A DNA stretch of 64,000 nucleotides from an uncultured Verrucomicrobiota bacterium (GTDB lineage Bacteria > Verrucomicrobiota > Kiritimatiellia > CAIKKV01 > CAITUY01). Below the pieces are notes generated by a model. That model was not told the origin of the DNA. It worked only from the letters and a program-made list of their open reading frames with translations, and ran no database searches. A program made the translations under genes and the position numbers. This document shows, in pieces, positions 1 to 64,000 of the stretch; position 1 is the stretch's first letter; each line of letters begins with the position of its first letter. The stretch lies in the NCBI GenBank assembly GCA_964508705.1, contig CAZDUS010000004.1, positions 2,762 through 66,761 of the forward strand. Direction: 5' to 3'.

Positions 1-78
1 CTCCCCATCCTGACTCAAAACAGGATCCAAGCTCGAAATACCTCTACGTTTAAGTTCCGCCGCTGTCAAAGTACTCAT
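1..78 (-). CDS. 5-prime end (26 codons, MSTLTAAELKRRGISSLDPVLSQDGE...) of an unidentified gene running off the left edge
   Basis: ATG at 78-76 with GGAG about 8 nt upstream and an AT-rich upstream stretch. The frame stays open to position 1. Too short to assign a family. Confidence 0.25.
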   Translation of the reverse strand, partial: MSTLTAAELKRRGISSLDPVLSQDGE

Positions 79-163
79 GATGCATCTCCAAAAAGTACTA
101 TAAATAATACCAAGTAGTGCGCTTTTTTCAAGAAACATTCACGACATCTCGAAACAGTTACTT

Positions 164-639
164 CTACACCCGGCCTCTATCCCCAAACAGCCTCTTCCCC
201 CACACCGCAATCCCCGCCAGCACCAGCCTCGGAATCTTAATCCACCACACCGACACCCCGATCGCCACAAACAGCAAGGTATCCTCCAACAGCAATGCGA
301 TATCGCAATATGGTGATTCAAAAGATCAGCGTGCTTTTTGGACAGTAACCCGCGCTTCACATTATCAATAATAACACCGGCGCCATAAGCCAACCCAAGC
401 ACATTCGCCACCGTCCAGTCTTCAATGCCGCGGGCCACGCTTCAACCACACAAGACCAAAGCAGCCCCTGCCAAGTTTTCGACATATTTTCCTGCATAAT
501 CACATTCTTGTTTAACGTTCCTGCCAATCAAACAGGGCAAATATTTACGCCGCCATAATATGGGCGTCAACACATTCCGAATTCTAACTTCTGGATTCAT
601 TCCCTTTGTCCTGAACCCCGAACCATTGCTCCCTTTCAT
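164..639 (-). pseudogene. Disrupted small membrane-protein gene (possibly a nucleoside-recognition/Gate-like fold)
   Basis: ORFs 442-639 and 139-438 are in the same frame, separated by TGA at 444-442. The hydrophobic reading ...LLLEDTLLFVAIGVSVWWIKIPRLVLAGIAVWGKRLF... only continues after a 1-nt frame change near 293-297 and stops at TAG 166-164. Confidence 0.3.
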
Positions 640-708
640 ACTTCCCCATCCATCTCACCTCCCATATTATCTTGACGCATCCCCGCTCTCTTTCCATCCT
701 CTACACCT

Positions 709-1572
709 ATGAACCTTCGAAAGATTCTCGATCAGGTCGCTAAAGGCCAACTCAAACCTGCCGCCGCCGAACAACACATCGATGCCACCCGCGAAAAGAA
801 TCTCGGCTTCGCTCGTGTCGATACCGACCGCCTCCGCCGCCGCGGCTTCCCAGAAGTCATTTTCGCCCAAAGCAAGACCGCCGACCACATCGTCAAGATC
901 ATGACGGCCCTCAATGAGTCCGGCCAGAATGTATTGGCCACCCGTGCCAACCCGGCCCAATACGAAGCCGTCCGCAAAGTCTTCCCGAAAGCCGTTTATC
1001 ACGAGGCCGCCCGGATCATCGCCCTCGACGTCAAACCCGCCACCCCCGCCGTCGGCCTCGTCGCCGTCCTCTGCGCCGGCACCACCGATATTCCCGTGGC
1101 CGAGGAAGCCGCCATCGTCGCCGAAAAAATGGGCGCCAACGTCCGCCGCGTCTTCGATGTCGGCGTAGCCGGTCTCCACCGCCTCATTCATCACCTGCCC
1201 GATCTCCAAAAAGCCCGCGTCCTGATCGTCGTCGCCGGCATGGAAGGCGCCCTTCCCTCCGTCGTGGGCGGCATGACGCAAGCCCCGATCATCGCAGTCC
1301 CCACCAGCATCGGCTATGGCACCAGCATGCAAGGCACCGCCGCCCTGCTCGCCATGCTGAACACCTGCGTCCCCGGCATCACCGTCGTCAATATCGACAA
1401 CGGTTTCGGCGCTGGCGTCGCCGCCGCCATGATCAACCGCCTCCCCGAACAGCATCGCTTATCAAAGCCGCTCCCTGTAGGGGCGTCGCTCGCCGACGCC
1501 CGCAGACGCCGAAAAACAGCCTCCAATGCTCGCCGTTTGCAATCACCCCATAAAAAGAGGAACTCCCCGTGA
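709..1572 (+). CDS. larB: LarB, pyridinium-3,5-biscarboxylic acid mononucleotide synthase (AIR-carboxylase-like), with a roughly 44-aa Arg-rich tail
   Basis: PurE-like core (GLVAVLCAGTTDIPVAEEA..., VVAGMEGALPSVVGG..., NIDNGFGAGVAAAMINRL). Directly followed by larC with a GTGA stop/start overlap. The tail is read through a REP-like palindrome. Confidence 0.85.
   Translation: MNLRKILDQVAKGQLKPAAAEQHIDATREKNLGFARVDTDRLRRRGFPEVIFAQSKTADHIVKIMTALNESGQNVLATRANPAQYEAVRKVFPKAVYHEAARIIALDVKPATPAVGLVAVLCAGTTDIPVAEEAAIVAEKMGANVRRVFDVGVAGLHRLIHHLPDLQKARVLIVVAGMEGALPSVVGGMTQAPIIAVPTSIGYGTSMQGTAALLAMLNTCVPGITVVNIDNGFGAGVAAAMINRLPEQHRLSKPLPVGASLADARRRRKTASNARRLQSPHKKRNSP
1477..1503. repeat. REP-like palindromic element, copy 1 (GTAGGGGCGTCGCTCGCCGACGCCCGC)
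   Basis: 8-bp perfect stem GGGCGTCG/CGACGCCC around loop CTCGC. Identical to the copy at 4644-4670. Lies inside the 3-prime tail of the larB ORF. Confidence 0.85.
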
Positions 1573-2774
1573 GCCGCACCCTTTGGTTCGACAGCGTGGG
1601 CGGCGCCAGCGGCGACATGATTCTCGCATCCCTGATTGACCTCGGCGTCAGTCCGGAAACCCTTCAGACAGCACTTGCCTCGCTTGGCGATTTCCATATC
1701 CGCCTTGAAGTATCCAAGGTTTCCGATCACGGCCTTTCCGGCACACGCGTCGCCGTGCACACCCACGAGCGCCATGATTCACATCACCACCGCCACGCCC
1801 ACTCACACCGGGGCCTCAAGGACATCACCACAATTATCGAGAGCGCCAGCCTTCCCGGTCTCGTCAAACAACAATCCATTACCGTCTTCCGCCGCCTCGC
1901 CGAAGCCGAAGCTGCCATACACCAGACCACACCGGAAGCCATTCATTTCCACGAAGTCGGCGCCCTCGACGCCATCGCCGATATCGTCGGTTCCTGTCTC
2001 GGTTTGTCATTGCTCGACGTAGACCGCGTCGGTTTCTCTCCTCTCCCGGCCGGACACGGCACCATCACCTGCGCGCACGGAACCCTTCCCAATCCCGCTC
2101 CTGCCACCATGGCGCTCCTGCAGGGTTTCCCCATGGTCCGCGTCGATGAACCTTTCGAACTGGTCACCCCAACGGCGGCGGCGCTCCTATCCACTTGGGC
2201 GGGATCCAGCCTCCCCCCCGCAGGATCAACCATAGGCGCCATCGGACACGCCTTCGGCCACCGCAAACTCAACAGCCGCCCAAACCTCCTACGCGCTACA
2301 CTCATGGAGTCGTCCGCCAACCACAACTCCAGCGACGACTGCCTGGTGCTGGAAACCAACATCGACGACACCACGCCTGAACTGGTCGGCGCCCTCACAC
2401 AAAAACTACTCGCCAGCGGTGCCTTCGATGTCTTCACCACCTCCATCCAGATGAAGAAGCAACGACCGGGTATGTTGCTGACCGTCCTATGTGCGCCCTC
2501 CCGCCGGGAAACCCTGTTGGATTTGATTTTTACCGAAAGCACCACCTTTGGCGTGCGCGAATACATGACCCGCCGCACGATGTTGGAACGCAAGTGGGAA
2601 CCGATAACCACGCCTTATGGCCAGGTGCGCGTCAAACTGGGACAATGGCACGGCAAGACCGTGACTGCATCACCGGAATACGATGACTGCTTGACGCTCG
2701 CAGAGAAGACTGGGGCCCCGCTCCGCACCATCTACGAATCAGCCCGCTCCGAAAGCCGAAAGTTCATCGGGTAA
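1569..2774 (+). CDS. larC: LarC, nickel-pincer cofactor nickel insertion (cyclometallase) protein
   Basis: N-terminus WFDSVGGASGDMILASLIDLG and His-rich stretch HTHERHDSHHHRHAHSH, typical of the LarC/DUF111 family. GTG start with GAGGA about 8 nt upstream. Confidence 0.85.
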   Translation: MSRTLWFDSVGGASGDMILASLIDLGVSPETLQTALASLGDFHIRLEVSKVSDHGLSGTRVAVHTHERHDSHHHRHAHSHRGLKDITTIIESASLPGLVKQQSITVFRRLAEAEAAIHQTTPEAIHFHEVGALDAIADIVGSCLGLSLLDVDRVGFSPLPAGHGTITCAHGTLPNPAPATMALLQGFPMVRVDEPFELVTPTAAALLSTWAGSSLPPAGSTIGAIGHAFGHRKLNSRPNLLRATLMESSANHNSSDDCLVLETNIDDTTPELVGALTQKLLASGAFDVFTTSIQMKKQRPGMLLTVLCAPSRRETLLDLIFTESTTFGVREYMTRRTMLERKWEPITTPYGQVRVKLGQWHGKTVTASPEYDDCLTLAEKTGAPLRTIYESARSESRKFIG

Positions 2775-2881
2775 TACTTGGCCTACTTCACGACCGAAAA
2801 TCCAGCCGGAACATCGACGCTGAAAACCTGCTTCCCGTTTTCACGGCGCCATTTCACGCTTCATACTTCTCCCCCTCCCCC

Positions 2882-3739
2882 TCAAACATTCGAGCCGCGC
2901 CAGTGCAGTTTCTGCCTCAAAACCGAAAAATAGCTGTAGCCAGGCAAATGAATCAACCGCACTCCCTGACCGCTTCGCCGGATTTCAACCCGGTCACCAA
3001 CCACCAACTCCTGCCCCACCTGCCCATCCACCGCCAGCTTCGCGCCCAGCGACCGCCCCACAACCTCCACCGCCACCACAACCTCATCGGGAATCACCAA
3101 CGGCCTAGTACTCAAGGTGTGTGGACAAATTAGGCTCGCCACTAACGTGCGCGCGCTCGGCATCAAGATTGGCCCGCCCGTGGACAAGGAATGCCCCGTA
3201 CTTCCCGTCGGCGTGGAAATAATCAACCCGTCACACACAAAATCACCCACCTCTTCCCCGTTCAACGTCATTCGTAATGTCGCCACGCGGCCCCCACCCG
3301 AGGTCATCACCACATCATTCAAAGCACGGTACCCCGAAATCGTCTCTCCATTCCGAACCACATTGCAATCAACAATGGTCCGCAAAGAGGTGGCATATTT
3401 TCCTGCCACAAGACAGTCGAGTGCGTACTCAAGTTTATCTTCCGTCACGCTCGTCATGAACCCCAGCGCTCCGAGATTAACCCCGATAACAGGAATATCC
3501 CTCCCATCGAGCGCGCGTACGGCGCTAAGCATCGTTCCGTCGCCACCCATGACCATCACAATGTCCGCGCTACGCAAAACATCCCGGGCTGTACCAACCG
3601 CCGTCATCCCCAGCAAAGCGGCCGTCTCCGGCTCCGGCAACAACTGGAGCCCCAGCGCCTCCGCCTTCGTCTTTAGACGCCCCAGAACGCCCTTCGCCTT
3701 TTCCTTCCCGCAATTGGCAATCACTCCAATAGTTTTCAT
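2882..3739 (-). CDS. nadK: NAD(+) kinase
   Basis: GGDGTML motif, ...PTGSTGHSLS... and an overall length of 285 aa. Confidence 0.9.
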   Translation of the reverse strand: MKTIGVIANCGKEKAKGVLGRLKTKAEALGLQLLPEPETAALLGMTAVGTARDVLRSADIVMVMGGDGTMLSAVRALDGRDIPVIGVNLGALGFMTSVTEDKLEYALDCLVAGKYATSLRTIVDCNVVRNGETISGYRALNDVVMTSGGGRVATLRMTLNGEEVGDFVCDGLIISTPTGSTGHSLSTGGPILMPSARTLVASLICPHTLSTRPLVIPDEVVVAVEVVGRSLGAKLAVDGQVGQELVVGDRVEIRRSGQGVRLIHLPGYSYFSVLRQKLHWRGSNV

Positions 3740-3764
3740 AGCACCCCACCTTCTAATCCACCGC

Positions 3765-4541
3765 TTAACATTCTGGATTCTGAATTCCGACTCCTGAATT
3801 CACGCCCCTCCCCTTCCTCCACCACGCCAGAAATTCCACATTCCCCGCTGGACCCTTCAACGGCGACTCACAAAGCCCAAGCCATTCCAAATTCAATGTC
3901 CCCGTCCCGAATTCACGAATCCGCCGAACCACCTCATCCCGCGCCGCCGGATCACGCACCACGCCGCCCTTCTTCACCTGCTCCCGTCCCGCTTCAAATT
4001 GCGGCTTAATCAAGGTCACCAATTCACCGCCGGGCTCAATCAGCGTTGTAACAGGGGGCATAATCAGCGTCAAGGAGATGAACGAGACATCCACAGAAGC
4101 AAACTGGAATGGCTCCGGAATATCCTTGGCCGAGAGATATCGTGCGTTCAACCCTTCCTTCACCACCACCCGGGGATCATTCCTCAGCCGCCAATCCAGC
4201 TGCCCCGTCCCAACATCAATCGCATACACCTTGACCGCGCCGTGCTGCAACATGCAGTCAGTGAATCCGCCTGTCGAGGCCCCGATGTCCACACACACCT
4301 TGCCCTTCACATCAAACCCAAACGCATTGAAAGCCGCCTCCAACTTTCCTCCGCCCCGCCCGACAAATGGCTCTGGCGCCTCAACAGTCACCACCGCCTC
4401 CGTATCCACCTCGCGACCTGGTTTATCCGCCACATTCTCCCCCACTCGAACCACCCCGGCCAGAACAAGACGTTGCGCCTTTTCACGGCTTTCCGCCAAT
4501 CCACGTTCCACCAGCATCAAATCAAGTCTTTGTTTCGCCAT
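3765..4541 (-). CDS. tlyA: TlyA-family rRNA (cytidine-2-prime-O)-methyltransferase
   Basis: S4-like N-terminus (RLDLMLVERGLAESREKAQRLV) plus FtsJ-like SAM fold (VCVDIGASTGGFTD). The last roughly 12 codons are built from the heptamer repeat. Confidence 0.85.
   Translation of the reverse strand: MAKQRLDLMLVERGLAESREKAQRLVLAGVVRVGENVADKPGREVDTEAVVTVEAPEPFVGRGGGKLEAAFNAFGFDVKGKVCVDIGASTGGFTDCMLQHGAVKVYAIDVGTGQLDWRLRNDPRVVVKEGLNARYLSAKDIPEPFQFASVDVSFISLTLIMPPVTTLIEPGGELVTLIKPQFEAGREQVKKGGVVRDPAARDEVVRRIREFGTGTLNLEWLGLCESPLKGPAGNVEFLAWWRKGRGVNSGVGIQNPEC
3770..3801 (+). repeat. TTCTGAA-type heptamer repeat block, containing the 18-mer ATTCTGGATTCTGAATTC
   Basis: 7-bp periodic units TTCTGGA TTCTGAA TTCCGAC TCCTGAA read directly from the sequence. 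Overlaps the tlyA 3-prime end. Confidence 0.8.
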
Positions 4542-4554
4542 AACGATTCCCTAT

Positions 4555-4576
4555 GAATTCAGAATCCAGAATCCAG
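4555..4576 (-). repeat. Heptamer repeat block in inverted orientation (GAATTCAGAATCCAGAATCCAG)
   Basis: 4555-4572 is the exact reverse complement of the 18-mer at 3770-3787. Sits 14 nt upstream of the tlyA start. Confidence 0.8.
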
Positions 4577-4643
4577 CCACCATAAGCCAGCAGAAAATAC
4601 CTCTATCCTATGCTCATCTCCGTGTCTTGGCGGTATTTCGAAT

Positions 4644-4670
4644 GCTTAATCTCGTAGGGGCGTCGCTCGC
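4644..4670. repeat. REP-like palindromic element, copy 2
   Basis: Identical 27-mer to copy 1. Intergenic between tlyA and rlmI. Confidence 0.85.
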
Positions 4671-4764
4671 CGACGCCCGCGGCTGCCGACCTGCCTGTAA
4701 TGCTGCGTATAGCGCTTACAGGCGGACAGGCACCACACTCTACCCACACTTAGGTTTCATCTTT

Positions 4765-4803
4765 GGATTCTGACTTCTGACTCCTGACTCCTGAATTCTG
4801 AAT
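4765..4803 (+). repeat. Heptamer repeat block (GGATTCTGAC TTCTGAC TCCTGAC TCCTGAA TTCTGAA T)
   Basis: Five consecutive 7-bp units upstream of rlmI. Confidence 0.8.
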
Positions 4804-4878
4804 ACGCTCCCTCCCCCTTGACACAATCCGCCCTCTCCTTCATCGTGTTGCCAGTTGTCATCAAGCTGGAGCTATACT

Positions 4879-6072
4879 ATGTCACTGATTCTTCATCTCA
4901 AACCAGGTCGCGATATCCCCATCACCCGCGGCCACCCTTGGATCATGTCCGGCGCCATCGCCAAAGTCGAAGGCTCCCGCGAGGAGGACGAGGCCGATGT
5001 ACTCTCCTCATCCGGCGCCTTCCTCGCCCGCGCCACCGTCCATCCCCATTCCGAAATCCGCGCCCGCGTCTTCGATACCCTTCCCGATGCCCGCCTCGAC
5101 GCCACCGGAATCAAGGAGCGCCTCGCCCTCGCCAAAAGCCGCCGCGAAAAATGGATGGCCACCCCCGCCTCCGGCGCGGAACGCGTCGTCTTCTCCGAGT
5201 GCGACGGACTCCCCGGTCTAATCATCGACCGCTTCGGCAGCGTCCTCGTCATGCAATTGCTGACCGCCCCCTGGGAAAAGCGTCGCGATAGCCTCATCGC
5301 CACGCTTGTCGACCTCTACCAACCCACCACCATCTGGGATCGCTCGGACGTGGATGTCCGTAAACACGAAAAGATTGACCCCCGCAAAGGGCTCGCCTGG
5401 GGAGCCCCCATCTCTGCCCCGGTCACCTTCAAGGAAGGCGACTGGACCTTCCTCGCCGATGTGGAGACCGGACACAAAACCGGCTTCTATCTCGACCAAA
5501 GTTATAATCGCCGCGCCGTCGCCACCTGGGTCCGCCGCCTCGGGGCCCCCCGTGTCTTGAACGTCTTCGCCTACACCGACACCTTCGGCATTGCCGCCCT
5601 AACCAGTGGAGCCTCCTCCGTCCTTTCCATCGACTCCGCCATCTCCGCCCGCGATATCGCCATCCAAATGCACGCGCTCAATAATTTCGATCCCGCTCGC
5701 CACGAATACCGCATCGGCGACGCCTTCGATACCCTCCGCGAACTGCAAAAGGCCGGCAAACAATTCGACATGATTATCCTCGACCCTCCCCGTCTCGTGG
5801 CCCGTCAGGACAAAATGAAACAGGGGCTCCGCGCCTATAAGGACATCAACCTGCAAGCTTGCAGACTTCTCGCCCCCGGCGGAGTCCTGATTACTTTCTC
5901 CTGTAGTGGTCTGGTTGACCGCCACCTTTTTGGCAAAGTCATCGAGGGCGCCACCCGTGACGCCAAGCGCCCCCTGCAATTCCTCGGCGACCTCAGCCAA
6001 CCGCCCGACCATCCGCGCAAACCCGGGTTCCCTGAATCAGAATATCTCAAAGGAATCATCGCCGGAGTATAA
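4879..6072 (+). CDS. rlmI: RlmI/YwbD-like class I SAM-dependent rRNA (cytosine-C5) methyltransferase with a PUA-like N-terminus
   Basis: Motifs RGHPWI, GHKTGFYLDQ, ILDPP and TFSCS. ATG at 4879 with GGAG 7 nt upstream is preferred over the track start at 4855. Confidence 0.8.
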   Translation: MSLILHLKPGRDIPITRGHPWIMSGAIAKVEGSREEDEADVLSSSGAFLARATVHPHSEIRARVFDTLPDARLDATGIKERLALAKSRREKWMATPASGAERVVFSECDGLPGLIIDRFGSVLVMQLLTAPWEKRRDSLIATLVDLYQPTTIWDRSDVDVRKHEKIDPRKGLAWGAPISAPVTFKEGDWTFLADVETGHKTGFYLDQSYNRRAVATWVRRLGAPRVLNVFAYTDTFGIAALTSGASSVLSIDSAISARDIAIQMHALNNFDPARHEYRIGDAFDTLRELQKAGKQFDMIILDPPRLVARQDKMKQGLRAYKDINLQACRLLAPGGVLITFSCSGLVDRHLFGKVIEGATRDAKRPLQFLGDLSQPPDHPRKPGFPESEYLKGIIAGV

Positions 6073-6077
6073 CCACT

Positions 6078-7049
6078 GTGAATAAGGAGACATCCACGTT
6101 CCACTGGCCTGATAAGTTCGCAACCACGTCATCATTTGAAGCCGCGCGGGAAACCCTGCGCACACACTACCTGACCTGCCTAGGCGAAATGCCGGAACAG
6201 GTTGACCTAAACCCTCGTATGCTCGCCTCCGAACAACGCGAAGGCTTCCGCCGCGAGTTGGTGGAATACACCGTGGAAAAGGACGAGGCTCCGGTCCGAG
6301 CCTACGTTTGCATCCCCAACAAACTTCGCCCTGGGGCCCCCGCCGTCGTCTGCCTCCACCAACACGGTGGCCAATTCGCCCTCGGAAAAAGCGAGCAGGT
6401 GGGGCGCATCGGCTCACCCCACCAGCAACAGGCGCTCGATCTGGCCAAGCGCGGCTTCATAACCATCGCCGCCGACAGCCGTTGCTTTGAGGAACGCAAC
6501 AAGTATTGGGATGGCGATTCAATTTACGGCTACAGTCTCCTGCTCAAGGGCGCCACTCTAGCCGGACGATTCATCTGGGACATCCAGCGCGAGTTCGACT
6601 ACCTCGCCTCCCGCCCCGAAGTAAACGCCGACCTGATGGGCCTCATCGGTCATTCAATGGGCTCCCAGCAAGTCACCATCACCCTGCCATTGGAGCCAAG
6701 AATCAAAGTGGCCGTCGCCAGCCAAGGCGCCAAACTTTATTCTGGCATGCTGACCCGCGGTGATTCACTCCCGCAGTCCTATGTCATTCCCGGCTTGCTC
6801 AAGGTCGCCGATCTGGATGCCCTGTTGGCAAGTTTCGCCCCAAAACCTCTTCTAATGCTAGGCCGCTCCATGGACAATGTCAGCCCTTTGGCCGACCAGC
6901 AAATTATCGAACAACGCCTGCAAGCTATCTACGATCTTTACGGTGCAGGCACAAACTTTGCCTTTGTCCGCGAGCCCGGCGGCCACCTTTTCAGCCCCCC
7001 CTTGCGCCAAGCCGCCTACAACTGGCTGGAACAGCACTTGAAAATCTAA
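6078..7049 (+). CDS. Alpha/beta hydrolase (dienelactone hydrolase / esterase-like)
   Basis: GHSMGS nucleophile elbow and VCLHQHGG oxyanion-type region. GTG start, so the exact start is uncertain. Confidence 0.65.
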   Translation: MNKETSTFHWPDKFATTSSFEAARETLRTHYLTCLGEMPEQVDLNPRMLASEQREGFRRELVEYTVEKDEAPVRAYVCIPNKLRPGAPAVVCLHQHGGQFALGKSEQVGRIGSPHQQQALDLAKRGFITIAADSRCFEERNKYWDGDSIYGYSLLLKGATLAGRFIWDIQREFDYLASRPEVNADLMGLIGHSMGSQQVTITLPLEPRIKVAVASQGAKLYSGMLTRGDSLPQSYVIPGLLKVADLDALLASFAPKPLLMLGRSMDNVSPLADQQIIEQRLQAIYDLYGAGTNFAFVREPGGHLFSPPLRQAAYNWLEQHLKI

Positions 7050-7052
7050 CCA

Positions 7053-7077
7053 GTAGGGGCGTCGCTAGCCGAGGCCC
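7053..7077. repeat. REP-like palindromic element, copy 3 (degenerate)
   Basis: GTAGGGGCGTCGCTAGCCGAGGCCC carries two substitutions relative to copies 1 and 2. Lies 4 nt after the hydrolase stop. Confidence 0.7.
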
Positions 7078-7228
7078 ACCCTATTCTCTTCACTTGGCGT
7101 TCTTCGCTCCTTCGTGTGATACCACACACTACACTTGCTTCTAAAAGCGTAATCTCATGTAGTGTTTGGCTATAGGATTAATTCTTTCCTTCTCTTGCCA
7201 TTTTCAGCGCCTTTTGCGCTTTTCGTAG

Positions 7229-9364
7229 TTATTCTAAATTCTGACTCCTGCCTTCTGACTTCTGAATCTCCCCCACTCTTTCCACCTCATCCGCACTGAC
7301 ATGCCCCACCACGCGCCCATTATCCAACTCGTCCCTCTGCAACTTGTCGAGCCTGCCAAACAATCGCCACATTCCCCGCACTCCACCCCACGAGAACCAG
7401 ATAGTGCTGATCAAACCCACCAGCAAACTCTGCACCACGGTCACATATTTCCAATACAACCAGAAGTTCTCCTTAGGCCACCGTGAAATCATGTTGGATA
7501 TCGCCACAAACAGGAACAATCCGAACTGTAGCATCGTGTAGAGAAACACAGACCATGCCAGAATGCGGTCACCCCTCGTGTACTCCGGCGTAATCCCCAG
7601 AAACGCCCGCCAACTGCGCGGCGGCTTCGGCGGTGGTTTCGCACCCGGCGGCAAGTCGCGCGTGTAAACGCCCCTATGCAACAAACGATCAAGATTGAAC
7701 GGCTCCCGACAGGTCAACAACGACACCACAACATACAACGTCAACGACACCAGCATCGTCAGGAAGTATATTTCCTGTCCGCTGATTGGACACTTTTCCG
7801 GCCCCACCACCCAATGCATGAAAGGCAACTTGCCGCTGAACCCCTCCATGCCCGACTTTAATCCAGCCAAAAATCCCGGGGCATGCTGCGCCAGCCACGG
7901 GTAGACACCCGTTGCCCAGTATTTGTTCAACAGGAAGCCAACCACACCAAACCCTGCGCCAAAACCCATTGCGCTCCACGCCCCAGCCGTCGTCCCACGC
8001 TTCCAATACAACCCGCCAATGATACAAGCCCCCGCCCCGCCTAGATAGATCGTCGCCGTCAATGCCATGAACATCAGTAGATAGGTCGTCTGACTGAAGA
8101 AGTAACTAAACACCCACGCAAACGCCGCCACCCCTAAAATTGACCACCTTAGCCAGCGGATCTGCTGTTCCGGCGTGAATGGCTTCTTTCGAAACGGCAG
8201 AACCACATCCTGCACAAAGATACTGCCCCAGGAATGCATATAGGTCGTATCCGTGCCCACCATGTGAAATATCATCAGCGCTAGAAAAACACCGATCACC
8301 CCAACCGGCAAGAGATGACGCACCGCAATTGGTACCAACATCTGGGTCTGTACCGCCGCCGTGGTGGCGGAACTATCAAATTGAATCCGCTGAACGACTT
8401 CCTGCTGGATGGCCTGCGCCTGCGGTGCAAAGGCAGGATGATTCATGCAGGTATATCCCGCCAACGCCAACAGCATGATCATCAAGGTCATGAAACCGCC
8501 GCGCCACGTCCCCAACACCGCGCCCATCTTCTGCTCATGTGGCGACGCCGCCGAACAGTTATACGCCTGGGTCCCCTGCCACGCCATCCTGCTGTACACG
8601 GAACTGAATATGCCGATCAACACGAACAGGATGTTGAAATCCGTCAGCTTCGCCGTGTCGAATGGATCAATAAAGGAAAGGCCGGGGCCCCTCGACAACA
8701 TCGCCTCCTTGAACTGCGTCATGCTGAAAACACCGAATATGGCAGCAATGATGGCCGCAAAGGCAAAGTAACTGTAAACCCCCTGCGCGCAGTCGGTCAC
8801 CATCGTCGTCACCTGCCCACCACGCAACACAATCAATAGGGCCACCCCCAGAAAGAAAGCCATTAACAATCCGTAAGTGGATACCCCTACCCCAAGGATG
8901 ACGACCGTGTCCGGGAATTGGCAATAATAGAGCAGGAATCGCCCGCCAACCGCCGGAAAGATCGCATAGTTAAGGATCCCGGATGCATACGTCAAAACAC
9001 CGGCAAAAATCCGGAACCGCCGGGAATACCGCATCTCAAAAAACTGGGCCAGCGTCATCGCCCGCGTTTCCCGGAATCGATACACCACAAACCCGGTGAG
9101 CGTCATGAGCAGGACAATCGGCGCCGACAATTGCCACCAGAATCCAACGGCGTACCCCGACTTGTAATACATCTCCACCAGCGCCACGATGGTAACTAAA
9201 CCCAACGCCGCCTCGCCTGACGCCACAGCCACCAGATACCGGTCTGCCACCCGCCCAGCCGCCAGGAAATCCGCCACACCCCGCATATAGCGCTGGGTCC
9301 GCCATCCAAGCCAGGCGACAGCCGCCAGGGGAACCAAGACCATCAACCAATCAATCAAATGCAT
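7229..9364 (-). CDS. Sodium:solute symporter (SSF) family transporter, long form
   Basis: Many TM segments with an SSF-like N-terminal half. ATG at 9364 (MHLIDWLMVLVPL...) is preferred because the track extension to 9421 runs through REP copy 4. Confidence 0.75.
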   Translation of the reverse strand: MHLIDWLMVLVPLAAVAWLGWRTQRYMRGVADFLAAGRVADRYLVAVASGEAALGLVTIVALVEMYYKSGYAVGFWWQLSAPIVLLMTLTGFVVYRFRETRAMTLAQFFEMRYSRRFRIFAGVLTYASGILNYAIFPAVGGRFLLYYCQFPDTVVILGVGVSTYGLLMAFFLGVALLIVLRGGQVTTMVTDCAQGVYSYFAFAAIIAAIFGVFSMTQFKEAMLSRGPGLSFIDPFDTAKLTDFNILFVLIGIFSSVYSRMAWQGTQAYNCSAASPHEQKMGAVLGTWRGGFMTLMIMLLALAGYTCMNHPAFAPQAQAIQQEVVQRIQFDSSATTAAVQTQMLVPIAVRHLLPVGVIGVFLALMIFHMVGTDTTYMHSWGSIFVQDVVLPFRKKPFTPEQQIRWLRWSILGVAAFAWVFSYFFSQTTYLLMFMALTATIYLGGAGACIIGGLYWKRGTTAGAWSAMGFGAGFGVVGFLLNKYWATGVYPWLAQHAPGFLAGLKSGMEGFSGKLPFMHWVVGPEKCPISGQEIYFLTMLVSLTLYVVVSLLTCREPFNLDRLLHRGVYTRDLPPGAKPPPKPPRSWRAFLGITPEYTRGDRILAWSVFLYTMLQFGLFLFVAISNMISRWPKENFWLYWKYVTVVQSLLVGLISTIWFSWGGVRGMWRLFGRLDKLQRDELDNGRVVGHVSADEVERVGEIQKSEGRSQNLE
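7231..7268 (+). repeat. Heptamer repeat block
   Basis: ATTCTAA ATTCTGAC TCCTGCC TTCTGAC TTCTGAA TC. Encodes the last residues (EIQKSEGRSQNLE) of the symporter on the minus strand. Confidence 0.75.
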
Positions 9365-9383
9365 TCGCCATCTCCCGTTCATC

Positions 9384-9410
9384 GTAGGGGCGTTGCTTGT
9401 CGACGCCCGC
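9384..9410. repeat. REP-like palindromic element, copy 4
   Basis: GTAGGGGCGTTGCTTGTCGACGCCCGC. The stem is retained with one G-T pair. Lies upstream of the symporter start. Confidence 0.75.
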
Positions 9411-9420
9411 AGGCACCGCA

Positions 9421-9485
9421 ATTCCGGCTCCTGAATTCGACATCCCCATATTCTCCCCGCCCCTTATTCTGGATTCTGAATTCTC
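9421..9485 (+). repeat. Two heptamer repeat blocks (9421-9438 and 9466-9485)
   Basis: The second block contains the same 18-mer ATTCTGGATTCTGAATTC (9466-9483) seen at 3770-3787. Confidence 0.75.
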
Positions 9486-9493
9486 TCTTCCCC

Positions 9494-11458
9494 TCACCCC
9501 TCGCCCAACTCCGCATCCATCTTCTCCAATTCGCTAGAAGCCCGCTCCCACCTCTCAAAAGTATCCGCCAAATCCACCTGAATCTCGCTGAGCCGCCGGT
9601 TAATAGCCGCATAATCGGTGCCAGTGCCGGACTTCATCAAACTTTCCGTCAACGTATCGCGCTCGCGCTCCAACTCGGCAATTCGCTTTTCAGAATCCTT
9701 GACCCGCTTCTCGACCGGCTTGCGCACCTTGCTTATCTCCTGTCGCCGCTCAGCCCTCTCTCGCCGCAATGCCTTCTTATCTACCCCGCCTTCCTTATCC
9801 CCTCCGCTGCTTTCCTCCTGACTTCTGAATTCTGAATTCTGAATTCTGGTTTCCCCATCCATCTTCTCACGATAATAATCGTATCCACCCGGGAAACGTC
9901 GCACAACCGGCGGCGCCATCGCCAGAATCCCTGTGGCCACATGCCGCGTGAACTCGATATCATGGCTCACCAGACAAATCGTCCCTTGGTAATCCTGCAA
10001 GGCATTTTCCAGCGCCTCACGCGAAGGAATATCCAAATGCGTCGTGGGCTCATCCAACAACAGGAAGTTGGGCGGATTAAGCAACAGGCGCACAAAGGCC
10101 AGCCTCATCTTTTCTCCACCACTCAAGACCCCCACCTTCTTCTCAACGGCATCGCCGGAGAAAAAGAAACCACCCAGCGCCCCGCGAATCTCCCGCTCGG
10201 AAAGTTGCGGGTTACCCGATTTGGCCGTCTCCAACACCGTCCGGCCCGGATCCATCAACTCGGCAAAATCCTGCGCCTGATAACCCATAACGACATGATT
10301 CCCGACATACCGCTTCCCCTCGTTGAGCGGAAGTCGCCCTGCTATGGCCCTGAGCAGTGTCGTCTTGCCGGTTCCATTCAACCCGACCAACCCCAGCTTC
10401 TCCCCGCGCTCAATCCGCAAGTCGAGTCCGCGTAACACCCACGCATCTCCGTCATACGTAATCCCCGCCTCCTCAAGGCGCACAATCTCCACCCCGCAAT
10501 GCGGAGGATGCGGAACCTTGATCCGTGGCGCGCGCATTACAATCCGCGGAATCTCAACTTCCTCCATCTTTTCAAGCATCTTGAGCCGGCTCTGAACTTG
10601 CGAGGACTTGGTATTCTTGGCCCGAAACCGCTCAACAAACCGCTCGATCTGTTCCTTGCGCCGTTCCTGGTTGCCACGCGCCGCTTCCAATTGTTCATGC
10701 CGACTGCGACATACTTCCTCGTACTTGCTGAAGTTGCCTGCATACCGCGTCACCATTCCGCCAGCCACCTCAATCGTCACCGTCGAAAGCGTATTCAGAA
10801 GATACCGGTCATGCGAAACCAGAACCAGTGTCCCTTTGTACTCCCGGAGATAACGTTGCAACCACTCGACGGCGGGAATATCCAGAAAGTTCGTCGGTTC
10901 ATCCAACAACAGCAAATCAGGCTCCGCCACCAACGCGCGCGCCAACTCAGCTCGCATCTGCCATCCACCGCTGAATGAATTGAAGGGTGCATGAAAATCA
11001 GACGCCTTGAACCCCAGTCCGCCCAGCGCCGCCTTCGTCCGACTGCTGATCGCATACCCGCCCATATGCTCATAATCGGTCTGCAACGCTCCCATACGCT
11101 TAATAATGCGCGCCCGCACATCCTCCCCCGCAGTATCAAGCTCCGCCTCCAGCGACTCGATTTCCCGTTGAATCGTAATCAAGGACGGCAAGGCGTTCTC
11201 GGAATACTCCAACAGGTTGACATCATCACTGCTGGGCTTGAGTTGCTGGTGCAAATGACTGATCCGCAGGTCGCGCGGCACCGACATCGTTCCCCGGTCC
11301 GGCGTCATTTCACCGGTTATCAAAGCGAAGATCGTGCTCTTCCCTGCCCCATTGGGACCCACAATCCCCACCCGCTCTCCGCGATTGATCCGGAAGGAGG
11401 CATCGTTCAACACCTGCTGTGTTCCGAATCCAACGGATATATTTTGAAAATCAATCAT
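9494..11458 (-). CDS. ABC-F family ATPase (Uup/YheS-like, two ABC domains plus a C-terminal coiled coil)
   Basis: Two Walker A sites (GPNGAGKST, GLNGTGKTT) and two signature motifs (FSGGWQMR, LSGGEKMR). No TM domain. Lys/Glu-rich helical tail. Confidence 0.85.
   Translation of the reverse strand: MIDFQNISVGFGTQQVLNDASFRINRGERVGIVGPNGAGKSTIFALITGEMTPDRGTMSVPRDLRISHLHQQLKPSSDDVNLLEYSENALPSLITIQREIESLEAELDTAGEDVRARIIKRMGALQTDYEHMGGYAISSRTKAALGGLGFKASDFHAPFNSFSGGWQMRAELARALVAEPDLLLLDEPTNFLDIPAVEWLQRYLREYKGTLVLVSHDRYLLNTLSTVTIEVAGGMVTRYAGNFSKYEEVCRSRHEQLEAARGNQERRKEQIERFVERFRAKNTKSSQVQSRLKMLEKMEEVEIPRIVMRAPRIKVPHPPHCGVEIVRLEEAGITYDGDAWVLRGLDLRIERGEKLGLVGLNGTGKTTLLRAIAGRLPLNEGKRYVGNHVVMGYQAQDFAELMDPGRTVLETAKSGNPQLSEREIRGALGGFFFSGDAVEKKVGVLSGGEKMRLAFVRLLLNPPNFLLLDEPTTHLDIPSREALENALQDYQGTICLVSHDIEFTRHVATGILAMAPPVVRRFPGGYDYYREKMDGETRIQNSEFRSQEESSGGDKEGGVDKKALRRERAERRQEISKVRKPVEKRVKDSEKRIAELERERDTLTESLMKSGTGTDYAAINRRLSEIQVDLADTFERWERASSELEKMDAELGEG
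9815..9848 (+). repeat. Heptamer repeat block inside the ABC-F coding sequence
   Basis: TCCTGAC TTCTGAA TTCTGAA TTCTGAA TTCTGG. Read on the minus strand in frame as RIQNSEFRSQEE, between ABC domain 2 and the C-terminal coiled coil. Confidence 0.8.
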
Positions 11459-12432
11459 CCGTTTCCAACCATGTACGGCTTGCCATCACGCCATTCCAAA
11501 CGAACAACCTTTTTCGCAACAAGTGACTCCAGTGCCCGGGTCACCTGCGCCTTATCCAGCCCGATCGCCAGCGTGAGTTCCTCCGCCGTGCACGGATGCC
11601 GCCGGATCAATTGTAATACCCGATCCTCCACCAAGGCTTTAGTAGCCGCTACTTGTCCCGCCACCGGCGGGGTCCCCATCGGCGCATTTGGTGTTGGCTT
11701 ATCCACCTGACTCGCGATCACCTCAGCTTCCGGCTTGAATCGGCGAGCCAACTCGAGCAACCGCTCCTGTGTCACCGGCTTGATGCTCATGTCATGGGGC
11801 GGACGCACTGCCGTATTCAAATGGATTCGATCCGGCTTGATCTCGCCAGCCAATCTCACAAGTCGCGCCAAATCCTCATCGCCATCATTTACTCCCGCCA
11901 CCAGAAAGACTTCCAACCAGTATTCACCTGAAAATTCCGCCCTCATGGCCTTCAACCCGGAAAAGAATTCCTCAAATTGAAGACCGTCGCAGGGATGATG
12001 AACCGCTTCAAAGGAAGACTGATCCCATGCCCCAAGCGTGGCTTTAACCACATCGGCATGTTTGGCCGCATCCCTAACAGACTTGAGGTGAAACAAGGAT
12101 CCATTACTCAGCAGGACGCGTCGGATCGCGCACCGGGCGCCGATATGCTGGAGTATGTCTCCGAAGCGGGAATGCAGTGTCGGCTCACCCGCACCCGCCA
12201 GCGTTAGACAGTCCGCTTGGCCGTCATGCGCAAGCCAGTGATCAAACTCGGCCAGGACATCCGCCGTCGGCACATACTCCCCGCGTTCAAGGGTTTTAGT
12301 GACAGTGGCCCCAACCTGACAATAAGGGCAGTCGAACGTGCAGACCTTGAACGGCACAAGGTCTATACCAAGAGAACGGCCCAGTCGCCGTGAGCGGACT
12401 GGGCCGAAAAGAAATCGATACTGGCCATCCAT
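11455..12432 (-). CDS. Radical SAM protein (COG0731-like) with a C-terminal winged-helix-like domain
   Basis: FGPVRSRRLGRSLGIDL followed by CTFDCPYC (CX3CX2C). C-terminal RHPCTAEELTLAIGLDKAQVTRALESLVAKKVV. The ATG at 12432 overlaps the ferredoxin stop (TGATG). The stop overlaps the ABC-F start. Confidence 0.75.
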   Translation of the reverse strand: MDGQYRFLFGPVRSRRLGRSLGIDLVPFKVCTFDCPYCQVGATVTKTLERGEYVPTADVLAEFDHWLAHDGQADCLTLAGAGEPTLHSRFGDILQHIGARCAIRRVLLSNGSLFHLKSVRDAAKHADVVKATLGAWDQSSFEAVHHPCDGLQFEEFFSGLKAMRAEFSGEYWLEVFLVAGVNDGDEDLARLVRLAGEIKPDRIHLNTAVRPPHDMSIKPVTQERLLELARRFKPEAEVIASQVDKPTPNAPMGTPPVAGQVAATKALVEDRVLQLIRRHPCTAEELTLAIGLDKAQVTRALESLVAKKVVRLEWRDGKPYMVGNG

Positions 12433-12602
12433 CACTGCGGCGAAATGGCATCCATGGGGCATTCGCCAACGCACAGCCCGCAATCCACGCACTTGTCGGC
12501 GTCGATTACAAACATCTTGTCACCCTCGGAAATCGCTTCCTGCGGGCAAACCGGAGCGCAACTGCCACACTTCGTACACTTATCGGATATTACATAGGCC
12601 AT
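12432..12602 (-). CDS. 2x[4Fe-4S] ferredoxin, 56 aa (not in the supplied ORF track because it is under 60 aa)
   Basis: Hand translation gives MAYVISDKCTKCGSCAPVCPQEAISEGDKMFVIDADKCVDCGLCVGECPMDAISPQ. It has two CxxCxxCxxxCP motifs. GGAG lies about 9 nt upstream of the ATG at 12602. Confidence 0.85.
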   Translation of the reverse strand: MAYVISDKCTKCGSCAPVCPQEAISEGDKMFVIDADKCVDCGLCVGECPMDAISPQ

Positions 12603-12644
12603 CTTCTCATCTCCTTTGTTAGGTTATTGCTCTATCACAAAAAA

Positions 12645-12719
12645 TGGCACCCCCTAGGGGAATCGAACCCCTCTTACCAGGTTGAGAACCTAGCGTCCTA
12701 ACCGATAGACGAAGGGGGC
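12645..12719 (-). tRNA. tRNA-Glu (anticodon CUC), CCA encoded
   Basis: Minus strand reads GCCCCCTTCGTCTATCGGTTAGGACGCTAGGTTCTCAACCTGGTAAGAGGGGTTCGATTCCCCTAGGGGGTGCCA. It folds as a cloverleaf with a TTCGATT T-loop and closely resembles E. coli tRNA-Glu. Confidence 0.9.
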
Positions 12720-12767
12720 AAGGACGTTTCAAAAGGCAGGAAATGTATCGCCATCCCCCCAATTCCG

Positions 12768-14183
12768 TCAACCGGTTTTTTCCCGCTGTTCTCCCTTTGC
12801 CGACCCCGGCGCAACATAGCCTTTAACCCCGCCATGCGCCTTCCAGATCGAATTTACACGCAACAAAAAGAAAAAGCCCGCCACCTGACATATCGCTCCA
12901 ATCAGGTACGTCCAGCGGAAGTCCATTTTGCTTAAACCATGGTTCGTCAACTGGTCAAGAATCAACCCTATTATCGGTGCCGCCAGCATCATCGCCACCG
13001 ATCGCATCGCCCCATTGCACGAGCAAAACTGCCCGAACTTGTCACGAGGGAACAACATGATCAACATAGGGTACACCGCCACCGCCATCAGTGACCCGCA
13101 GATCATCCGACCACCCTCCAAAACAACAAACGTCTTCAGGTCCTTCATTAGGAAATACGAGATTGCCTGAAACAGAATAATCGGTATCAAAATAACCATA
13201 GTCACGCGCATCGCATTGAACCTGTCCACCAGCCACCCCGCCGGATACGCCAACACCACCGTGATAATCGTCAAGTAACCGGTCCAATGCCCGATTTCTT
13301 CCAGTGTCAATTTCAAGCCATACTGGTGAAAAATCACCGCATTAGTCATCGCAATGGTCGCGCCCATGTAGGAAAAAATGGAGAACAGAAAGACATTGAT
13401 GTAGATCTTGTGGCTGAAGCATTCCGTAATGTAGATCTTAACCTGCGCAAGCACCCCGGCATTCTCACTGACATCATCAGGCGGCGGATACGTTCCCTCC
13501 TTGACTCGATTGCACATGACAAGGAACCCTACCAGATACAACATCCCGAACCCGAAAAAGATCTGATGGAAATGCGTCTCAGCACGGGGAAAGACAAAAA
13601 ACATGAACAACACGTTGGCCCCCTGACTAACCAGGCGAAACAAGGCGTTAAACCTTCCAATGAACGCCTCAGGCACAACATCGGCAAACAAATACCAAAA
13701 CACACTGTTAACGAATTCATCCATGCAGTGGAACAATCCCACACAAAGCCCAATCAGCAGAATCGCGTAATGAGCCGCCGTCAGCCCAAACGTTCCATCG
13801 AGAAACAACAGCCAGTCCTTGTAGAACGGTCCCAATCCAATACCGAACAGACTCATCACCAACAAGGGAATCGTCCAGACGATAAAGGGAATTCTCCGCC
13901 CTTTAGGCCCGCGATACCGATCACTCTTGAAACTCACCGCCGGTCCGAGAATCAATCCCGTAATCCCGGGTATCGTTCCAAACATGATCATCAGTGCAGT
14001 ACTGCTGGCATTGAGGCCAAAGTGTTCACCCTGCAGTAGTAAAGGCAACAACTTGGGCTTCAGCATTTCCATCATCTCAAAGCAGAAATCACCCCAGAGC
14101 AACCATGCGAATAGGGAAATCAACCCCATCTTGGTATACGTCAACCCATTAACCAAATATCGTTTGTCGCCGTTGGAATGCAT
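12768..14183 (-). CDS. MFS transporter (GPH/AmpG-like)
   Basis: About 12 predicted TM helices. The loop motif SDRYRGPKGRRIPFI is typical of GPH-type MFS proteins. Confidence 0.7.
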   Translation of the reverse strand: MHSNGDKRYLVNGLTYTKMGLISLFAWLLWGDFCFEMMEMLKPKLLPLLLQGEHFGLNASSTALMIMFGTIPGITGLILGPAVSFKSDRYRGPKGRRIPFIVWTIPLLVMSLFGIGLGPFYKDWLLFLDGTFGLTAAHYAILLIGLCVGLFHCMDEFVNSVFWYLFADVVPEAFIGRFNALFRLVSQGANVLFMFFVFPRAETHFHQIFFGFGMLYLVGFLVMCNRVKEGTYPPPDDVSENAGVLAQVKIYITECFSHKIYINVFLFSIFSYMGATIAMTNAVIFHQYGLKLTLEEIGHWTGYLTIITVVLAYPAGWLVDRFNAMRVTMVILIPIILFQAISYFLMKDLKTFVVLEGGRMICGSLMAVAVYPMLIMLFPRDKFGQFCSCNGAMRSVAMMLAAPIIGLILDQLTNHGLSKMDFRWTYLIGAICQVAGFFFLLRVNSIWKAHGGVKGYVAPGSAKGEQREKTG

Positions 14184-14270
14184 ATATCAACTCATCCAGC
14201 TTTACGTTATTGATAGCGCCGAGCCTGCCAGATCATCAACAGCCAGGCAACGATAATCCCTGCTCTTCAC

Positions 14271-15614
14271 ATGCTTGATGCCATGCACCATCAGTGTATA
14301 CTCCATCCAATATTAATTTCTGTAATCAGGGAACACATGAACGAATCGTCGAATGTCCACAGCAGCAACGCCGACAGCTTCCGCTGGACGCCTTGGCGCG
14401 CTACAGGTGGAGCAGGTTCCCCAGCCGGTGACCCCTGGTTGGCCCGCCTGCAACTTTACACCTTTCGCCTCCTTGCTGCCTTGGCCGTTATCGGGCTAAT
14501 CTTGATTTCATTTCGCAACATCGTTGTCAGCGACAAGGGAATCCCGATAGCCGATCCGGCCAATGCCATTCTTTTTGCTCTCTTGCTGGTCCTGTCCTTC
14601 AAAAACCCCGCCCGGATACGATTCCTTTACTGGGTCGGCTTGCTTTCCTTGTCCATTAACGCCATTGATGGAATGCAATTTGCAGGCGTGGTGCCTCAAT
14701 CATTAATCCTAGTGCCTCTACTGGTATTGTACGGATCGTTGATCGGCGATCTTCTGGTCAGTCTCGCGGCACTGAGCGGTGTTACCATCATCTGCGCGTA
14801 CACCTGGTTCCGGCTGGAGCCTTTGGCTGGCCGGGAAATGCTCATTTTTACCAACGTATGCCTGCTTTCACTTTTTTCAGGGGTAGCCGCCCTGAGCATC
14901 TGGCTTCGCCATCATCGCATGGCGAAGGAGCTCGCCCTCCAGGCCTCAGCCCTGCGCGCGGAGTTGGATATGCGATCCCGACTGCAAGCCATCATCACCC
15001 ATGACATTCGTAACCCTCTGATGGTGCTCCTCCACGCCGCCGCCATCAACGATCCAAACACCGTCCAGAAGAGCGCAAAACGTGTTGCGGCAATCGTCAC
15101 CGCCGCAAGCGACCTCGCCACCGGATCCGCTCTCAAATTCTCCGATGTAACAATCCGTGATATCGCCACACAGCTCAACGAAGTCTTTTCCTTACGAATG
15201 GCCGACAAGGAACAGCAGTTAGCCATAACAACCACCGATACCCTCACCCTCTGCACAGACGTGCCCATCCTCTGCAATTCCGTTCTGAGCAATATCCTCA
15301 GCAACGCCATCAAGTTCTCACCCAGAGGATCAACAATCACATTATCTGCCGAGGACACCGACACTTACATTCGGCTAATCATCACTGATCAGGGTGAAGG
15401 TTTTCCGTCAGGCATTCTAAGGAACGGCCCCGACTACCGATCCTACCAATCAAGGAGCGGAACGGAAGGCGAGCGGGGAAGCGGTTATGGTTTGCACATT
15501 GCCGCCCTATGCGCCGAGCGACTCGGCGGCTCACTTGAAATCACTAATTGTTCCCAAGGCGGCGCCGTTTCAGTCCTGCTTCCAAAGCACATGCCTCGAC
15601 CTGCTACTGCGTAA
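14271..15614 (+). CDS. Membrane sensor histidine kinase (orphan)
   Basis: Multi-TM N-terminal half. H-box ITHDIRNPL, N-box NILSNAIKFSP, G1 DQGEGF, G2 GSGYGL. No adjacent response regulator. The start could instead be 14337. Confidence 0.8.
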   Translation: MLDAMHHQCILHPILISVIREHMNESSNVHSSNADSFRWTPWRATGGAGSPAGDPWLARLQLYTFRLLAALAVIGLILISFRNIVVSDKGIPIADPANAILFALLLVLSFKNPARIRFLYWVGLLSLSINAIDGMQFAGVVPQSLILVPLLVLYGSLIGDLLVSLAALSGVTIICAYTWFRLEPLAGREMLIFTNVCLLSLFSGVAALSIWLRHHRMAKELALQASALRAELDMRSRLQAIITHDIRNPLMVLLHAAAINDPNTVQKSAKRVAAIVTAASDLATGSALKFSDVTIRDIATQLNEVFSLRMADKEQQLAITTTDTLTLCTDVPILCNSVLSNILSNAIKFSPRGSTITLSAEDTDTYIRLIITDQGEGFPSGILRNGPDYRSYQSRSGTEGERGSGYGLHIAALCAERLGGSLEITNCSQGGAVSVLLPKHMPRPATA

Positions 15615-15656
15615 CATCACACAAACGGTCGCCTTTGATTTCGCAACATTTCCGCA

Positions 15657-16514
15657 TTACCGATTGTGCACTGCGCCGCGCTGGCGTTCCTCATCGCTTA
15701 ACCCGGCATTCATACTGCCTGTCCGATACCCCTCCAAATCCACCGACGCATAGGTGAATCCCGCCGACTTGGCCGCTGTCACAACCCGCGCACGAATCTC
15801 CGGCCGGCACAACATCTCCAGCGATCCGACATCCACTTCAATCCGCGCCACTTCACCGTGATGTCTCACGCGAAGCTGTATAAATCCCAGCTCGCGCAAA
15901 ACAGTCTCCACCTGATCCACCGCCTGCAATCGTTCCGGAGTGATCCGCGTGCCATAAGGAATCCTAGACGCCAAACAAGCCAGCGACGGCTTGTCCGCTG
16001 TCGGCAACCCCATCAACCGCGACAACACCCGCACATCATCCTTCGTTAGTTCCGCCTCCAACAACGGACTCCGCATTCCCCCCTCTCGAGCGGCACGCCG
16101 CCCAGGCCGGTGATCACAAAGATCATCCATAGTTGTCCCATCCGCAATTGTGCTCAACCCCTGCGCTGCCGCCGTCTTCTGCACCAGATCCACCAGTTCC
16201 TTTTTGCAGTAATAGCATCGGTCGGATGGATTCTCGACAAAGTGCGGATCATCCAATTCATGGGACTCAAACTCGACGTGCCGAATCCCGATACGTTTAG
16301 CCAATTCCAACGCCTCTTTCTGCTCCCATGCCGGATAGGTGGGTGATAGCGCTGTGATCGCCAGCGCCTTATCACCCAACACCTTCACTGCCACCGCCGC
16401 CAGAAAAGTGCTGTCCACCCCGCCGGAAAAGGCGACCGCCATTCCTCCCGTCGCCCGAATTACTTCCTCAAGCCGATGATACTTGTCATCCAATAGATTA
16501 TTTCCCGTCTTCAC
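15657..16514 (-). CDS. larE: LarE, ATP-dependent sulfur transferase for nickel-pincer cofactor synthesis (PP-loop ATPase)
   Basis: PP-loop AFSGGVDSTFL, CYYCK and KPSLACLASRIPYG motifs. GTG start. Overlaps the upstream pseudopilin gene by 17 nt. Confidence 0.8.
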   Translation of the reverse strand: MKTGNNLLDDKYHRLEEVIRATGGMAVAFSGGVDSTFLAAVAVKVLGDKALAITALSPTYPAWEQKEALELAKRIGIRHVEFESHELDDPHFVENPSDRCYYCKKELVDLVQKTAAAQGLSTIADGTTMDDLCDHRPGRRAAREGGMRSPLLEAELTKDDVRVLSRLMGLPTADKPSLACLASRIPYGTRITPERLQAVDQVETVLRELGFIQLRVRHHGEVARIEVDVGSLEMLCRPEIRARVVTAAKSAGFTYASVDLEGYRTGSMNAGLSDEERQRGAVHNR

Positions 16515-16935
16515 GCTGTTTCACTCCTCCGCCATTCTGCTCCTGCCTGCCCTGCACATAAACACTCACCACCGGGGCAGGCTTGTTGGTTGAACTCAAA
16601 CTCCACGCTTTCCACGCCCCCCCGCCTGTTAAGCCCGCTGATGCCACTTGCGGAACCCATCCAGCCGCTTCGACCTCTTCCTTGATCGCGTCGTCATCCG
16701 CGCCGAGAAAAGACAAAGCCGCCACATTACACAATTCCGTCACCGCGTCATCAAGCCCCTTCGACATCGAACCCGCACGCAAAGTGCCCACATGCACCCG
16801 CATAAGCACCGTCACCACAACGACTAAAACCGTCAACGCCACCAGAACTTCTGGCAACGAAAACGCGGCCTTACAAGTTGGCGCTGGTAATATCCGCGGC
16901 TTCACCCTTGCCCCCTTCTTCGCCATCACCACCAT
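16498..16935 (-). CDS. Prepilin-type N-terminal cleavage/methylation domain protein (minor pseudopilin)
   Basis: ...KAA/FSLPEVLVALTVLVVVVTVL with Glu at +5. The start is ambiguous (ATG 16935 or 16926, GTG 16905). Overlaps the gspG stop. Confidence 0.6.
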   Translation of the reverse strand: MVVMAKKGARVKPRILPAPTCKAAFSLPEVLVALTVLVVVVTVLMRVHVGTLRAGSMSKGLDDAVTELCNVAALSFLGADDDAIKEEVEAAGWVPQVASAGLTGGGAWKAWSLSSTNKPAPVVSVYVQGRQEQNGGGVKQREDGK

Positions 16936-17302
16936 AACACAGGATCTCGAAAACTTCGTTGTTCCGGCCTGGAATCAAATATACATAAGGCCGCTCCCAT
17001 GGATCTTTAGGAACCGTGCGTTGCTCTAAATAACCTTCCTCAGGATAATTCTCTGGAATTGGCGGAATCGTCGGCGCCATGCATAAAGCCTCTAATCCTT
17101 GCGCCTGATTCGGCAGTTGTCCGTGCGCCGCACGGTACATTTGCATAGCCGTCTGAAAGGTCTTGATCTGCGCGCGTGCGGCCTCCACTTTGGCTTTCCT
17201 TACATATTGATACAGGGACAAACCGACAACGCCGGACAGGATGCTGACAATCAGCATCGCGATCAGAATCTCAAGAAACGTAAATCCGCTTTTTTCTCTC
17301 AT
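16871..17302 (-). CDS. gspG: Type II secretion major pseudopilin GspG (copy 1)
   Basis: MREKSG/FTFLEILIAMLIV prepilin leader, a DPWERPYVY motif and a ...GGDGEEGG... tail. ATG at 17302 with GGGGAG upstream is preferred over the GTG at 17320. Confidence 0.85.
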   Translation of the reverse strand: MREKSGFTFLEILIAMLIVSILSGVVGLSLYQYVRKAKVEAARAQIKTFQTAMQMYRAAHGQLPNQAQGLEALCMAPTIPPIPENYPEEGYLEQRTVPKDPWERPYVYLIPGRNNEVFEILCYGGDGEEGGKGEAADITSANL

Positions 17303-17325
17303 AGCGCTCACTCCCCTCATTACAC

Positions 17326-19554
17326 TTAATTCTCTCCCGCTTCTTCTCCGCCCAGCGCACCGCCGCAGAACTTTTCATAAAGCGCGTCCAATTTCGACAC
17401 ATAATAGGCCACATTCTCGTCTCGCTCAAAGGGATTCCACCCTGAGACCAATCTGGAACTGGAATGAACCGGCACACTCTTGCGGGACCCTGTCACATAA
17501 TACGACACCTGATCACCCGCCCGGTATTCCCGTCCTGACGCCAGCGCCAATTCATACGCCGCATTGCGTGCACGGCTCTTCTGGCCAATTTTTCCAGCAT
17601 ACGTCGCCAGGGAATCCTGCAAGGTCTCGGTCTTGGCAAACAGCGTCACCGGCCAAACCCGATTCACAATGTCATGCTCGTACTGCGCTTTCAACGCTGG
17701 AAGCGCATCATCCCGCCCTTCAAGCTTCAACCGGATCAACTCCTTAAGAAACTTGCGCTGGAACGGCTCAAGCCCGCGAGACTTCAGCGCCGCCCCTTTG
17801 ATAATGATCCCGCCGCCTCTTTCCAGCAGGGCATAGTTCTTAACCTTGTAACTGAACATGGCGGCATACTCGCCATCAAACTCAACTTCAAGGCCCGGCG
17901 GCAATGCCTTTTCAAATTTCAGCCTGAACGCATCCCGCGCCGGGACATCCTCAAACGATGGCGGAATGAAATAGATTCCATCCGTATCCATCTCCACCGG
18001 ACGCGCCCCGTTTGACTCCAGCCAATTAATCATGAATCGTAAAAGATCGCGCCCTTCGGACGCCACGCGCTCTGCCGCATCGAAATCACTGAATCGCGCC
18101 TGATCAAACCCAAGGTATCCATAGAAGGAATTTATCAGCACCTTGAAGGTGGTCTGGAGCGCCTCGTGATGCAGCCGCTCCCCCTCCGTCTTCGCGGCCC
18201 TCGCCGCCCCTTTTGCCTCCAACCTGAATTGTCTCAGTCTAATCAGCAATTGCAGAAACACTCCCAACACATCATGCCGGGGCCCGATACGCCTCGCCAG
18301 CATCAGCGAGGGATACAACGACCGGATATCGCAATGATGAACGTTTTGCAAAACACCTTGCAGATACATGTCCGCATAACCACCGGCAAACGGTCGCGCG
18401 CGGTCAGGCGCCGGCAAACTGTGTCCTTGCCGGAAGTACTCACGCAATATCAATGCATCAATCCGAGTCGCATTTCCGCGCACGCAAATATTCTGGTACG
18501 AAAACGGGATCACCTGGGCCTGCGCAAAGGCGCTTTGCGACAAAAGCCTGCTGAGCGCCTCTGTCTCCCTCACGTCATCCCCTGCATAGCTCATCACCTT
18601 CGAGGGATCCCTCCTGAACTCTGCGGATATCTCTGAACCCTCAATATGCACACGTCCCGGACGCGATAGGCCAAAATGCTTGGCAACCGATTTCAACCCA
18701 TGCGATTCCAGCGAGCGATGCGTTACATCATAGGCATGCACCAGAAACATCGTGTCCACCACATGCCGCCCAAACACATCAAATCTAGTGTAGGCAATCG
18801 TCCGCTCTCCGACCGAAAAACGACTAGGCCTGGTCTCGGGAACACTTCCATTCCGCCCAAGCGTCAACTTCACCCCATGTCTCTTGGCCCGTACATTCAA
18901 ATACGGCAGGTCAAAATTAAAGATGTTGTGACCCTCGATGACATCCGGATCGCGCTCCTGAACCAAGGCCACAAATTGGCCAATCAAAGACCGCTCGTCC
19001 AATTCGGCACCCGAAAGCACAATGGTCCAACCCTTGTTATCCGACAAGGCGATCGCAATGATCCGGTCCCCTTCCCGCTCCGCATTGCAAAACTCAAATC
19101 CTTCCGATGTGTAACACTCAATGTCTACCTGCATGCGGCGCACATCATCAAACCGGAGCCCCTTGAATAAAGTTCGCCCGGAGAACATCAGGTATTGCTG
19201 AACAGGATCGTTGATCAGGAAATAAGGCGCGTCAGGATGCCCGGCGGCCTTGCCGGTCGCTTTACCCAGCCACATCTTGGCCTTCATGCAGGCTTTCCAC
19301 GTCTTAAATCTCATCCTCCACCGGAACGACAGGGAGCCCTGTAACTCTTCAATCTCACCATCAACAGGCATCCCCTCGATTAAACCGCGATCCACTAGGA
19401 ACAGAAATGGCGAGAATGTATCCCGGGTTTGGATAATCTCTTTTTGCCGGGTAAACAGGACAACGGAATCCCCTGCGCGAGCGTCTTCCAAATGCTCAAC
19501 GGCAACCAGCCCCGCATCCTGATTCGCACCTGAAAGAAGAGGTTCTTGAAGCAT
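17326..19554 (-). CDS. polB: Family B DNA polymerase (Pol II-like) with an intact 3-prime-5-prime exonuclease domain
   Basis: Exo I VDIE, Exo II NIFNFDLPYL, Exo III YAGDDV. Polymerase motif A DIRSLYPS, motif B KVLINSFYGYLG, motif C MDTDGIY. Confidence 0.85.
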   Translation of the reverse strand: MLQEPLLSGANQDAGLVAVEHLEDARAGDSVVLFTRQKEIIQTRDTFSPFLFLVDRGLIEGMPVDGEIEELQGSLSFRWRMRFKTWKACMKAKMWLGKATGKAAGHPDAPYFLINDPVQQYLMFSGRTLFKGLRFDDVRRMQVDIECYTSEGFEFCNAEREGDRIIAIALSDNKGWTIVLSGAELDERSLIGQFVALVQERDPDVIEGHNIFNFDLPYLNVRAKRHGVKLTLGRNGSVPETRPSRFSVGERTIAYTRFDVFGRHVVDTMFLVHAYDVTHRSLESHGLKSVAKHFGLSRPGRVHIEGSEISAEFRRDPSKVMSYAGDDVRETEALSRLLSQSAFAQAQVIPFSYQNICVRGNATRIDALILREYFRQGHSLPAPDRARPFAGGYADMYLQGVLQNVHHCDIRSLYPSLMLARRIGPRHDVLGVFLQLLIRLRQFRLEAKGAARAAKTEGERLHHEALQTTFKVLINSFYGYLGFDQARFSDFDAAERVASEGRDLLRFMINWLESNGARPVEMDTDGIYFIPPSFEDVPARDAFRLKFEKALPPGLEVEFDGEYAAMFSYKVKNYALLERGGGIIIKGAALKSRGLEPFQRKFLKELIRLKLEGRDDALPALKAQYEHDIVNRVWPVTLFAKTETLQDSLATYAGKIGQKSRARNAAYELALASGREYRAGDQVSYYVTGSRKSVPVHSSSRLVSGWNPFERDENVAYYVSKLDALYEKFCGGALGGEEAGEN

Positions 19555-19635
19555 TACTATACCTTGTCATCCACGTCCGGCGAGCAATCTGCGTCTTGCC
19601 AATAACCAGAACCCTGCCGGATCAAGTCACTCGCC

Positions 19636-21903
19636 TTACATTTGGTTTTTATCGGCGCTACCCACGCGGAGATTCGGGAAAGCCGTGAGCCACAACTGGA
19701 ACGTTAACCGATAGTCATCCTCTCGAACGGTGCCATCCTCGCGGGTATAACTCGGCAAATAACTTCCGCCAACCCGGAAGCCAAGACAATCCAGCTTTCG
19801 TGTCAGGTATAGCCCTTGCTCCTCGAGACGCGCTTGTTCAAATTCATAACGATCATATATCCCGAATGCCCAGCTTTGATTCGGCGCGTATCCCAGGTCA
19901 ATCCCCAACAGGTTGCTGTCCTCGACATGATATCTGTGCTCAATATCCGTCGTCCATCGGACTCCACGAAATCGCGCCCGGGTATTAAAGGTATCAAGAT
20001 TCGCCTCCACGGTGTCGTAGGCTCCATCCATGAACATTTGGAAGCCATCGGCGAAATTGAATTCAGCCTCCGCCTCCACCATTGAAATTGGCTCATCCTC
20101 GGCATCCAGGTCATAAGTCGTGAATAGATCCAGATCCATGATGTTCTTCACGCGGCCCACTCGCTTTGTCTGGTAATAATTACGCATACCAAACTTCACG
20201 CTGTTATCCTCACCCAGCCGGTCAATGGAGTCGAACTGGTAAATGTTTTCCGGAGTCAGATTTGGCTCGGGAATAAACGTGTAATTGGCGTACGGCTCAA
20301 ACACGTGCCTTAACCCGGACCCGAACATATTCTCTTCGTTGCTCACTATCTTGAAGGCGCGGAAAGATGTCTCCAGCCCAAGTTCGAACAACGATCTCAC
20401 ATCGCTCCCAAGAGATGTGGCGGTCTTGACTTTGTTTGTCTGGGTCTGCGTAACCAACACCGGCGTGGTGCTACCACCCGACCCGGACACCATATTCGTG
20501 GTCACCACATTGACCATCTGTGTCATTGTATTCCACTGCACAGTCTCGGAATAATAGGTCGCCCTATAACCGGTCCTCGGAATCAAGTTAAGAAATCCAT
20601 AATGCCGCGAGGGGTAGAAAATCATATGATCCGTATCCATCCGTCCGGCGGAATAGTCCTCCAGATCCTCATCCACTTCGAACGCTTTGTTGAGGAATGA
20701 AACCGAATTCCGGGATTCATAATAGACAGAGGATTCTCCAACCTGAATGCGGCTAACATCCAAGAACGCCTCAGGCAGTCTCTCAACGGTGGTGTAAAAA
20801 TCATTCAACCGCTTATAGGTCGACAATCCCATGGTCATGTCCTCGCCACGGTGGGTCACCGTTGCAAAGTTTTGCGGCTGATAATTAGACCTGTATTCGT
20901 CCTCGAAAAAATCCTCCAGGAGAAATTCATCACTCAGGTAATTAGCGTCCATCAGGAAGTAATCACGGGGACTCAGGTTTTGAGCATGGGCAAGGCGCAG
21001 TCGATACCGTTGCTCGTCCACCTTGCTCCGGTCCTCGCCATCATAATCCTCTGCGGCCCCACGATCGTTTGCGAAGTACCCGTAAACTTTCCCCTCACCG
21101 GCATCCTTGTTCAGGCGCCAGCCTACTTCCTGCCCTATCGCCGGACCTCGCTCGGTGCGGTAATCAACCTGTGTATCCCCTCGCAGGTGGGGAGTCATCC
21201 AATACTTTGTGCTCGTTAACACAAAGAAACCCATCCGGCTTTGCTGTCCCGCCTCGGCGCTAAACCCAACCGACCGGTCGCTGAGCGACCGATAAACCCA
21301 CGGCAAATAAAACACCGGTATCCCACCAAAACGCAACACCCCGCCCCGCGCCGTCAAATCGCGTCCAGGAGCGACCTGCATCTGGCGACAAGAGAGAGAA
21401 TAATGGCAGTTCGAAGCGTCATTCGTACAAGTGGTAATAACGGCCCGATCCAACACATAATCCGTCTCATTGGTCCGACGGGCTGCCTCAGCTTTGACGC
21501 GAAATGGATCAAAAAACGACTCAAAGGCCCCAGTACGCCAGGCGCCGGTGCTGAAGTTATAGTTCAGCGACGCCCCGCGCCATACATTCTTCCCCTGGGT
21601 GAACACGACATTCCCATTGGCTTGGGCTTCTTGTGTTTTCGTATCCAAGGCGATCGAATCCGCCCGAAGTTCGTCATTCCCCGACCGGATGACCACATTG
21701 CCCGTGGCATAAATGACATCCCGCGCCTTATTGTACTCCATGCTCTTCGCGCTGATATCCACCGGCACGGCAGACGTCGATGCCGTCGCAAGGGGCTGTG
21801 TCATGCCAAACGCCCTTGCCGGATTCAGCGGCATAGGAGCCGCCTCTGTCGCCATGACCCCGGCAACTAAACCGATAATCGCCAACGCAGTTTTCTTCGC
21901 CAT
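19636..21903 (-). CDS. lptD: LPS-assembly outer-membrane protein LptD (OstA family)
   Basis: Signal peptide MAKKTALAIIGLVAGVMATEA. OstA-like N-terminus (ATGNVVIRSGNDELRADSIALD...ANGNVVF). Long beta-rich C-terminus rich in aromatic residues. Confidence 0.7.
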   Translation of the reverse strand: MAKKTALAIIGLVAGVMATEAAPMPLNPARAFGMTQPLATASTSAVPVDISAKSMEYNKARDVIYATGNVVIRSGNDELRADSIALDTKTQEAQANGNVVFTQGKNVWRGASLNYNFSTGAWRTGAFESFFDPFRVKAEAARRTNETDYVLDRAVITTCTNDASNCHYSLSCRQMQVAPGRDLTARGGVLRFGGIPVFYLPWVYRSLSDRSVGFSAEAGQQSRMGFFVLTSTKYWMTPHLRGDTQVDYRTERGPAIGQEVGWRLNKDAGEGKVYGYFANDRGAAEDYDGEDRSKVDEQRYRLRLAHAQNLSPRDYFLMDANYLSDEFLLEDFFEDEYRSNYQPQNFATVTHRGEDMTMGLSTYKRLNDFYTTVERLPEAFLDVSRIQVGESSVYYESRNSVSFLNKAFEVDEDLEDYSAGRMDTDHMIFYPSRHYGFLNLIPRTGYRATYYSETVQWNTMTQMVNVVTTNMVSGSGGSTTPVLVTQTQTNKVKTATSLGSDVRSLFELGLETSFRAFKIVSNEENMFGSGLRHVFEPYANYTFIPEPNLTPENIYQFDSIDRLGEDNSVKFGMRNYYQTKRVGRVKNIMDLDLFTTYDLDAEDEPISMVEAEAEFNFADGFQMFMDGAYDTVEANLDTFNTRARFRGVRWTTDIEHRYHVEDSNLLGIDLGYAPNQSWAFGIYDRYEFEQARLEEQGLYLTRKLDCLGFRVGGSYLPSYTREDGTVREDDYRLTFQLWLTAFPNLRVGSADKNQM

Positions 21904-22011
21904 TGATCGTTCCCTGCACATCATTCGCTTATGGATCGGAAATGCCCTGAACCATACACATTCCCGCCCGTCGACACCAGTGCGAAGCGCAATGTTTCCC
22001 GCTTCCCGCTA

Positions 22012-23604
22012 TTACCCGTTCTTCGGTGTTGAATACATCATTTCACCCGTGTCGGCATTGCGAATTTCAAACTCCTCCACATGCCGCCCAGGGTCCGCTC
22101 GGAAACTAAGATATCCGGTAAACTTGGTCTCCAAGTCCATGAGTATAGCCTCGTCCTCCTTGCGCAACCGCTCCAGAACTGTCGGATGCACAATGATCTG
22201 CAACTTCCGGTCCTGCCCCCCGGACTTGAACCGCCTCATGACCGATACGATCTGCCGCTGGATCTCGACGCTCATCGACAAAGATGACTTCACACTTCCA
22301 CGCCCATTACAATATGGACAATCCACATACATGGAAGACAGAATGCCCTCATCAACACGTTGCCGGGTCATTTCCAACAACCCGAGATTGGATATCGGCA
22401 GGACATTCGTCTTGGCCTTATCTCGACACAATGCGTCCTTTAAAGTCTTGTAGACGGCGTTACGGTTCCGCTTCTGCTTCATGTCAATAAGATCGATGAC
22501 AATCAAGCCGCCAATATTCCTCAGCCTCAATTGACGGGCCACCTCCTCGGCTGCCTCCGTATTGACTTCCAGAATCACATCTTCCTGTGTCTGCCCACCC
22601 TTGTGCCGTCCCGTATTCACATCCACTGCAATCAAGGCTTCCGTCTCATCGAAGATGATATACCCCCCGGATTTGAGCATGACCTTGCGAGCAAATGCGT
22701 TTTCCAACTGCCGCTCAATGTTGAAATGCTCAAATATTGGAACCGAGCCCTCGTACTGCTGAATACGCGAGCGAACCCGTCGCGAAATGCGCGAAGTCAA
22801 ATCACGAAGGCGTTCGAATTTCTTTGGATCGTCCACCACAATCCTGTCGATATCCTCCGTCAGCCAGTCACGAACAACCCTCTCTACCAGGTCTAATTCC
22901 TCGTACAGGCAACAGGGCGCCGCCTTCTCGCGAATGCCGCGCTGAATCTCATCCCACACATCCACCAGCGCCCGCATGTCACGCACAAAACTCCTTTGCT
23001 TGGCTCCCTGCCCCGCCGTCCTCACGATCAACCCCACCCCGTCCGGCGTTGGCAACCGCGCCAGCACCTTCTTGAGCCTCAGCCGCTCCTTCTCATCCTC
23101 GATTTTCTTTGAAACCCCTTTGAGATTGCTGCCGGGCATCATCACCAAATATCGCCCAGGAATACTGAGATTCGCCGTAACCCTCGGCCCTTTCGTGCTT
23201 ATCGGCCCCTTGGTCACCTGCACCATGATCTCAGACCCAACCGGAAATTGGCGGGCAATCTCCTCGCTCGTGTAACGCTTCTTCTTCTGGGCAATGGAAC
23301 GTATCGTGATCTCTTCAGCCTCTTCAAGCCTTGCCGCATCTTCAGGAATCATGTCCCAATAATGCAGAAACGCGTTCTTCTTGAGGCCAATATCCACAAA
23401 GGCCGCCTGCAGGCCGTCTTCAAGATTCCGCACAACGCCTTTATAGATGCCGCCGACAATGCGCTCCTCCGAGGGATGCTCCACTTGGAACTCTTCCAGC
23501 TTCCCGTTCTCCAAAACCGCCACCCGAGTCTCCAAACTCTCGGCATTAACCACAATCTCGCGCTTGAATGTCTTCCGTCCAAATCGAATACCAAACATAA
23601 ACAT
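22012..23604 (-). CDS. rng: Rne/Rng family ribonuclease (RNase G-like)
   Basis: S1 domain GGIYKGVVRNLEDGLQAAFVDIG, a catalytic core ...IAVDVNTG... and a CPYCNGRG zinc link. ATG at 23604 with GGGAAGGA upstream is preferred over the TTG at 23658. Confidence 0.85.
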   Translation of the reverse strand: MFMFGIRFGRKTFKREIVVNAESLETRVAVLENGKLEEFQVEHPSEERIVGGIYKGVVRNLEDGLQAAFVDIGLKKNAFLHYWDMIPEDAARLEEAEEITIRSIAQKKKRYTSEEIARQFPVGSEIMVQVTKGPISTKGPRVTANLSIPGRYLVMMPGSNLKGVSKKIEDEKERLRLKKVLARLPTPDGVGLIVRTAGQGAKQRSFVRDMRALVDVWDEIQRGIREKAAPCCLYEELDLVERVVRDWLTEDIDRIVVDDPKKFERLRDLTSRISRRVRSRIQQYEGSVPIFEHFNIERQLENAFARKVMLKSGGYIIFDETEALIAVDVNTGRHKGGQTQEDVILEVNTEAAEEVARQLRLRNIGGLIVIDLIDMKQKRNRNAVYKTLKDALCRDKAKTNVLPISNLGLLEMTRQRVDEGILSSMYVDCPYCNGRGSVKSSLSMSVEIQRQIVSVMRRFKSGGQDRKLQIIVHPTVLERLRKEDEAILMDLETKFTGYLSFRADPGRHVEEFEIRNADTGEMMYSTPKNG

Positions 23605-23672
23605 TATTTCCTTCCCTTCATTTCCTATGACCAAACCCCTGGTGAAGCGCGCCTCCAAGGCGCCGCTTCATC

Positions 23673-24851
23673 TCACAGGCCGGGTCTTCTCACATAAACA
23701 CTTTGCACAAATCCCAAGGCGATCAGGGTAATAACCATGAACGTCCCGCCGTAACTAACCAACGGTAGAGGAATGCCAACGACCGGCAGCACCCCGATCG
23801 TCATCGCCATATTTACAAACGCATGGGTAAACACCATCGTGATGACCCCCACGCATAACAATCTCCCCATCTTATCTCTTGCCAACATTGCCGAATACAG
23901 GCCGCATAAAGCTAGGATTCCATATAATCCCACCACCGTCATCGATCCCGCAAACCCGGTTTCCTCCGCAATCACGGAAAAAATGAAGTCTGTCGGTGCC
24001 ACGGTTCTGGGCAAAAACCCAAGAATATTCTGCGTCCCGCTCCGAAAACCTTTCCCTGTCAGGCCACCCGACCCGACAGCAATCTCTGATTGTCGTTTAT
24101 TCCAGCCCGTCCCCATCGGGTCCTTGTCAGGATCCAGAAACACCTCGATCCGATCCCGTTGATACTCGGTCAGATGGATTGCCTTGAAAAAGCGATCCTG
24201 CTTCTCCTCCGAAATCCCTATCTTCTCCGGTAACGCCACGACGCCAAGCACAATAAACACTACCGCCAACCCGCTCATCACCAACCCCATCATTGGCCTT
24301 GCCGACGCGCCTGCGGCAAACAACATCCCCATCACCACCGGCAAAAACACTAACGCACTGCCCAAATCCGGCTCCTTCATCACCAGCAACATCGGGATTC
24401 CCACCAGAAGGAATATCCATCCGATTGAAGGCAGTCTTCCATACTTTTCCGCTGGCGGACTCAAAAGAGTGGCCGATAAAATAATCATCGCCACTTTCGC
24501 CAATTCCGACGGCTGTATCCCTACCCCGAAAAACATCAACCATCGACGTGCCCCATAGATCCGGGTCCCAAAAAACAACACCGCAACCAGCAGAATCACC
24601 GCCAAGACATACCCCCACCACGCCACGTCACGGAGCCTCCGGTAATCAAACAGCGTGGCCGCCACATACCCGCCTAGTCCTGCGATAGCCCAAAGCAATT
24701 GCTTCTGGTATAGCGTGGCTGTCACATCCTCGCGCACATAAGTCGCGCTGTTGATAAACAGAATCCCAACAGTGATCAATGCCAGCATGGCCGCCAACAT
24801 TAGCCAGTTCATGCGCATAAGCAGTTGAAAATGGTTGCCCCGCTCGCTCAT
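23673..24851 (-). CDS. rodA: Rod shape-determining protein RodA (SEDS family)
   Basis: FtsW/RodA/SpoVE-like multi-TM protein (...QPSELAK..., ...GLPLPLVSYGGT...). Lies in the mre/mrd cluster. Confidence 0.9.
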   Translation of the reverse strand: MSERGNHFQLLMRMNWLMLAAMLALITVGILFINSATYVREDVTATLYQKQLLWAIAGLGGYVAATLFDYRRLRDVAWWGYVLAVILLVAVLFFGTRIYGARRWLMFFGVGIQPSELAKVAMIILSATLLSPPAEKYGRLPSIGWIFLLVGIPMLLVMKEPDLGSALVFLPVVMGMLFAAGASARPMMGLVMSGLAVVFIVLGVVALPEKIGISEEKQDRFFKAIHLTEYQRDRIEVFLDPDKDPMGTGWNKRQSEIAVGSGGLTGKGFRSGTQNILGFLPRTVAPTDFIFSVIAEETGFAGSMTVVGLYGILALCGLYSAMLARDKMGRLLCVGVITMVFTHAFVNMAMTIGVLPVVGIPLPLVSYGGTFMVITLIALGFVQSVYVRRPGL

Positions 24852-26662
24852 CCGCCCGCAGCCCCCCCATTGAAAATCCCGTTAATCAACCCATGAAGTC
24901 GAGGGGCCACCGTTGTACCGCCAGACACCGCCTCATCAACAACCATGACCACGGCCACCTTCGGATTATCATAAGGCGCAAAAACCACCATCCAACCATG
25001 CTTCTTCCGTTTATCCTTGGTCCCGTATTCCGCTGTCCCTGTCTTTCCCGCCATCTCAATACCCTCAACCCGTGCTTTTCTACCAGTCCCCGTCGGTGCC
25101 ATCAGCACATCATACATCCCTTTCCGCACCGTCTCCATGTCACCAGAAGAGACCGCCAGCCGTTTCACCAATGACGAAGGAAAATTGGTGATCACCCCTC
25201 CCTTCCGATCCTGTAAACCCAATACCAGCCGCGGAGCGTAAACATATCCTCCATTCGCCAACGTGGCAGCCACAACCGCCATCTGCAATGGTGTCGCCGC
25301 CAAGGCACCCTGCCCGATCGACAGGTTGCATGTATCGCCCTGCCTCCATTTGTCGTGCCAAGTTTTTTCCTTCCACTCCGGCGTCGGCAATATTCCGGAT
25401 GCTTCACGATCCAAAGCGATCCCCGTCTTTTTCCCTAACCCCATCCCCGCAGCCATCTCCTCAATTGGCCTCACCCCGCATTGCATCCCCATCGCCGCAA
25501 AATACGTGTTGCAAGACTGCTCAATAGCTCGCCTTAAATCCACCGTCCCGTGCCCACTCTGATTCCAGCACCCAAGCGTATAATTTCCCAAGGTGAAATG
25601 ACCGGGACAATTGACCGCCATTCCCGCCTTCCACTTGCCACTAGTCAACCCCGCCAAGGCAACGACCGGCTTAAAAATACTACCCGGAGCATAGATTTCT
25701 GCTGTGGCCCGGTTTGCCATGGGTTTCTCCGGATCGCGATTCAAGCTGTCCCACACTTCAGTCGTTAAGACCGGTATAAATTTCCCCGGCTCAAACGTGG
25801 GAGAACTCGCCATGGCCAACACGTCACCATTGGAAGGATCCAGCACTACCACCGCGCCCGAAACTCCCCGTAGCGATGCCTCCGCCAATTCCTGGATGTG
25901 GGCGTCCAGCGCCAACACCACATCCGCCCCCGGCTCGGGGTCCCTCTCACGAGCTTCCGCATGCTTATATCCCGAGGCGTTAATTCTTACGAGCCGCCCC
26001 CCAGCCTCTCCCGCCAACACTTCGTTGAATTGACGCTCAATCCCTGACTTCCCTGCGATTTCTGGAAGGCGATATTGATATTCCGCCAACTCCTCATCCG
26101 ATATGGATGCGCTCCCCACATATCCAAGGACATGTGCCGCCATTTCATCATGAGGATAGGTTCGCAATGACTCGATGTGTATATCCGTTCCCGAAAGATC
26201 CACACTGGTCTCCGCCAAACGCGCCAACGCCGCCGCATCCAGACTCCGCCAGACAATCAGCGGCAACGGCAATCGCTTTCGAATATGGACCCGGATTTCC
26301 TCCTCGGACACCAACGGTTTCCTTCCAACCACAGGCGTCAATTCCCTGACCCGCCGCATCACCTCATCCACCGTGTTCTGCCACCGCCCAGGCTTACGGA
26401 CTTCCTCCAAATAGAATGCCAGGCAATAGCACGGTTGATTATCCACCAAAATTCCGCCATTCCGCTCAAGGATCCGACCACGTGACGCCGGCAACCTCAC
26501 TCGCCGCATACTTTGCCGCTGAAGGCTCTCTTCAAAATCACTTCGTCGCATAACCTGCAAGTCGAACAGGAAGCCAGCCAACACCAACAACAGCACCGCC
26601 ATAACAGCCAATATCAGCCGAATGCGCCTTAATTCCATGGGTATTGCTTCAGACGACGCCAT
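24848..26662 (-). CDS. mrdA: Penicillin-binding protein 2 (elongasome transpeptidase)
   Basis: SIFK (SxxK), SCN (SxN) and KTGTAE (KTG) motifs. The ATG at 26662 lies immediately after the mreD stop and is preferred over the longer track ORF. Confidence 0.9.
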   Translation of the reverse strand: MASSEAIPMELRRIRLILAVMAVLLLVLAGFLFDLQVMRRSDFEESLQRQSMRRVRLPASRGRILERNGGILVDNQPCYCLAFYLEEVRKPGRWQNTVDEVMRRVRELTPVVGRKPLVSEEEIRVHIRKRLPLPLIVWRSLDAAALARLAETSVDLSGTDIHIESLRTYPHDEMAAHVLGYVGSASISDEELAEYQYRLPEIAGKSGIERQFNEVLAGEAGGRLVRINASGYKHAEARERDPEPGADVVLALDAHIQELAEASLRGVSGAVVVLDPSNGDVLAMASSPTFEPGKFIPVLTTEVWDSLNRDPEKPMANRATAEIYAPGSIFKPVVALAGLTSGKWKAGMAVNCPGHFTLGNYTLGCWNQSGHGTVDLRRAIEQSCNTYFAAMGMQCGVRPIEEMAAGMGLGKKTGIALDREASGILPTPEWKEKTWHDKWRQGDTCNLSIGQGALAATPLQMAVVAATLANGGYVYAPRLVLGLQDRKGGVITNFPSSLVKRLAVSSGDMETVRKGMYDVLMAPTGTGRKARVEGIEMAGKTGTAEYGTKDKRKKHGWMVVFAPYDNPKVAVVMVVDEAVSGGTTVAPRLHGLINGIFNGGAAGG

Positions 26663-26663
26663 G

Positions 26664-27170
26664 CTAATACCGCTCCTCCTGGGCAACCCCAACCTGCCGC
26701 TCAAGACTCCCCGCCACAAGCCAGACCAAAGGGACCGCGACAACACCTAGCAAGGCATTCCCGCCCATTTTCAATCCAAGCCACCACAACGGAACTGCAA
26801 CCGTCTCTGTGCCCAGCCTCAACATCATATATATCACCAGCGTTGTGATGGCCGACAACCCGCCGCCCAACACAGCCACCGTCAGGGGGCTATCCCGGAA
26901 CAGCACTTCACGTGCATGATAAATCACAAAACCAAACACCGAAAAACATAAGGCGGAATATCCCACCGGGAGCAAACTCAATGAATCCTGAATCAATCCG
27001 GCAAGTAACGCCGAGGCCACCACCATCCCGCGGGAATGAACCAACGCATAGTAGATTGGAACCCCCAACAGGAATGGCAACTTAACCGACCCCAGGATAG
27101 CCACCGAAGGCATCAGACTCTGGGCCAAGGTCGCCAACAACAAAAGAAGAGCCATGATGGCAATGGTCAT
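26664..27170 (-). CDS. mreD: Rod shape-determining protein MreD
   Basis: 168-aa polytopic membrane protein positioned between mreC and mrdA. Confidence 0.75.
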   Translation of the reverse strand: MTIAIMALLLLLATLAQSLMPSVAILGSVKLPFLLGVPIYYALVHSRGMVVASALLAGLIQDSLSLLPVGYSALCFSVFGFVIYHAREVLFRDSPLTVAVLGGGLSAITTLVIYMMLRLGTETVAVPLWWLGLKMGGNALLGVVAVPLVWLVAGSLERQVGVAQEERY

Positions 27171-27269
27171 GCCGCCATCCTTCCTCGAACTTTTGTCTGT
27201 CTATTGGATATATCAATCATCACTACAATCACCATTCAATAACGCCGTCAGCTATCGCTTGCCTCATTC

Positions 27270-28160
27270 CTAATCTGTCACAACCAACACCTTGCGTAAC
27301 CTGGCCATATCAGCCGTTGGTGTAACCACCACCCGCTGATACAATCCCGTCTCATCTGGGGCCTGCGCCACCACTCGACCCACGATTAATCCGGGAGGGA
27401 ACACCCCACCCAATCCTGAAGTTGTCACCAGTTCCCCAGTCTTCAGCGCAAGATCCTTCCGGACAAACTCCACCTGAAACGGCACAGGGAGACAAACAAC
27501 TCCCAAGCTATGCCCGCCTCGCAACGAAACCCCTCCGCCATGCAATACACCGAACGAACCTTCCTCTTCGAACCGCACCGACACCCTGAAGTTGCGATCG
27601 GAAATCAGAAGCACATCACAAGCGCTGTCCGAAACCTCGATCGTCTTGCCCACTACTCCATCCGGCGTAATCACCGCCATGTTTTCCGAAATGCCATTCG
27701 CCCGCCCCTTGTTCAAACGTATCGTCTGCCACCATCCATACCCATCATCCCTGGCGATCACTTCGCACGCTATCGTCCGATACCCCGAACTCTTCCGGAA
27801 TCCCACCAATGAACGAAGTTCTTCATTCTCGCGATTGATCTGCTCCGAAACTCTCGCCTTAGCCCTTAAATCCACCACTTCTTCCAATAGGCGATTCCTC
27901 TCCCATAACACCTCTTCGTAGCTCCCGGCAGACTCCTCGGTCTGGCTCAGTTTCGACACCACTCGGGTGCCGGCTTGCTGGTAAGAGGCGATGCCCTCCC
28001 TGAATATGCTCCGGAGAAATCCAGATACCGAATCCGGCAAATTGAGGAGGACTAGGAAGAACGTTCCCAGCACAACTAAGACTAAATATCGATGTTCCCT
28101 CACCTGCAACTCCACGCATTCACGATTCCTGCCACTATTCCCCGTAGACAAGCGGGGCAT
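27270..28160 (-). CDS. mreC: Rod shape-determining protein MreC
   Basis: N-terminal TM segment, then a coiled coil, then a beta domain (VITPDGVVGKTIEV..., LVTTSGLGGVFPPGLIVG). The start is uncertain (GTG 28175 or ATG 28160). Confidence 0.85.
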   Translation of the reverse strand: MPRLSTGNSGRNRECVELQVREHRYLVLVVLGTFFLVLLNLPDSVSGFLRSIFREGIASYQQAGTRVVSKLSQTEESAGSYEEVLWERNRLLEEVVDLRAKARVSEQINRENEELRSLVGFRKSSGYRTIACEVIARDDGYGWWQTIRLNKGRANGISENMAVITPDGVVGKTIEVSDSACDVLLISDRNFRVSVRFEEEGSFGVLHGGGVSLRGGHSLGVVCLPVPFQVEFVRKDLALKTGELVTTSGLGGVFPPGLIVGRVVAQAPDETGLYQRVVVTPTADMARLRKVLVVTD

Positions 28161-28243
28161 CACCCAACAAGACACGCGTGGAACCCAGAGGGTTCATAAG
28201 GCATGACGGACCAGCTCATGCTGGCCCGCGATTGAAGAATATA

Positions 28244-29359
<1,116 letters not shown>

Positions 29360-29507
29360 CTAACCCTTACGTCAAGACCGAAAAACGCCAAATATTGCGT
29401 AACCAAGATATGAAGCTTGACGAATTCCCCCTCTCAGAACATTATCAGAATTAAGAAACCAGTCGGCAGGCTAGCGGTGAGTTTCATATTAGTGAAGGGC
29501 ACTGATT

Positions 29508-30161
29508 ATGCGTATTAAAATTCTCCTCTGTGATGATCACCGCATCATCCGTGAAGGCCTGCGCTCCCTCCTTGAAAAACAGCCGGACATGACGATTGTC
29601 GGCGAAGGTACCAATGGATTCGAGGCCTGCTCATTAGCTAAGACAACCTCTCCGGATATCATCGTGATCGACGTAGCCATGCCCGGCTTAAATGGCATCG
29701 CCGCCGCACGCCGCCTGCAAGAAGAAAACCAAAAAGCCAAAATTCTGGCTCTCTCCATGCATTCGGACCGACATTTTGTCACAGGCATGCTTCAGGCAGG
29801 CGCGGCGGGATACCTTCTCAAGGACTGCGCATTCAGCGAACTAACCAATGCGATACGCACTATCATAAGTGGAGGGATCTATCTTAGCCCGCAGATAACC
29901 GGTGATGTCCTTCAGTCCTTTGCCCGCAAGGCTACTCCATCCCGAAAGAGCGGCAAGCTGGAATTATCCGCGCGGGAATCCGAAATACTTCAACTTATCG
30001 CCGAAGGCAAAAGCACCAAAGACACGGCGACAAAATTGAATTTAAGCGTGAAAACAGTCGAATCCCATCGACTCAATATCATGCGAAAAGTCGGCGTTAA
30101 CAATGTGGCCGCATTGACCAAATACGCCATCCGCGAAGGGCTGACCACTCTGGAAGGATAA
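29508..30161 (+). CDS. NarL/FixJ-family response regulator (REC plus LuxR-type HTH)
   Basis: KILLCDDH...DIIVIDVAMPGLNG receiver domain. LSARESEILQLIAEGKSTKDTATKLNLSVKTVESHR HTH. Confidence 0.9.
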   Translation: MRIKILLCDDHRIIREGLRSLLEKQPDMTIVGEGTNGFEACSLAKTTSPDIIVIDVAMPGLNGIAAARRLQEENQKAKILALSMHSDRHFVTGMLQAGAAGYLLKDCAFSELTNAIRTIISGGIYLSPQITGDVLQSFARKATPSRKSGKLELSARESEILQLIAEGKSTKDTATKLNLSVKTVESHRLNIMRKVGVNNVAALTKYAIREGLTTLEG

Positions 30162-30199
30162 CCGCGCCTCCTCCGGTTAACTATTCAGCCCCTCTTCCC

Positions 30200-31309
30200 T
30201 TAAACTGTTCCTCCCCGGCGATTACGTCTTTCCGGAAAAACAACTCCGTAGCACGTCGTTTCCCCGCAACAATATTGCAACGTTCCGCCCAACTGCCCCG
30301 CCAAGGTGGACACCAATTCCAATCCTATGGATTTTCTACTCTGCAACGACGATTGCGCCTGCACCCCTATTCCGCTATCGCACACCTGCAGGCGCAGCAT
30401 CTCCCCTTCCATGTGGCAAAACACCACTTGCACCACCTTCTTCCGCGAATCACACGCCTTCTCGCTGTCACCCCTCCTCAATTCCTTACCTTCCGGAAAG
30501 GCATGCTCCAAGGCATTCGTCACTAATTCATGCAAAATAAGACCGCACGGAATGGCAGTGTCGACCCCTAACTCAATAGAGGCAACCTGCAGATCCATCT
30601 CTATCCCCCTGGCCCAGGCATTGTGAGCACTGAACAACTCTTTCATCAACCCTCTCGCATAATCATGGAAAGGAATCTTGCTTACATCCTGCGATAGATA
30701 CAGGTTTTCATGAATCATGGACATCGCCCGGATCCTGTTATGGCTATCCTCAAATATCTGTTTTGCTTCAGATTCGGGAACATTTTCAGCACCCAACCTC
30801 AACAAGCTAAGAATGAGTTGAAGGTTGTTCTTCACCCGATGATGAACCTCGCGCAACAACGTCTCCTTCTCTTGCAGGGATATGCGAAGCTGAGCCTCCG
30901 CCTGACAACGCTCGATCGCATACCGGACAATCCGAGCGACCGTTCGAGCATCCTCTTCGCCTTTAATCAGATAATCCTGGGCCCCTTTCCTGACCGCCTC
31001 CACGCCAAGATCATCATTGCCTGGCGCAACAATCACAACAACGGGCTTGTCGGGGAATAAGGCTCGAAGGTCAATCAACGATTGGATGCTTGCCGGGCTT
31101 GGCGTACCCAAATCAAACAGAACGACATCAAAAGCCTGCGAGGCAAGCATACTATTAGCATCAGCAGCGCTGGCCACGCTCATCAACTCATACTTCAACC
31201 CACGCCTTTCGGGAAACATACCCCGAATATTCGCCACTTCGCAATCTTCTGCCTCAATTAACAGAATCTTGATTACCGTTTCGGTAATACTGGAAGGGCT
31301 TTTCGCCAT
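30200..31309 (-). CDS. Hybrid REC / HisKA_2-type histidine kinase
   Basis: N-terminal receiver (DVVLFDLGTP). H-box EVHHRVKNNLQLILSLLRL. ATPase region LHELVTNALEHAF. Confidence 0.8.
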   Translation of the reverse strand: MAKSPSSITETVIKILLIEAEDCEVANIRGMFPERRGLKYELMSVASAADANSMLASQAFDVVLFDLGTPSPASIQSLIDLRALFPDKPVVVIVAPGNDDLGVEAVRKGAQDYLIKGEEDARTVARIVRYAIERCQAEAQLRISLQEKETLLREVHHRVKNNLQLILSLLRLGAENVPESEAKQIFEDSHNRIRAMSMIHENLYLSQDVSKIPFHDYARGLMKELFSAHNAWARGIEMDLQVASIELGVDTAIPCGLILHELVTNALEHAFPEGKELRRGDSEKACDSRKKVVQVVFCHMEGEMLRLQVCDSGIGVQAQSSLQSRKSIGLELVSTLAGQLGGTLQYCCGETTCYGVVFPERRNRRGGTV

Positions 31310-31394
31310 CGGTAGTCCCTCTAACTCAATTTCTCACAACCACATCCCCGCGAAAAATTACGCTCCGTCGCATCTGAATCTCATGCGGACAGAA

Positions 31395-32084
31395 TCAATC
31401 TTGCGCCTTGCCTTGCTCCAACGGATCAGGCACCCCTGCCGACGCAAATGCCGCTCGTCTCTCCACGCACGCCGGACACTCACCACACGGAAACGTGTCG
31501 CCTCGATAACAGGTCCATGTGTGCGCATAGTCAACTCCCATCTCCAAGCCCAAGGCTAATTCCTGCGCCTTGCTCATGGCTACAAAAGGCGCATGAATCC
31601 TTACCCCTTTCCTCCTGTTCAGCGACAAGACAGCGTTCATCCTGTCCAAGAATTCTTGCGTGCAATCCCAATACCCATATCGATCTTGACTCTGCGCGCC
31701 ATAGTAGACGTCTTGCACTCCTTTAGCCTCCGCATAGGCCGCCGCCAGCGAAAGCAAAATCATGTTGCGATTCGGCACATAGGTAAGGGGTTGAGAAAGC
31801 GAAGCTTCGGTCATATCCTGAAGTCGCGGCACCTCTATCGCTCGATCAGTCAACGCCGACGCCCCTGTCGTTAGTGATTCAAAAAATCCCATGTCGACAA
31901 TGTCATGCGCCTTAACCCCAACCACCCTCGCCTGCCACGTCGCCGCCTCCAGTTCCCGTTGATGCTTCTGTCCATAGAGGAACGATAGCGCATACACCTC
32001 CCCCGCCCCACGCTGCCTCACAACGTGATGTAGCAACGTCGTGGAATCCAACCCTCCTGATAATAACACTACCGCTTTATCCAT
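31395..32084 (-). CDS. queC: 7-cyano-7-deazaguanine synthase QueC
   Basis: VVLLSGGLDSTT PP-loop and C-terminal zinc cluster CYRGDTFPCGECPACVERR. Confidence 0.9.
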   Translation of the reverse strand: MDKAVVLLSGGLDSTTLLHHVVRQRGAGEVYALSFLYGQKHQRELEAATWQARVVGVKAHDIVDMGFFESLTTGASALTDRAIEVPRLQDMTEASLSQPLTYVPNRNMILLSLAAAYAEAKGVQDVYYGAQSQDRYGYWDCTQEFLDRMNAVLSLNRRKGVRIHAPFVAMSKAQELALGLEMGVDYAHTWTCYRGDTFPCGECPACVERRAAFASAGVPDPLEQGKAQD

Positions 32085-32087
32085 GGT

Positions 32088-32753
32088 TCATCTCACGCCC
32101 ATTATCTTGTGTAATTGAGTATACACCCGCACAGGCAAGCGCTCCTCCAAAACCCACTGCCCCAGCTCTCCCAAAGCAACCTTCCCATGCACGACACCGA
32201 ACAACACTGCATGGCAGCGTTTTACCAGATCATGACGCCGAACAACGTCTGCCGCCCACTCAAAATCAACCCTATCGGCTATGACAAACTTCACTTCATC
32301 GTAGCCCCTCAAGCGATTGATGTTCTCGAAATCCATGGCTCCTGACTCGCCGCTGCCTGGACACTTGACATCCATTACTGCTATCACCCCTTGTGGAATC
32401 GCCGAGATATCAATACTTCCATTGGTTTCCACCAAGACCGGCTTTCCTGTGGCGGCAAGCAAATCAGCCGCCAACTTCTGACATCCCGCCTGCAAAAGAG
32501 GCTCCCCTCCTGTTATCTCCGTAATGGCCGCCCCGCTCGCCAGCGCCTCTCTCACCAATTCACCGGTAGTCTTGATTTTCCCGCCGGCATAGGACTCCTT
32601 GGTGTCGCAATAGCGACACCTTAAATTACATCCGCTTAATCGGATGAAGAAACAGGGCAGTCCTGCCCAAGTGGATTCACCTTGAATCGACAAAAACGTC
32701 TCAGCAATGGAAAGTTCTGCCTCGTCAGACACGCTAATCTCCCGCGATGCCAC
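32088..32753 (-). CDS. queE: 7-carboxy-7-deazaguanine synthase QueE (radical SAM)
   Basis: ETFLSIQGEST, FIRLSGCNLRCRYCDT and ITGGEPL motifs. GTG start. Confidence 0.85.
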   Translation of the reverse strand: MASREISVSDEAELSIAETFLSIQGESTWAGLPCFFIRLSGCNLRCRYCDTKESYAGGKIKTTGELVREALASGAAITEITGGEPLLQAGCQKLAADLLAATGKPVLVETNGSIDISAIPQGVIAVMDVKCPGSGESGAMDFENINRLRGYDEVKFVIADRVDFEWAADVVRRHDLVKRCHAVLFGVVHGKVALGELGQWVLEERLPVRVYTQLHKIMGVR

Positions 32754-32783
32754 GATTATCGACTTACCCGTCTAAACCAATCA

Positions 32784-33161
32784 TCAAATCCCATCACTCC
32801 AGTAACTGGCCGTCGTTCCTGGCGTCTCGCATACCGTGACTTTTGAAACCTTGAGCATCTTGCTATTCAAAAACCCCGAAAGCTGTTCATACAAATATCG
32901 AGCAAGATTTTCTGATGTCGGATTCTCGCGCATAAAAGCAGGCAATTGATTTAAATCACGATGATCTACTTCTTCCATCGCCTTGCGCACCGCACTCTTG
33001 ATGTCCTTGAAATCAATCAGCATCCCTAATTCATTTAAACTCTCACCCTGCACATAGACCTCCACGGCCCAATTATGACCGTGCTGATTGGCACAGGGAC
33101 CATCGTACCCTTCCAACCGATGTGCTGCCGAAAAATGCGTTTTGATGCTCAATTCAAACAT
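32784..33161 (-). CDS. queD: 6-carboxy-5,6,7,8-tetrahydropterin synthase QueD
   Basis: FSAAHRL...CANQHGHNW and ...VCETP... motifs in a 125-aa protein. Confidence 0.9.
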   Translation of the reverse strand: MFELSIKTHFSAAHRLEGYDGPCANQHGHNWAVEVYVQGESLNELGMLIDFKDIKSAVRKAMEEVDHRDLNQLPAFMRENPTSENLARYLYEQLSGFLNSKMLKVSKVTVCETPGTTASYWSDGI

Positions 33162-33215
33162 ATAATCCCCACTCCCCTTTCGCGTTGTTTGCGCGTTTCA
33201 AAGATAACCAGTCCC

Positions 33216-33899
33216 TTACTTTTCAAATTGATAGCACTTCCGGACGTCAGTCAGCGTACACGCCTTGAGATATCCGGCAATGGCCGCATCATACGACGCC
33301 GTATGCGCAAAAGCCTTCCGCGCCAAATTCAACCGGGTTTCAAACGATAGACATCCTTGGGAAGTCTCCAACTCCTTCACAACACCATCATAATCAGAGG
33401 GATCAGTCACGGAAGCCACCCTCAAATAATTCTTCGCCGATGCCCTCACCATGCATGGTCCGCCAATGTCGATATTTGATCTCGCATTCTCCGGTGTGGC
33501 CCCCGCCTTGGCTATTGTCGCCGCAAACGGATATAGATTCACAATCACCATGTCTATAGCCACAGCTTTTGTCCGTTTGAGATCGTCCGCATGGGCCGTA
33601 TTATACGTTTCACTCAGCAGGCCAAGATAGATTTTGAAGTCCAGTGTTTTCACCAAACCGCCCTGCATTTCCGGTTGCCCAGTGTAATCGGAAACCTGCA
33701 CCAGATTCCTCGAGGCCGCAACCCCCAGCATATCCTTAATCGCCAAATAGGTACCGCCGGTGGAATATATCTTAACGTCAGGATTGATCTTAATAAGGGC
33801 AGGAACTATTCGATCAAGACCTGTCTTATCCGAGACACTCGCCAGCACATTCTTGACCTTAACGCCTTCATCAATCCGCTCAACCACATTTAACGCCAT
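33216..33899 (-). CDS. Stand-alone IMP cyclohydrolase / MGS-like domain protein (N-terminal domain of PurH only)
   Basis: Aligns by eye to E. coli PurH residues of about 8-200 (ASVSDKTG, STGGT, VSDYTGQPEMQGGLVKTL, VVNLYPF, NIDIGGPCMVRASAKN, FAHTASYD). No AICAR transformylase part is present. ATG at 33899 with AGGA upstream. Confidence 0.7.
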   Translation of the reverse strand: MALNVVERIDEGVKVKNVLASVSDKTGLDRIVPALIKINPDVKIYSTGGTYLAIKDMLGVAASRNLVQVSDYTGQPEMQGGLVKTLDFKIYLGLLSETYNTAHADDLKRTKAVAIDMVIVNLYPFAATIAKAGATPENARSNIDIGGPCMVRASAKNYLRVASVTDPSDYDGVVKELETSQGCLSFETRLNLARKAFAHTASYDAAIAGYLKACTLTDVRKCYQFEK

Positions 33900-34085
33900 A
33901 ACGGTTCCTTTCAGCATAGACACCAATCAAATCAACATTTAATTTGCGAGATGAACACCGGCAAATTATGCCACAAATCCCAAACAACAAAAGCAGAACG
34001 TCAGGGCGACAGGAAGAAGCGGAGTGGGGCGATAAAGCGGGTGCCCCCGTTAATGGCCGAGAGCCCGTTTACTGGTGGTTTTGAG

Positions 34086-34161
34086 TGGAGCCAACAGTCG
34101 GGATTGAACCGACGACCTGCGCATTACGAATGCGCTGCTCTACCAGCTGAGCTATGTTGGC
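34086..34161 (-). tRNA. tRNA-Thr (anticodon CGU), CCA encoded
   Basis: Minus strand reads GCCAACATAGCTCAGCTGGTAGAGCAGCGCATTCGTAATGCGCAGGTCGTCGGTTCAATCCCGACTGTTGGCTCCA, which folds as a perfect cloverleaf. Confidence 0.9.
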
Positions 34162-34214
34162 AATAAACAAGCGGGCATTACGATACCGAAAAGCAACAGC
34201 GTGTCAACTCCCGC

Positions 34215-35324
34215 TTAAGCCATCATTTTTGCCAGCATTACCTCCAAAATCGTCTCTTCAGGCACACTACTGGAAACAAGCGATTCATGCGCCGCCATAG
34301 CCAAACGTTGGTTATTTTTTAAAGCGTTCAACGAATAAGCTTGCGCCTGTTGCCCCAAGATCCCGACTCGGAACTCATGCAAGGCTCGAGGATTCTTTTT
34401 CAATGCTACCGTCAGGACCTCTTCCACGTCCGGCGTTAAATTATTCCACTCGCCTAACATCCCGCCACCACCGTAACCTGGCTTCAATCGAAGCCATCCC
34501 CTGTCCAAAGCCTCTCTATACACCAATAATTCACGCACCCGGTTGACAATCACTGTAACAATGGCTATCGCGCTCTCTTTCTGCGCCAGCAGACGGTGCA
34601 AGATCTGTAAGGCTCTGGAGAGTTGCCTCTTCCCTACAGCATCTTGAATATCCCACAACGCAGACTCTGAAGATGAAACCACAATGGCATCAATATCATA
34701 TTCAGACACCCCGGACTGGCCATGTGTATATAGCGCTAACTTTTCAACTTCATTGAATATTTGCCGGGAGTCAGCACCAACTTTTGAGATAAAAAGTTCT
34801 ATCGCCGCAGGACTTGCTCTTAATTTGTGGTCGGAGAGCGCCTGCCGTAATGCAGCACGCCCATAATTTTCCACTTCTTTTGTCTTCTCGGGAAGGGAAA
34901 ATTCCTTCACCTCAAATAGACTGGCGCATGTTTTATAGAATGAAGATCGCTTGTCAACTTTCGGAGCTGTTACAAGCAGGACGTTCCCCCCCGGAGGAGT
35001 GTCCTTCAAAAACTGGGCAAGCTCCTTAACTTTAGACTTAACCTCTTCATTTTGAGCCACTTGCCCATCCGCAAGAAAATTAACATCACGCCACCAAACC
35101 ACTTTACCCTGCTCCGAGAAAAAGCCCCGCGTCATGAACGCCTCAAGACAGCGCTTAATGGCTACCGAAACTCCCTCTTCATTGTCAGCCCGCCCGTCAA
35201 TGATCTCGAGCCCAAACGCCCGCTCACTTTCCGGCACTAGTTTATGAATGAATTGCTGTGCCGCTATTCCTGCGGCGAACTCATCATCACCCATAAAAAG
35301 ATATACCGACCCTTTACCACTCAT
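34215..35324 (-). CDS. holA: DNA polymerase III delta subunit
   Basis: N-terminal VYLFMGDDEFAAG and a length and helical C-terminus typical of HolA. The track start at 35369 is TTG, so the ATG at 35324 is preferred. Confidence 0.65.
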   Translation of the reverse strand: MSGKGSVYLFMGDDEFAAGIAAQQFIHKLVPESERAFGLEIIDGRADNEEGVSVAIKRCLEAFMTRGFFSEQGKVVWWRDVNFLADGQVAQNEEVKSKVKELAQFLKDTPPGGNVLLVTAPKVDKRSSFYKTCASLFEVKEFSLPEKTKEVENYGRAALRQALSDHKLRASPAAIELFISKVGADSRQIFNEVEKLALYTHGQSGVSEYDIDAIVVSSSESALWDIQDAVGKRQLSRALQILHRLLAQKESAIAIVTVIVNRVRELLVYREALDRGWLRLKPGYGGGGMLGEWNNLTPDVEEVLTVALKKNPRALHEFRVGILGQQAQAYSLNALKNNQRLAMAAHESLVSSSVPEETILEVMLAKMMA

Positions 35325-35400
35325 ACCTTGCCAGCCCTCAATAAAAAATGCATTAATATCTTGTATCAAGTCGTTTTGAGTTTGTCACGATACGCGATCA

Positions 35401-36924
35401 ATGAATCAAGGACTCTCAAAATTTAGATCCCAGCGCCTGCGAGACAGATTAAAGGATTCTAGCTCGAGAATTCGACCCAATGTCGATCATTGGTCCCGCC
35501 AACCAGCCGTAGGAATCGTTATTGGTCTTTTTTTATGGTTGGCATCCTGTGCACTCCTTCATATGGCGGATACGAGCATGCAGGCGGTCAAAACCGCAAG
35601 CATCTCGACTCTTGTCTACAAAAGTCTCCTTCTTCTTATAAGCACCTCCCTTGCCGCCCTGATTCTACGTATGCTCGACCCAGTACTCTTTTCCAATAAT
35701 TCCCGTATCCTGCTCATTGCCATGGGTTGTCTTCTCACCATCCTGCCAGCGGGATTTCTCAAATATTATTCCGGGCAGTATCCCTTGCTCTCCAATACCA
35801 CCGTATCTTTGCTTATACCGTATCCCCTCGCGCCGCTGCTCGCCGGACTGCTTCTGGGCACCCCAGCCGCCATGGTCGCCGGTCTATGGGTAATTCTTGC
35901 GTCCATGGTGTTGCTTGGATCTAGCACTACAACTCTATTCGTGGGTCTTGTCGCCACCGTCACGGTATCGCTGATGGTTCCTCAGGTTAGACGCAGGACT
36001 CAAGTAATCCGGATTGGACTTGTCACAGGTCTGCTCCAGTCCATTCTGGTTTTTTCCCATCTCAACCATTTGCCGCCAGATTGGGACAGCATCATTCAGG
36101 AGGTGGTTTTTTGTGTAATTGGAGGGGTCAGCGCATCTCTCATTGTCGTAGTATTCCTTCCGCTGTTTGAGTCTCTTTTCGGAATATCGACCACCATCAC
36201 CCTGCTCGAACTCTCTGATTTAGGGCACCCCTTGCTTCAACGATTGGCCTTTGAAGCGCCGGGAACATATCACCATAGCTTGATGACGGCCAATCTCGCG
36301 CATGCGGCCGCAGACTCCATCCAAGCCAACAGCATTCTCGCGCGGGTCGGCGCATATTTCCACGACATTGGCAAGCTGACCAAGGCAAAATATTTCACAG
36401 AAAACATTCAGTCTTCAGAAAGCCCTCATGACGAACTTACGCCCAGCATGAGCGCACTCATCGTGATGGGGCATGTTAAGGAAGGGTTGAGCTTGGCTAT
36501 GCTGCACAAGCTCCCGCGGGAAGTTATGGATATGATTGAGCAGCACCACGGCACTGCTCTGGCGGCCTACTTCCATCACAAGGCCGGACAGCAAGTTCAA
36601 GCGGAGTCAAAAGAGTCTGGCAATCGAGCAAAGCCACCCCCCGTTGATGAATCCAACTATCGCTATACGGGTCCACGACCTCTAAGCAGAGAGGCCGCCA
36701 TTGTCATGCTGGCTGATTCGGTGGAAGCGGCCTCCCGATCCCTGGAGAAACTCACTCCGAATCATATTAAGGAATTGGTGGATCGCCTGGTCGATAAGCG
36801 TTTTGAGGATGGCCAGCTAGATGACTGCGAAATGCAATTAGCCGAGCTGGCCGAGGTAAAAAAGGCTTTTGTTTCCTGCCTGACGAATATGCTCCACAGT
36901 CGAGTTTCATACCCTAAACCATGA
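35401..36924 (+). CDS. 7TM-HD membrane phosphohydrolase (PgpH/YqfF-like HDIG protein)
   Basis: Seven TM helices followed by an HD domain (YHHSLMTANLA..., GAYFHDIGK). Followed by ybeY with an ATGA overlap, as in many genomes. Confidence 0.8.
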   Translation: MNQGLSKFRSQRLRDRLKDSSSRIRPNVDHWSRQPAVGIVIGLFLWLASCALLHMADTSMQAVKTASISTLVYKSLLLLISTSLAALILRMLDPVLFSNNSRILLIAMGCLLTILPAGFLKYYSGQYPLLSNTTVSLLIPYPLAPLLAGLLLGTPAAMVAGLWVILASMVLLGSSTTTLFVGLVATVTVSLMVPQVRRRTQVIRIGLVTGLLQSILVFSHLNHLPPDWDSIIQEVVFCVIGGVSASLIVVVFLPLFESLFGISTTITLLELSDLGHPLLQRLAFEAPGTYHHSLMTANLAHAAADSIQANSILARVGAYFHDIGKLTKAKYFTENIQSSESPHDELTPSMSALIVMGHVKEGLSLAMLHKLPREVMDMIEQHHGTALAAYFHHKAGQQVQAESKESGNRAKPPPVDESNYRYTGPRPLSREAAIVMLADSVEAASRSLEKLTPNHIKELVDRLVDKRFEDGQLDDCEMQLAELAEVKKAFVSCLTNMLHSRVSYPKP

Positions 36925-37382
36925 ACGTTGCCATTATTAACGATTCAAGCATCCGGGTGAATGTACGTTTGATGAAAAAATTAACGGAACTATTTCTGTG
37001 CAAGGCATCAAAACAGGCTAAATGCTACTGGGGCGACATATCTCTGGTTCTTCTTGATGATAACGGAATTCAAGCCATGAACCGTTCATTCTTAAAGCAT
37101 GACCACCCAACAGATGTCATCAGTTTCTCTTACGATCCTGTTCCCGGTGAGTCCGTCGCCGTATCTGGCGAAATCCTTGTTAATGTTGAAATGGCCCTGC
37201 GCTTGGGAAGACGTTTTAATGGCTCCAAACGGGAATTAGCCCTCTATATCGCACATGGCTGCGATCATTTAACCGGAGCTGACGATGCCTCCGAGACTGA
37301 CCGCCGCCGTATGCGATCCCGTGAGTTACGCTGGATCAGGATTGCTGACAAGGAAGACCTCATTTCAGGACTACTTCCATAG
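36921..37382 (+). CDS. ybeY: rRNA maturation endoribonuclease YbeY
   Basis: DVISFSY and IAHGCDHLTGADD (metal-binding His motif region). 153 aa, conserved position after the 7TM-HD gene. Confidence 0.8.
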   Translation: MNVAIINDSSIRVNVRLMKKLTELFLCKASKQAKCYWGDISLVLLDDNGIQAMNRSFLKHDHPTDVISFSYDPVPGESVAVSGEILVNVEMALRLGRRFNGSKRELALYIAHGCDHLTGADDASETDRRRMRSRELRWIRIADKEDLISGLLP

Positions 37383-37396
37383 GAAGCGGCGCGCCC

Positions 37397-38152
37397 ATGA
37401 TCTCAAAGACCCACGGCATCGCTCTGCGCATAGATCCATTTTCAAAAACATCACATATCATTTCCTGGTTAACCCCCGACAAGGGTCGGATATCAACGCT
37501 TGCGAAGGGAGCAATGCGGCCAAGAAGCGCCTTTCTGGGCCAATACGACCTCTTTTACACCTGCGAATTGGTGTACTATCCTGGCACACGAAGCGCTCTG
37601 GGTATTCTCAAAGAGTGTAGCCCCGTGAATCACCGTGATGGCATGAGAACCCGATGGAAGTCCTTTCTGGCCGCATCTTATTTCGCGGATGTTCTTCATC
37701 GAATCCCCGAAACAGACGCACCCAATCTTTCCTTGTATCGTTTTGCTGGTCGTATGTTTGATTTTTTGGCAAAGCAGGACTGCAGTGTTAACGCCCTGTA
37801 CTGGGCAGAGTTAAAACTCCTATCAATGCTTGGGGTTGGCCCTCGTCTTCTCTCATGCGTCGCTTGTGGCAGTAGCAGCATCCCTGTCTCAGGTCCAACT
37901 TCGTTTTCAATACCTAGAGGAGGCTTGATATGCGATTCATGTCGCGTGGGAGCTAAAGATGAAATTATCCCAGTCAATCAAGACACCCTTGCCATGCTCA
38001 GACAATGGCAACAGGCCTCAACTCCATTAATTGCAGAACGTACCGCATGTTCTGATCACCAGAATGGCATGATAGACAAGATCCTCACCAACTTCATGAC
38101 CTATCATGTTGAGTCATCAACCTCTCGATCAGTTGCCCTGGCAATGCTATAG
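37397..38152 (+). CDS. recO: DNA repair protein RecO
   Basis: OB-fold N-terminus (HGIALRIDPFSKTSHIISWLTPDKGRISTLAKGA) and a zinc-finger cysteine cluster (CVACGSS...CDSC). Confidence 0.8.
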   Translation: MISKTHGIALRIDPFSKTSHIISWLTPDKGRISTLAKGAMRPRSAFLGQYDLFYTCELVYYPGTRSALGILKECSPVNHRDGMRTRWKSFLAASYFADVLHRIPETDAPNLSLYRFAGRMFDFLAKQDCSVNALYWAELKLLSMLGVGPRLLSCVACGSSSIPVSGPTSFSIPRGGLICDSCRVGAKDEIIPVNQDTLAMLRQWQQASTPLIAERTACSDHQNGMIDKILTNFMTYHVESSTSRSVALAML

Positions 38153-38182
38153 AAATCCAGAAGGTGATTACGGCATAAAAAA

Positions 38183-38204
38183 AGGCGTCTCAAATGAGAC
38201 GCCT
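38183..38204 (-). terminator. Intrinsic terminator hairpin at the end of the long minus-strand array
   Basis: AGGCGTCTC-AAAT-GAGACGCCT forms a perfect 9-bp stem. On the minus strand it is followed by a run of seven T (38176-38182). Lies 23 nt after the PEP-CTERM gene stop and convergent with recO. Confidence 0.8.
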
Positions 38205-38226
38205 AAAGGTACTACTAACCGTGATA

Positions 38227-38910
38227 CTACGCTTTTGCAATTCGAATCTTCAACTGCCCTATCAAACCAGCAAATCTATGCCTGAACGTCATTCCCAAGG
38301 ACAATACCACAGCTAATATCATCCACACCGTCTCAGGCTCCGGCACAGCAAGCGTTAGATTGTCAAATTTATATATTACTTCACCCACTGCAGTCCCGGG
38401 GTTCATAACGTAGATACCCAACCATGTCGCATTATCCAAATCTGAAAGAAAATTCGCTTCAGATCCGCCGTTAAAGGGGTTCCATGATGTAGCCCCTAGC
38501 CCAGCGCTGAATGTAGTCACTCCAGTCGCTGGAATGCTGTTAACGTTCCAAACGTAAGTATAGTAGTGACCATTCCCTGATCCAAAATACAACGCAAGGG
38601 CGTCAGGTGCGGTACCCGTTGTCTCAAGCTCAAAAGTAACAAACTGATAGAGGTTTAAATTGGTGGTTATATTGTCAGACGGCGCGACAGATGTCCGTAG
38701 AAAACCAGCCCCCGTAAAACCGAACAATGATACAGCCACCTGTCCATTATCCCACGTGGCAAAGCCGTCATCCGTATCACTTCCGTCATAGGAACCAACC
38801 CATCCCGCCATATCTGATTCCCACGTTTCTTGAATGATCGGCACAGCGCTTAATTCAACACACTGCAACATGCATGCGCCAGCAACTATGGCATAAATCC
38901 AATTTTTCAT
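38227..38910 (-). CDS. Secreted PEP-CTERM sorting-domain protein
   Basis: N-terminal signal peptide. C-terminal VPEPETVWMILAVVLSLGMTFRHRF (PEP motif, then a TM segment, then basic residues). Confidence 0.8.
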   Translation of the reverse strand: MKNWIYAIVAGACMLQCVELSAVPIIQETWESDMAGWVGSYDGSDTDDGFATWDNGQVAVSLFGFTGAGFLRTSVAPSDNITTNLNLYQFVTFELETTGTAPDALALYFGSGNGHYYTYVWNVNSIPATGVTTFSAGLGATSWNPFNGGSEANFLSDLDNATWLGIYVMNPGTAVGEVIYKFDNLTLAVPEPETVWMILAVVLSLGMTFRHRFAGLIGQLKIRIAKA

Positions 38911-38929
38911 TATATCACCCCGTTACATC

Positions 38930-39925
38930 CTACTGCTTGTCAATCTCAACCTTAAACGCCTTAAACTCGCTCCCATTTTCATCTGCGGCAACCCAAGCAT
39001 TCCCTGCAGCCTTACTGCTGATCTGGGATTCCACAACTTGGAACCCGTTGCTCTCACCTGTTAAATCGCTGGATTCGAATACCGTAAACTTTCGATAATC
39101 CACATGCTTCCACTTGACTACAGGCTTCCCATTATCATCGGACGCAATCTCAATTCGGAACATGGAGTTGGAATCCTGTGGGTTAGTTCCTGCAATATAC
39201 TCATCGTGGTTGCTCATGCCATCCCTGTCAGCATCGCCATCAGCGTGTCCTGTAACAGCGTTAGTAAACCCATTCTGCTGTAGCCAATAGACAGGCATGT
39301 CATCTGCCGTAATAGGACCTTTTTCCCAAGGCCCCACAAGCTTGAAGTTGTCGATATAAATGCTGCCAGCCGCCGTTTCTGTCCGTCCATCATTAATGAC
39401 TGAAACCTTTGTAACCGTCGATAGTTTGTTTGAAAATGTATCTGGATCAACACCCCCCCAAGCACTACTGTACCACAGAGGAACTTCAACATGCATAAAC
39501 ACGCCCGTCACCGAAGGTAGCTGGAATTGCTGATCAAATGTAGTCCCATCTTGACAGGTAAGCCTCACACGCGTAGCTCCATTAATTGCACCTGCCTTCA
39601 TGACATCAAAAGCAACTTTATCAACAGCAGAGTTGATGAAGTTGCCAACAAACATCCCTGCAGAAGCCGCTCCGTCCGCATATACACCGCCCTGCAAATC
39701 AGGGTATGGCGGAGCGTTTACCAAGGCATTAAACTTAATCACTAATGATTTATTTAGGTAGGCCTTTGGCGCATCGAGTGGTTCAGCTTTCCATTTAGCA
39801 TCGTTGGTCGACCAAGCTTCGACAATATTCGCCACTGGTTGATATGGAACCACATCAGCAAGGACAACTCCTGCCATATGCGCCACCATTGTCGCCACTA
39901 AACTAACTGTTAATCGCATTTTCAT
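38930..39925 (-). CDS. Secreted protein with an acidic calcium-binding-type (thrombospondin type 3-like) motif
   Basis: Signal peptide MKMRLTVSLVATMVAHMAGVVLA. Motif DGDADRDGMSNHDEYIAGTNPQD. ATG at 39925 with GGGGG upstream is preferred over the GTG at 39952. Confidence 0.6.
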   Translation of the reverse strand: MKMRLTVSLVATMVAHMAGVVLADVVPYQPVANIVEAWSTNDAKWKAEPLDAPKAYLNKSLVIKFNALVNAPPYPDLQGGVYADGAASAGMFVGNFINSAVDKVAFDVMKAGAINGATRVRLTCQDGTTFDQQFQLPSVTGVFMHVEVPLWYSSAWGGVDPDTFSNKLSTVTKVSVINDGRTETAAGSIYIDNFKLVGPWEKGPITADDMPVYWLQQNGFTNAVTGHADGDADRDGMSNHDEYIAGTNPQDSNSMFRIEIASDDNGKPVVKWKHVDYRKFTVFESSDLTGESNGFQVVESQISSKAAGNAWVAADENGSEFKAFKVEIDKQ

Positions 39926-39961
39926 AGCTACCCCCAAATTCATCCACATCACCCGCCCATC

Positions 39962-41764
39962 TCAAGGCGTCCATGTTGTATTTGCCGAACTTTTCAAGTA
40001 CACACCGTCTCCAGGATGCATATAATACCACCAATCCGACGGTATTGCCGCATCCCCAGTATTGTAATCTCGCCAGACATTCTGAGTATCAAGATATAAC
40101 CTCACAGTGCCATAACCCTCCCTGAATCGGTATATCTCATCAGCTGTGGCGGCCATCGGATTATCAGAACCAACCAAACCTATGGCCGACGTCAAATCCC
40201 AGGTGGAATTCGAAGTGCTGTAAGGCCAACAAATAAAATTCCATCCGCTTTTCAAACTCACAGACACCGGTTGATCTGAAGGACATGAGCCCGCAAATAC
40301 CGCTGTCGATCCTGCCCCTCCACGCCGCCGAATCATCACGCCATGCCCAGGCGAAACTGCATCAGTTGCCTCACCCACCGGAGCCAACGACGCGTCCGCA
40401 TACCACTTTCCATCCCGCAGATATCGAGTCACAGCCACAGGATTGTATATGGTTACCGAATCGGCCTCGCTATTGTTGTTTCCTCCCGTAAGTCCCCGCG
40501 CCAAATGCTCCCCTAGTGTCGAATTCAGGGTATTCCCAGTTCCGTAGTCAACAGGAATACCAACCCAGTAGTACCGCAGCGTATCTGTCCGCGGTTGCTG
40601 GTGAAATAGATAGACTTCATTGTTCGTTACCGCAACTCCTTCAGGACTTACAGCCACCACGCGGTAGAAATAACGAGTTCCCCTGCTTGACAACGCATTC
40701 GGGTCGACGAGCCAATTAGTCTCACCATTCGGCCCGGTGTCAAACGTTCCTACAACGCCAACCGATCCGCTAAAGTTTGGTCTGGTTGACCCCTGCACAA
40801 TACAAGATCGATTTGAACCAACAGAAAACGTCAGCAAAATGGACGAGGCATTTGTTAAATCGGCCTCCACGATCCCCGGATCCGAAGCGTTAAATACATA
40901 CTGCTCAATGTTCGTCCCCCCTGGCTCATCAGGACTTTTCAAATCTGGATTCGAGCCTAGTTTTGACTCGTTTGCATTGGAGATGCCATCTCCATCACTA
41001 TCTCCCGTGCCTGTATTTGCGGAATTTATCATTCCAAAATACATCAATTCCCACGCGTCATACATGCCATCGCGATCATCATCCACCGTTAAAGATGCCG
41101 GCACGCGATTAGTCACCAACACTTCATCCACCCAAGTGATATTAGAGGACCCACCGCCACCATTTTCAACGCTGAACCAGTCATAATTACCCACCCCTGA
41201 AGCGATAAATCCTTTGTTCGTTATGACAGGCCTCCCATCCACTAGGAAGGACCACTCTTTTGCGCTGTAATTATGGTAAACACTTACTCTATACCAAGTT
41301 GTTCCGTCGTTTCGAACAACATGATTCGTACCCCAAATGTCAGTTGCCGGTACGTTCGTTACAATAACCCCACCCTGCCCGTACACAACAGCCCAAGCCC
41401 CATTGCTCACAAAAAACATTGCTGACAAATCGGGTTCCGCCACAGGCGTCAGGCCAGGCGAATAAGGCCTTGGTATAGTCCAAAAATCGGTCCACACCTT
41501 CTGCTCGCTAGCCAAAGCCACCGCATTCGATAGTGTTGTAAAAATCGGCACAGCTGCAGCAAGTGATCCGGAAGACCCTGAACGGTTCGTCTTGTTTGAA
41601 ACCATTACAGAGGCATGAGACGCGCCCCATGGGGCTCGCCCTGACTGCAAACTAGTCCCGCTGCTGGAGTCTTCAAAACCATCATTCACAAAAGACCCCA
41701 TGGCAACTTTACCGCCGACAAGGCATCCCGCTAACATCCCCAAGATAAAAACTGCCTTTCTCAT
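39962..41764 (-). CDS. Large secreted protein with two acidic calcium-binding-type motifs
   Basis: Signal peptide MRKAVFILGMLAGCLVGG. Motifs DDDRDGMYDAWELMYFG and GDSDGDGISNANESKLGSNPD. No other family recognised. Confidence 0.6.
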   Translation of the reverse strand: MRKAVFILGMLAGCLVGGKVAMGSFVNDGFEDSSSGTSLQSGRAPWGASHASVMVSNKTNRSGSSGSLAAAVPIFTTLSNAVALASEQKVWTDFWTIPRPYSPGLTPVAEPDLSAMFFVSNGAWAVVYGQGGVIVTNVPATDIWGTNHVVRNDGTTWYRVSVYHNYSAKEWSFLVDGRPVITNKGFIASGVGNYDWFSVENGGGGSSNITWVDEVLVTNRVPASLTVDDDRDGMYDAWELMYFGMINSANTGTGDSDGDGISNANESKLGSNPDLKSPDEPGGTNIEQYVFNASDPGIVEADLTNASSILLTFSVGSNRSCIVQGSTRPNFSGSVGVVGTFDTGPNGETNWLVDPNALSSRGTRYFYRVVAVSPEGVAVTNNEVYLFHQQPRTDTLRYYWVGIPVDYGTGNTLNSTLGEHLARGLTGGNNNSEADSVTIYNPVAVTRYLRDGKWYADASLAPVGEATDAVSPGHGVMIRRRGGAGSTAVFAGSCPSDQPVSVSLKSGWNFICWPYSTSNSTWDLTSAIGLVGSDNPMAATADEIYRFREGYGTVRLYLDTQNVWRDYNTGDAAIPSDWWYYMHPGDGVYLKSSANTTWTP

Positions 41765-41964
41765 ATATTCACCTTCCCCCTGAAATTTACATATTCACCA
41801 AAAAGCTCATGGTCCTTTATCGGAAATCTACTATTTTTACTGTACACATTATCTTATAGTGATCTGATGTCGTCAACCGTAATTGCATCGCTACAAGTCA
41901 AAGATATGTCAAATTTCCTTGCCGAAACCATCGCAGACGAACCAAACGCAAGCAGGAAAAACAC

Positions 41965-42513
41965 CTAAAGGGTAACAACCTTTGACACCCTAAAACTAGC
42001 CTTGAGGCTACCTGTCCCAGCCGTCTTCGCAGAATCAATCGTAAGCGTCTCTGCTATAAGCACTTGAGAAGAAGACTCTACCGCGTGTAGAAATCTAATG
42101 ATAGACTCCATCTCCGCTTCCACTTCTAAATCAACCTCGTATCTTTCACTTTCCTTATCAATAACAGGCTCGCGTGGCTTCGTTGCTGATAAGGTTACAC
42201 CTACCCCAGAGGCAATTTTTTCAATTTCAGACATCATGGCTGCGTTTTCTTCAGCGGAAGACCCCTTCTTCTTGATGATTTCACCATACTCCGTATACCC
42301 CGCAAGTACTGCGCTTTTCGCCGAGGGAGTCAAAATTTTCAGATTTCGCCGGACTTGCCCCTCTGCGCCTTCGATGTTCTCGGCAATTCTCTGAAAATTT
42401 CCTCGCACTGGGCCAAGACCAATGACCACACCGACGAGAATAGCAAGCGCTGCACCGCCTATAATCACCCACTCTTTCCCGCTACTCGGCATCCATTTCG
42501 TCAGCAACTTCAT
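41965..42513 (-). CDS. PilO/GspM-like bitopic assembly-platform protein
   Basis: Single N-terminal TM segment (WVIIGGAALAILVGVVIGL), a coiled segment and an alpha/beta C-terminus. Its start overlaps the stop of the PilMN-like gene. Confidence 0.5.
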   Translation of the reverse strand: MKLLTKWMPSSGKEWVIIGGAALAILVGVVIGLGPVRGNFQRIAENIEGAEGQVRRNLKILTPSAKSAVLAGYTEYGEIIKKKGSSAEENAAMMSEIEKIASGVGVTLSATKPREPVIDKESERYEVDLEVEAEMESIIRFLHAVESSSQVLIAETLTIDSAKTAGTGSLKASFRVSKVVTL

Positions 42514-43952
42514 TTGCTCTTTCCTTCAATATCAGCAACCACCTCAAATTCCGTCTTTTCCTTGCCTGTTGAGGTCCGCGTACTCTTGACATTCATAAAA
42601 AGAGGAGCTTTCTCTAACGCATCCACTAATTTCAAAATATCGCCCACGGTCTCCGCAACACCACGGCAAACCATCTGTTTATTTCTGCCAATCTCAATTG
42701 AAGTAAAGCTAACTTGATCGCTCGCGACCTGATGCAATTCAGTAAGGCATCGGGCCAAAAGCATCCGATGCTCAAGTCTAGCGGCCACCAATCCCAATTT
42801 CTTTTGTTTGGACTCCACTTCGCCTGCCAATGTCTCGGTTTCTGAAATAATCTGATTTAATGCAACCAAATAGGCGTCTCGGCGACTATATCGACTCCCA
42901 ATCCACATTGATAATAAAGCAAGAATCAACATTACGAGAACAGCACTTAACGTCAAACGACTTGCCTTAAGCGCAACAGCTTTACGAAGGCGCATCGACT
43001 CTGGCATCAGATTGATCTGTAGACCGCTATGCGCCATGGCAGCACCTAACAAGCCGGACACTGACATCTCGTTCAAACGTGAGTCATCCGGCATCATGTC
43101 CACCTTGGCCACCCCTGCCAAAGGCGTTACAGTCATGGTTAGCCCCTCCTGCAACCGACTCCCTAACCTGGCGATTTTCCCCGCAGGCCCCAGAAGGACT
43201 AGCCGTTCAACACTCCCTCCAACATTTTCATTCCTGTAGGTTTCCAAAGCGCGCACAACCTCTTGCAGGAGATCACTTTCGGCCTTTTCTCCATTAACCG
43301 ATAGTTCTTTCAAACCAATCGGCACACTTCGACTAAACAAGGGCAATCCACGCTGAGCCACCAATAAATCAGTGTATGAGGAATCAACATCCAGATAAAC
43401 GATTTGCTCGGGGTACCCCAAACTCATTCCGCTTCCTTCCCCTTCCACGGCGCTTAACCATCCATCCGTGGTCACTGTCACGCGCTCAACCGACAATCCG
43501 GAATCCTCAATGCATCTCAACCTCTGCCTAACTGTCCCCGTCTGGGCAATTACCAGGAATACACGGGTATAGCCCTGCTTGTCGGAATCCACTAAACGAT
43601 AATCAAAAACAATCTCCTCGCGCGAATATGGAGTTTGACGGGCAATCTGGAGGTCGATCATATCTGAAATTTCAGAAAGATCACCAGAGGGCAAATCAAA
43701 CAATCTCACGTTGACCGCCTGTCTCGGCAGACAGACAATAACTGGCAGCCCTTTTAAATCAGGCACTCCCATGGACTTCAAAAAATCAGGCCCATAGAGC
43801 GTTTCTACTTCGTCGGCTTTCCTGAGAACGACTTTTTTGATCACCGCCCCATGTGAACCATTGACCACATGGATAAGCTTAAACCAATCGCCCCCAATCT
43901 CAACGACCACAACGTCTCGCCCGATCAAAGATGTTTGGGTTTCAGTCTTCAT
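42510..43952 (-). CDS. PilM-PilN fusion (GspL-like) assembly-platform protein
   Basis: Actin-like cytoplasmic domain (VVVVEIGGDWFKLIHV..., ...VYLDVDSSYTDLLV...). Central TM segment LTLSAVLVMLILALLSMWIG. PilN-like periplasmic part. The start at 43952 is preferred and 44033 is possible. Confidence 0.6.
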   Translation of the reverse strand: MKTETQTSLIGRDVVVVEIGGDWFKLIHVVNGSHGAVIKKVVLRKADEVETLYGPDFLKSMGVPDLKGLPVIVCLPRQAVNVRLFDLPSGDLSEISDMIDLQIARQTPYSREEIVFDYRLVDSDKQGYTRVFLVIAQTGTVRQRLRCIEDSGLSVERVTVTTDGWLSAVEGEGSGMSLGYPEQIVYLDVDSSYTDLLVAQRGLPLFSRSVPIGLKELSVNGEKAESDLLQEVVRALETYRNENVGGSVERLVLLGPAGKIARLGSRLQEGLTMTVTPLAGVAKVDMMPDDSRLNEMSVSGLLGAAMAHSGLQINLMPESMRLRKAVALKASRLTLSAVLVMLILALLSMWIGSRYSRRDAYLVALNQIISETETLAGEVESKQKKLGLVAARLEHRMLLARCLTELHQVASDQVSFTSIEIGRNKQMVCRGVAETVGDILKLVDALEKAPLFMNVKSTRTSTGKEKTEFEVVADIEGKSK

Positions 43953-44982
43953 GCCAATACAAGAACCTCCGCGCTCTTCGATCCCACACAAAAGAAATTC
44001 CCACCTGACTGGCACCACGACCAGCCACCACATACCCTCTAAAACGATCCGATGTCACGGTAGCCAAGGAAGCCAGGCCACTGAAAGCACCTTGCTCGTC
44101 AGCCGGCAAATCCAGCCTCTCTCCCGTCTCAGCAAGAGCCCCCCCCCCAGACAATGTTCTGAAAATACCCCCTCTTTCCCTGAACTGCAATATCTTCCTG
44201 ATTACCCCCCCCCCGTTATACCCCTTTGCCGCGAATAACACCCTCAACACCTCTGGATCGGCAGTGTTGATATTTATCCGAGTCCCTCCATATACAGTAA
44301 TATAGGGGAGGATTCTATTAAAAGTGTCCCGCGACATACCTTCAATCCACAACAATTCATAAACCGAAAGAAAAGGCCCGTTTTTCAAATCTGGTCTTTT
44401 CCACGCCGATCGAGACATGGGTGTTGAGCCCTGCCCTTGGGGAGTTTGCACCCTGGAATTCACAATATCTTTCGCTATTTCTTTCGCACGTCCCTCCCCA
44501 ATTCCCCCCACCAACCGAAACAAGGAAGCCAGAACATCTTCCCTGGCGAAATTAATATCAATTCGCCCCCCTTCGTCGCAAAACCCGTAATTTGTCACCA
44601 TGGCGCCATCAGACCGTTTTACATGATAAAACGCGGTCCAAGCCACCCTCACCCCCGAAGACACATCATTAAATTCCTCCGGATCGCTTGCCCATCGCTC
44701 ACTTAAAGCCTCCCACCCATTGGTTTCTTGAATCAAGAGGGATAACCCGTGATTGACTCCCGCCAATGCTGCTTGCCGTGAACTTATCTGACCACTACAA
44801 CGACGAGCCACTTCGATTTGTCCCCCAACATAAGCCGCCACAGCCGCCGCCAACGCTGCCAAAAGAAACAGCGTCCACAGAACCACAATTAAAATCCCCC
44901 CTCTTTCGCCAGCACTGCTACACGCCGGAGAGCTGTTCTCAATGCAGGAGATAACCCTTCTCTTATTTCCGGGAACGCTCAT
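43942..44982 (-). CDS. gspK: GspK-like minor pseudopilin
   Basis: Hydrophobic N-terminus ILIVVLWTLFLLAALAAAVA. Its size and its position after the J-like gene fit GspK. Confidence 0.6.
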   Translation of the reverse strand: MSVPGNKRRVISCIENSSPACSSAGERGGILIVVLWTLFLLAALAAAVAAYVGGQIEVARRCSGQISSRQAALAGVNHGLSLLIQETNGWEALSERWASDPEEFNDVSSGVRVAWTAFYHVKRSDGAMVTNYGFCDEGGRIDINFAREDVLASLFRLVGGIGEGRAKEIAKDIVNSRVQTPQGQGSTPMSRSAWKRPDLKNGPFLSVYELLWIEGMSRDTFNRILPYITVYGGTRININTADPEVLRVLFAAKGYNGGGVIRKILQFRERGGIFRTLSGGGALAETGERLDLPADEQGAFSGLASLATVTSDRFRGYVVAGRGASQVGISFVWDRRARRFLYWHED

Positions 44983-45559
44983 CTTTTACAAGGTTCCTTC
45001 TCGGCAGGATTAGTGTCTGCTGAATGGCACAAGGTTTGCCGCCCTCTTGAAAACCAACTCCGATCTTAACAGCCACTGGCAAATTTGTCCGTCCCTCACC
45101 TTCCCACTGACGCCCCCACACGACAGCCCCCATCCCGTCTTCGCCCGCATCTCCATATAGGAACGAGATTTCGTCTATCCCTGACAACAACATCTCGTTA
45201 GCCACGGTTATGTTGCCTGCCTCGCTTAATACTCGCGTAATTCTTTTCATACACCCCTGGCCGACTTCATATCGGATAACCCCTGGCCAGAAATTTGAAT
45301 TTCCCTGATCAATAACCGACGGGATCTCAATCCACGAAGCAGAACCCATAAATGGTGTAGCCCGGCATAATGTCAGATTACTCAAATCTTTTCGCACCAT
45401 GGACGTTGCTAATCGTATGCTCGTCCTGGCTCCCGCGGCGTCTCTGGCGCGCTCCCACACGCGTATTCCCGCCGCAAAACCACCAACAATCACAATTGAA
45501 GCAACGACAACAATAGCCGTCACGATAAGCAACTCAAGGAGCGAAAAGCCTCTCTTCAT
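44963..45559 (-). CDS. GspJ-like minor pseudopilin
   Basis: MKRG/FSLLELLIVTAIVVV prepilin leader. The ATG at 45559 overlaps the upstream stop (ATGA). Confidence 0.6.
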   Translation of the reverse strand: MKRGFSLLELLIVTAIVVVASIVIVGGFAAGIRVWERARDAAGARTSIRLATSMVRKDLSNLTLCRATPFMGSASWIEIPSVIDQGNSNFWPGVIRYEVGQGCMKRITRVLSEAGNITVANEMLLSGIDEISFLYGDAGEDGMGAVVWGRQWEGEGRTNLPVAVKIGVGFQEGGKPCAIQQTLILPRRNLVKDERSRK

Positions 45560-45954
45560 TTCGTTCGCCTCACACTCAACCATTCAGTGGCAATACCGTA
45601 TTGAGTTACTCGCCCCATTGGAATGGCTTCCAGATAGAGTCGATGCAATGTCGCGTTTGAAGCAATAGTGACAGGATTGCTGTGAAATCTCCAAGCTATC
45701 GATCCCATGGACGACTCCCATACCCCGCTGTCCGCAACTGGGGGATCGCGCTGTGGCCATGTGGCTATTTCCAATTCGGCCAACTTATTGTCAAAAAAGT
45801 CCGAGACTTCCAACACTTCACGAGAAGAATCAATCGCATCAACAGCAACGCTGAATCCTCGCAGGACAGCCACCATCCCGGCCACCAGAATTACCGACGC
45901 CACGAGCACTTCAACTAGTGTGAACCCCTGCTTCCCGCTCATCCCCAACCTCAT
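45556..45954 (-). CDS. GspH/I-like minor pseudopilin
   Basis: ...GKQG/FTLVEVLVASVILVAG prepilin leader. The ATG at 45954 overlaps the gspG stop (ATGA). Confidence 0.6.
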   Translation of the reverse strand: MRLGMSGKQGFTLVEVLVASVILVAGMVAVLRGFSVAVDAIDSSREVLEVSDFFDNKLAELEIATWPQRDPPVADSGVWESSMGSIAWRFHSNPVTIASNATLHRLYLEAIPMGRVTQYGIATEWLSVRRTK

Positions 45955-46349
45955 TCCCAATTCTTTATGTCATCTTCTGTGCCGCTTTTCCCGTCCCTGC
46001 CAGTCGAAAACAAATCATAACTGGAAGGTCTATGAACCCCGGGACAACGATACTGATATTTTCGTCCCCATGGGTCCAAAGGCTTTCGCTCCAAGTATGG
46101 TCCCTTGCCTGACGTCGTCATCAACACATCAACCCCGACCTCCGTCGTTGGGTAAGCCCCGGTATCCAGTCGAAACAGCTTCAAGGCTGTGTCCAAGCTA
46201 CTCAAATCACCCTGAGCAATCTTGTCCTTTGCTTCATCAGAACGACCAATCAGGCTTGGCGTAACCATAGCCGCCAATGCGGCAATAATAATTACAACAA
46301 TCATCAACTCGATCAGTGTAAATCCCCGACAAAGCTTCCGAGTCTTCAT
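45951..46349 (-). CDS. gspG: Type II secretion major pseudopilin GspG (copy 2)
   Basis: CRG/FTLIELMIVVIIIAALA leader, DPWGRKYQY and GRDGKSGTEDDIKNW motifs. Confidence 0.9.
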   Translation of the reverse strand: MKTRKLCRGFTLIELMIVVIIIAALAAMVTPSLIGRSDEAKDKIAQGDLSSLDTALKLFRLDTGAYPTTEVGVDVLMTTSGKGPYLERKPLDPWGRKYQYRCPGVHRPSSYDLFSTGRDGKSGTEDDIKNWE

Positions 46350-46388
46350 ATTAGCCCCACTATTATGTTTCTCATCATCTTTCGTCCC

Positions 46389-47603
46389 TCACCTTATCCC
46401 TTGCCCAATCTGAAAGATGGGCAAAAGCATGGCGAAGATAATGAATCCAACAACAATACCCACCGCAAGAATCAATATCGGTTCCAGCAATGTTGTGATT
46501 AACTTCAATCCCCTATCTAATTCCCTCTGATAAAAAGATGCGACCTCAATCAACACCTCGTCGAGTCGCCCACTTTCCTCACCCACTCTGACCATGCTCG
46601 TAACAAAGGCCGGCATCCCGGACCATCGCTTAAGCCCGCTAGCAACAGTGGCGCCTTGTCGAACGGTCTCCACAGCCACGGTCAATATCCCTGTTCGCAG
46701 TCGTCGATTCGTCAGTGTGTGCCCGCCAAGAGTCAGGGCTCTCTCAATAGGTATGCCTGCACGCACGAGCAAGGCCAATGTCCTGGCGAATCTGACAATA
46801 TCTGTGTCCAAGGCAAACTTTCCTAACAGCGGCAACCTCAACACCCAACCATCCACCGCTAATCGTCCCTTTGGTGTCCGCAAGAACCTCGCAAACAATA
46901 AAGCCGCCATTCCGCCCCCAACCACCATCCACACCCAATAGTCCGCAAAGAATCCACTGACCGTCATGACAATGCGCGTAGGCAACGGCAACACACGCCC
47001 CATACCTTCAAACAACCCCATTATCCGCGGGAGAAAAAACGTTAGAATGATGAAAACACTCGCCACACCAACAGCCATCACGAACGCAGGATAAGCCAGC
47101 GCGGACAGCACCTTGCCTCGCAATTCATCATCACTCTCGCGAGCCTCTGAAAGGCGCATGAGTACTTCATCAAGAACTCCCGCCGATTCACCAGACTTAA
47201 CCATGTTGACATATAATTCCGGGAATAGGCGCGGATAACGGACCAAGGCTTCAGAAAACATTTTTCCATCGCGAACGCTTCCTGTGAGCTCTCCAATGAC
47301 ATCGCGAAAAGCAAGGCTTTCGGTCTGCTCCTGAATGGTCGTCAATGCTCGCAAAATTGGCACCCCAGCTCGCAACAATCCGGCCATTTGCCGAGTAAAC
47401 ACGGTTACTTCTCCAGAAGTCACTCGCATCCTTCGCGGCTCGGTCACCTCTCGCGCTGGTTGTTCGTCCGCCTCTTCAATCCAGATCGGTATGCATCCCA
47501 TCCCTTCAAGGCGCGCCACTGCCGCTGAATGATTATCTGCGACAAGTTGACCCTTGACCGTTTTTACAGGCCCTTGCTTTGCTTTATAGGAAAACACCGG
47601 CAT
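46389..47603 (-). CDS. gspF: Type II secretion inner-membrane platform protein GspF
   Basis: Two T2SF repeats, three TM segments, 404 aa. Confidence 0.9.
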   Translation of the reverse strand: MPVFSYKAKQGPVKTVKGQLVADNHSAAVARLEGMGCIPIWIEEADEQPAREVTEPRRMRVTSGEVTVFTRQMAGLLRAGVPILRALTTIQEQTESLAFRDVIGELTGSVRDGKMFSEALVRYPRLFPELYVNMVKSGESAGVLDEVLMRLSEARESDDELRGKVLSALAYPAFVMAVGVASVFIILTFFLPRIMGLFEGMGRVLPLPTRIVMTVSGFFADYWVWMVVGGGMAALLFARFLRTPKGRLAVDGWVLRLPLLGKFALDTDIVRFARTLALLVRAGIPIERALTLGGHTLTNRRLRTGILTVAVETVRQGATVASGLKRWSGMPAFVTSMVRVGEESGRLDEVLIEVASFYQRELDRGLKLITTLLEPILILAVGIVVGFIIFAMLLPIFQIGQGIR

Positions 47604-47621
47604 GAAAACCCTTCATTCCTT

Positions 47622-49286
47622 TCACGCGGTCTCAACCAGAGTCGTTCGCGTGTCAAACGTAACCCGTTCGACTTCCTCCACCGAGGTGACACCTTGGGCG
47701 ATTTTATCCCAACCATCATCAACCAATAACCTCATACCCTCGGCTACCGCATGTGCTCTAATTTCCGTCGCCGACGCCCTCTTCACTATTAAACTCTCAA
47801 CCGAAGAGGTCATGGTAAGTATTTCACAAATCGCCACTCGCCCCCGATACCCAGTATTGTTGCAATGACGACATCCCTTACCGCGACTGCACCGCCGTCC
47901 CTTATGCTCTGTCCACTCCCTGCAATGCTCGCATACAACGCGCACCAACCGCTGGGCCATAAACGCCCGGACTGTGGAAGTAATCAGATAGGGATCAACC
48001 CCCATGTCCAGTAGCCGGATGGCCGCGCTGGCTGCATCATTCGTATGGAGCGTACTAAACACAAGATGCCCAGTTAAAGCAGTCTGAAAGGTGATTTCCG
48101 CCGTCTCAGGATCACGAACCTCTCCAACCATCATGATATCCGGATCGTGCCTCAACATGCTCCTGAGTGCCCTCGCAAATGTTAACTCGATCCGAGGGTT
48201 GATCTGAGTTTGCAGAATACCCTTGAGCTCGTATTCAACTGGATCTTCGATCGTGATGATCTTCCGTTCGCGAGTGTTAAGCCGACTCAAACATGCATAT
48301 AATGTCGTGCTTTTGCCGCTTCCCGTTGGTCCTGTTACAAATACAATCCCGTGCGGAAGTTTGATGAGATCCGACAGGATTTCCAAGGGTCGCGGCGACA
48401 GCCCTAACTGTTCAAGACTGAACAGCATGACGGTGGGAAGAATACGAATGACAACATTTTCGCCATGCACTCCGGGAACCACCGAAACACGCAGGTCAAA
48501 CTGCTCCCTCCCAATGCTAACCCGCGCTCTCCCATCCTGCGGCAGCCGCCGCTCAACAATGTTCAAACCAGCCATCAGTTTAATCCGGGAAACAATAGCT
48601 GGATACAGCCCAGCCATTTGCCGCGACGCAGGGGTGTCATATAAAACACCATCGATCCTGCGGCGCACAACGATATCATCCCGATAGATCTCAAAGTGAA
48701 TATCCGTGGCCCGATCACCAATCGCTTGATGCAGCAATTGATTAACCAGCTTTATAACCGACGCATCTTCCTCTTTGTTTTCCAGATCATGTGACTCCAG
48801 CGCAGGGGTTGCGTCGCGCGCCTCCGGTTGATCCGCCAGAATCCGTTCAACTGTCTCGGCCCCTACCCCGTAATGAATCCTGATCGATTCTCTAACATCA
48901 TTAGCACACGCCAAAACCCGCTCAACGCGCAACCCTAAACTGCTTTCAATGTCTTCCACAGCGGCCATGTCGAAAGGGTTCGCAACCGCAACTGTAAGCA
49001 CTCCAAACGACAACCGAATAGGCATCACCTGGTAATGCGAAACAAATCGCGCCGACAAACTGGCAACGGCCGCCGCCTCAGGCTTCACGTCTTGAAGAGC
49101 AACAAATACAACCCCCTGCTGGGCTGCCACCACTTGCAACAACCGGTCTTCCGGGACCATCCTCTCTCGAATCAACGTCTTTACCAGCGACTCATTTCGT
49201 TCACGCGACAACTTAACCGCCCGTTCAAAAGCCGGACGAGTTAGCAACCGCTCTTCAACCAACATGTCTCCTAGTTGCGACGCCAT
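47622..49286 (-). CDS. gspE: Type II secretion ATPase GspE
   Basis: MshEN/T2SE N-terminal domain, Walker A GPTGSGKST, Asp and His boxes, and a tetracysteine CEHC...CRHC. ATG at 49286 is preferred (GGGGAG upstream). The longer track ORF would overlap the beta gene. Confidence 0.9.
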   Translation of the reverse strand: MASQLGDMLVEERLLTRPAFERAVKLSRERNESLVKTLIRERMVPEDRLLQVVAAQQGVVFVALQDVKPEAAAVASLSARFVSHYQVMPIRLSFGVLTVAVANPFDMAAVEDIESSLGLRVERVLACANDVRESIRIHYGVGAETVERILADQPEARDATPALESHDLENKEEDASVIKLVNQLLHQAIGDRATDIHFEIYRDDIVVRRRIDGVLYDTPASRQMAGLYPAIVSRIKLMAGLNIVERRLPQDGRARVSIGREQFDLRVSVVPGVHGENVVIRILPTVMLFSLEQLGLSPRPLEILSDLIKLPHGIVFVTGPTGSGKSTTLYACLSRLNTRERKIITIEDPVEYELKGILQTQINPRIELTFARALRSMLRHDPDIMMVGEVRDPETAEITFQTALTGHLVFSTLHTNDAASAAIRLLDMGVDPYLITSTVRAFMAQRLVRVVCEHCREWTEHKGRRCSRGKGCRHCNNTGYRGRVAICEILTMTSSVESLIVKRASATEIRAHAVAEGMRLLVDDGWDKIAQGVTSVEEVERVTFDTRTTLVETA

Positions 49287-49297
49287 TCCTGCTCCCC

Positions 49298-50719
<1,422 letters not shown>

Positions 50720-50761
50720 TCAAATCCGCTATCGCCCACGGGAAATCATTCCTCTGTCGCT

Positions 50762-51658
50762 TTATGCCACTTTACGCTTCTTCTTCCGGGATGAGAAGGA
50801 TTCCCTCATGCTTTTGTCCACCATTTCATGGGCGGCTCTGAAACACTGATGTTTGACCTTCTTGTGATCTTTCTCCAGTTTTTGTGAGCTCTCCTCCAGA
50901 TGCATTGCCCTGGCTGAGAATTCCGCCAATTTGCTATCTTCAAATACCTCATACAGCTTGGAGGCCACCCACACGCCGGCCAAATACTCCACCATATCCC
51001 TGTATGAAGATTCGACAATGACCTTACGTGCGTCGGCGATAAAACCGCCCCCTTTTACATGCTCCGAAATCGCTGTTTGCCCTCCCCGATCAAACAACTC
51101 CCCGCATGGCAAAATGGTTATCGTGTCAACCGTCTGCTGTGTAAATGAAAGCGGTCGAGGATGAACAATTATGACCTTACCAATATTGCCTTCCGCCACT
51201 TCCTTAACAAGATAGTCACGGATCTCGAGAGCCTGCTCAAGCCGGGTATCCGGCGTGATTCCAGGAAACGCCTTAAACTCACGCCCTGTCTCGGAAAGTT
51301 TTGATGATCCCTTCTCGCCAATGACAATCCATCTCACTTTCTCATTAGGCAGTTCGCCTTGTGCGTTATAACCCCCTTCGATTACCCCCGCATTCAGCCC
51401 GCCCATAAAACCAGAGTCTGATGTCACTAGCACTATTCCCACTGTATCCGTCGTACACCGCACCAGAGGAGCATCAACCTCCACCATATCCACTACCCTG
51501 AAGAAACCCGCAAACTCCTCCATGAAATCCGCAAAACGCTCTTTCTCTCGCTCCAGCATATGATACTGGGACGCTGCGATGTTTTTCAGGGTCTGAATTA
51601 GTTGCAGAAATTCCGAGTTGAAGCGCAGCTCTTTCCTGAGTTGACTCAACAACGGCAT
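50762..51658 (-). CDS. atpG: F-type ATPase gamma-like subunit
   Basis: N-terminal helix LRKELRFNSEFLQLIQTLKNIAASQ, a central Rossmann-like part and a C-terminal helix. 298 aa, positioned between b-delta and beta. Confidence 0.75.
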   Translation of the reverse strand: MPLLSQLRKELRFNSEFLQLIQTLKNIAASQYHMLEREKERFADFMEEFAGFFRVVDMVEVDAPLVRCTTDTVGIVLVTSDSGFMGGLNAGVIEGGYNAQGELPNEKVRWIVIGEKGSSKLSETGREFKAFPGITPDTRLEQALEIRDYLVKEVAEGNIGKVIIVHPRPLSFTQQTVDTITILPCGELFDRGGQTAISEHVKGGGFIADARKVIVESSYRDMVEYLAGVWVASKLYEVFEDSKLAEFSARAMHLEESSQKLEKDHKKVKHQCFRAAHEMVDKSMRESFSSRKKKRKVA

Positions 51659-51682
51659 CGATATTCCTCTTTCCGCTACGAA

Positions 51683-52414
51683 CTAAATATGCTCGCTTTT
51701 CAACTGGTCGACCGCTTCGCGGAACCGGTTCGCCAAACTACCATCAATCTCAAGACTCCCGAGTTTGATTTTTATTCCAGCTATAAGTTCAGGAATAACA
51801 GTCTCGCGAACATCCAAATTGACATTAAATTTTGACACCACCAACGCCTTCAGCCTCTCTTTATGCGCCACATCCAACGGGCAACTACAGGCAATTTCAA
51901 TGGCATCGGCATCAACGGTAATACTACTTCCATCCATCTCATCAAGCGCGGCTATCAGTTCATCCAAAAAGGCATGATCGAGTTTTTGCCCCATTTCGGC
52001 ACTAAACACCATCTCATAGACTCGACCAACATCCTCCAGCACCTTGGCGGAAGCCTCGCGAGCCAATTCCTGTCGCATTTTTTCCTTATTACGCGTCGCA
52101 TCCTCCAATATGCGATCACGCGCCTTCTTGGCCTCTTCCATCAAAGCGTCCCGACTGCGAGCCATATCCTTCTCCATCGTTTCTCGCGTTTTGGTCAGCG
52201 TCTCCTGAACTTCAGCGCTTTTCCGCCGGAACTCCGTCTCGTTTTCTTCAATCCGCTTACGAACTTGCTCTTCTTTCTTGCCCAGCTCACCTTCGGCTTC
52301 GCGTAGCTTCGTCACTGCCTTCATGGTGTCACGCAATAGAATTTGCCTCAGTACGAACACCGCCACCACAAGGACCGCCACTTGAATAATTATCATGTAA
52401 ACCATGATTCCCAT
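51683..52414 (-). CDS. F-type ATPase subunit b fused to a delta/OSCP C-terminal-like domain
   Basis: One N-terminal TM segment and a long Glu/Lys/Arg-rich helix. The C-terminal end VIPELIAGIKIKLGSLEIDGSLANRF matches the delta signature (...LIGG..I..G....DGS...). ATG at 52414 with GGAGG upstream. Confidence 0.6.
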   Translation of the reverse strand: MGIMVYMIIIQVAVLVVAVFVLRQILLRDTMKAVTKLREAEGELGKKEEQVRKRIEENETEFRRKSAEVQETLTKTRETMEKDMARSRDALMEEAKKARDRILEDATRNKEKMRQELAREASAKVLEDVGRVYEMVFSAEMGQKLDHAFLDELIAALDEMDGSSITVDADAIEIACSCPLDVAHKERLKALVVSKFNVNLDVRETVIPELIAGIKIKLGSLEIDGSLANRFREAVDQLKSEHI

Positions 52415-52479
52415 ACCTACCTCCAACAAATATTCCCCGTTAATAAACTGTCTCTACCAACTCATTAATCCACGCTATT

Positions 52480-52692
52480 TTACCTGCCAAAGAGCTGAAA
52501 CAACACGAGCAACGCAATAACGGCTATCGACTCCGCAAACACCAAAGAAATGATCATAGCTTGCAAAATCTTGTTTGCGGCAGACGGATTTCTCCCCAAC
52601 GCCCGGATACTCGCATATCCAATTGACGCAATGACAGCCGACGGCCCAAGTACAGTCAAAAAGATAACCAGAAATATAATAAAATTCCTCAT
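52480..52692 (-). CDS. atpE: F-type ATPase c subunit (70 aa helical hairpin)
   Basis: Two TM helices, a GRNP polar loop and a membrane carboxylate E54 in FAESIAV. Confidence 0.75.
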   Translation of the reverse strand: MRNFIIFLVIFLTVLGPSAVIASIGYASIRALGRNPSAANKILQAMIISLVFAESIAVIALLVLFQLFGR

Positions 52693-52709
52693 CCTGCCTT
52701 CACCTCGGT

Positions 52710-53003
52710 CTACGCTTCTGATTCCTCGGATTCTTTACGCCTTCGGACCTTGCCGCCCTCCTGTTCGAGCAAAACCACACAAGCCGCTCCAATAAATCTC
52801 ATCATTCCCCTCTTAATCGGGATGCGGATATCCCAGTCAATGACAATCTCCCCTTCCTTAAGCAGGCTAATCACAGGCGCATGATACGCCATCAGCTCAA
52901 ATTCACCGGTATCCCCTGGAAAAAACACATTCCTAACTTTGCCATCATACACAACTTTCTTTGGATTCAAAATTTTAAGCGAAAATGTTGCCACGGCTAC
53001 CAC
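52710..53003 (-). CDS. atpC: F-type ATPase epsilon subunit, beta-sandwich domain only
   Basis: FSLKILNPKKVVYDGKVRNVFFPGDTGEFELMAYHAPVISLLKEGEI aligns by eye to the epsilon N-terminal domain. No C-terminal helical hairpin. GTG start. Confidence 0.7.
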   Translation of the reverse strand: MVAVATFSLKILNPKKVVYDGKVRNVFFPGDTGEFELMAYHAPVISLLKEGEIVIDWDIRIPIKRGMMRFIGAACVVLLEQEGGKVRRRKESEESEA

Positions 53004-53016
53004 CCTTCGTCACCAC

Positions 53017-54501
53017 CTAACCTGCCAACCCCTTTTCGAAAAAAGCTTTCAATGCGTCCGATAGCCTGCGCTCCATCGCGGAATTTAGCGACTTCGACTC
53101 TTCAATATCCTTCAGCAACGCCGTATCGTGGGTTTTTGAAAATCCTCCGATATTTAGTTGGAATGCCTTGAGTTCCGCCGCATCCAAATCATCCAGAAGC
53201 CCTGTTTTCAAGGCATACAGGAGCAACACTTCTTCAGCAAGTTCAACAGGCTTATATTGCGCCTGTTGCATGACGCCAACCAATGCCTGTCCGCGTTTCA
53301 TCACCTGCTCGGCTTCCTTTGACAACCCGGACTGCAACTTGCTGAGCCGGGCGACTTCCACATATTGCAAATAGTCCCTGCGCAGAGATCCGCTTAACGC
53401 CCTTAATATGGGAAGTTGGGAACGACCACCCACAATTGAAATCGATAAATTGAAGTCCACCGCCGGACGCATCCCCTCGCCAAACAACGATGAGTTCATA
53501 TAGACAATACCGTCACAAATCGAAATGAGATTGGATGGAATATATCCCGTTAAATCCCCCTGCAACGTATCCGCGATCCCCAGAAACGTCATCGAGCCGC
53601 CCCCAGCCTCATTGTTCAGACGTCCAGCACGCTCCATCAATTGGGTTTGCACATAAAAAATATCCCCAGGATATGCCTCCCTGCCAGGCGGACGCTCCAA
53701 CAGCAATGATAACTGTCGGTAAGCCCATGCATGCTTAGTTAGATCGTCAAAAACCACCAAAACATCCCTTCCCTTTTTCATGAAATACTCGCCAATTGTC
53801 GCGGCGGAAAATGGCACAATATATTGCTCTCCTGCCGTGGCGCTATCCGTAGCGGCAACAATTCCAGTATACGTCAGAGCGCCTCTCTCGGCCAAAACCG
53901 CTATCACTTTTTCAAGCGCCACCACCGCCTTGCCCACACAACAGTACAAACAAACAACATTACGCCCCTTCTGGCTTAAAATCGCATCCACAGCCAGCGT
54001 CGTCTTGCCTGTCATGCGATCACCCATGATCAACTGACGCTGCCCTTTTCCAAGTGGCACCAGCGCATCCAGCACCTTGGTGCCTGAATACAAAAACCCA
54101 TCGACTGGCGCGCGCTCAGTAATAGGCGCCGAGGCGGCAAATACCGGCTTAATCATGTCAGATTGAATATCCCCTTTCCCGTCACACGGAACACCCAAAG
54201 CATCCACCATGCGCCCAATAAACCCTTCGCCAACAGGAATCGTAAACGGCTCGCTCGTCCCCGATACCATCTGACCCAACCTCACTTTGGAATCATCCCC
54301 CAAAAGCAAAGCCAAAACATCTTCCTCATTAAATCCCATGATAATCCCGCGGTTCCCCTCGCCAAAATCCACCAATTGCCCATTCAGACAGGAAGGCAGA
54401 CCGGTAACCCGGACAATCATTTTCTTAATGTCCTTGATTGTCCCTTTTTCGGTAATCTTGATCTTAAACGGGGCCACGGCTATACGAGGCGAGTTGCTCA
54501 T
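53017..54501 (-). CDS. atpA: F-type ATPase alpha-like subunit, paralogue 2 (Arg finger replaced)
   Basis: P-loop GDRMTGKTT and DDLTKHAWAYRQLSLLLERPPGREAYPGDIFY. SISIVGG stands where alpha subunits have SVSRVG. ATG at 54501 with AGGAGG upstream, lying inside the 3-prime end of paralogue 1. Confidence 0.9.
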   Translation of the reverse strand: MSNSPRIAVAPFKIKITEKGTIKDIKKMIVRVTGLPSCLNGQLVDFGEGNRGIIMGFNEEDVLALLLGDDSKVRLGQMVSGTSEPFTIPVGEGFIGRMVDALGVPCDGKGDIQSDMIKPVFAASAPITERAPVDGFLYSGTKVLDALVPLGKGQRQLIMGDRMTGKTTLAVDAILSQKGRNVVCLYCCVGKAVVALEKVIAVLAERGALTYTGIVAATDSATAGEQYIVPFSAATIGEYFMKKGRDVLVVFDDLTKHAWAYRQLSLLLERPPGREAYPGDIFYVQTQLMERAGRLNNEAGGGSMTFLGIADTLQGDLTGYIPSNLISICDGIVYMNSSLFGEGMRPAVDFNLSISIVGGRSQLPILRALSGSLRRDYLQYVEVARLSKLQSGLSKEAEQVMKRGQALVGVMQQAQYKPVELAEEVLLLYALKTGLLDDLDAAELKAFQLNIGGFSKTHDTALLKDIEESKSLNSAMERRLSDALKAFFEKGLAG

Positions 54502-55927
54502 GGAGTCCCTCCTTGATTTCAGCAGTCAAATCTTTCTTCTCAACCAATGCGGCCATCAACTCCGGCCTTTCCCGATGGACCTTCTCTATCAATCCTCTCA
54601 TATACGCGACCACCTGATCAGGCATCAGGTGTTCCATAAATCCGTTTGCCAACCCATACAGGACAACAATCTGGTCCTCAACTGCAACCGGCGAATCCTT
54701 ATCCTGCTTTAAAATCTCAGCTACCACGCGACCTTTCCGAAGACGCTTTTCCACCGCATCCGACACTCCCGCCTTGATACGCGTCAGCTTCTCCAACTCC
54801 TTAAACTGGATGTATTCCAGTCGCAAAATCCCAGCCAGTTTACGCATCGCAGGCCACTGCACTTTACTGCCAATACGAGAAACGGATAAGCCTATATCAA
54901 TAGCCGGCTTGAATCCCTCCGTGAATAACGGAGTACTCACATAAAGCTGCCCGTCCGTCATGGAAATAATATTCGTTGGAATATACCCTGTCACGTCCCC
55001 CTGCACTGTTTCCACAATCGGGAAAAACGTCATGGAGCCGGAGCCTCTTTCCGGATTTAACTTGCCGGCACGCTCAACAAGCTGGGAATGCAGGTAAAAA
55101 ATATCTCCCGGATACGCATCACGCCCCGGCGAGCGCTCCAGCAACAAGGACATTTGACGATACACCCAAGCATGCTTCGTAAGATCATCAAATACCACAA
55201 ACACATCCCGCCCCTTGACGTTCATGAAATACTCGCCAATACTGGCAGCCACATAGGGCGCCAGATATTGCTGCCCCACCGATGATGCCGCCGTGGCCGC
55301 AACAATCACAGCATAATCCATGGCGCCCCGCTCACGAAACAAATCCATCACGCGGTTCAGGGATGCCTCTGTCTTGCCTATGCTGCAATAGATGCAAATC
55401 ACATTCTTCCCCTTCTGGTTCAGAATGGTATCCGTGGCTATCGTCGTCTTCCCCGTAACACGATCGCCAAGGATTAACTGTCGTTGCCCTTTACCTACGG
55501 GGTTCATCATGTCGAGAATCTTAACCCCCGTCTCCAATGACTCTTTCAACGGAGTTCGCTCCAATACGCCGGGCGACATGCCGAATATAGGATAACGGCT
55601 TTCCGCCTTGATTGGGGCCCCTCCATCCATCGGCTCAGCCAACCCATTCACCACTCGGCCAAGGAATCCTTCCCCGACCGGCACCGTGCATGTCTCAATC
55701 GTGGAATGAAGCCTGTCGCCGGGTTTTAATTTCGCACCCTGTTTTACAATCATGGCTAACTCATAGCCACCATCAAAGCCCACGATAACACCCGTACTAC
55801 CACCGTCAAAATGCACCAATTGGCCATTCATGCAATTGGTCAGGCCTGTGATATGAGCAATGTCCTGCTTGATTTCAGCAACCAACCCATATTCCTTCAC
55901 CTGAAGCGGACTTATCTTTAAAGCCAT
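54464..55927 (-). CDS. atpA: F-type ATPase alpha-like subunit, paralogue 1
   Basis: P-loop GDRVTGKTT and DDLTKHAWVYRQMSLLLERSPGRDAYPGDIFY. SVSRIGS retains the Arg. Confidence 0.9.
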   Translation of the reverse strand: MALKISPLQVKEYGLVAEIKQDIAHITGLTNCMNGQLVHFDGGSTGVIVGFDGGYELAMIVKQGAKLKPGDRLHSTIETCTVPVGEGFLGRVVNGLAEPMDGGAPIKAESRYPIFGMSPGVLERTPLKESLETGVKILDMMNPVGKGQRQLILGDRVTGKTTIATDTILNQKGKNVICIYCSIGKTEASLNRVMDLFRERGAMDYAVIVAATAASSVGQQYLAPYVAASIGEYFMNVKGRDVFVVFDDLTKHAWVYRQMSLLLERSPGRDAYPGDIFYLHSQLVERAGKLNPERGSGSMTFFPIVETVQGDVTGYIPTNIISMTDGQLYVSTPLFTEGFKPAIDIGLSVSRIGSKVQWPAMRKLAGILRLEYIQFKELEKLTRIKAGVSDAVEKRLRKGRVVAEILKQDKDSPVAVEDQIVVLYGLANGFMEHLMPDQVVAYMRGLIEKVHRERPELMAALVEKKDLTAEIKEGLHEQLASYSRGPV

Positions 55928-56001
55928 GTTTATTTATCCTCAAGCCTCACATTAAATCCAAAAAATCATTCTTCGTCACCGACTTGATCGACAGGCCCCT
56001 C

Positions 56002-57360
56002 TCACTCGCTTTTAGTCGTCTCGACTGGGCTTGATTTCTCCGCCTTGCCCTTGCCAAACCATCGCAGATAGAACATCAAGCTGACCACTGCAAGAAATCC
56101 AAGAATAATGTAGATAATCATCCAAGTCGTCTGACGGCTCGGCGATTTAACATTCAGGATCGGCGCTCCAAAGATATCCTGCGGCTTTTCACGCGGCTGA
56201 AACAACTCTTCCAGTCGAATTAAACGGGATTCAATACCCTTCAACGCTTCCGTCTTTCGGCGGACGGATGCAACATACTCCTCATTGACTACATCAGGAA
56301 CCTTTTCCGCCTTAACCGCTATCAGCTCCTTAATAACCAGCTCAATATCATGCACCACAGATGTATAAGCTTCTGTCGTCTTGGTAAGCTCGCTTAATTC
56401 CTTCGCCCTGGCCTCCAACTTGAGAATCCACTCATCAATCCCCCCCCAGGGATTGATCAGCTTCACGTCAAATACCTTGGATTCCTGCGGCGCCAGATCA
56501 ATCGTATCCGAAAACGCATAACAGACATTCTTAACGCTATCGAACCCGATTTGAAGCCCACCCGCGTCGATAACATCGGTCGGCTTAACCTCGATGGGGA
56601 AATCCCTTCTCAAGGGAATTGTCCTTTTTTCAGTTGGCGAGGGATTGGTCACCTTAATATGGACAATCACCACATTTCCCGTGGAGCCTTCCACCCCGTT
56701 TGACGCTGGCGGCAATACCCGTGATGCGCCTAGCAGCTTCCCTGGGTCTTTCCCTGCGGCAATCACCAGGTTTTCCATCATGCCTATATCACGTCGAATC
56801 CGCGTCAAGGCTTCCATGTTGGATTCATAAGCGCGAATATGCTCGATGGGCTTGACCACCCCTACAACATAGGCATTCTGACGCTCCTTAACGGCCTTCA
56901 TCCCTTCGGTCAAAACCCCATTCAACTGTTCCGCCGTATCGCCCTGCGCTGTCCCTTTCAAAGCCGCCATCAATACGGAAACATGTTGCGCCATCTCATC
57001 CAGAACTGATTCAGGAACAACCCAAATATCCCTGACTTTCACCTCAAACGTGCGAGTTTGCCCAGGATCAAGTTCAATAACTTTGTGGACATAATAGGTC
57101 TTGGCGGCAATGTCATACGCTATGTCCAGCCCAGCGGCATCAATCACGTCAGCCGGAGTCGCCGGTGCCGGCAGGAAAGACTTAACCGTCACCGATTGCT
57201 TTTCTATTTTTGAAGGATTAATCGCCCTTATCTTTACTGCCAACGTGTCAGCCTGCGATATCCCTCCCGTCACACCAGCAAGAATCCAAACCAAAAGCAA
57301 GGCAACCCGCAGGTTATTAGCCGGTCTTCCTTGTTTCATGTCATTTCTATTCCCGGCCAT
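56002..57360 (-). CDS. Signal-peptide protein with two tandem homologous modules and a C-terminal TM anchor
   Basis: Signal LRVALLLVWILAGVTGGISQA. Repeated block NPS..EK.......P....P.DVIDA.GL.I..D......Y.....I.L.P.....F.VK....W occurs twice. C-terminal TM segment WMIIYIILGFLAVVSLMFYL. ATG at 57360 with GGGGGA upstream. Confidence 0.6.
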   Translation of the reverse strand: MAGNRNDMKQGRPANNLRVALLLVWILAGVTGGISQADTLAVKIRAINPSKIEKQSVTVKSFLPAPATPADVIDAAGLDIAYDIAAKTYYVHKVIELDPGQTRTFEVKVRDIWVVPESVLDEMAQHVSVLMAALKGTAQGDTAEQLNGVLTEGMKAVKERQNAYVVGVVKPIEHIRAYESNMEALTRIRRDIGMMENLVIAAGKDPGKLLGASRVLPPASNGVEGSTGNVVIVHIKVTNPSPTEKRTIPLRRDFPIEVKPTDVIDAGGLQIGFDSVKNVCYAFSDTIDLAPQESKVFDVKLINPWGGIDEWILKLEARAKELSELTKTTEAYTSVVHDIELVIKELIAVKAEKVPDVVNEEYVASVRRKTEALKGIESRLIRLEELFQPREKPQDIFGAPILNVKSPSRQTTWMIIYIILGFLAVVSLMFYLRWFGKGKAEKSSPVETTKSE

Positions 57361-57427
57361 TGGATTCCCCCTTTCAAAATCGCACGTAAGCTTCAACTCA
57401 TACACAATCAACGGTAATGCATGCTTC

Positions 57428-57772
57428 TCAAAGTTGCGTCACCACAGCCGCCCCCTCATTCCCATACTGGTCCCGTGCGGTAATGATGTTGTCCCCTTTT
57501 ACTCCCTTATTCGCCTTATAGACAGCATTACTACCGGAATGACTTACTATTGTTCCAAGATTCGGCACCGAAACACTCCACTCCAATGGAAGAGCCATGT
57601 TTCCATCAACAAACGCAGTGAAAGACACCGATGACGAGGAATTGCTCACAATTACCGACGCGGGGCTAACCGTTAACCCTTCAATTCCCTCCGCTGACTC
57701 ACACCCGGACCACACTCCAACAGCCATCACCACTAAAGCCAATACTACACCAATCAATTTAAGTTTGATCAT
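57428..57772 (-). CDS. Small lipoprotein with an Ig-like (Big_2-type) domain
   Basis: Lipobox ...AVGVWSG/C after a hydrophobic leader. LTVSPASVIV...FTAFV...WSVS...ITARDQYGNEG resembles a bacterial Ig-like fold. Confidence 0.6.
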   Translation of the reverse strand: MIKLKLIGVVLALVVMAVGVWSGCESAEGIEGLTVSPASVIVSNSSSSVSFTAFVDGNMALPLEWSVSVPNLGTIVSHSGSNAVYKANKGVKGDNIITARDQYGNEGAAVVTQL

Positions 57773-57841
57773 AAACACCCCTCTCTTGCTTTTGACACCA
57801 ACAAAGTACCTTAAGCTTCAATCGGCGAAAACGAAAAACAT

Positions 57842-59572
57842 TTACTCCGCTAAGCATGCCTTGACTGCCTTGAAGACATTCTGGGCTTCGCATAGGTATC
57901 GCAGAACGCCTTGTCGGTTAATTACCGCATGCCCCCCTTGCGCGGACACACCGAATTGTTTCCAAATCGCACCACTCGAATCAATCGCTATCGGATAGTC
58001 CCCCCCTGCCCCCAAAGCCACTTTCCTGCCATTCTCGCTGTCATCCTGCGCCGGCAGTATCCATGCACATGCCATATCCCCTGAGCCAAACTTTGTTTGC
58101 AGTTGATTCAACAAGCGGGGCTCATCCGGAAATTGACGGCTTAACGATTCATCCATATAGGCGGACGAGAACCTTAACACCACCACTTTTCCTCTCAAGT
58201 CATCCGCTCGAATCGCGCCCCCGTCAAGTCGCCCCCCACGTAACCAGCGAAGCCCTTTCACCCATGCGTATGCCTCGGATGAGGCTGTTACACCCGGCTT
58301 TGAATGTTCAACGCCCCTTCGCTCCGCACTTCCTCTGATGTCGCCATTGGATGCCCTCGCCACAGGAACTGATTCGCTCAACGACCCTTTCCTAAGGACA
58401 ATATCCAGATCCTGCCCCATTGGCTTGATGCCAACAACTTCACGAGCCAGCTCACCGTCGGACATTACACGGAGCGAAACAAGGTTCTCCCTGACATCCC
58501 TAAAGATAAACCATCCGTTATCATCCGCATTGGTTGCCGCTATCTGCCGGGCGACAGGTGGGGGCGTCCACACTGATAATGCCACACTCTTACCGCGCCC
58601 CATATCATCAACAACGCGTCCTTTTAATGAAACCTCACCCAATGGATAGACCACAACAGGCTCAACTGATTGCGGGGGGACCATTCTTGACCCGACGCTT
58701 GGCAAAGGCTTCACCTTTATCGGATTGACCATCATGTAACCGTCACGCTCAACTGTAACGCTATATAGCAATCCCGGCAGTAAACCTTCGATCACATAAA
58801 TCCCCTGCGCATCTGAGAAAACTGGCGGCATGATCCGGTCAAATGGCAAAGGAATCATTTCTTCTTCCGATTTGATGCCTGTTACTCGAATCCTGACATT
58901 TGCAACAGGTTGCCCGAAACGATCCATCACCCGTCCGGTAACCAACACCGTTGGCTCAAGCGCAATTTCGGCAAATACCTTCTCTCCTGCCTTTTGCGAA
59001 ACGATAGCCATACCTGCCAACGGTAAATCCTGATGCTCGGCATACACAAGAACGTACCGCTCGCCATCCGCCAACTGTCCCGCACTCCTGCGCTCAACAT
59101 TAAAACGCCCATTCGTGTCAGTCATCACGGGCGGCTCATCACCCCACTCCCCGGCCATCACCCACGCTTTTTGCGCGCCAGATCTGGAATTGGTTCCATC
59201 GCCGGGCAACACAACCCTGCCGACCACCGAAAATACGTCCGCCTCCCTGTCCAACCCCTTGATGGCTTCGCGCGCGTTCGGCGCCATCAAACCATCCGGT
59301 GTCGACACCTTCAATAAACTCTCCCATGCTGCTCGAGCTTCACTCACTCGTCCCGCCCTCTGCTCACAAACTCCCACCCGGTATAATAGCTTGCTTGAAA
59401 GCGCCACGTCCTTGCCCTGGGCCATTGACAATGCCTCTCGATATTCTGAAATGGCCTTATCGAACTGACCTTTCATTTCCTGCTCATAGGCCAAGGCGAA
59501 TCTGGCTTCAGGCGTCAATTCAGCGCCTGCAACCGCTCCGCCAATAAATATCAATATTAACCACCGTTTCAT
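57842..59572 (-). CDS. Secreted TPR / carboxypeptidase-regulatory-like / thioredoxin-fold multidomain protein
   Basis: Signal peptide, a TPR-like N-terminus and beta-sandwich repeats (VTGRVMDRFGQPVANVRIRVTG). The C-terminal redoxin-like block (GKVVVLRFSSAYMD...PIAIDSSGAIWKQFGV...GHAVINRQG) has no CxxC. Confidence 0.55.
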   Translation of the reverse strand: MKRWLILIFIGGAVAGAELTPEARFALAYEQEMKGQFDKAISEYREALSMAQGKDVALSSKLLYRVGVCEQRAGRVSEARAAWESLLKVSTPDGLMAPNAREAIKGLDREADVFSVVGRVVLPGDGTNSRSGAQKAWVMAGEWGDEPPVMTDTNGRFNVERRSAGQLADGERYVLVYAEHQDLPLAGMAIVSQKAGEKVFAEIALEPTVLVTGRVMDRFGQPVANVRIRVTGIKSEEEMIPLPFDRIMPPVFSDAQGIYVIEGLLPGLLYSVTVERDGYMMVNPIKVKPLPSVGSRMVPPQSVEPVVVYPLGEVSLKGRVVDDMGRGKSVALSVWTPPPVARQIAATNADDNGWFIFRDVRENLVSLRVMSDGELAREVVGIKPMGQDLDIVLRKGSLSESVPVARASNGDIRGSAERRGVEHSKPGVTASSEAYAWVKGLRWLRGGRLDGGAIRADDLRGKVVVLRFSSAYMDESLSRQFPDEPRLLNQLQTKFGSGDMACAWILPAQDDSENGRKVALGAGGDYPIAIDSSGAIWKQFGVSAQGGHAVINRQGVLRYLCEAQNVFKAVKACLAE

Positions 59573-59601
59573 CAAAAACTCTCTGCCATGGTCTTTCTGG
59601 A

Positions 59602-60291
59602 TTATTTTGCAAATTTGTAACCAACCCCATGAACAGTCAAAATATGTTTTGGCTTGTGTGCATCCTTCTCGATCTTAGTCCGTAACATCGCCACAAAGGT
59701 ATCCAATGACCGTTGCGTTCCATAATACTCCATTCCCCATACATCCCTCATCAATACCTCCCGGGAAAGGGACACCCCTTCATTGGCCGCCAGGCAGGCC
59801 AGCAAATCAAATTCCGTCCGGGTCAGCGTGACTTCCTTCCCTTTGCGAACCACCGTCCTGGCCGCAGTATCAAGAATACATTCGCCAAAGTGATACTGCT
59901 TCGTTCCAATGGATGGCTTTTCGGCTCTGGCCAGAACCACTTTCACCCTAGCCAGCAACTCCTTGATACTGAATGGCTTAGTCACATAATCATCAGCACC
60001 CGCATCAAATCCAGCCAGCTTGTCCGTCTCCTCCTTGCGGGCCGTCAACATGATTACCGGCATGGTTAAACGCTTGTTCCTTATCGCCCGACAAATGTCA
60101 TAACCATTCATATCAGGAAGCATGATATCCAGGATCAACAAATCCGGATTGCGTTCGATCGCAATTTTTATCGCTTCCGCACCCATTTCCGCCGTCAACA
60201 CCCGGTAGCCAGCCACAGTTAGATTCTCATCCAATCCCAGCATCAGCGATTCGTCGTCTTCCACAACCAAAATGGTTTTTTGCTTATTCAT
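59602..60291 (-). CDS. OmpR-family response regulator
   Basis: Receiver domain (ILVVEDDE...DLLILDIMLPDMNG) and a winged-helix output domain (...LTRTEFDLLACLA...HGVGYKF). Confidence 0.9.
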   Translation of the reverse strand: MNKQKTILVVEDDESLMLGLDENLTVAGYRVLTAEMGAEAIKIAIERNPDLLILDIMLPDMNGYDICRAIRNKRLTMPVIMLTARKEETDKLAGFDAGADDYVTKPFSIKELLARVKVVLARAEKPSIGTKQYHFGECILDTAARTVVRKGKEVTLTRTEFDLLACLAANEGVSLSREVLMRDVWGMEYYGTQRSLDTFVAMLRTKIEKDAHKPKHILTVHGVGYKFAK

Positions 60292-62513
60292 TCACCCTCC
60301 TGACTAGCCCTTCCGGCCGGAAGAATTACCTTAAACGTACTTCCCTCGCCAACTCCACTCACAATCTCAAGCCGCCCCTTATGCGCCTGAACGACATGTC
60401 TACACAAGGCTAACCCAAGTCCTATCCCGTGCGCGTTGGCTTCCGCCGCTTTTCGTCCCCTGGTATACGGACGCACAATACGTCTGACATCATCCTTGCT
60501 CATCCCAACCCCATGATCCCTGATGGCCACTTCAACATTAACCCTGGTCCCTCTCCCTCGAAACCACCACGACTGCGTCAAACCATGCCCATAACCAACC
60601 ACACCAGCTGGATGCACATAGCGTCGCACATCGACTTCAATCACATGGGCATGCCCCGAATATTTTACGGCATTGTCCAAGAGATTAAATACGACTTGCT
60701 CAATGGCGCCCGCATCGAGCAAAACCGGCCCTAATTCAGGCTCAACACGCAATTGAATAACCCAGACGGGCTTCGCTTCTTTCTGATCAATAATTCCGAC
60801 ACCCTCATTGCCTCCGTCCATCTTCCCTGTCGGCAATCGAACAACACTCGCGCCAATACCTGTCGCAAATGTCTCAACGGTTTCCTGAACCACTCCGCCA
60901 AGATCACCCTCGGTGAATCGGTATCGCAGCATCCCTTCCCCATATCTGATAAAATATAGCGCGCGATCCGTCAGTCGGCTAAGCCTGTCGCTTTCCTTGA
61001 GAATGGCACCCAGAAACTTTTTTCGCTTCGCCTCATCCTGAACCCTTTCAAGGTACAAGCTTTCCGCCAACATGCGCATTGACGAAAGCGGCGTGCGAAG
61101 ATCATGGGAAACGGCCGCCGCAAAATCACTATGCTCACGGGCCCTGTGTATCTCCCACGCCGCCTCGCGCCACATCAACCATCCGCCGACAATCACCCCA
61201 ATCATAAGCAACGCCCCCGCCAACCCATACAATCGCTTTTGGAAAGCGGCATTTGCGGCGAACGATCGCGGATCAGCCGGCATGGCCGTAATCACAAATC
61301 GATCCAACGGAGGCGCCAATCTTCGCTCAGCCAAGGTTAACCGGTTTGAACTCGAATGGCCGACGGACTCTTGCACACCACAGCTTACCCGAACCCCCGC
61401 CTTTCGTCCTTCCGCTTGCGCCAGGGCAATCACCTTCTCCGACAACGCCTGTCGTCTAAACTGCACCACGGCCCACACAGCCCCGGACACATTCCTGTCC
61501 GGAATCGTCACAAGATAATCATTCGTTCCGAATCGCAACCATTGCCAACCGTCATCAACCAGACCACGGGAAATGCCTCCAAAATCGCGCTCTATCCTGT
61601 CTCGATCAGATTTAACAAGTCGCTGGGCTCGAACACACTCCTGCCATTGAATATCAGACGCCATCCCTTCGCGATCCCGTTCTTCCATCCTCGTTGCCAG
61701 CAATGCCCGCTGGGTTGACGGCAGAAAATCATACCTCTCCAACACCCGCGTCCTTATCTCCCTCTGCATCGACGCTTCGGCGGTCTTGTTGCCGGTTACA
61801 GCATATATGTCCGAAATTTCTGCTAACCCAATAAGATCAAGATGAAATCCCTCCTCGGGATCGCGAAGAGGCACCGATATCAAACCGTATCGTTTTGAGT
61901 TGCTCTCAGCGATCTCAACACACGCATGGAGGCTTTCGATCACGTTTTCCCACATCTTCGCCTCGCGATATCCCTGTGCAAGCCTCAACAAGGCCATTGC
62001 CCTGACAACCGGATCCAAACCTGGAACATCCAACAATCGTCGATAGACCGCAATGGTGGCCTCGGCGTTTGTCAGTGAATGCGTCTGTTGACCGGCCTGC
62101 CGCAGCGCAGTCAGACCAGCCTGATCGCTCGAATCCATCGCCCAAAAGTCACCGGCTCGATTAGTTGCCATCACCGGATAGAGCAACGCCCCATCCCTCT
62201 GCGCCACAAATACTTCCCCCACCCATTCATGCCTGGCTTTAATCTCCGCGACGCTCAAGGTTGCCTGGAAAAAATTTGACCGTGGCACAAGTCTCGGAAG
62301 CAATCGCGTCCCCATCTGCTTCCGCAAGGCATCAAGATTGGAAACCCATTCCACAACTACAGCGTCTAGCGCCCTGTCGGCATCCCGCGCCATCCGTTCC
62401 CGAAGGACAATCTGCCAACTCCCAAGCACTCGCCCCGCCAAGAACGATAAGGTTGCCGATGGCCCGACAATCAGGACAAGCACAAGGAAAACCAGTTTTA
62501 GCTCTCGACGCAT
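60288..62513 (-). CDS. Sensor histidine kinase with a large N-terminal sensor region
   Basis: H-box AAVSHDLRTPL, N-box VVFNLLDNAVKYS, G-boxes DHGVGM and GIGLGL. The stop overlaps the response regulator start (ATGA). Confidence 0.85.
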   Translation of the reverse strand: MRRELKLVFLVLVLIVGPSATLSFLAGRVLGSWQIVLRERMARDADRALDAVVVEWVSNLDALRKQMGTRLLPRLVPRSNFFQATLSVAEIKARHEWVGEVFVAQRDGALLYPVMATNRAGDFWAMDSSDQAGLTALRQAGQQTHSLTNAEATIAVYRRLLDVPGLDPVVRAMALLRLAQGYREAKMWENVIESLHACVEIAESNSKRYGLISVPLRDPEEGFHLDLIGLAEISDIYAVTGNKTAEASMQREIRTRVLERYDFLPSTQRALLATRMEERDREGMASDIQWQECVRAQRLVKSDRDRIERDFGGISRGLVDDGWQWLRFGTNDYLVTIPDRNVSGAVWAVVQFRRQALSEKVIALAQAEGRKAGVRVSCGVQESVGHSSSNRLTLAERRLAPPLDRFVITAMPADPRSFAANAAFQKRLYGLAGALLMIGVIVGGWLMWREAAWEIHRAREHSDFAAAVSHDLRTPLSSMRMLAESLYLERVQDEAKRKKFLGAILKESDRLSRLTDRALYFIRYGEGMLRYRFTEGDLGGVVQETVETFATGIGASVVRLPTGKMDGGNEGVGIIDQKEAKPVWVIQLRVEPELGPVLLDAGAIEQVVFNLLDNAVKYSGHAHVIEVDVRRYVHPAGVVGYGHGLTQSWWFRGRGTRVNVEVAIRDHGVGMSKDDVRRIVRPYTRGRKAAEANAHGIGLGLALCRHVVQAHKGRLEIVSGVGEGSTFKVILPAGRASQEGE

Positions 62514-62570
62514 AGGGTTAAGCCTAAATACGGTTCACCAATCCTCTTGATGCCGATTCCGAAACTTCAA

Positions 62571-63719
62571 CTATTTCCTCGACTCTAGATCAAGAATCCA
62601 AGCCTTCACGGCGGCGGCATCAGGCGCGGAGGGGCTCAAGTCAAGGTATTGGCGGTAATACTGATCTGCCTTGCGCGGCTGCTTGAGGTAATCATCGTAA
62701 AGAACGCCCAAGTTGTAGTGTACACGCGGATTAGACGGCTCCCGCTTTAGCGCTTCGAGATACAGCTTTTCCGCCTCTCCGGACTTACCGTCCAGCAGGG
62801 CTTTCTCGGCATCATTGAGTAAATTAATCACCGTGCGGTCTTTAACAGTCTTCTCTCGCGATTTTGCAGGCGCGGTCTGGTCGCTTTTATCCTTCAATGA
62901 GACCGCCGCAACTGGCTCCGCAGTCGCCGCCACCAGCTTCTCTTTCAGATCTCGCAAGTCGCGCTCCTGCTGATAAGCATGACGCGCCAACTTGTCCAAC
63001 CCTTTCCTGTATGCATCCGCCACTTTACCCGCACGTTCCGCTTTTGCGCTCGATTTCCGCGACTCGTTGGCAAGTTTCTTCAGTTCTGCTTCAAGTTCAG
63101 CAACTCTCTTCTTTAGCATGTCGCGAGCGACTGCCTCGGATTGAAGAGACCCTCGCGCCATCGCGAGATCCTGCCTTAAGCCGGCATTCTCCTGTTCCAC
63201 TTTTCGGAAAAGATCGGATCCTGGCGGAGGCACAGGCATCATCACCGCCTGCGTATTCGTCGGTGTCGCTCTGGCCACGCTGAGCGCCTCCCTTAAGCGC
63301 TCAACTTCTCTGGCAAGCGCTAGGTTCTCAGCCTGCACTCTCGCCATCTCATTCCTCAATTCTTCAGGAGTCTTGAGCTGAGAAACCAAAACGGTTAATT
63401 GATCCCGCTTTCGTTCCAAATCCCTCACGTCGAGAATCAACGCCGCGTTTTGCCGGCGCAAATCCCCCATCTCCCTCCCTAACCGATCCTGATCACGTCG
63501 AAGGCTAAGATTCTCATCTATAATTTCCTGATAGGCCTTGGGATCAATTTGCTTGGCCTGCAATGGCAATGCGAAAATGAAAGAACTATCAACGCACACT
63601 CCGGCGGTAAGCAGAATAATAGCCCGTATAAAACTGCTGACACTACAAGGAAGCTGTTCAGATTTTTTCATCCCGGCAGAGCGTCTGACGTCTTTTCCGG
63701 TCACGATCATGCTTCGCAT
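62571..63719 (-). CDS. Coiled-coil plus C-terminal TPR protein (secretin-associated?)
   Basis: N-terminal hydrophobic segment, a long heptad-like Glu/Arg/Leu region and C-terminal TPR motifs (AEKLYLEALKREPSNPRVHYNLGVLY). The start could be 63671. Confidence 0.5.
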   Translation of the reverse strand: MRSMIVTGKDVRRSAGMKKSEQLPCSVSSFIRAIILLTAGVCVDSSFIFALPLQAKQIDPKAYQEIIDENLSLRRDQDRLGREMGDLRRQNAALILDVRDLERKRDQLTVLVSQLKTPEELRNEMARVQAENLALAREVERLREALSVARATPTNTQAVMMPVPPPGSDLFRKVEQENAGLRQDLAMARGSLQSEAVARDMLKKRVAELEAELKKLANESRKSSAKAERAGKVADAYRKGLDKLARHAYQQERDLRDLKEKLVAATAEPVAAVSLKDKSDQTAPAKSREKTVKDRTVINLLNDAEKALLDGKSGEAEKLYLEALKREPSNPRVHYNLGVLYDDYLKQPRKADQYYRQYLDLSPSAPDAAAVKAWILDLESRK

Positions 63720-63731
63720 TCCCCGGGCCAG

Positions 63732-64000
63732 TTAAGGTGTCATGTCGGTTATTGTACCAAGGCTCGTATTGGCGGCGTCCTTGACGGGCTTCTTCATATC
63801 CCTGCTACGCTCGAAAAATTTATCCCCCGTCACAACCCTGGGCGTAAGAAGAACTATGATTTCAGCATTCTCCGACTTAACATCATCAGATCTGAAAAGT
63901 GCGCCGAGAAGTGGGATGCTCCCCAGCACAGGAATCTGAGTTCTTTGCTTGGATTGAGTTTCTTCAATCATCCCTGCAATAATAATGGTCACTCCGTCTT
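63732..64000 (-). CDS. Secretin (GspD/PilQ family), C-terminal end only; the gene continues beyond the right edge
   Basis: The frame is open to position 64000. Conserved secretin C-terminal motif QIPVLGSIPLLGALFRSDDVKSENAEIIVLLTPRVV. Confidence 0.8.
   Translation of the reverse strand, partial: DGVTIIIAGMIEETQSKQRTQIPVLGSIPLLGALFRSDDVKSENAEIIVLLTPRVVTGDKFFERSRDMKKPVKDAANTSLGTITDMTP

What the first reader, a model, noticed from the sequence alone, without database searches (positions are those of the whole stretch)
53017..55927. Tandem alpha paralogues; the second has lost the arginine finger
Two full-length alpha-type genes sit head to tail. They share derived motifs that differ from canonical alpha (DDLTKHAW, C-rich ICIYC/VCLYCC), which indicates a duplication within this operon type. 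Paralogue 1 keeps the SVSR(I)G motif, with Arg351 encoded by CGT at 54877-54875. Paralogue 2 reads SISIVGG, with Ile356 encoded by ATT at 53436-53434, at the position of the catalytic arginine finger (bovine alpha-Arg373). Two alpha types cannot fill three alpha positions symmetrically, which implies an asymmetric head or alternative assemblies. Paralogue 2 starts 38 nt inside paralogue 1 behind a strong internal AGGAGG, consistent with coupled translation.
Basis: partly seen in the sequence, partly recalled or inferred. Interest (0 to 1): 0.65.

Follow-up and report, generated by a model that had tools for sequence, protein, structure and literature searches.

The report
Finger-less second alpha in pilus-linked F-ATPase
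A pilus-associated, F-type-like ATPase operon from a lake bacterium carries two alpha-subunit genes in tandem, and the second copy has lost the catalytic arginine in every relative examined, so the motor head is probably built asymmetrically, which has not been described for any rotary ATPase.

Summary
Two full-length alpha-type genes (487 and 494 aa, 45% identical) lie head to tail on the minus strand. They overlap by 38 nt, behind an AAGGAGG.

Alpha1 keeps SVSR(351)IG. Alpha2 has Ile356 in the same ungapped alignment column as the arginine finger. The loss is not an accident of one genome. All 120 closest alpha2 homologues carry Ile or Val there, and alpha2 is under clear purifying selection. 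Metatranscriptome contigs match it. It never occurs without an Arg-bearing alpha1.

This is not an ATP synthase operon. It has no a subunit. Its epsilon is truncated and its b and delta are fused. It runs straight into type II secretion / type IV pilus genes. This locus type was described in Omnitrophota in 2023. The alpha duplication, the lost finger and the presence in Lentisphaerae-like bacteria were not found in the literature searched.

A second, less derived group of finger-less alpha2 genes exists in Omnitrophota-like contigs.

Most likely alpha1, alpha2 and beta form one asymmetric hydrolytic head with one or two crippled catalytic interfaces. That step is inferred, not shown.

The parts
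54464..55927 (-). alpha1: alpha-type subunit, 487 aa. It keeps Walker A (GDRVTGKTT) and the arginine finger (SVSR351IG).
   Evidence: Arg is retained in 16 of 16 Lentisphaerae-type alpha1 orthologues.
53017..54501 (-). alpha2: alpha-type subunit, 494 aa. It keeps Walker A (GDRMTGKTT) but has Ile356 at the finger column. Further changes at otherwise invariant alpha sites: A219D, H285Q, S286T, P308G, T329C.
54875..54877 (-). CGT codon for alpha1 Arg351, the arginine finger
53434..53436 (-). ATT codon for alpha2 Ile356, at the arginine-finger column
54464..54514 (-). alpha1/alpha2 junction: a 38-nt overlap (54464-54501) and the AAGGAGG Shine-Dalgarno sequence (54508-54514), which lies inside the alpha1 codons for IKEGL
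   Evidence: The arrangement is conserved in 13 of 15 related loci.
56002..57411 (-). Conserved first gene of the cluster ('up469'; called as 445 aa from a later ATG). Signal/TM helix, then two repeats of beta-sandwich plus helical bundle, then a C-terminal TM helix. No known family or fold.
52710..53003 (-). epsilon: beta-sandwich domain only, without the C-terminal helices
52480..52692 (-). c subunit, 70 aa, with the RNP loop. The Glu is present here but is replaced in other family members.
51683..52429 (-). b/delta (OSCP) fusion: the peripheral-stalk protein, with one N-terminal TM helix
50762..51658 (-). gamma subunit
49298..50713 (-). beta subunit with all catalytic motifs ([38 protein letters not shown])
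42510..49286 (-). Type II secretion / type IV pilus genes that follow directly: GspE/PilB-type ATPase (ATG at 49286, 11 nt after the beta stop), the GspF/PilC-type platform protein, a GspG-like major pseudopilin, minor pseudopilins, GspK-like protein and a PilM-PilN fusion

Best explanation
**What it is.** Alpha2 is a functional, selectively maintained paralogue of the alpha subunit of a non-respiratory F-type-like ATPase. That ATPase is encoded in one operon with a type II secretion / type IV pilus apparatus.

**What alpha2 keeps.** It has the complete alpha fold and its own Walker A and Walker B nucleotide-binding motifs, so it can still occupy an alpha position between two beta subunits.

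**What alpha2 has lost.** It has replaced the arginine that an alpha subunit inserts into the catalytic site of the neighbouring beta. In the Lentisphaerae-type lineage it has also remodelled several other invariant residues on that face.

**Proposed mechanism (inferred).** Alpha1 and alpha2 are made together by coupled translation. They co-assemble with the single beta, gamma, epsilon and b/delta into a mixed head, either alpha1(2)alpha2(1)beta3 or alpha1(1)alpha2(2)beta3. One or two of the three catalytic interfaces then hydrolyse ATP about a thousand-fold more slowly or not at all. The result is a built-in asymmetric motor: a long dwell, an indexed position, or a permanently nucleotide-bound or empty site. 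The ordinary three-fold engine would be lost.

**Why this could be tolerated.** The complex has no a subunit. Its relatives often lack the c-ring carboxylate. So it probably works only as an ATP-driven device for the pilus or surface-protein machinery and not as an ATP synthase. High, symmetric turnover may then not be needed.

**Shown here:** gene structure, the alignment column, conservation, purifying selection, co-occurrence and the genomic context.

**Inferred:** co-assembly, stoichiometry and the kinetic consequence.
For: **The loss is real and conserved.**
- The finger column is fixed by ungapped alignments to solved alpha chains.
- 120 of 120 alpha2 homologues at 59-100% identity have I or V.
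- All 18 locus-derived alpha2 genes have I or V. All 16 partner alpha1 genes and all 57 single-copy family alphas have R.
- Arg is kept in about 133 of 137 alpha-like representatives (one per 50%-identity cluster of about 15 billion public proteins).

**A second finger-less group exists.** It has R->I or R->T, sits in Omnitrophota-like contigs and is always preceded by an Arg-bearing alpha. No locus has a finger-less alpha alone.

**Alpha2 is under selection and is transcribed.**
- pN is 0.19 against saturated pS of 0.74-0.82. Its rate is about twice that of alpha1 and similar to gamma and the secretion ATPase.
- Metatranscriptome contigs at 99% identity or more cover four stretches of alpha2.

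**Co-expression is plausible.** The 38-nt overlap and the AAGGAGG are conserved in 13 of 15 loci.

**Only the alpha is duplicated.** There is one copy each of beta, gamma, epsilon, c and b/delta per cluster.

**The complex looks like an active hydrolase.** Beta catalytic motifs are intact. Walker A and Walker B are intact in alpha2.

**Extra changes map near the finger.** The alpha2-specific changes T329C and V354L lie in the ISITDGQ...SVSR segment that carries the finger.

**Literature on the finger.** Alanine mutants of the F1 finger still rotate, but 10^3-10^4 times slower and with half the torque (review PMC5380711).

**It is not a synthase.** The a-subunit signature is found in 6 of 7 control loci, in none of the 76 family loci and not in the window. 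The c-ring Glu is replaced in about 13 of 70 loci.
Against: - No direct evidence shows that alpha1 and alpha2 sit in one complex, and stoichiometry is unknown.
- A basic residue four positions after the finger (Arg360) is conserved. In the AlphaFold model it lies one helical turn from Ile356, so it might partly reach the site.
- The hydrophobic replacement is itself conserved (I, V, rarely T). That could reflect a function other than simple inactivation.
- The RNA evidence consists of low-depth metatranscriptome contigs, which can contain DNA.
- The phylogeny is neighbour-joining only. A single origin of all finger-less alphas has only about 50% support.
Confidence: 0.55

Rival explanations
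1. Shifted finger. The conserved Arg/Lys four residues downstream (Arg360 in GGRSQ) reaches the beta catalytic site from one helical turn away and replaces the lost arginine. All three interfaces then stay active. Alpha1 and alpha2 would differ for another reason, such as position-specific contacts with the b/delta stalk or with gamma.
For: - The +4 position is R or K in all alpha2 sequences.
- The AlphaFold model puts residues 356-361 in a short helix, so residues 356 and 360 face the same way.
- Alpha2 has a conserved, slightly longer N-terminus, MSSxxxSxIPLFKIK.
Against: - The +4 K/R is a family-wide trait. It is equally present in alpha1 and in all 57 single-copy alphas, which nevertheless keep the canonical Arg without exception. 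So it does not make the finger dispensable there.
- It is not at the finger column in any alignment.
- Lentisphaerae-type alpha2 has lost other invariant residues of the same face as well.
Confidence: 0.15
2. Alternative homotypic heads. The cell builds either alpha1(3)beta3 (active) or alpha2(3)beta3 (nucleotide-binding but nearly inactive). The second form would be a parked, regulatory or purely structural version of the machine, with the ratio set by conditions.
For: - The two alphas are only 45% identical and each forms its own 100%-supported clade. They could therefore have diverged in self-recognition.
- A two-component system lies directly upstream.
Against: - The two genes overlap and look translationally coupled in nearly all loci, which argues for joint rather than alternative expression.
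- All other subunits exist in one copy only.
- Nothing suggests independent promoters. The promoter scan gives no more hits than chance.
Confidence: 0.12
3. Alpha2 works outside the hexamer. It would be an alpha-shaped adaptor or inhibitor that binds something else, such as the GspE/PilB-type ATPase, the stalk or the giant surface protein, and is no longer a ring subunit.
For: - Alpha2 evolves about twice as fast as alpha1.
- It has lost several invariant alpha residues.
- The machine has unexplained partners: up469, and giant neighbouring ORFs in related loci.
Against: - Alpha2 keeps full length and all three domains.
- Walker A/B, and most residues conserved in ring-forming alphas, are retained.
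- It scores E = 6e-130 against solved alpha chains.
- The AlphaFold model is a confident alpha fold with pTM 0.88.
Confidence: 0.08
4. Decaying duplicate or assembly artefact with no function.
For: It lacks a residue regarded as essential.
Against: - It is intact, at about 490 aa, in more than 150 homologues from independent assemblies.
- pN is far below pS.
- The replacement residue itself is conserved.
- The sequence is present with 57-100% of its sampled words in 20 DNA runs.
- RNA contigs match it.
Confidence: 0.01

Closest known systems
'Symbiotic' non-respiratory F-type ATPase / type-4a pilus loci of Omnitrophota (Seymour et al. 2023, Nat Microbiol, PMC10066038)
   Same: - The window carries the same gene set next to the same pilus/secretion genes. 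About 60 Omnitrophota-type loci, including Ca. Velamenicoccus archaeovorus LiM, share homologues of every gene from up469 to PilM.
- The alpha clade is separate from ordinary alphas.
   Different: - Those loci have one alpha, with the finger intact, in the order eps-c-b/delta-alpha-gamma-beta.
- The window has two alphas moved to the front of the operon, the second without the finger.
- The window comes from a Lentisphaerae/Kiritimatiellae-like lineage. The paper mentions neither phylum and does not use the term 'paralog'; its only uses of 'duplicat' concern reads, assemblies and sequences. I did not search it for 'arginine finger'.
Mycoplasma Type 2 (G1-ATPase, gliding motor) and Type 3 (F1-like X0, MIB-MIP) ATPases (PMC3369863, PMC12994834)
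   Same: - Both are F1-like heads recruited to a non-synthase job.
- Both are linked to large surface proteins.
- In both, alpha lacks the N-terminal helix that normally binds delta.
   Different: - Mycoplasma clusters have no c, b or delta and use unrelated membrane proteins. They have one alpha-like gene.
- The window's beta is far closer to ordinary beta (509 bits) than to G1 beta (343 bits).
Canonical F1Fo alpha subunit (AtpA) and laboratory arginine-finger mutants or hybrid F1
   Same: - Same three-domain fold and Walker A.
- Same position of the finger. Alpha1 behaves as a normal alpha at every catalytic-interface residue examined.
   Different: - In nature, one alpha gene fills all three positions. 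Finger substitutions are known to me only as engineered mutants, which are 10^3-10^4 times slower (PMC5380711).
- Here the substitution is natural, conserved and paired with an intact paralogue.
Hetero-oligomeric ATPase rings with degenerate subunits, such as clamp-loader delta/delta-prime or the paralogous V-ATPase proteolipid ring (own knowledge, not tested here)
   Same: Duplication of a ring subunit, followed by loss of a catalytic element in one copy. The ring then has fixed, non-equivalent positions.
   Different: These are different protein families. No such case is known to me for the alpha3beta3 head of a rotary ATPase.

Membership tests
F-type ATPase alpha subunit (AtpA) | Three-domain architecture: N-terminal beta-barrel, nucleotide-binding domain and C-terminal helical domain | tested here: met
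   Pfam PF02874, PF00006 and PF00306 match both proteins. Best PDB matches are alpha chains, with E = 6e-130 for alpha2 and 1.5e-141 for alpha1. The alpha2 model has pTM 0.88.
F-type ATPase alpha subunit (AtpA) | Walker A motif GDRxTGKT, and no catalytic Glu after the GxG of the 'IGQK' segment | tested here: met
   Alpha1 has GDRVTGKTT and alpha2 has GDRMTGKTT. Lys stands at the Gln position in both, not Glu.
F-type ATPase alpha subunit (AtpA) | Arginine finger in SVSR(V/I)G (bovine alpha-Arg373) | tested here: not met
   Met for alpha1 (Arg351). Not met for alpha2 (Ile356), nor for any of its 120 homologues.
F-type ATPase alpha subunit (AtpA) | N-terminal amphipathic helix that binds delta/OSCP | tested here: not met
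   Alpha1 and alpha2 have 13-19 residues before the barrel. Canonical controls have 27-30. The EISxIIK-type helix is absent.
Chemiosmotic F1Fo ATP synthase operon | a subunit (atpB) encoded with the other subunits | tested here: not met
   The signature [STAGN]x[STAG][LIVMF]RLx[SAGV]N[LIVMT] is found in 6 of 7 control loci, in none of the 76 family loci and not in the 64-kb window. The operon has no unassigned gap. The rest of the genome could not be searched.
Chemiosmotic F1Fo ATP synthase operon | Invariant ion-binding carboxylate in helix 2 of the c subunit | tested here: inconclusive
   Glu is present in the window (FAESIAV). It is replaced by Q, M, S, A or F in about 13 of 70 family loci, including two tandem-alpha loci.
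T4aP-linked 'symbiotic' F-type ATPase locus (Seymour et al. 2023) | F-type ATPase genes within 10 kb of a type-4 pilus/T2SS cluster, with an alpha that branches apart from respiratory alphas | tested here: met
   The beta stop lies 11 nt from the start of the GspE/PilB-type ATPase gene. Gene order is shared with 60 or more loci. The family is separated from canonical alphas with 100% bootstrap support.
T4aP-linked 'symbiotic' F-type ATPase locus (Seymour et al. 2023) | Single alpha gene, in a host of phylum Omnitrophota | tested here: not met
   There are two alphas. The closest loci are labelled Lentisphaerae, Victivallales, Kiritimatiellae or PVC.
Mycoplasma Type 2/3 F1-like X0 ATPase | Seven-gene cluster: alpha-, beta-, gamma- and epsilon-like genes plus unrelated membrane proteins, with no c, b or delta | tested here: not met
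   c and b/delta are present. Beta is closer to ordinary beta than to G1 beta.

The most novel reading that the evidence does not exclude
The tandem alphas define a naturally asymmetric rotary head with fixed positions. Alpha2 marks one unique interface, which turns the three-fold F1 engine into an indexed or reciprocating actuator. Through a c-ring that has no a subunit and no need for its carboxylate, this actuator would mechanically drive or gate a type IV pilus/secretion platform and its giant surface proteins. That would be a new way of using an F-type motor and a natural experiment on how many catalytic sites rotation needs.
Probability: 0.15. Interest if true: 0.9.

Novelty: new variant of a known kind. 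Interest (0 to 1): 0.7.

Why it matters
As far as I know (own knowledge), every F-, V- and A-type ATPase head described so far uses one kind of non-catalytic subunit in all three positions. The need for three equivalent catalytic sites has been probed only with engineered mutants and hybrid complexes.

Here evolution has kept an intact alpha and a finger-less alpha side by side across many genomes in at least two bacterial lineages. That offers three things:
- a natural hybrid F1 in which to test how many working sites a rotary motor needs;
- a clear case of a ring subunit duplicating and one copy losing a catalytic element;
- a handle on the still unexplained F-type ATPase that travels with type IV pilus genes in Omnitrophota and, as shown here, in Lentisphaerae-like bacteria.

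It also warns annotators. These genes are named 'F0F1 ATP synthase subunit alpha' in databases, although the complex is probably not an ATP synthase.

Tried and rejected
1. **Realigning so that Arg360 falls on the finger.** Rejected. The alignments are ungapped for tens of residues on each side.
2. **DDLTKHAW as a family marker.** Rejected. The canonical outgroup alphas carry it too, because the search fished with that peptide.
3. **Recent duplication inside the Lentisphaerae lineage.** Rejected. Alpha1 and alpha2 are never sisters.
4. **Apparent alpha-gamma fusion ORFs in L058 and L061.** These are artefacts of masked N runs.
5. **Compensating changes in beta of tandem-alpha loci.** Only N229D and T310S were found, and neither is shared with the Omnitrophota-type tandem loci.
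6. **Promoter and terminator scan.** It gave no more hits than shuffled sequence.
7. **Fold search of up469 against the PDB.** No hit at E <= 0.001, despite a confident model.
8. **Structure prediction with an alignment built from fetched loci.** It was redone with proteins from the protein search.
9. **Literature searches for two atpA genes or a finger-less alpha.** Nothing relevant was found.
10. **Maximum-likelihood phylogeny.** No program was available, so deep branching rests on neighbour-joining only.
Full report
**1. The observation**

The region holds two ORFs on the minus strand: 55927..54464 (487 aa, alpha1) and 54501..53017 (494 aa, alpha2). Both match the three Pfam domains of ATP synthase alpha/beta chains. 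They are 45% identical over their full length.

Their best matches among solved structures are alpha chains of F1, with E = 1.5e-141 for alpha1 and 6e-130 for alpha2. Those alignments are ungapped around the site of interest. Alpha1 'glsvsrigskvq' and alpha2 'nlsisivggrsq' both lie under 'glsvsrvggaaq'. Alpha1 Arg351 (CGT, 54877-54875) and alpha2 Ile356 (ATT, 53436-53434) therefore occupy the column of the arginine finger. Arg360 of GGRSQ lies four residues downstream.

The alpha2 ATG at 54501 lies 38 nt inside alpha1 and 6 nt behind AAGGAGG.

**2. The loss is conserved**

- The 120 best homologues of alpha2 (59-100% identity) have Ile (113) or Val (7) at this column, never Arg.
- In 18 loci with the same gene order, the first alpha always has SVSR and the second always has S(I/V).
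- The 57 single-copy alphas of the same family all keep Arg.
- Among 150 representatives of alpha-like proteins (one per 50%-identity cluster of about 15 billion public proteins), about 133 of 137 that align here keep SVSR. The exceptions include the alpha2 representative itself.
- Against its closest orthologues, alpha2 has pN of 0.19 with synonymous sites saturated (pS 0.74-0.82). It evolves about twice as fast as alpha1 and at about the pace of gamma and the secretion ATPase.
- Freshwater metatranscriptome contigs at 99% identity or more match four stretches of alpha2, as well as alpha1, beta, b/delta and the upstream gene. Depth is low, and such libraries can contain DNA.
- The sequence is present in 20 DNA runs from lakes.

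Alpha2 is neither a pseudogene nor an artefact.

**3. What the operon is**

The gene order is: up469 (unknown) - alpha1 - alpha2 - epsilon (beta-sandwich only) - c - b/delta fusion - gamma - beta. The GspE/PilB-type ATPase gene starts 11 nt after the beta stop. It is followed by the GspF/PilC-type platform protein, a GspG-like major pseudopilin and minor pseudopilins, GspK, a PilM-PilN fusion and PilO/GspM.

There is no a subunit. A PROSITE-like a-subunit signature is found in 6 of 7 ordinary ATP-synthase control loci. It is found in none of the 76 family loci and not in the window.

In the wider family, the ion-binding Glu of the c subunit is replaced by Q, M, S, A or F in about 13 of 70 loci. 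Family alphas lack the N-terminal helix that binds delta in ordinary enzymes. Beta keeps every catalytic motif throughout the family and is 509 bits from an ordinary bacterial beta.

The complex therefore looks like an active ATP hydrolase that is not built for chemiosmotic ATP synthesis.

**4. What is already known**

Seymour et al. 2023 (PMC10066038) described 'symbiotic', non-respiratory F-type ATPase genes next to type-4a pilus clusters in all classes of Omnitrophota. They compared these with the Mycoplasma Type 2/3 F1-like ATPases. My locus survey recovers that family, including Ca. Velamenicoccus archaeovorus (L067), with the order up469-eps-c-b/delta-alpha-gamma-beta-T2SS.

That paper mentions neither Lentisphaerae nor Kiritimatiellae and does not use the term 'paralog'; its uses of 'duplicat' concern reads, assemblies and sequences. 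I did not search it for 'arginine finger'. Six further literature searches found nothing on tandem atpA genes or a natural finger-less alpha.

**5. Evolution of the pair**

In neighbour-joining trees the family is separated from ordinary alphas (100%). Lentisphaerae-type alpha1 and alpha2 each form a 100% clade. They are never sisters: 0 of 100 and 0 of 60 replicates. The duplication is therefore old.

A second group of finger-less alphas has Ile, or rarely Thr. It exists in Omnitrophota-like contigs (L033, L084-L086, and about 35 proteins). These are again the second of two tandem alphas, but at the ancestral position between b/delta and gamma. They share only the R->I change.

Lentisphaerae-type alpha2 has in addition lost otherwise invariant alpha residues: A219D, H285Q, S286T, P308G, T329C and V354L. 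T329C and V354L lie in the ISITDGQ...SVSR segment that carries the finger. I recall this segment as the alpha side of the catalytic interface (own knowledge).

The two finger-less groups cluster together with only about 50% support. Whether there was one origin or two convergent ones is open. No locus carries a finger-less alpha without an Arg-bearing one.

**6. How it most likely works**

*Shown:*
- Alpha2 is an intact alpha fold (model pTM 0.88) with its own nucleotide-binding motifs.
- It is co-encoded and probably co-translated with alpha1. The overlap and the Shine-Dalgarno sequence, embedded in the alpha1 IKEGL codons, are conserved in 13 of 15 loci.
- It is accompanied by single copies of all other subunits.

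*Inferred:*
- Alpha1 and alpha2 share one alpha3beta3-type ring. One or two beta sites then face Ile instead of Arg.
- In engineered F1, finger substitution slows rotation 10^3-10^4-fold and halves torque without abolishing it (PMC5380711).
- A mixed head would then have a built-in slow or silent interface and so a defined asymmetry.
- That could be tolerated or useful in a machine that only needs ATP-driven movement for the pilus/secretion apparatus and not fast symmetric turnover.

I put this at about 0.55.

**7. Rivals**

- *Shifted finger.* The basic residue at +4 lies one helical turn from position 356 in the model. It is family-wide, however, and coexists with a strictly conserved Arg in alpha1 and in all single alphas. 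It is thus not an alpha2-specific compensation. Confidence 0.15.
- *Alternative homotypic heads.* This fits poorly with coupled translation. Confidence 0.12.
- *A role outside the ring.* This fits poorly with the retained alpha features. Confidence 0.08.
- *Decay.* Excluded by the data in section 2.

**8. Verdict**

The finding is real and conserved. I found no description of it in the literature searched. It sits in a poorly understood machine.

It is a new variant of a known kind. The known kind is the T4P-linked F-type-like ATPase. The variant is a duplicated alpha with a lost finger, an altered gene order and a new host lineage. The mechanistic reading needs biochemistry.

Noticed in passing
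window 52480-52692; c-subunit ORFs in loci L001-L076: The essential ion-binding Glu of the c subunit is present in the window. It is replaced by Q, M, S, A or F in about 13 of 70 loci of this family. No a-subunit gene occurs in any of the clusters. The c-ring is probably not used for ion translocation.
   Followed up: partly
window 56002-57411 (minus strand): The conserved first gene of the cluster ('up469') has no Pfam match. Its confident AlphaFold model (pLDDT 88) shows two repeats of beta-sandwich plus three-helix bundle between an N-terminal and a C-terminal TM helix, with no significant PDB fold match. In many Omnitrophota loci the ORF that matches up469 is a giant ORF of 2100-2900 aa. 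In L001 and L003 a separate giant Laminin_G_3 protein (3200 aa or more) lies just upstream.
   Followed up: partly
window 53017-55927 and family alphas in L001-L076: All alphas of this family start 10-18 residues later than ordinary alphas and lack the N-terminal helix that binds delta/OSCP. The cluster nevertheless encodes a b/delta fusion. Lentisphaerae-type alpha2 has its own conserved N-terminus, MSSxxxSxIPLFKIK.
   Followed up: partly
window 59602-62513 and 63732-63992 (minus strand): Upstream of the cluster lie an OmpR-type response regulator, a histidine kinase, a TPR protein and, at the window edge, what looks by eye like the C-terminal end of a secretin (not tested). A response regulator, a histidine kinase and a Pfam-confirmed secretin also flank the ATPase cluster in L085.
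   Followed up: no
L033, L084, L085, L086 (Omnitrophota-like contigs): A second, less derived lineage of tandem alphas exists. Its second copy has Ile or Thr at the finger column but keeps the other invariant residues. It sits at the ancestral position between b/delta and gamma.
   Followed up: yes
L068 (3.3-kb Omnitrophota contig): This locus has the order up469 - single alpha (Arg) - epsilon. That is the Lentisphaerae-like front position of alpha, but without a second copy. Its alpha is the nearest neighbour of the alpha1 clade (88% bootstrap).
   Followed up: no
L066 and L075 (two contigs of one MAG, CAYQXW01): One metagenome-assembled genome carries two separate copies of the whole ATPase/T2SS cluster. 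The L075 alpha keeps Arg but groups with the finger-less Omnitrophota alphas on a long branch.
   Followed up: no
proteins P0368, P0472, P0495: Three other alpha-like representatives lack Arg at the finger column. Their motifs are STSTVGGR, STNVDGNH and PINAISSK. Their context was not examined.
   Followed up: no
window 1-64000: GC skew on the plus strand is negative in every 2-kb bin (-0.05 to -0.31). Most of the long ORFs, including all those annotated between 42.5 and 64 kb, are on the minus strand.
   Followed up: no
window 49298-50713 and family betas: The acidic DELSEED loop of beta is DELS(K/R)(A/S)DR in this family, so it is partly basic. In the window's beta (and four other tandem-locus betas, the Omnitrophota-type tandem betas and most single-copy betas) Walker A ends in GKS rather than GKT; ten of the fifteen Lentisphaerae-type betas keep GKT.
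   Followed up: no
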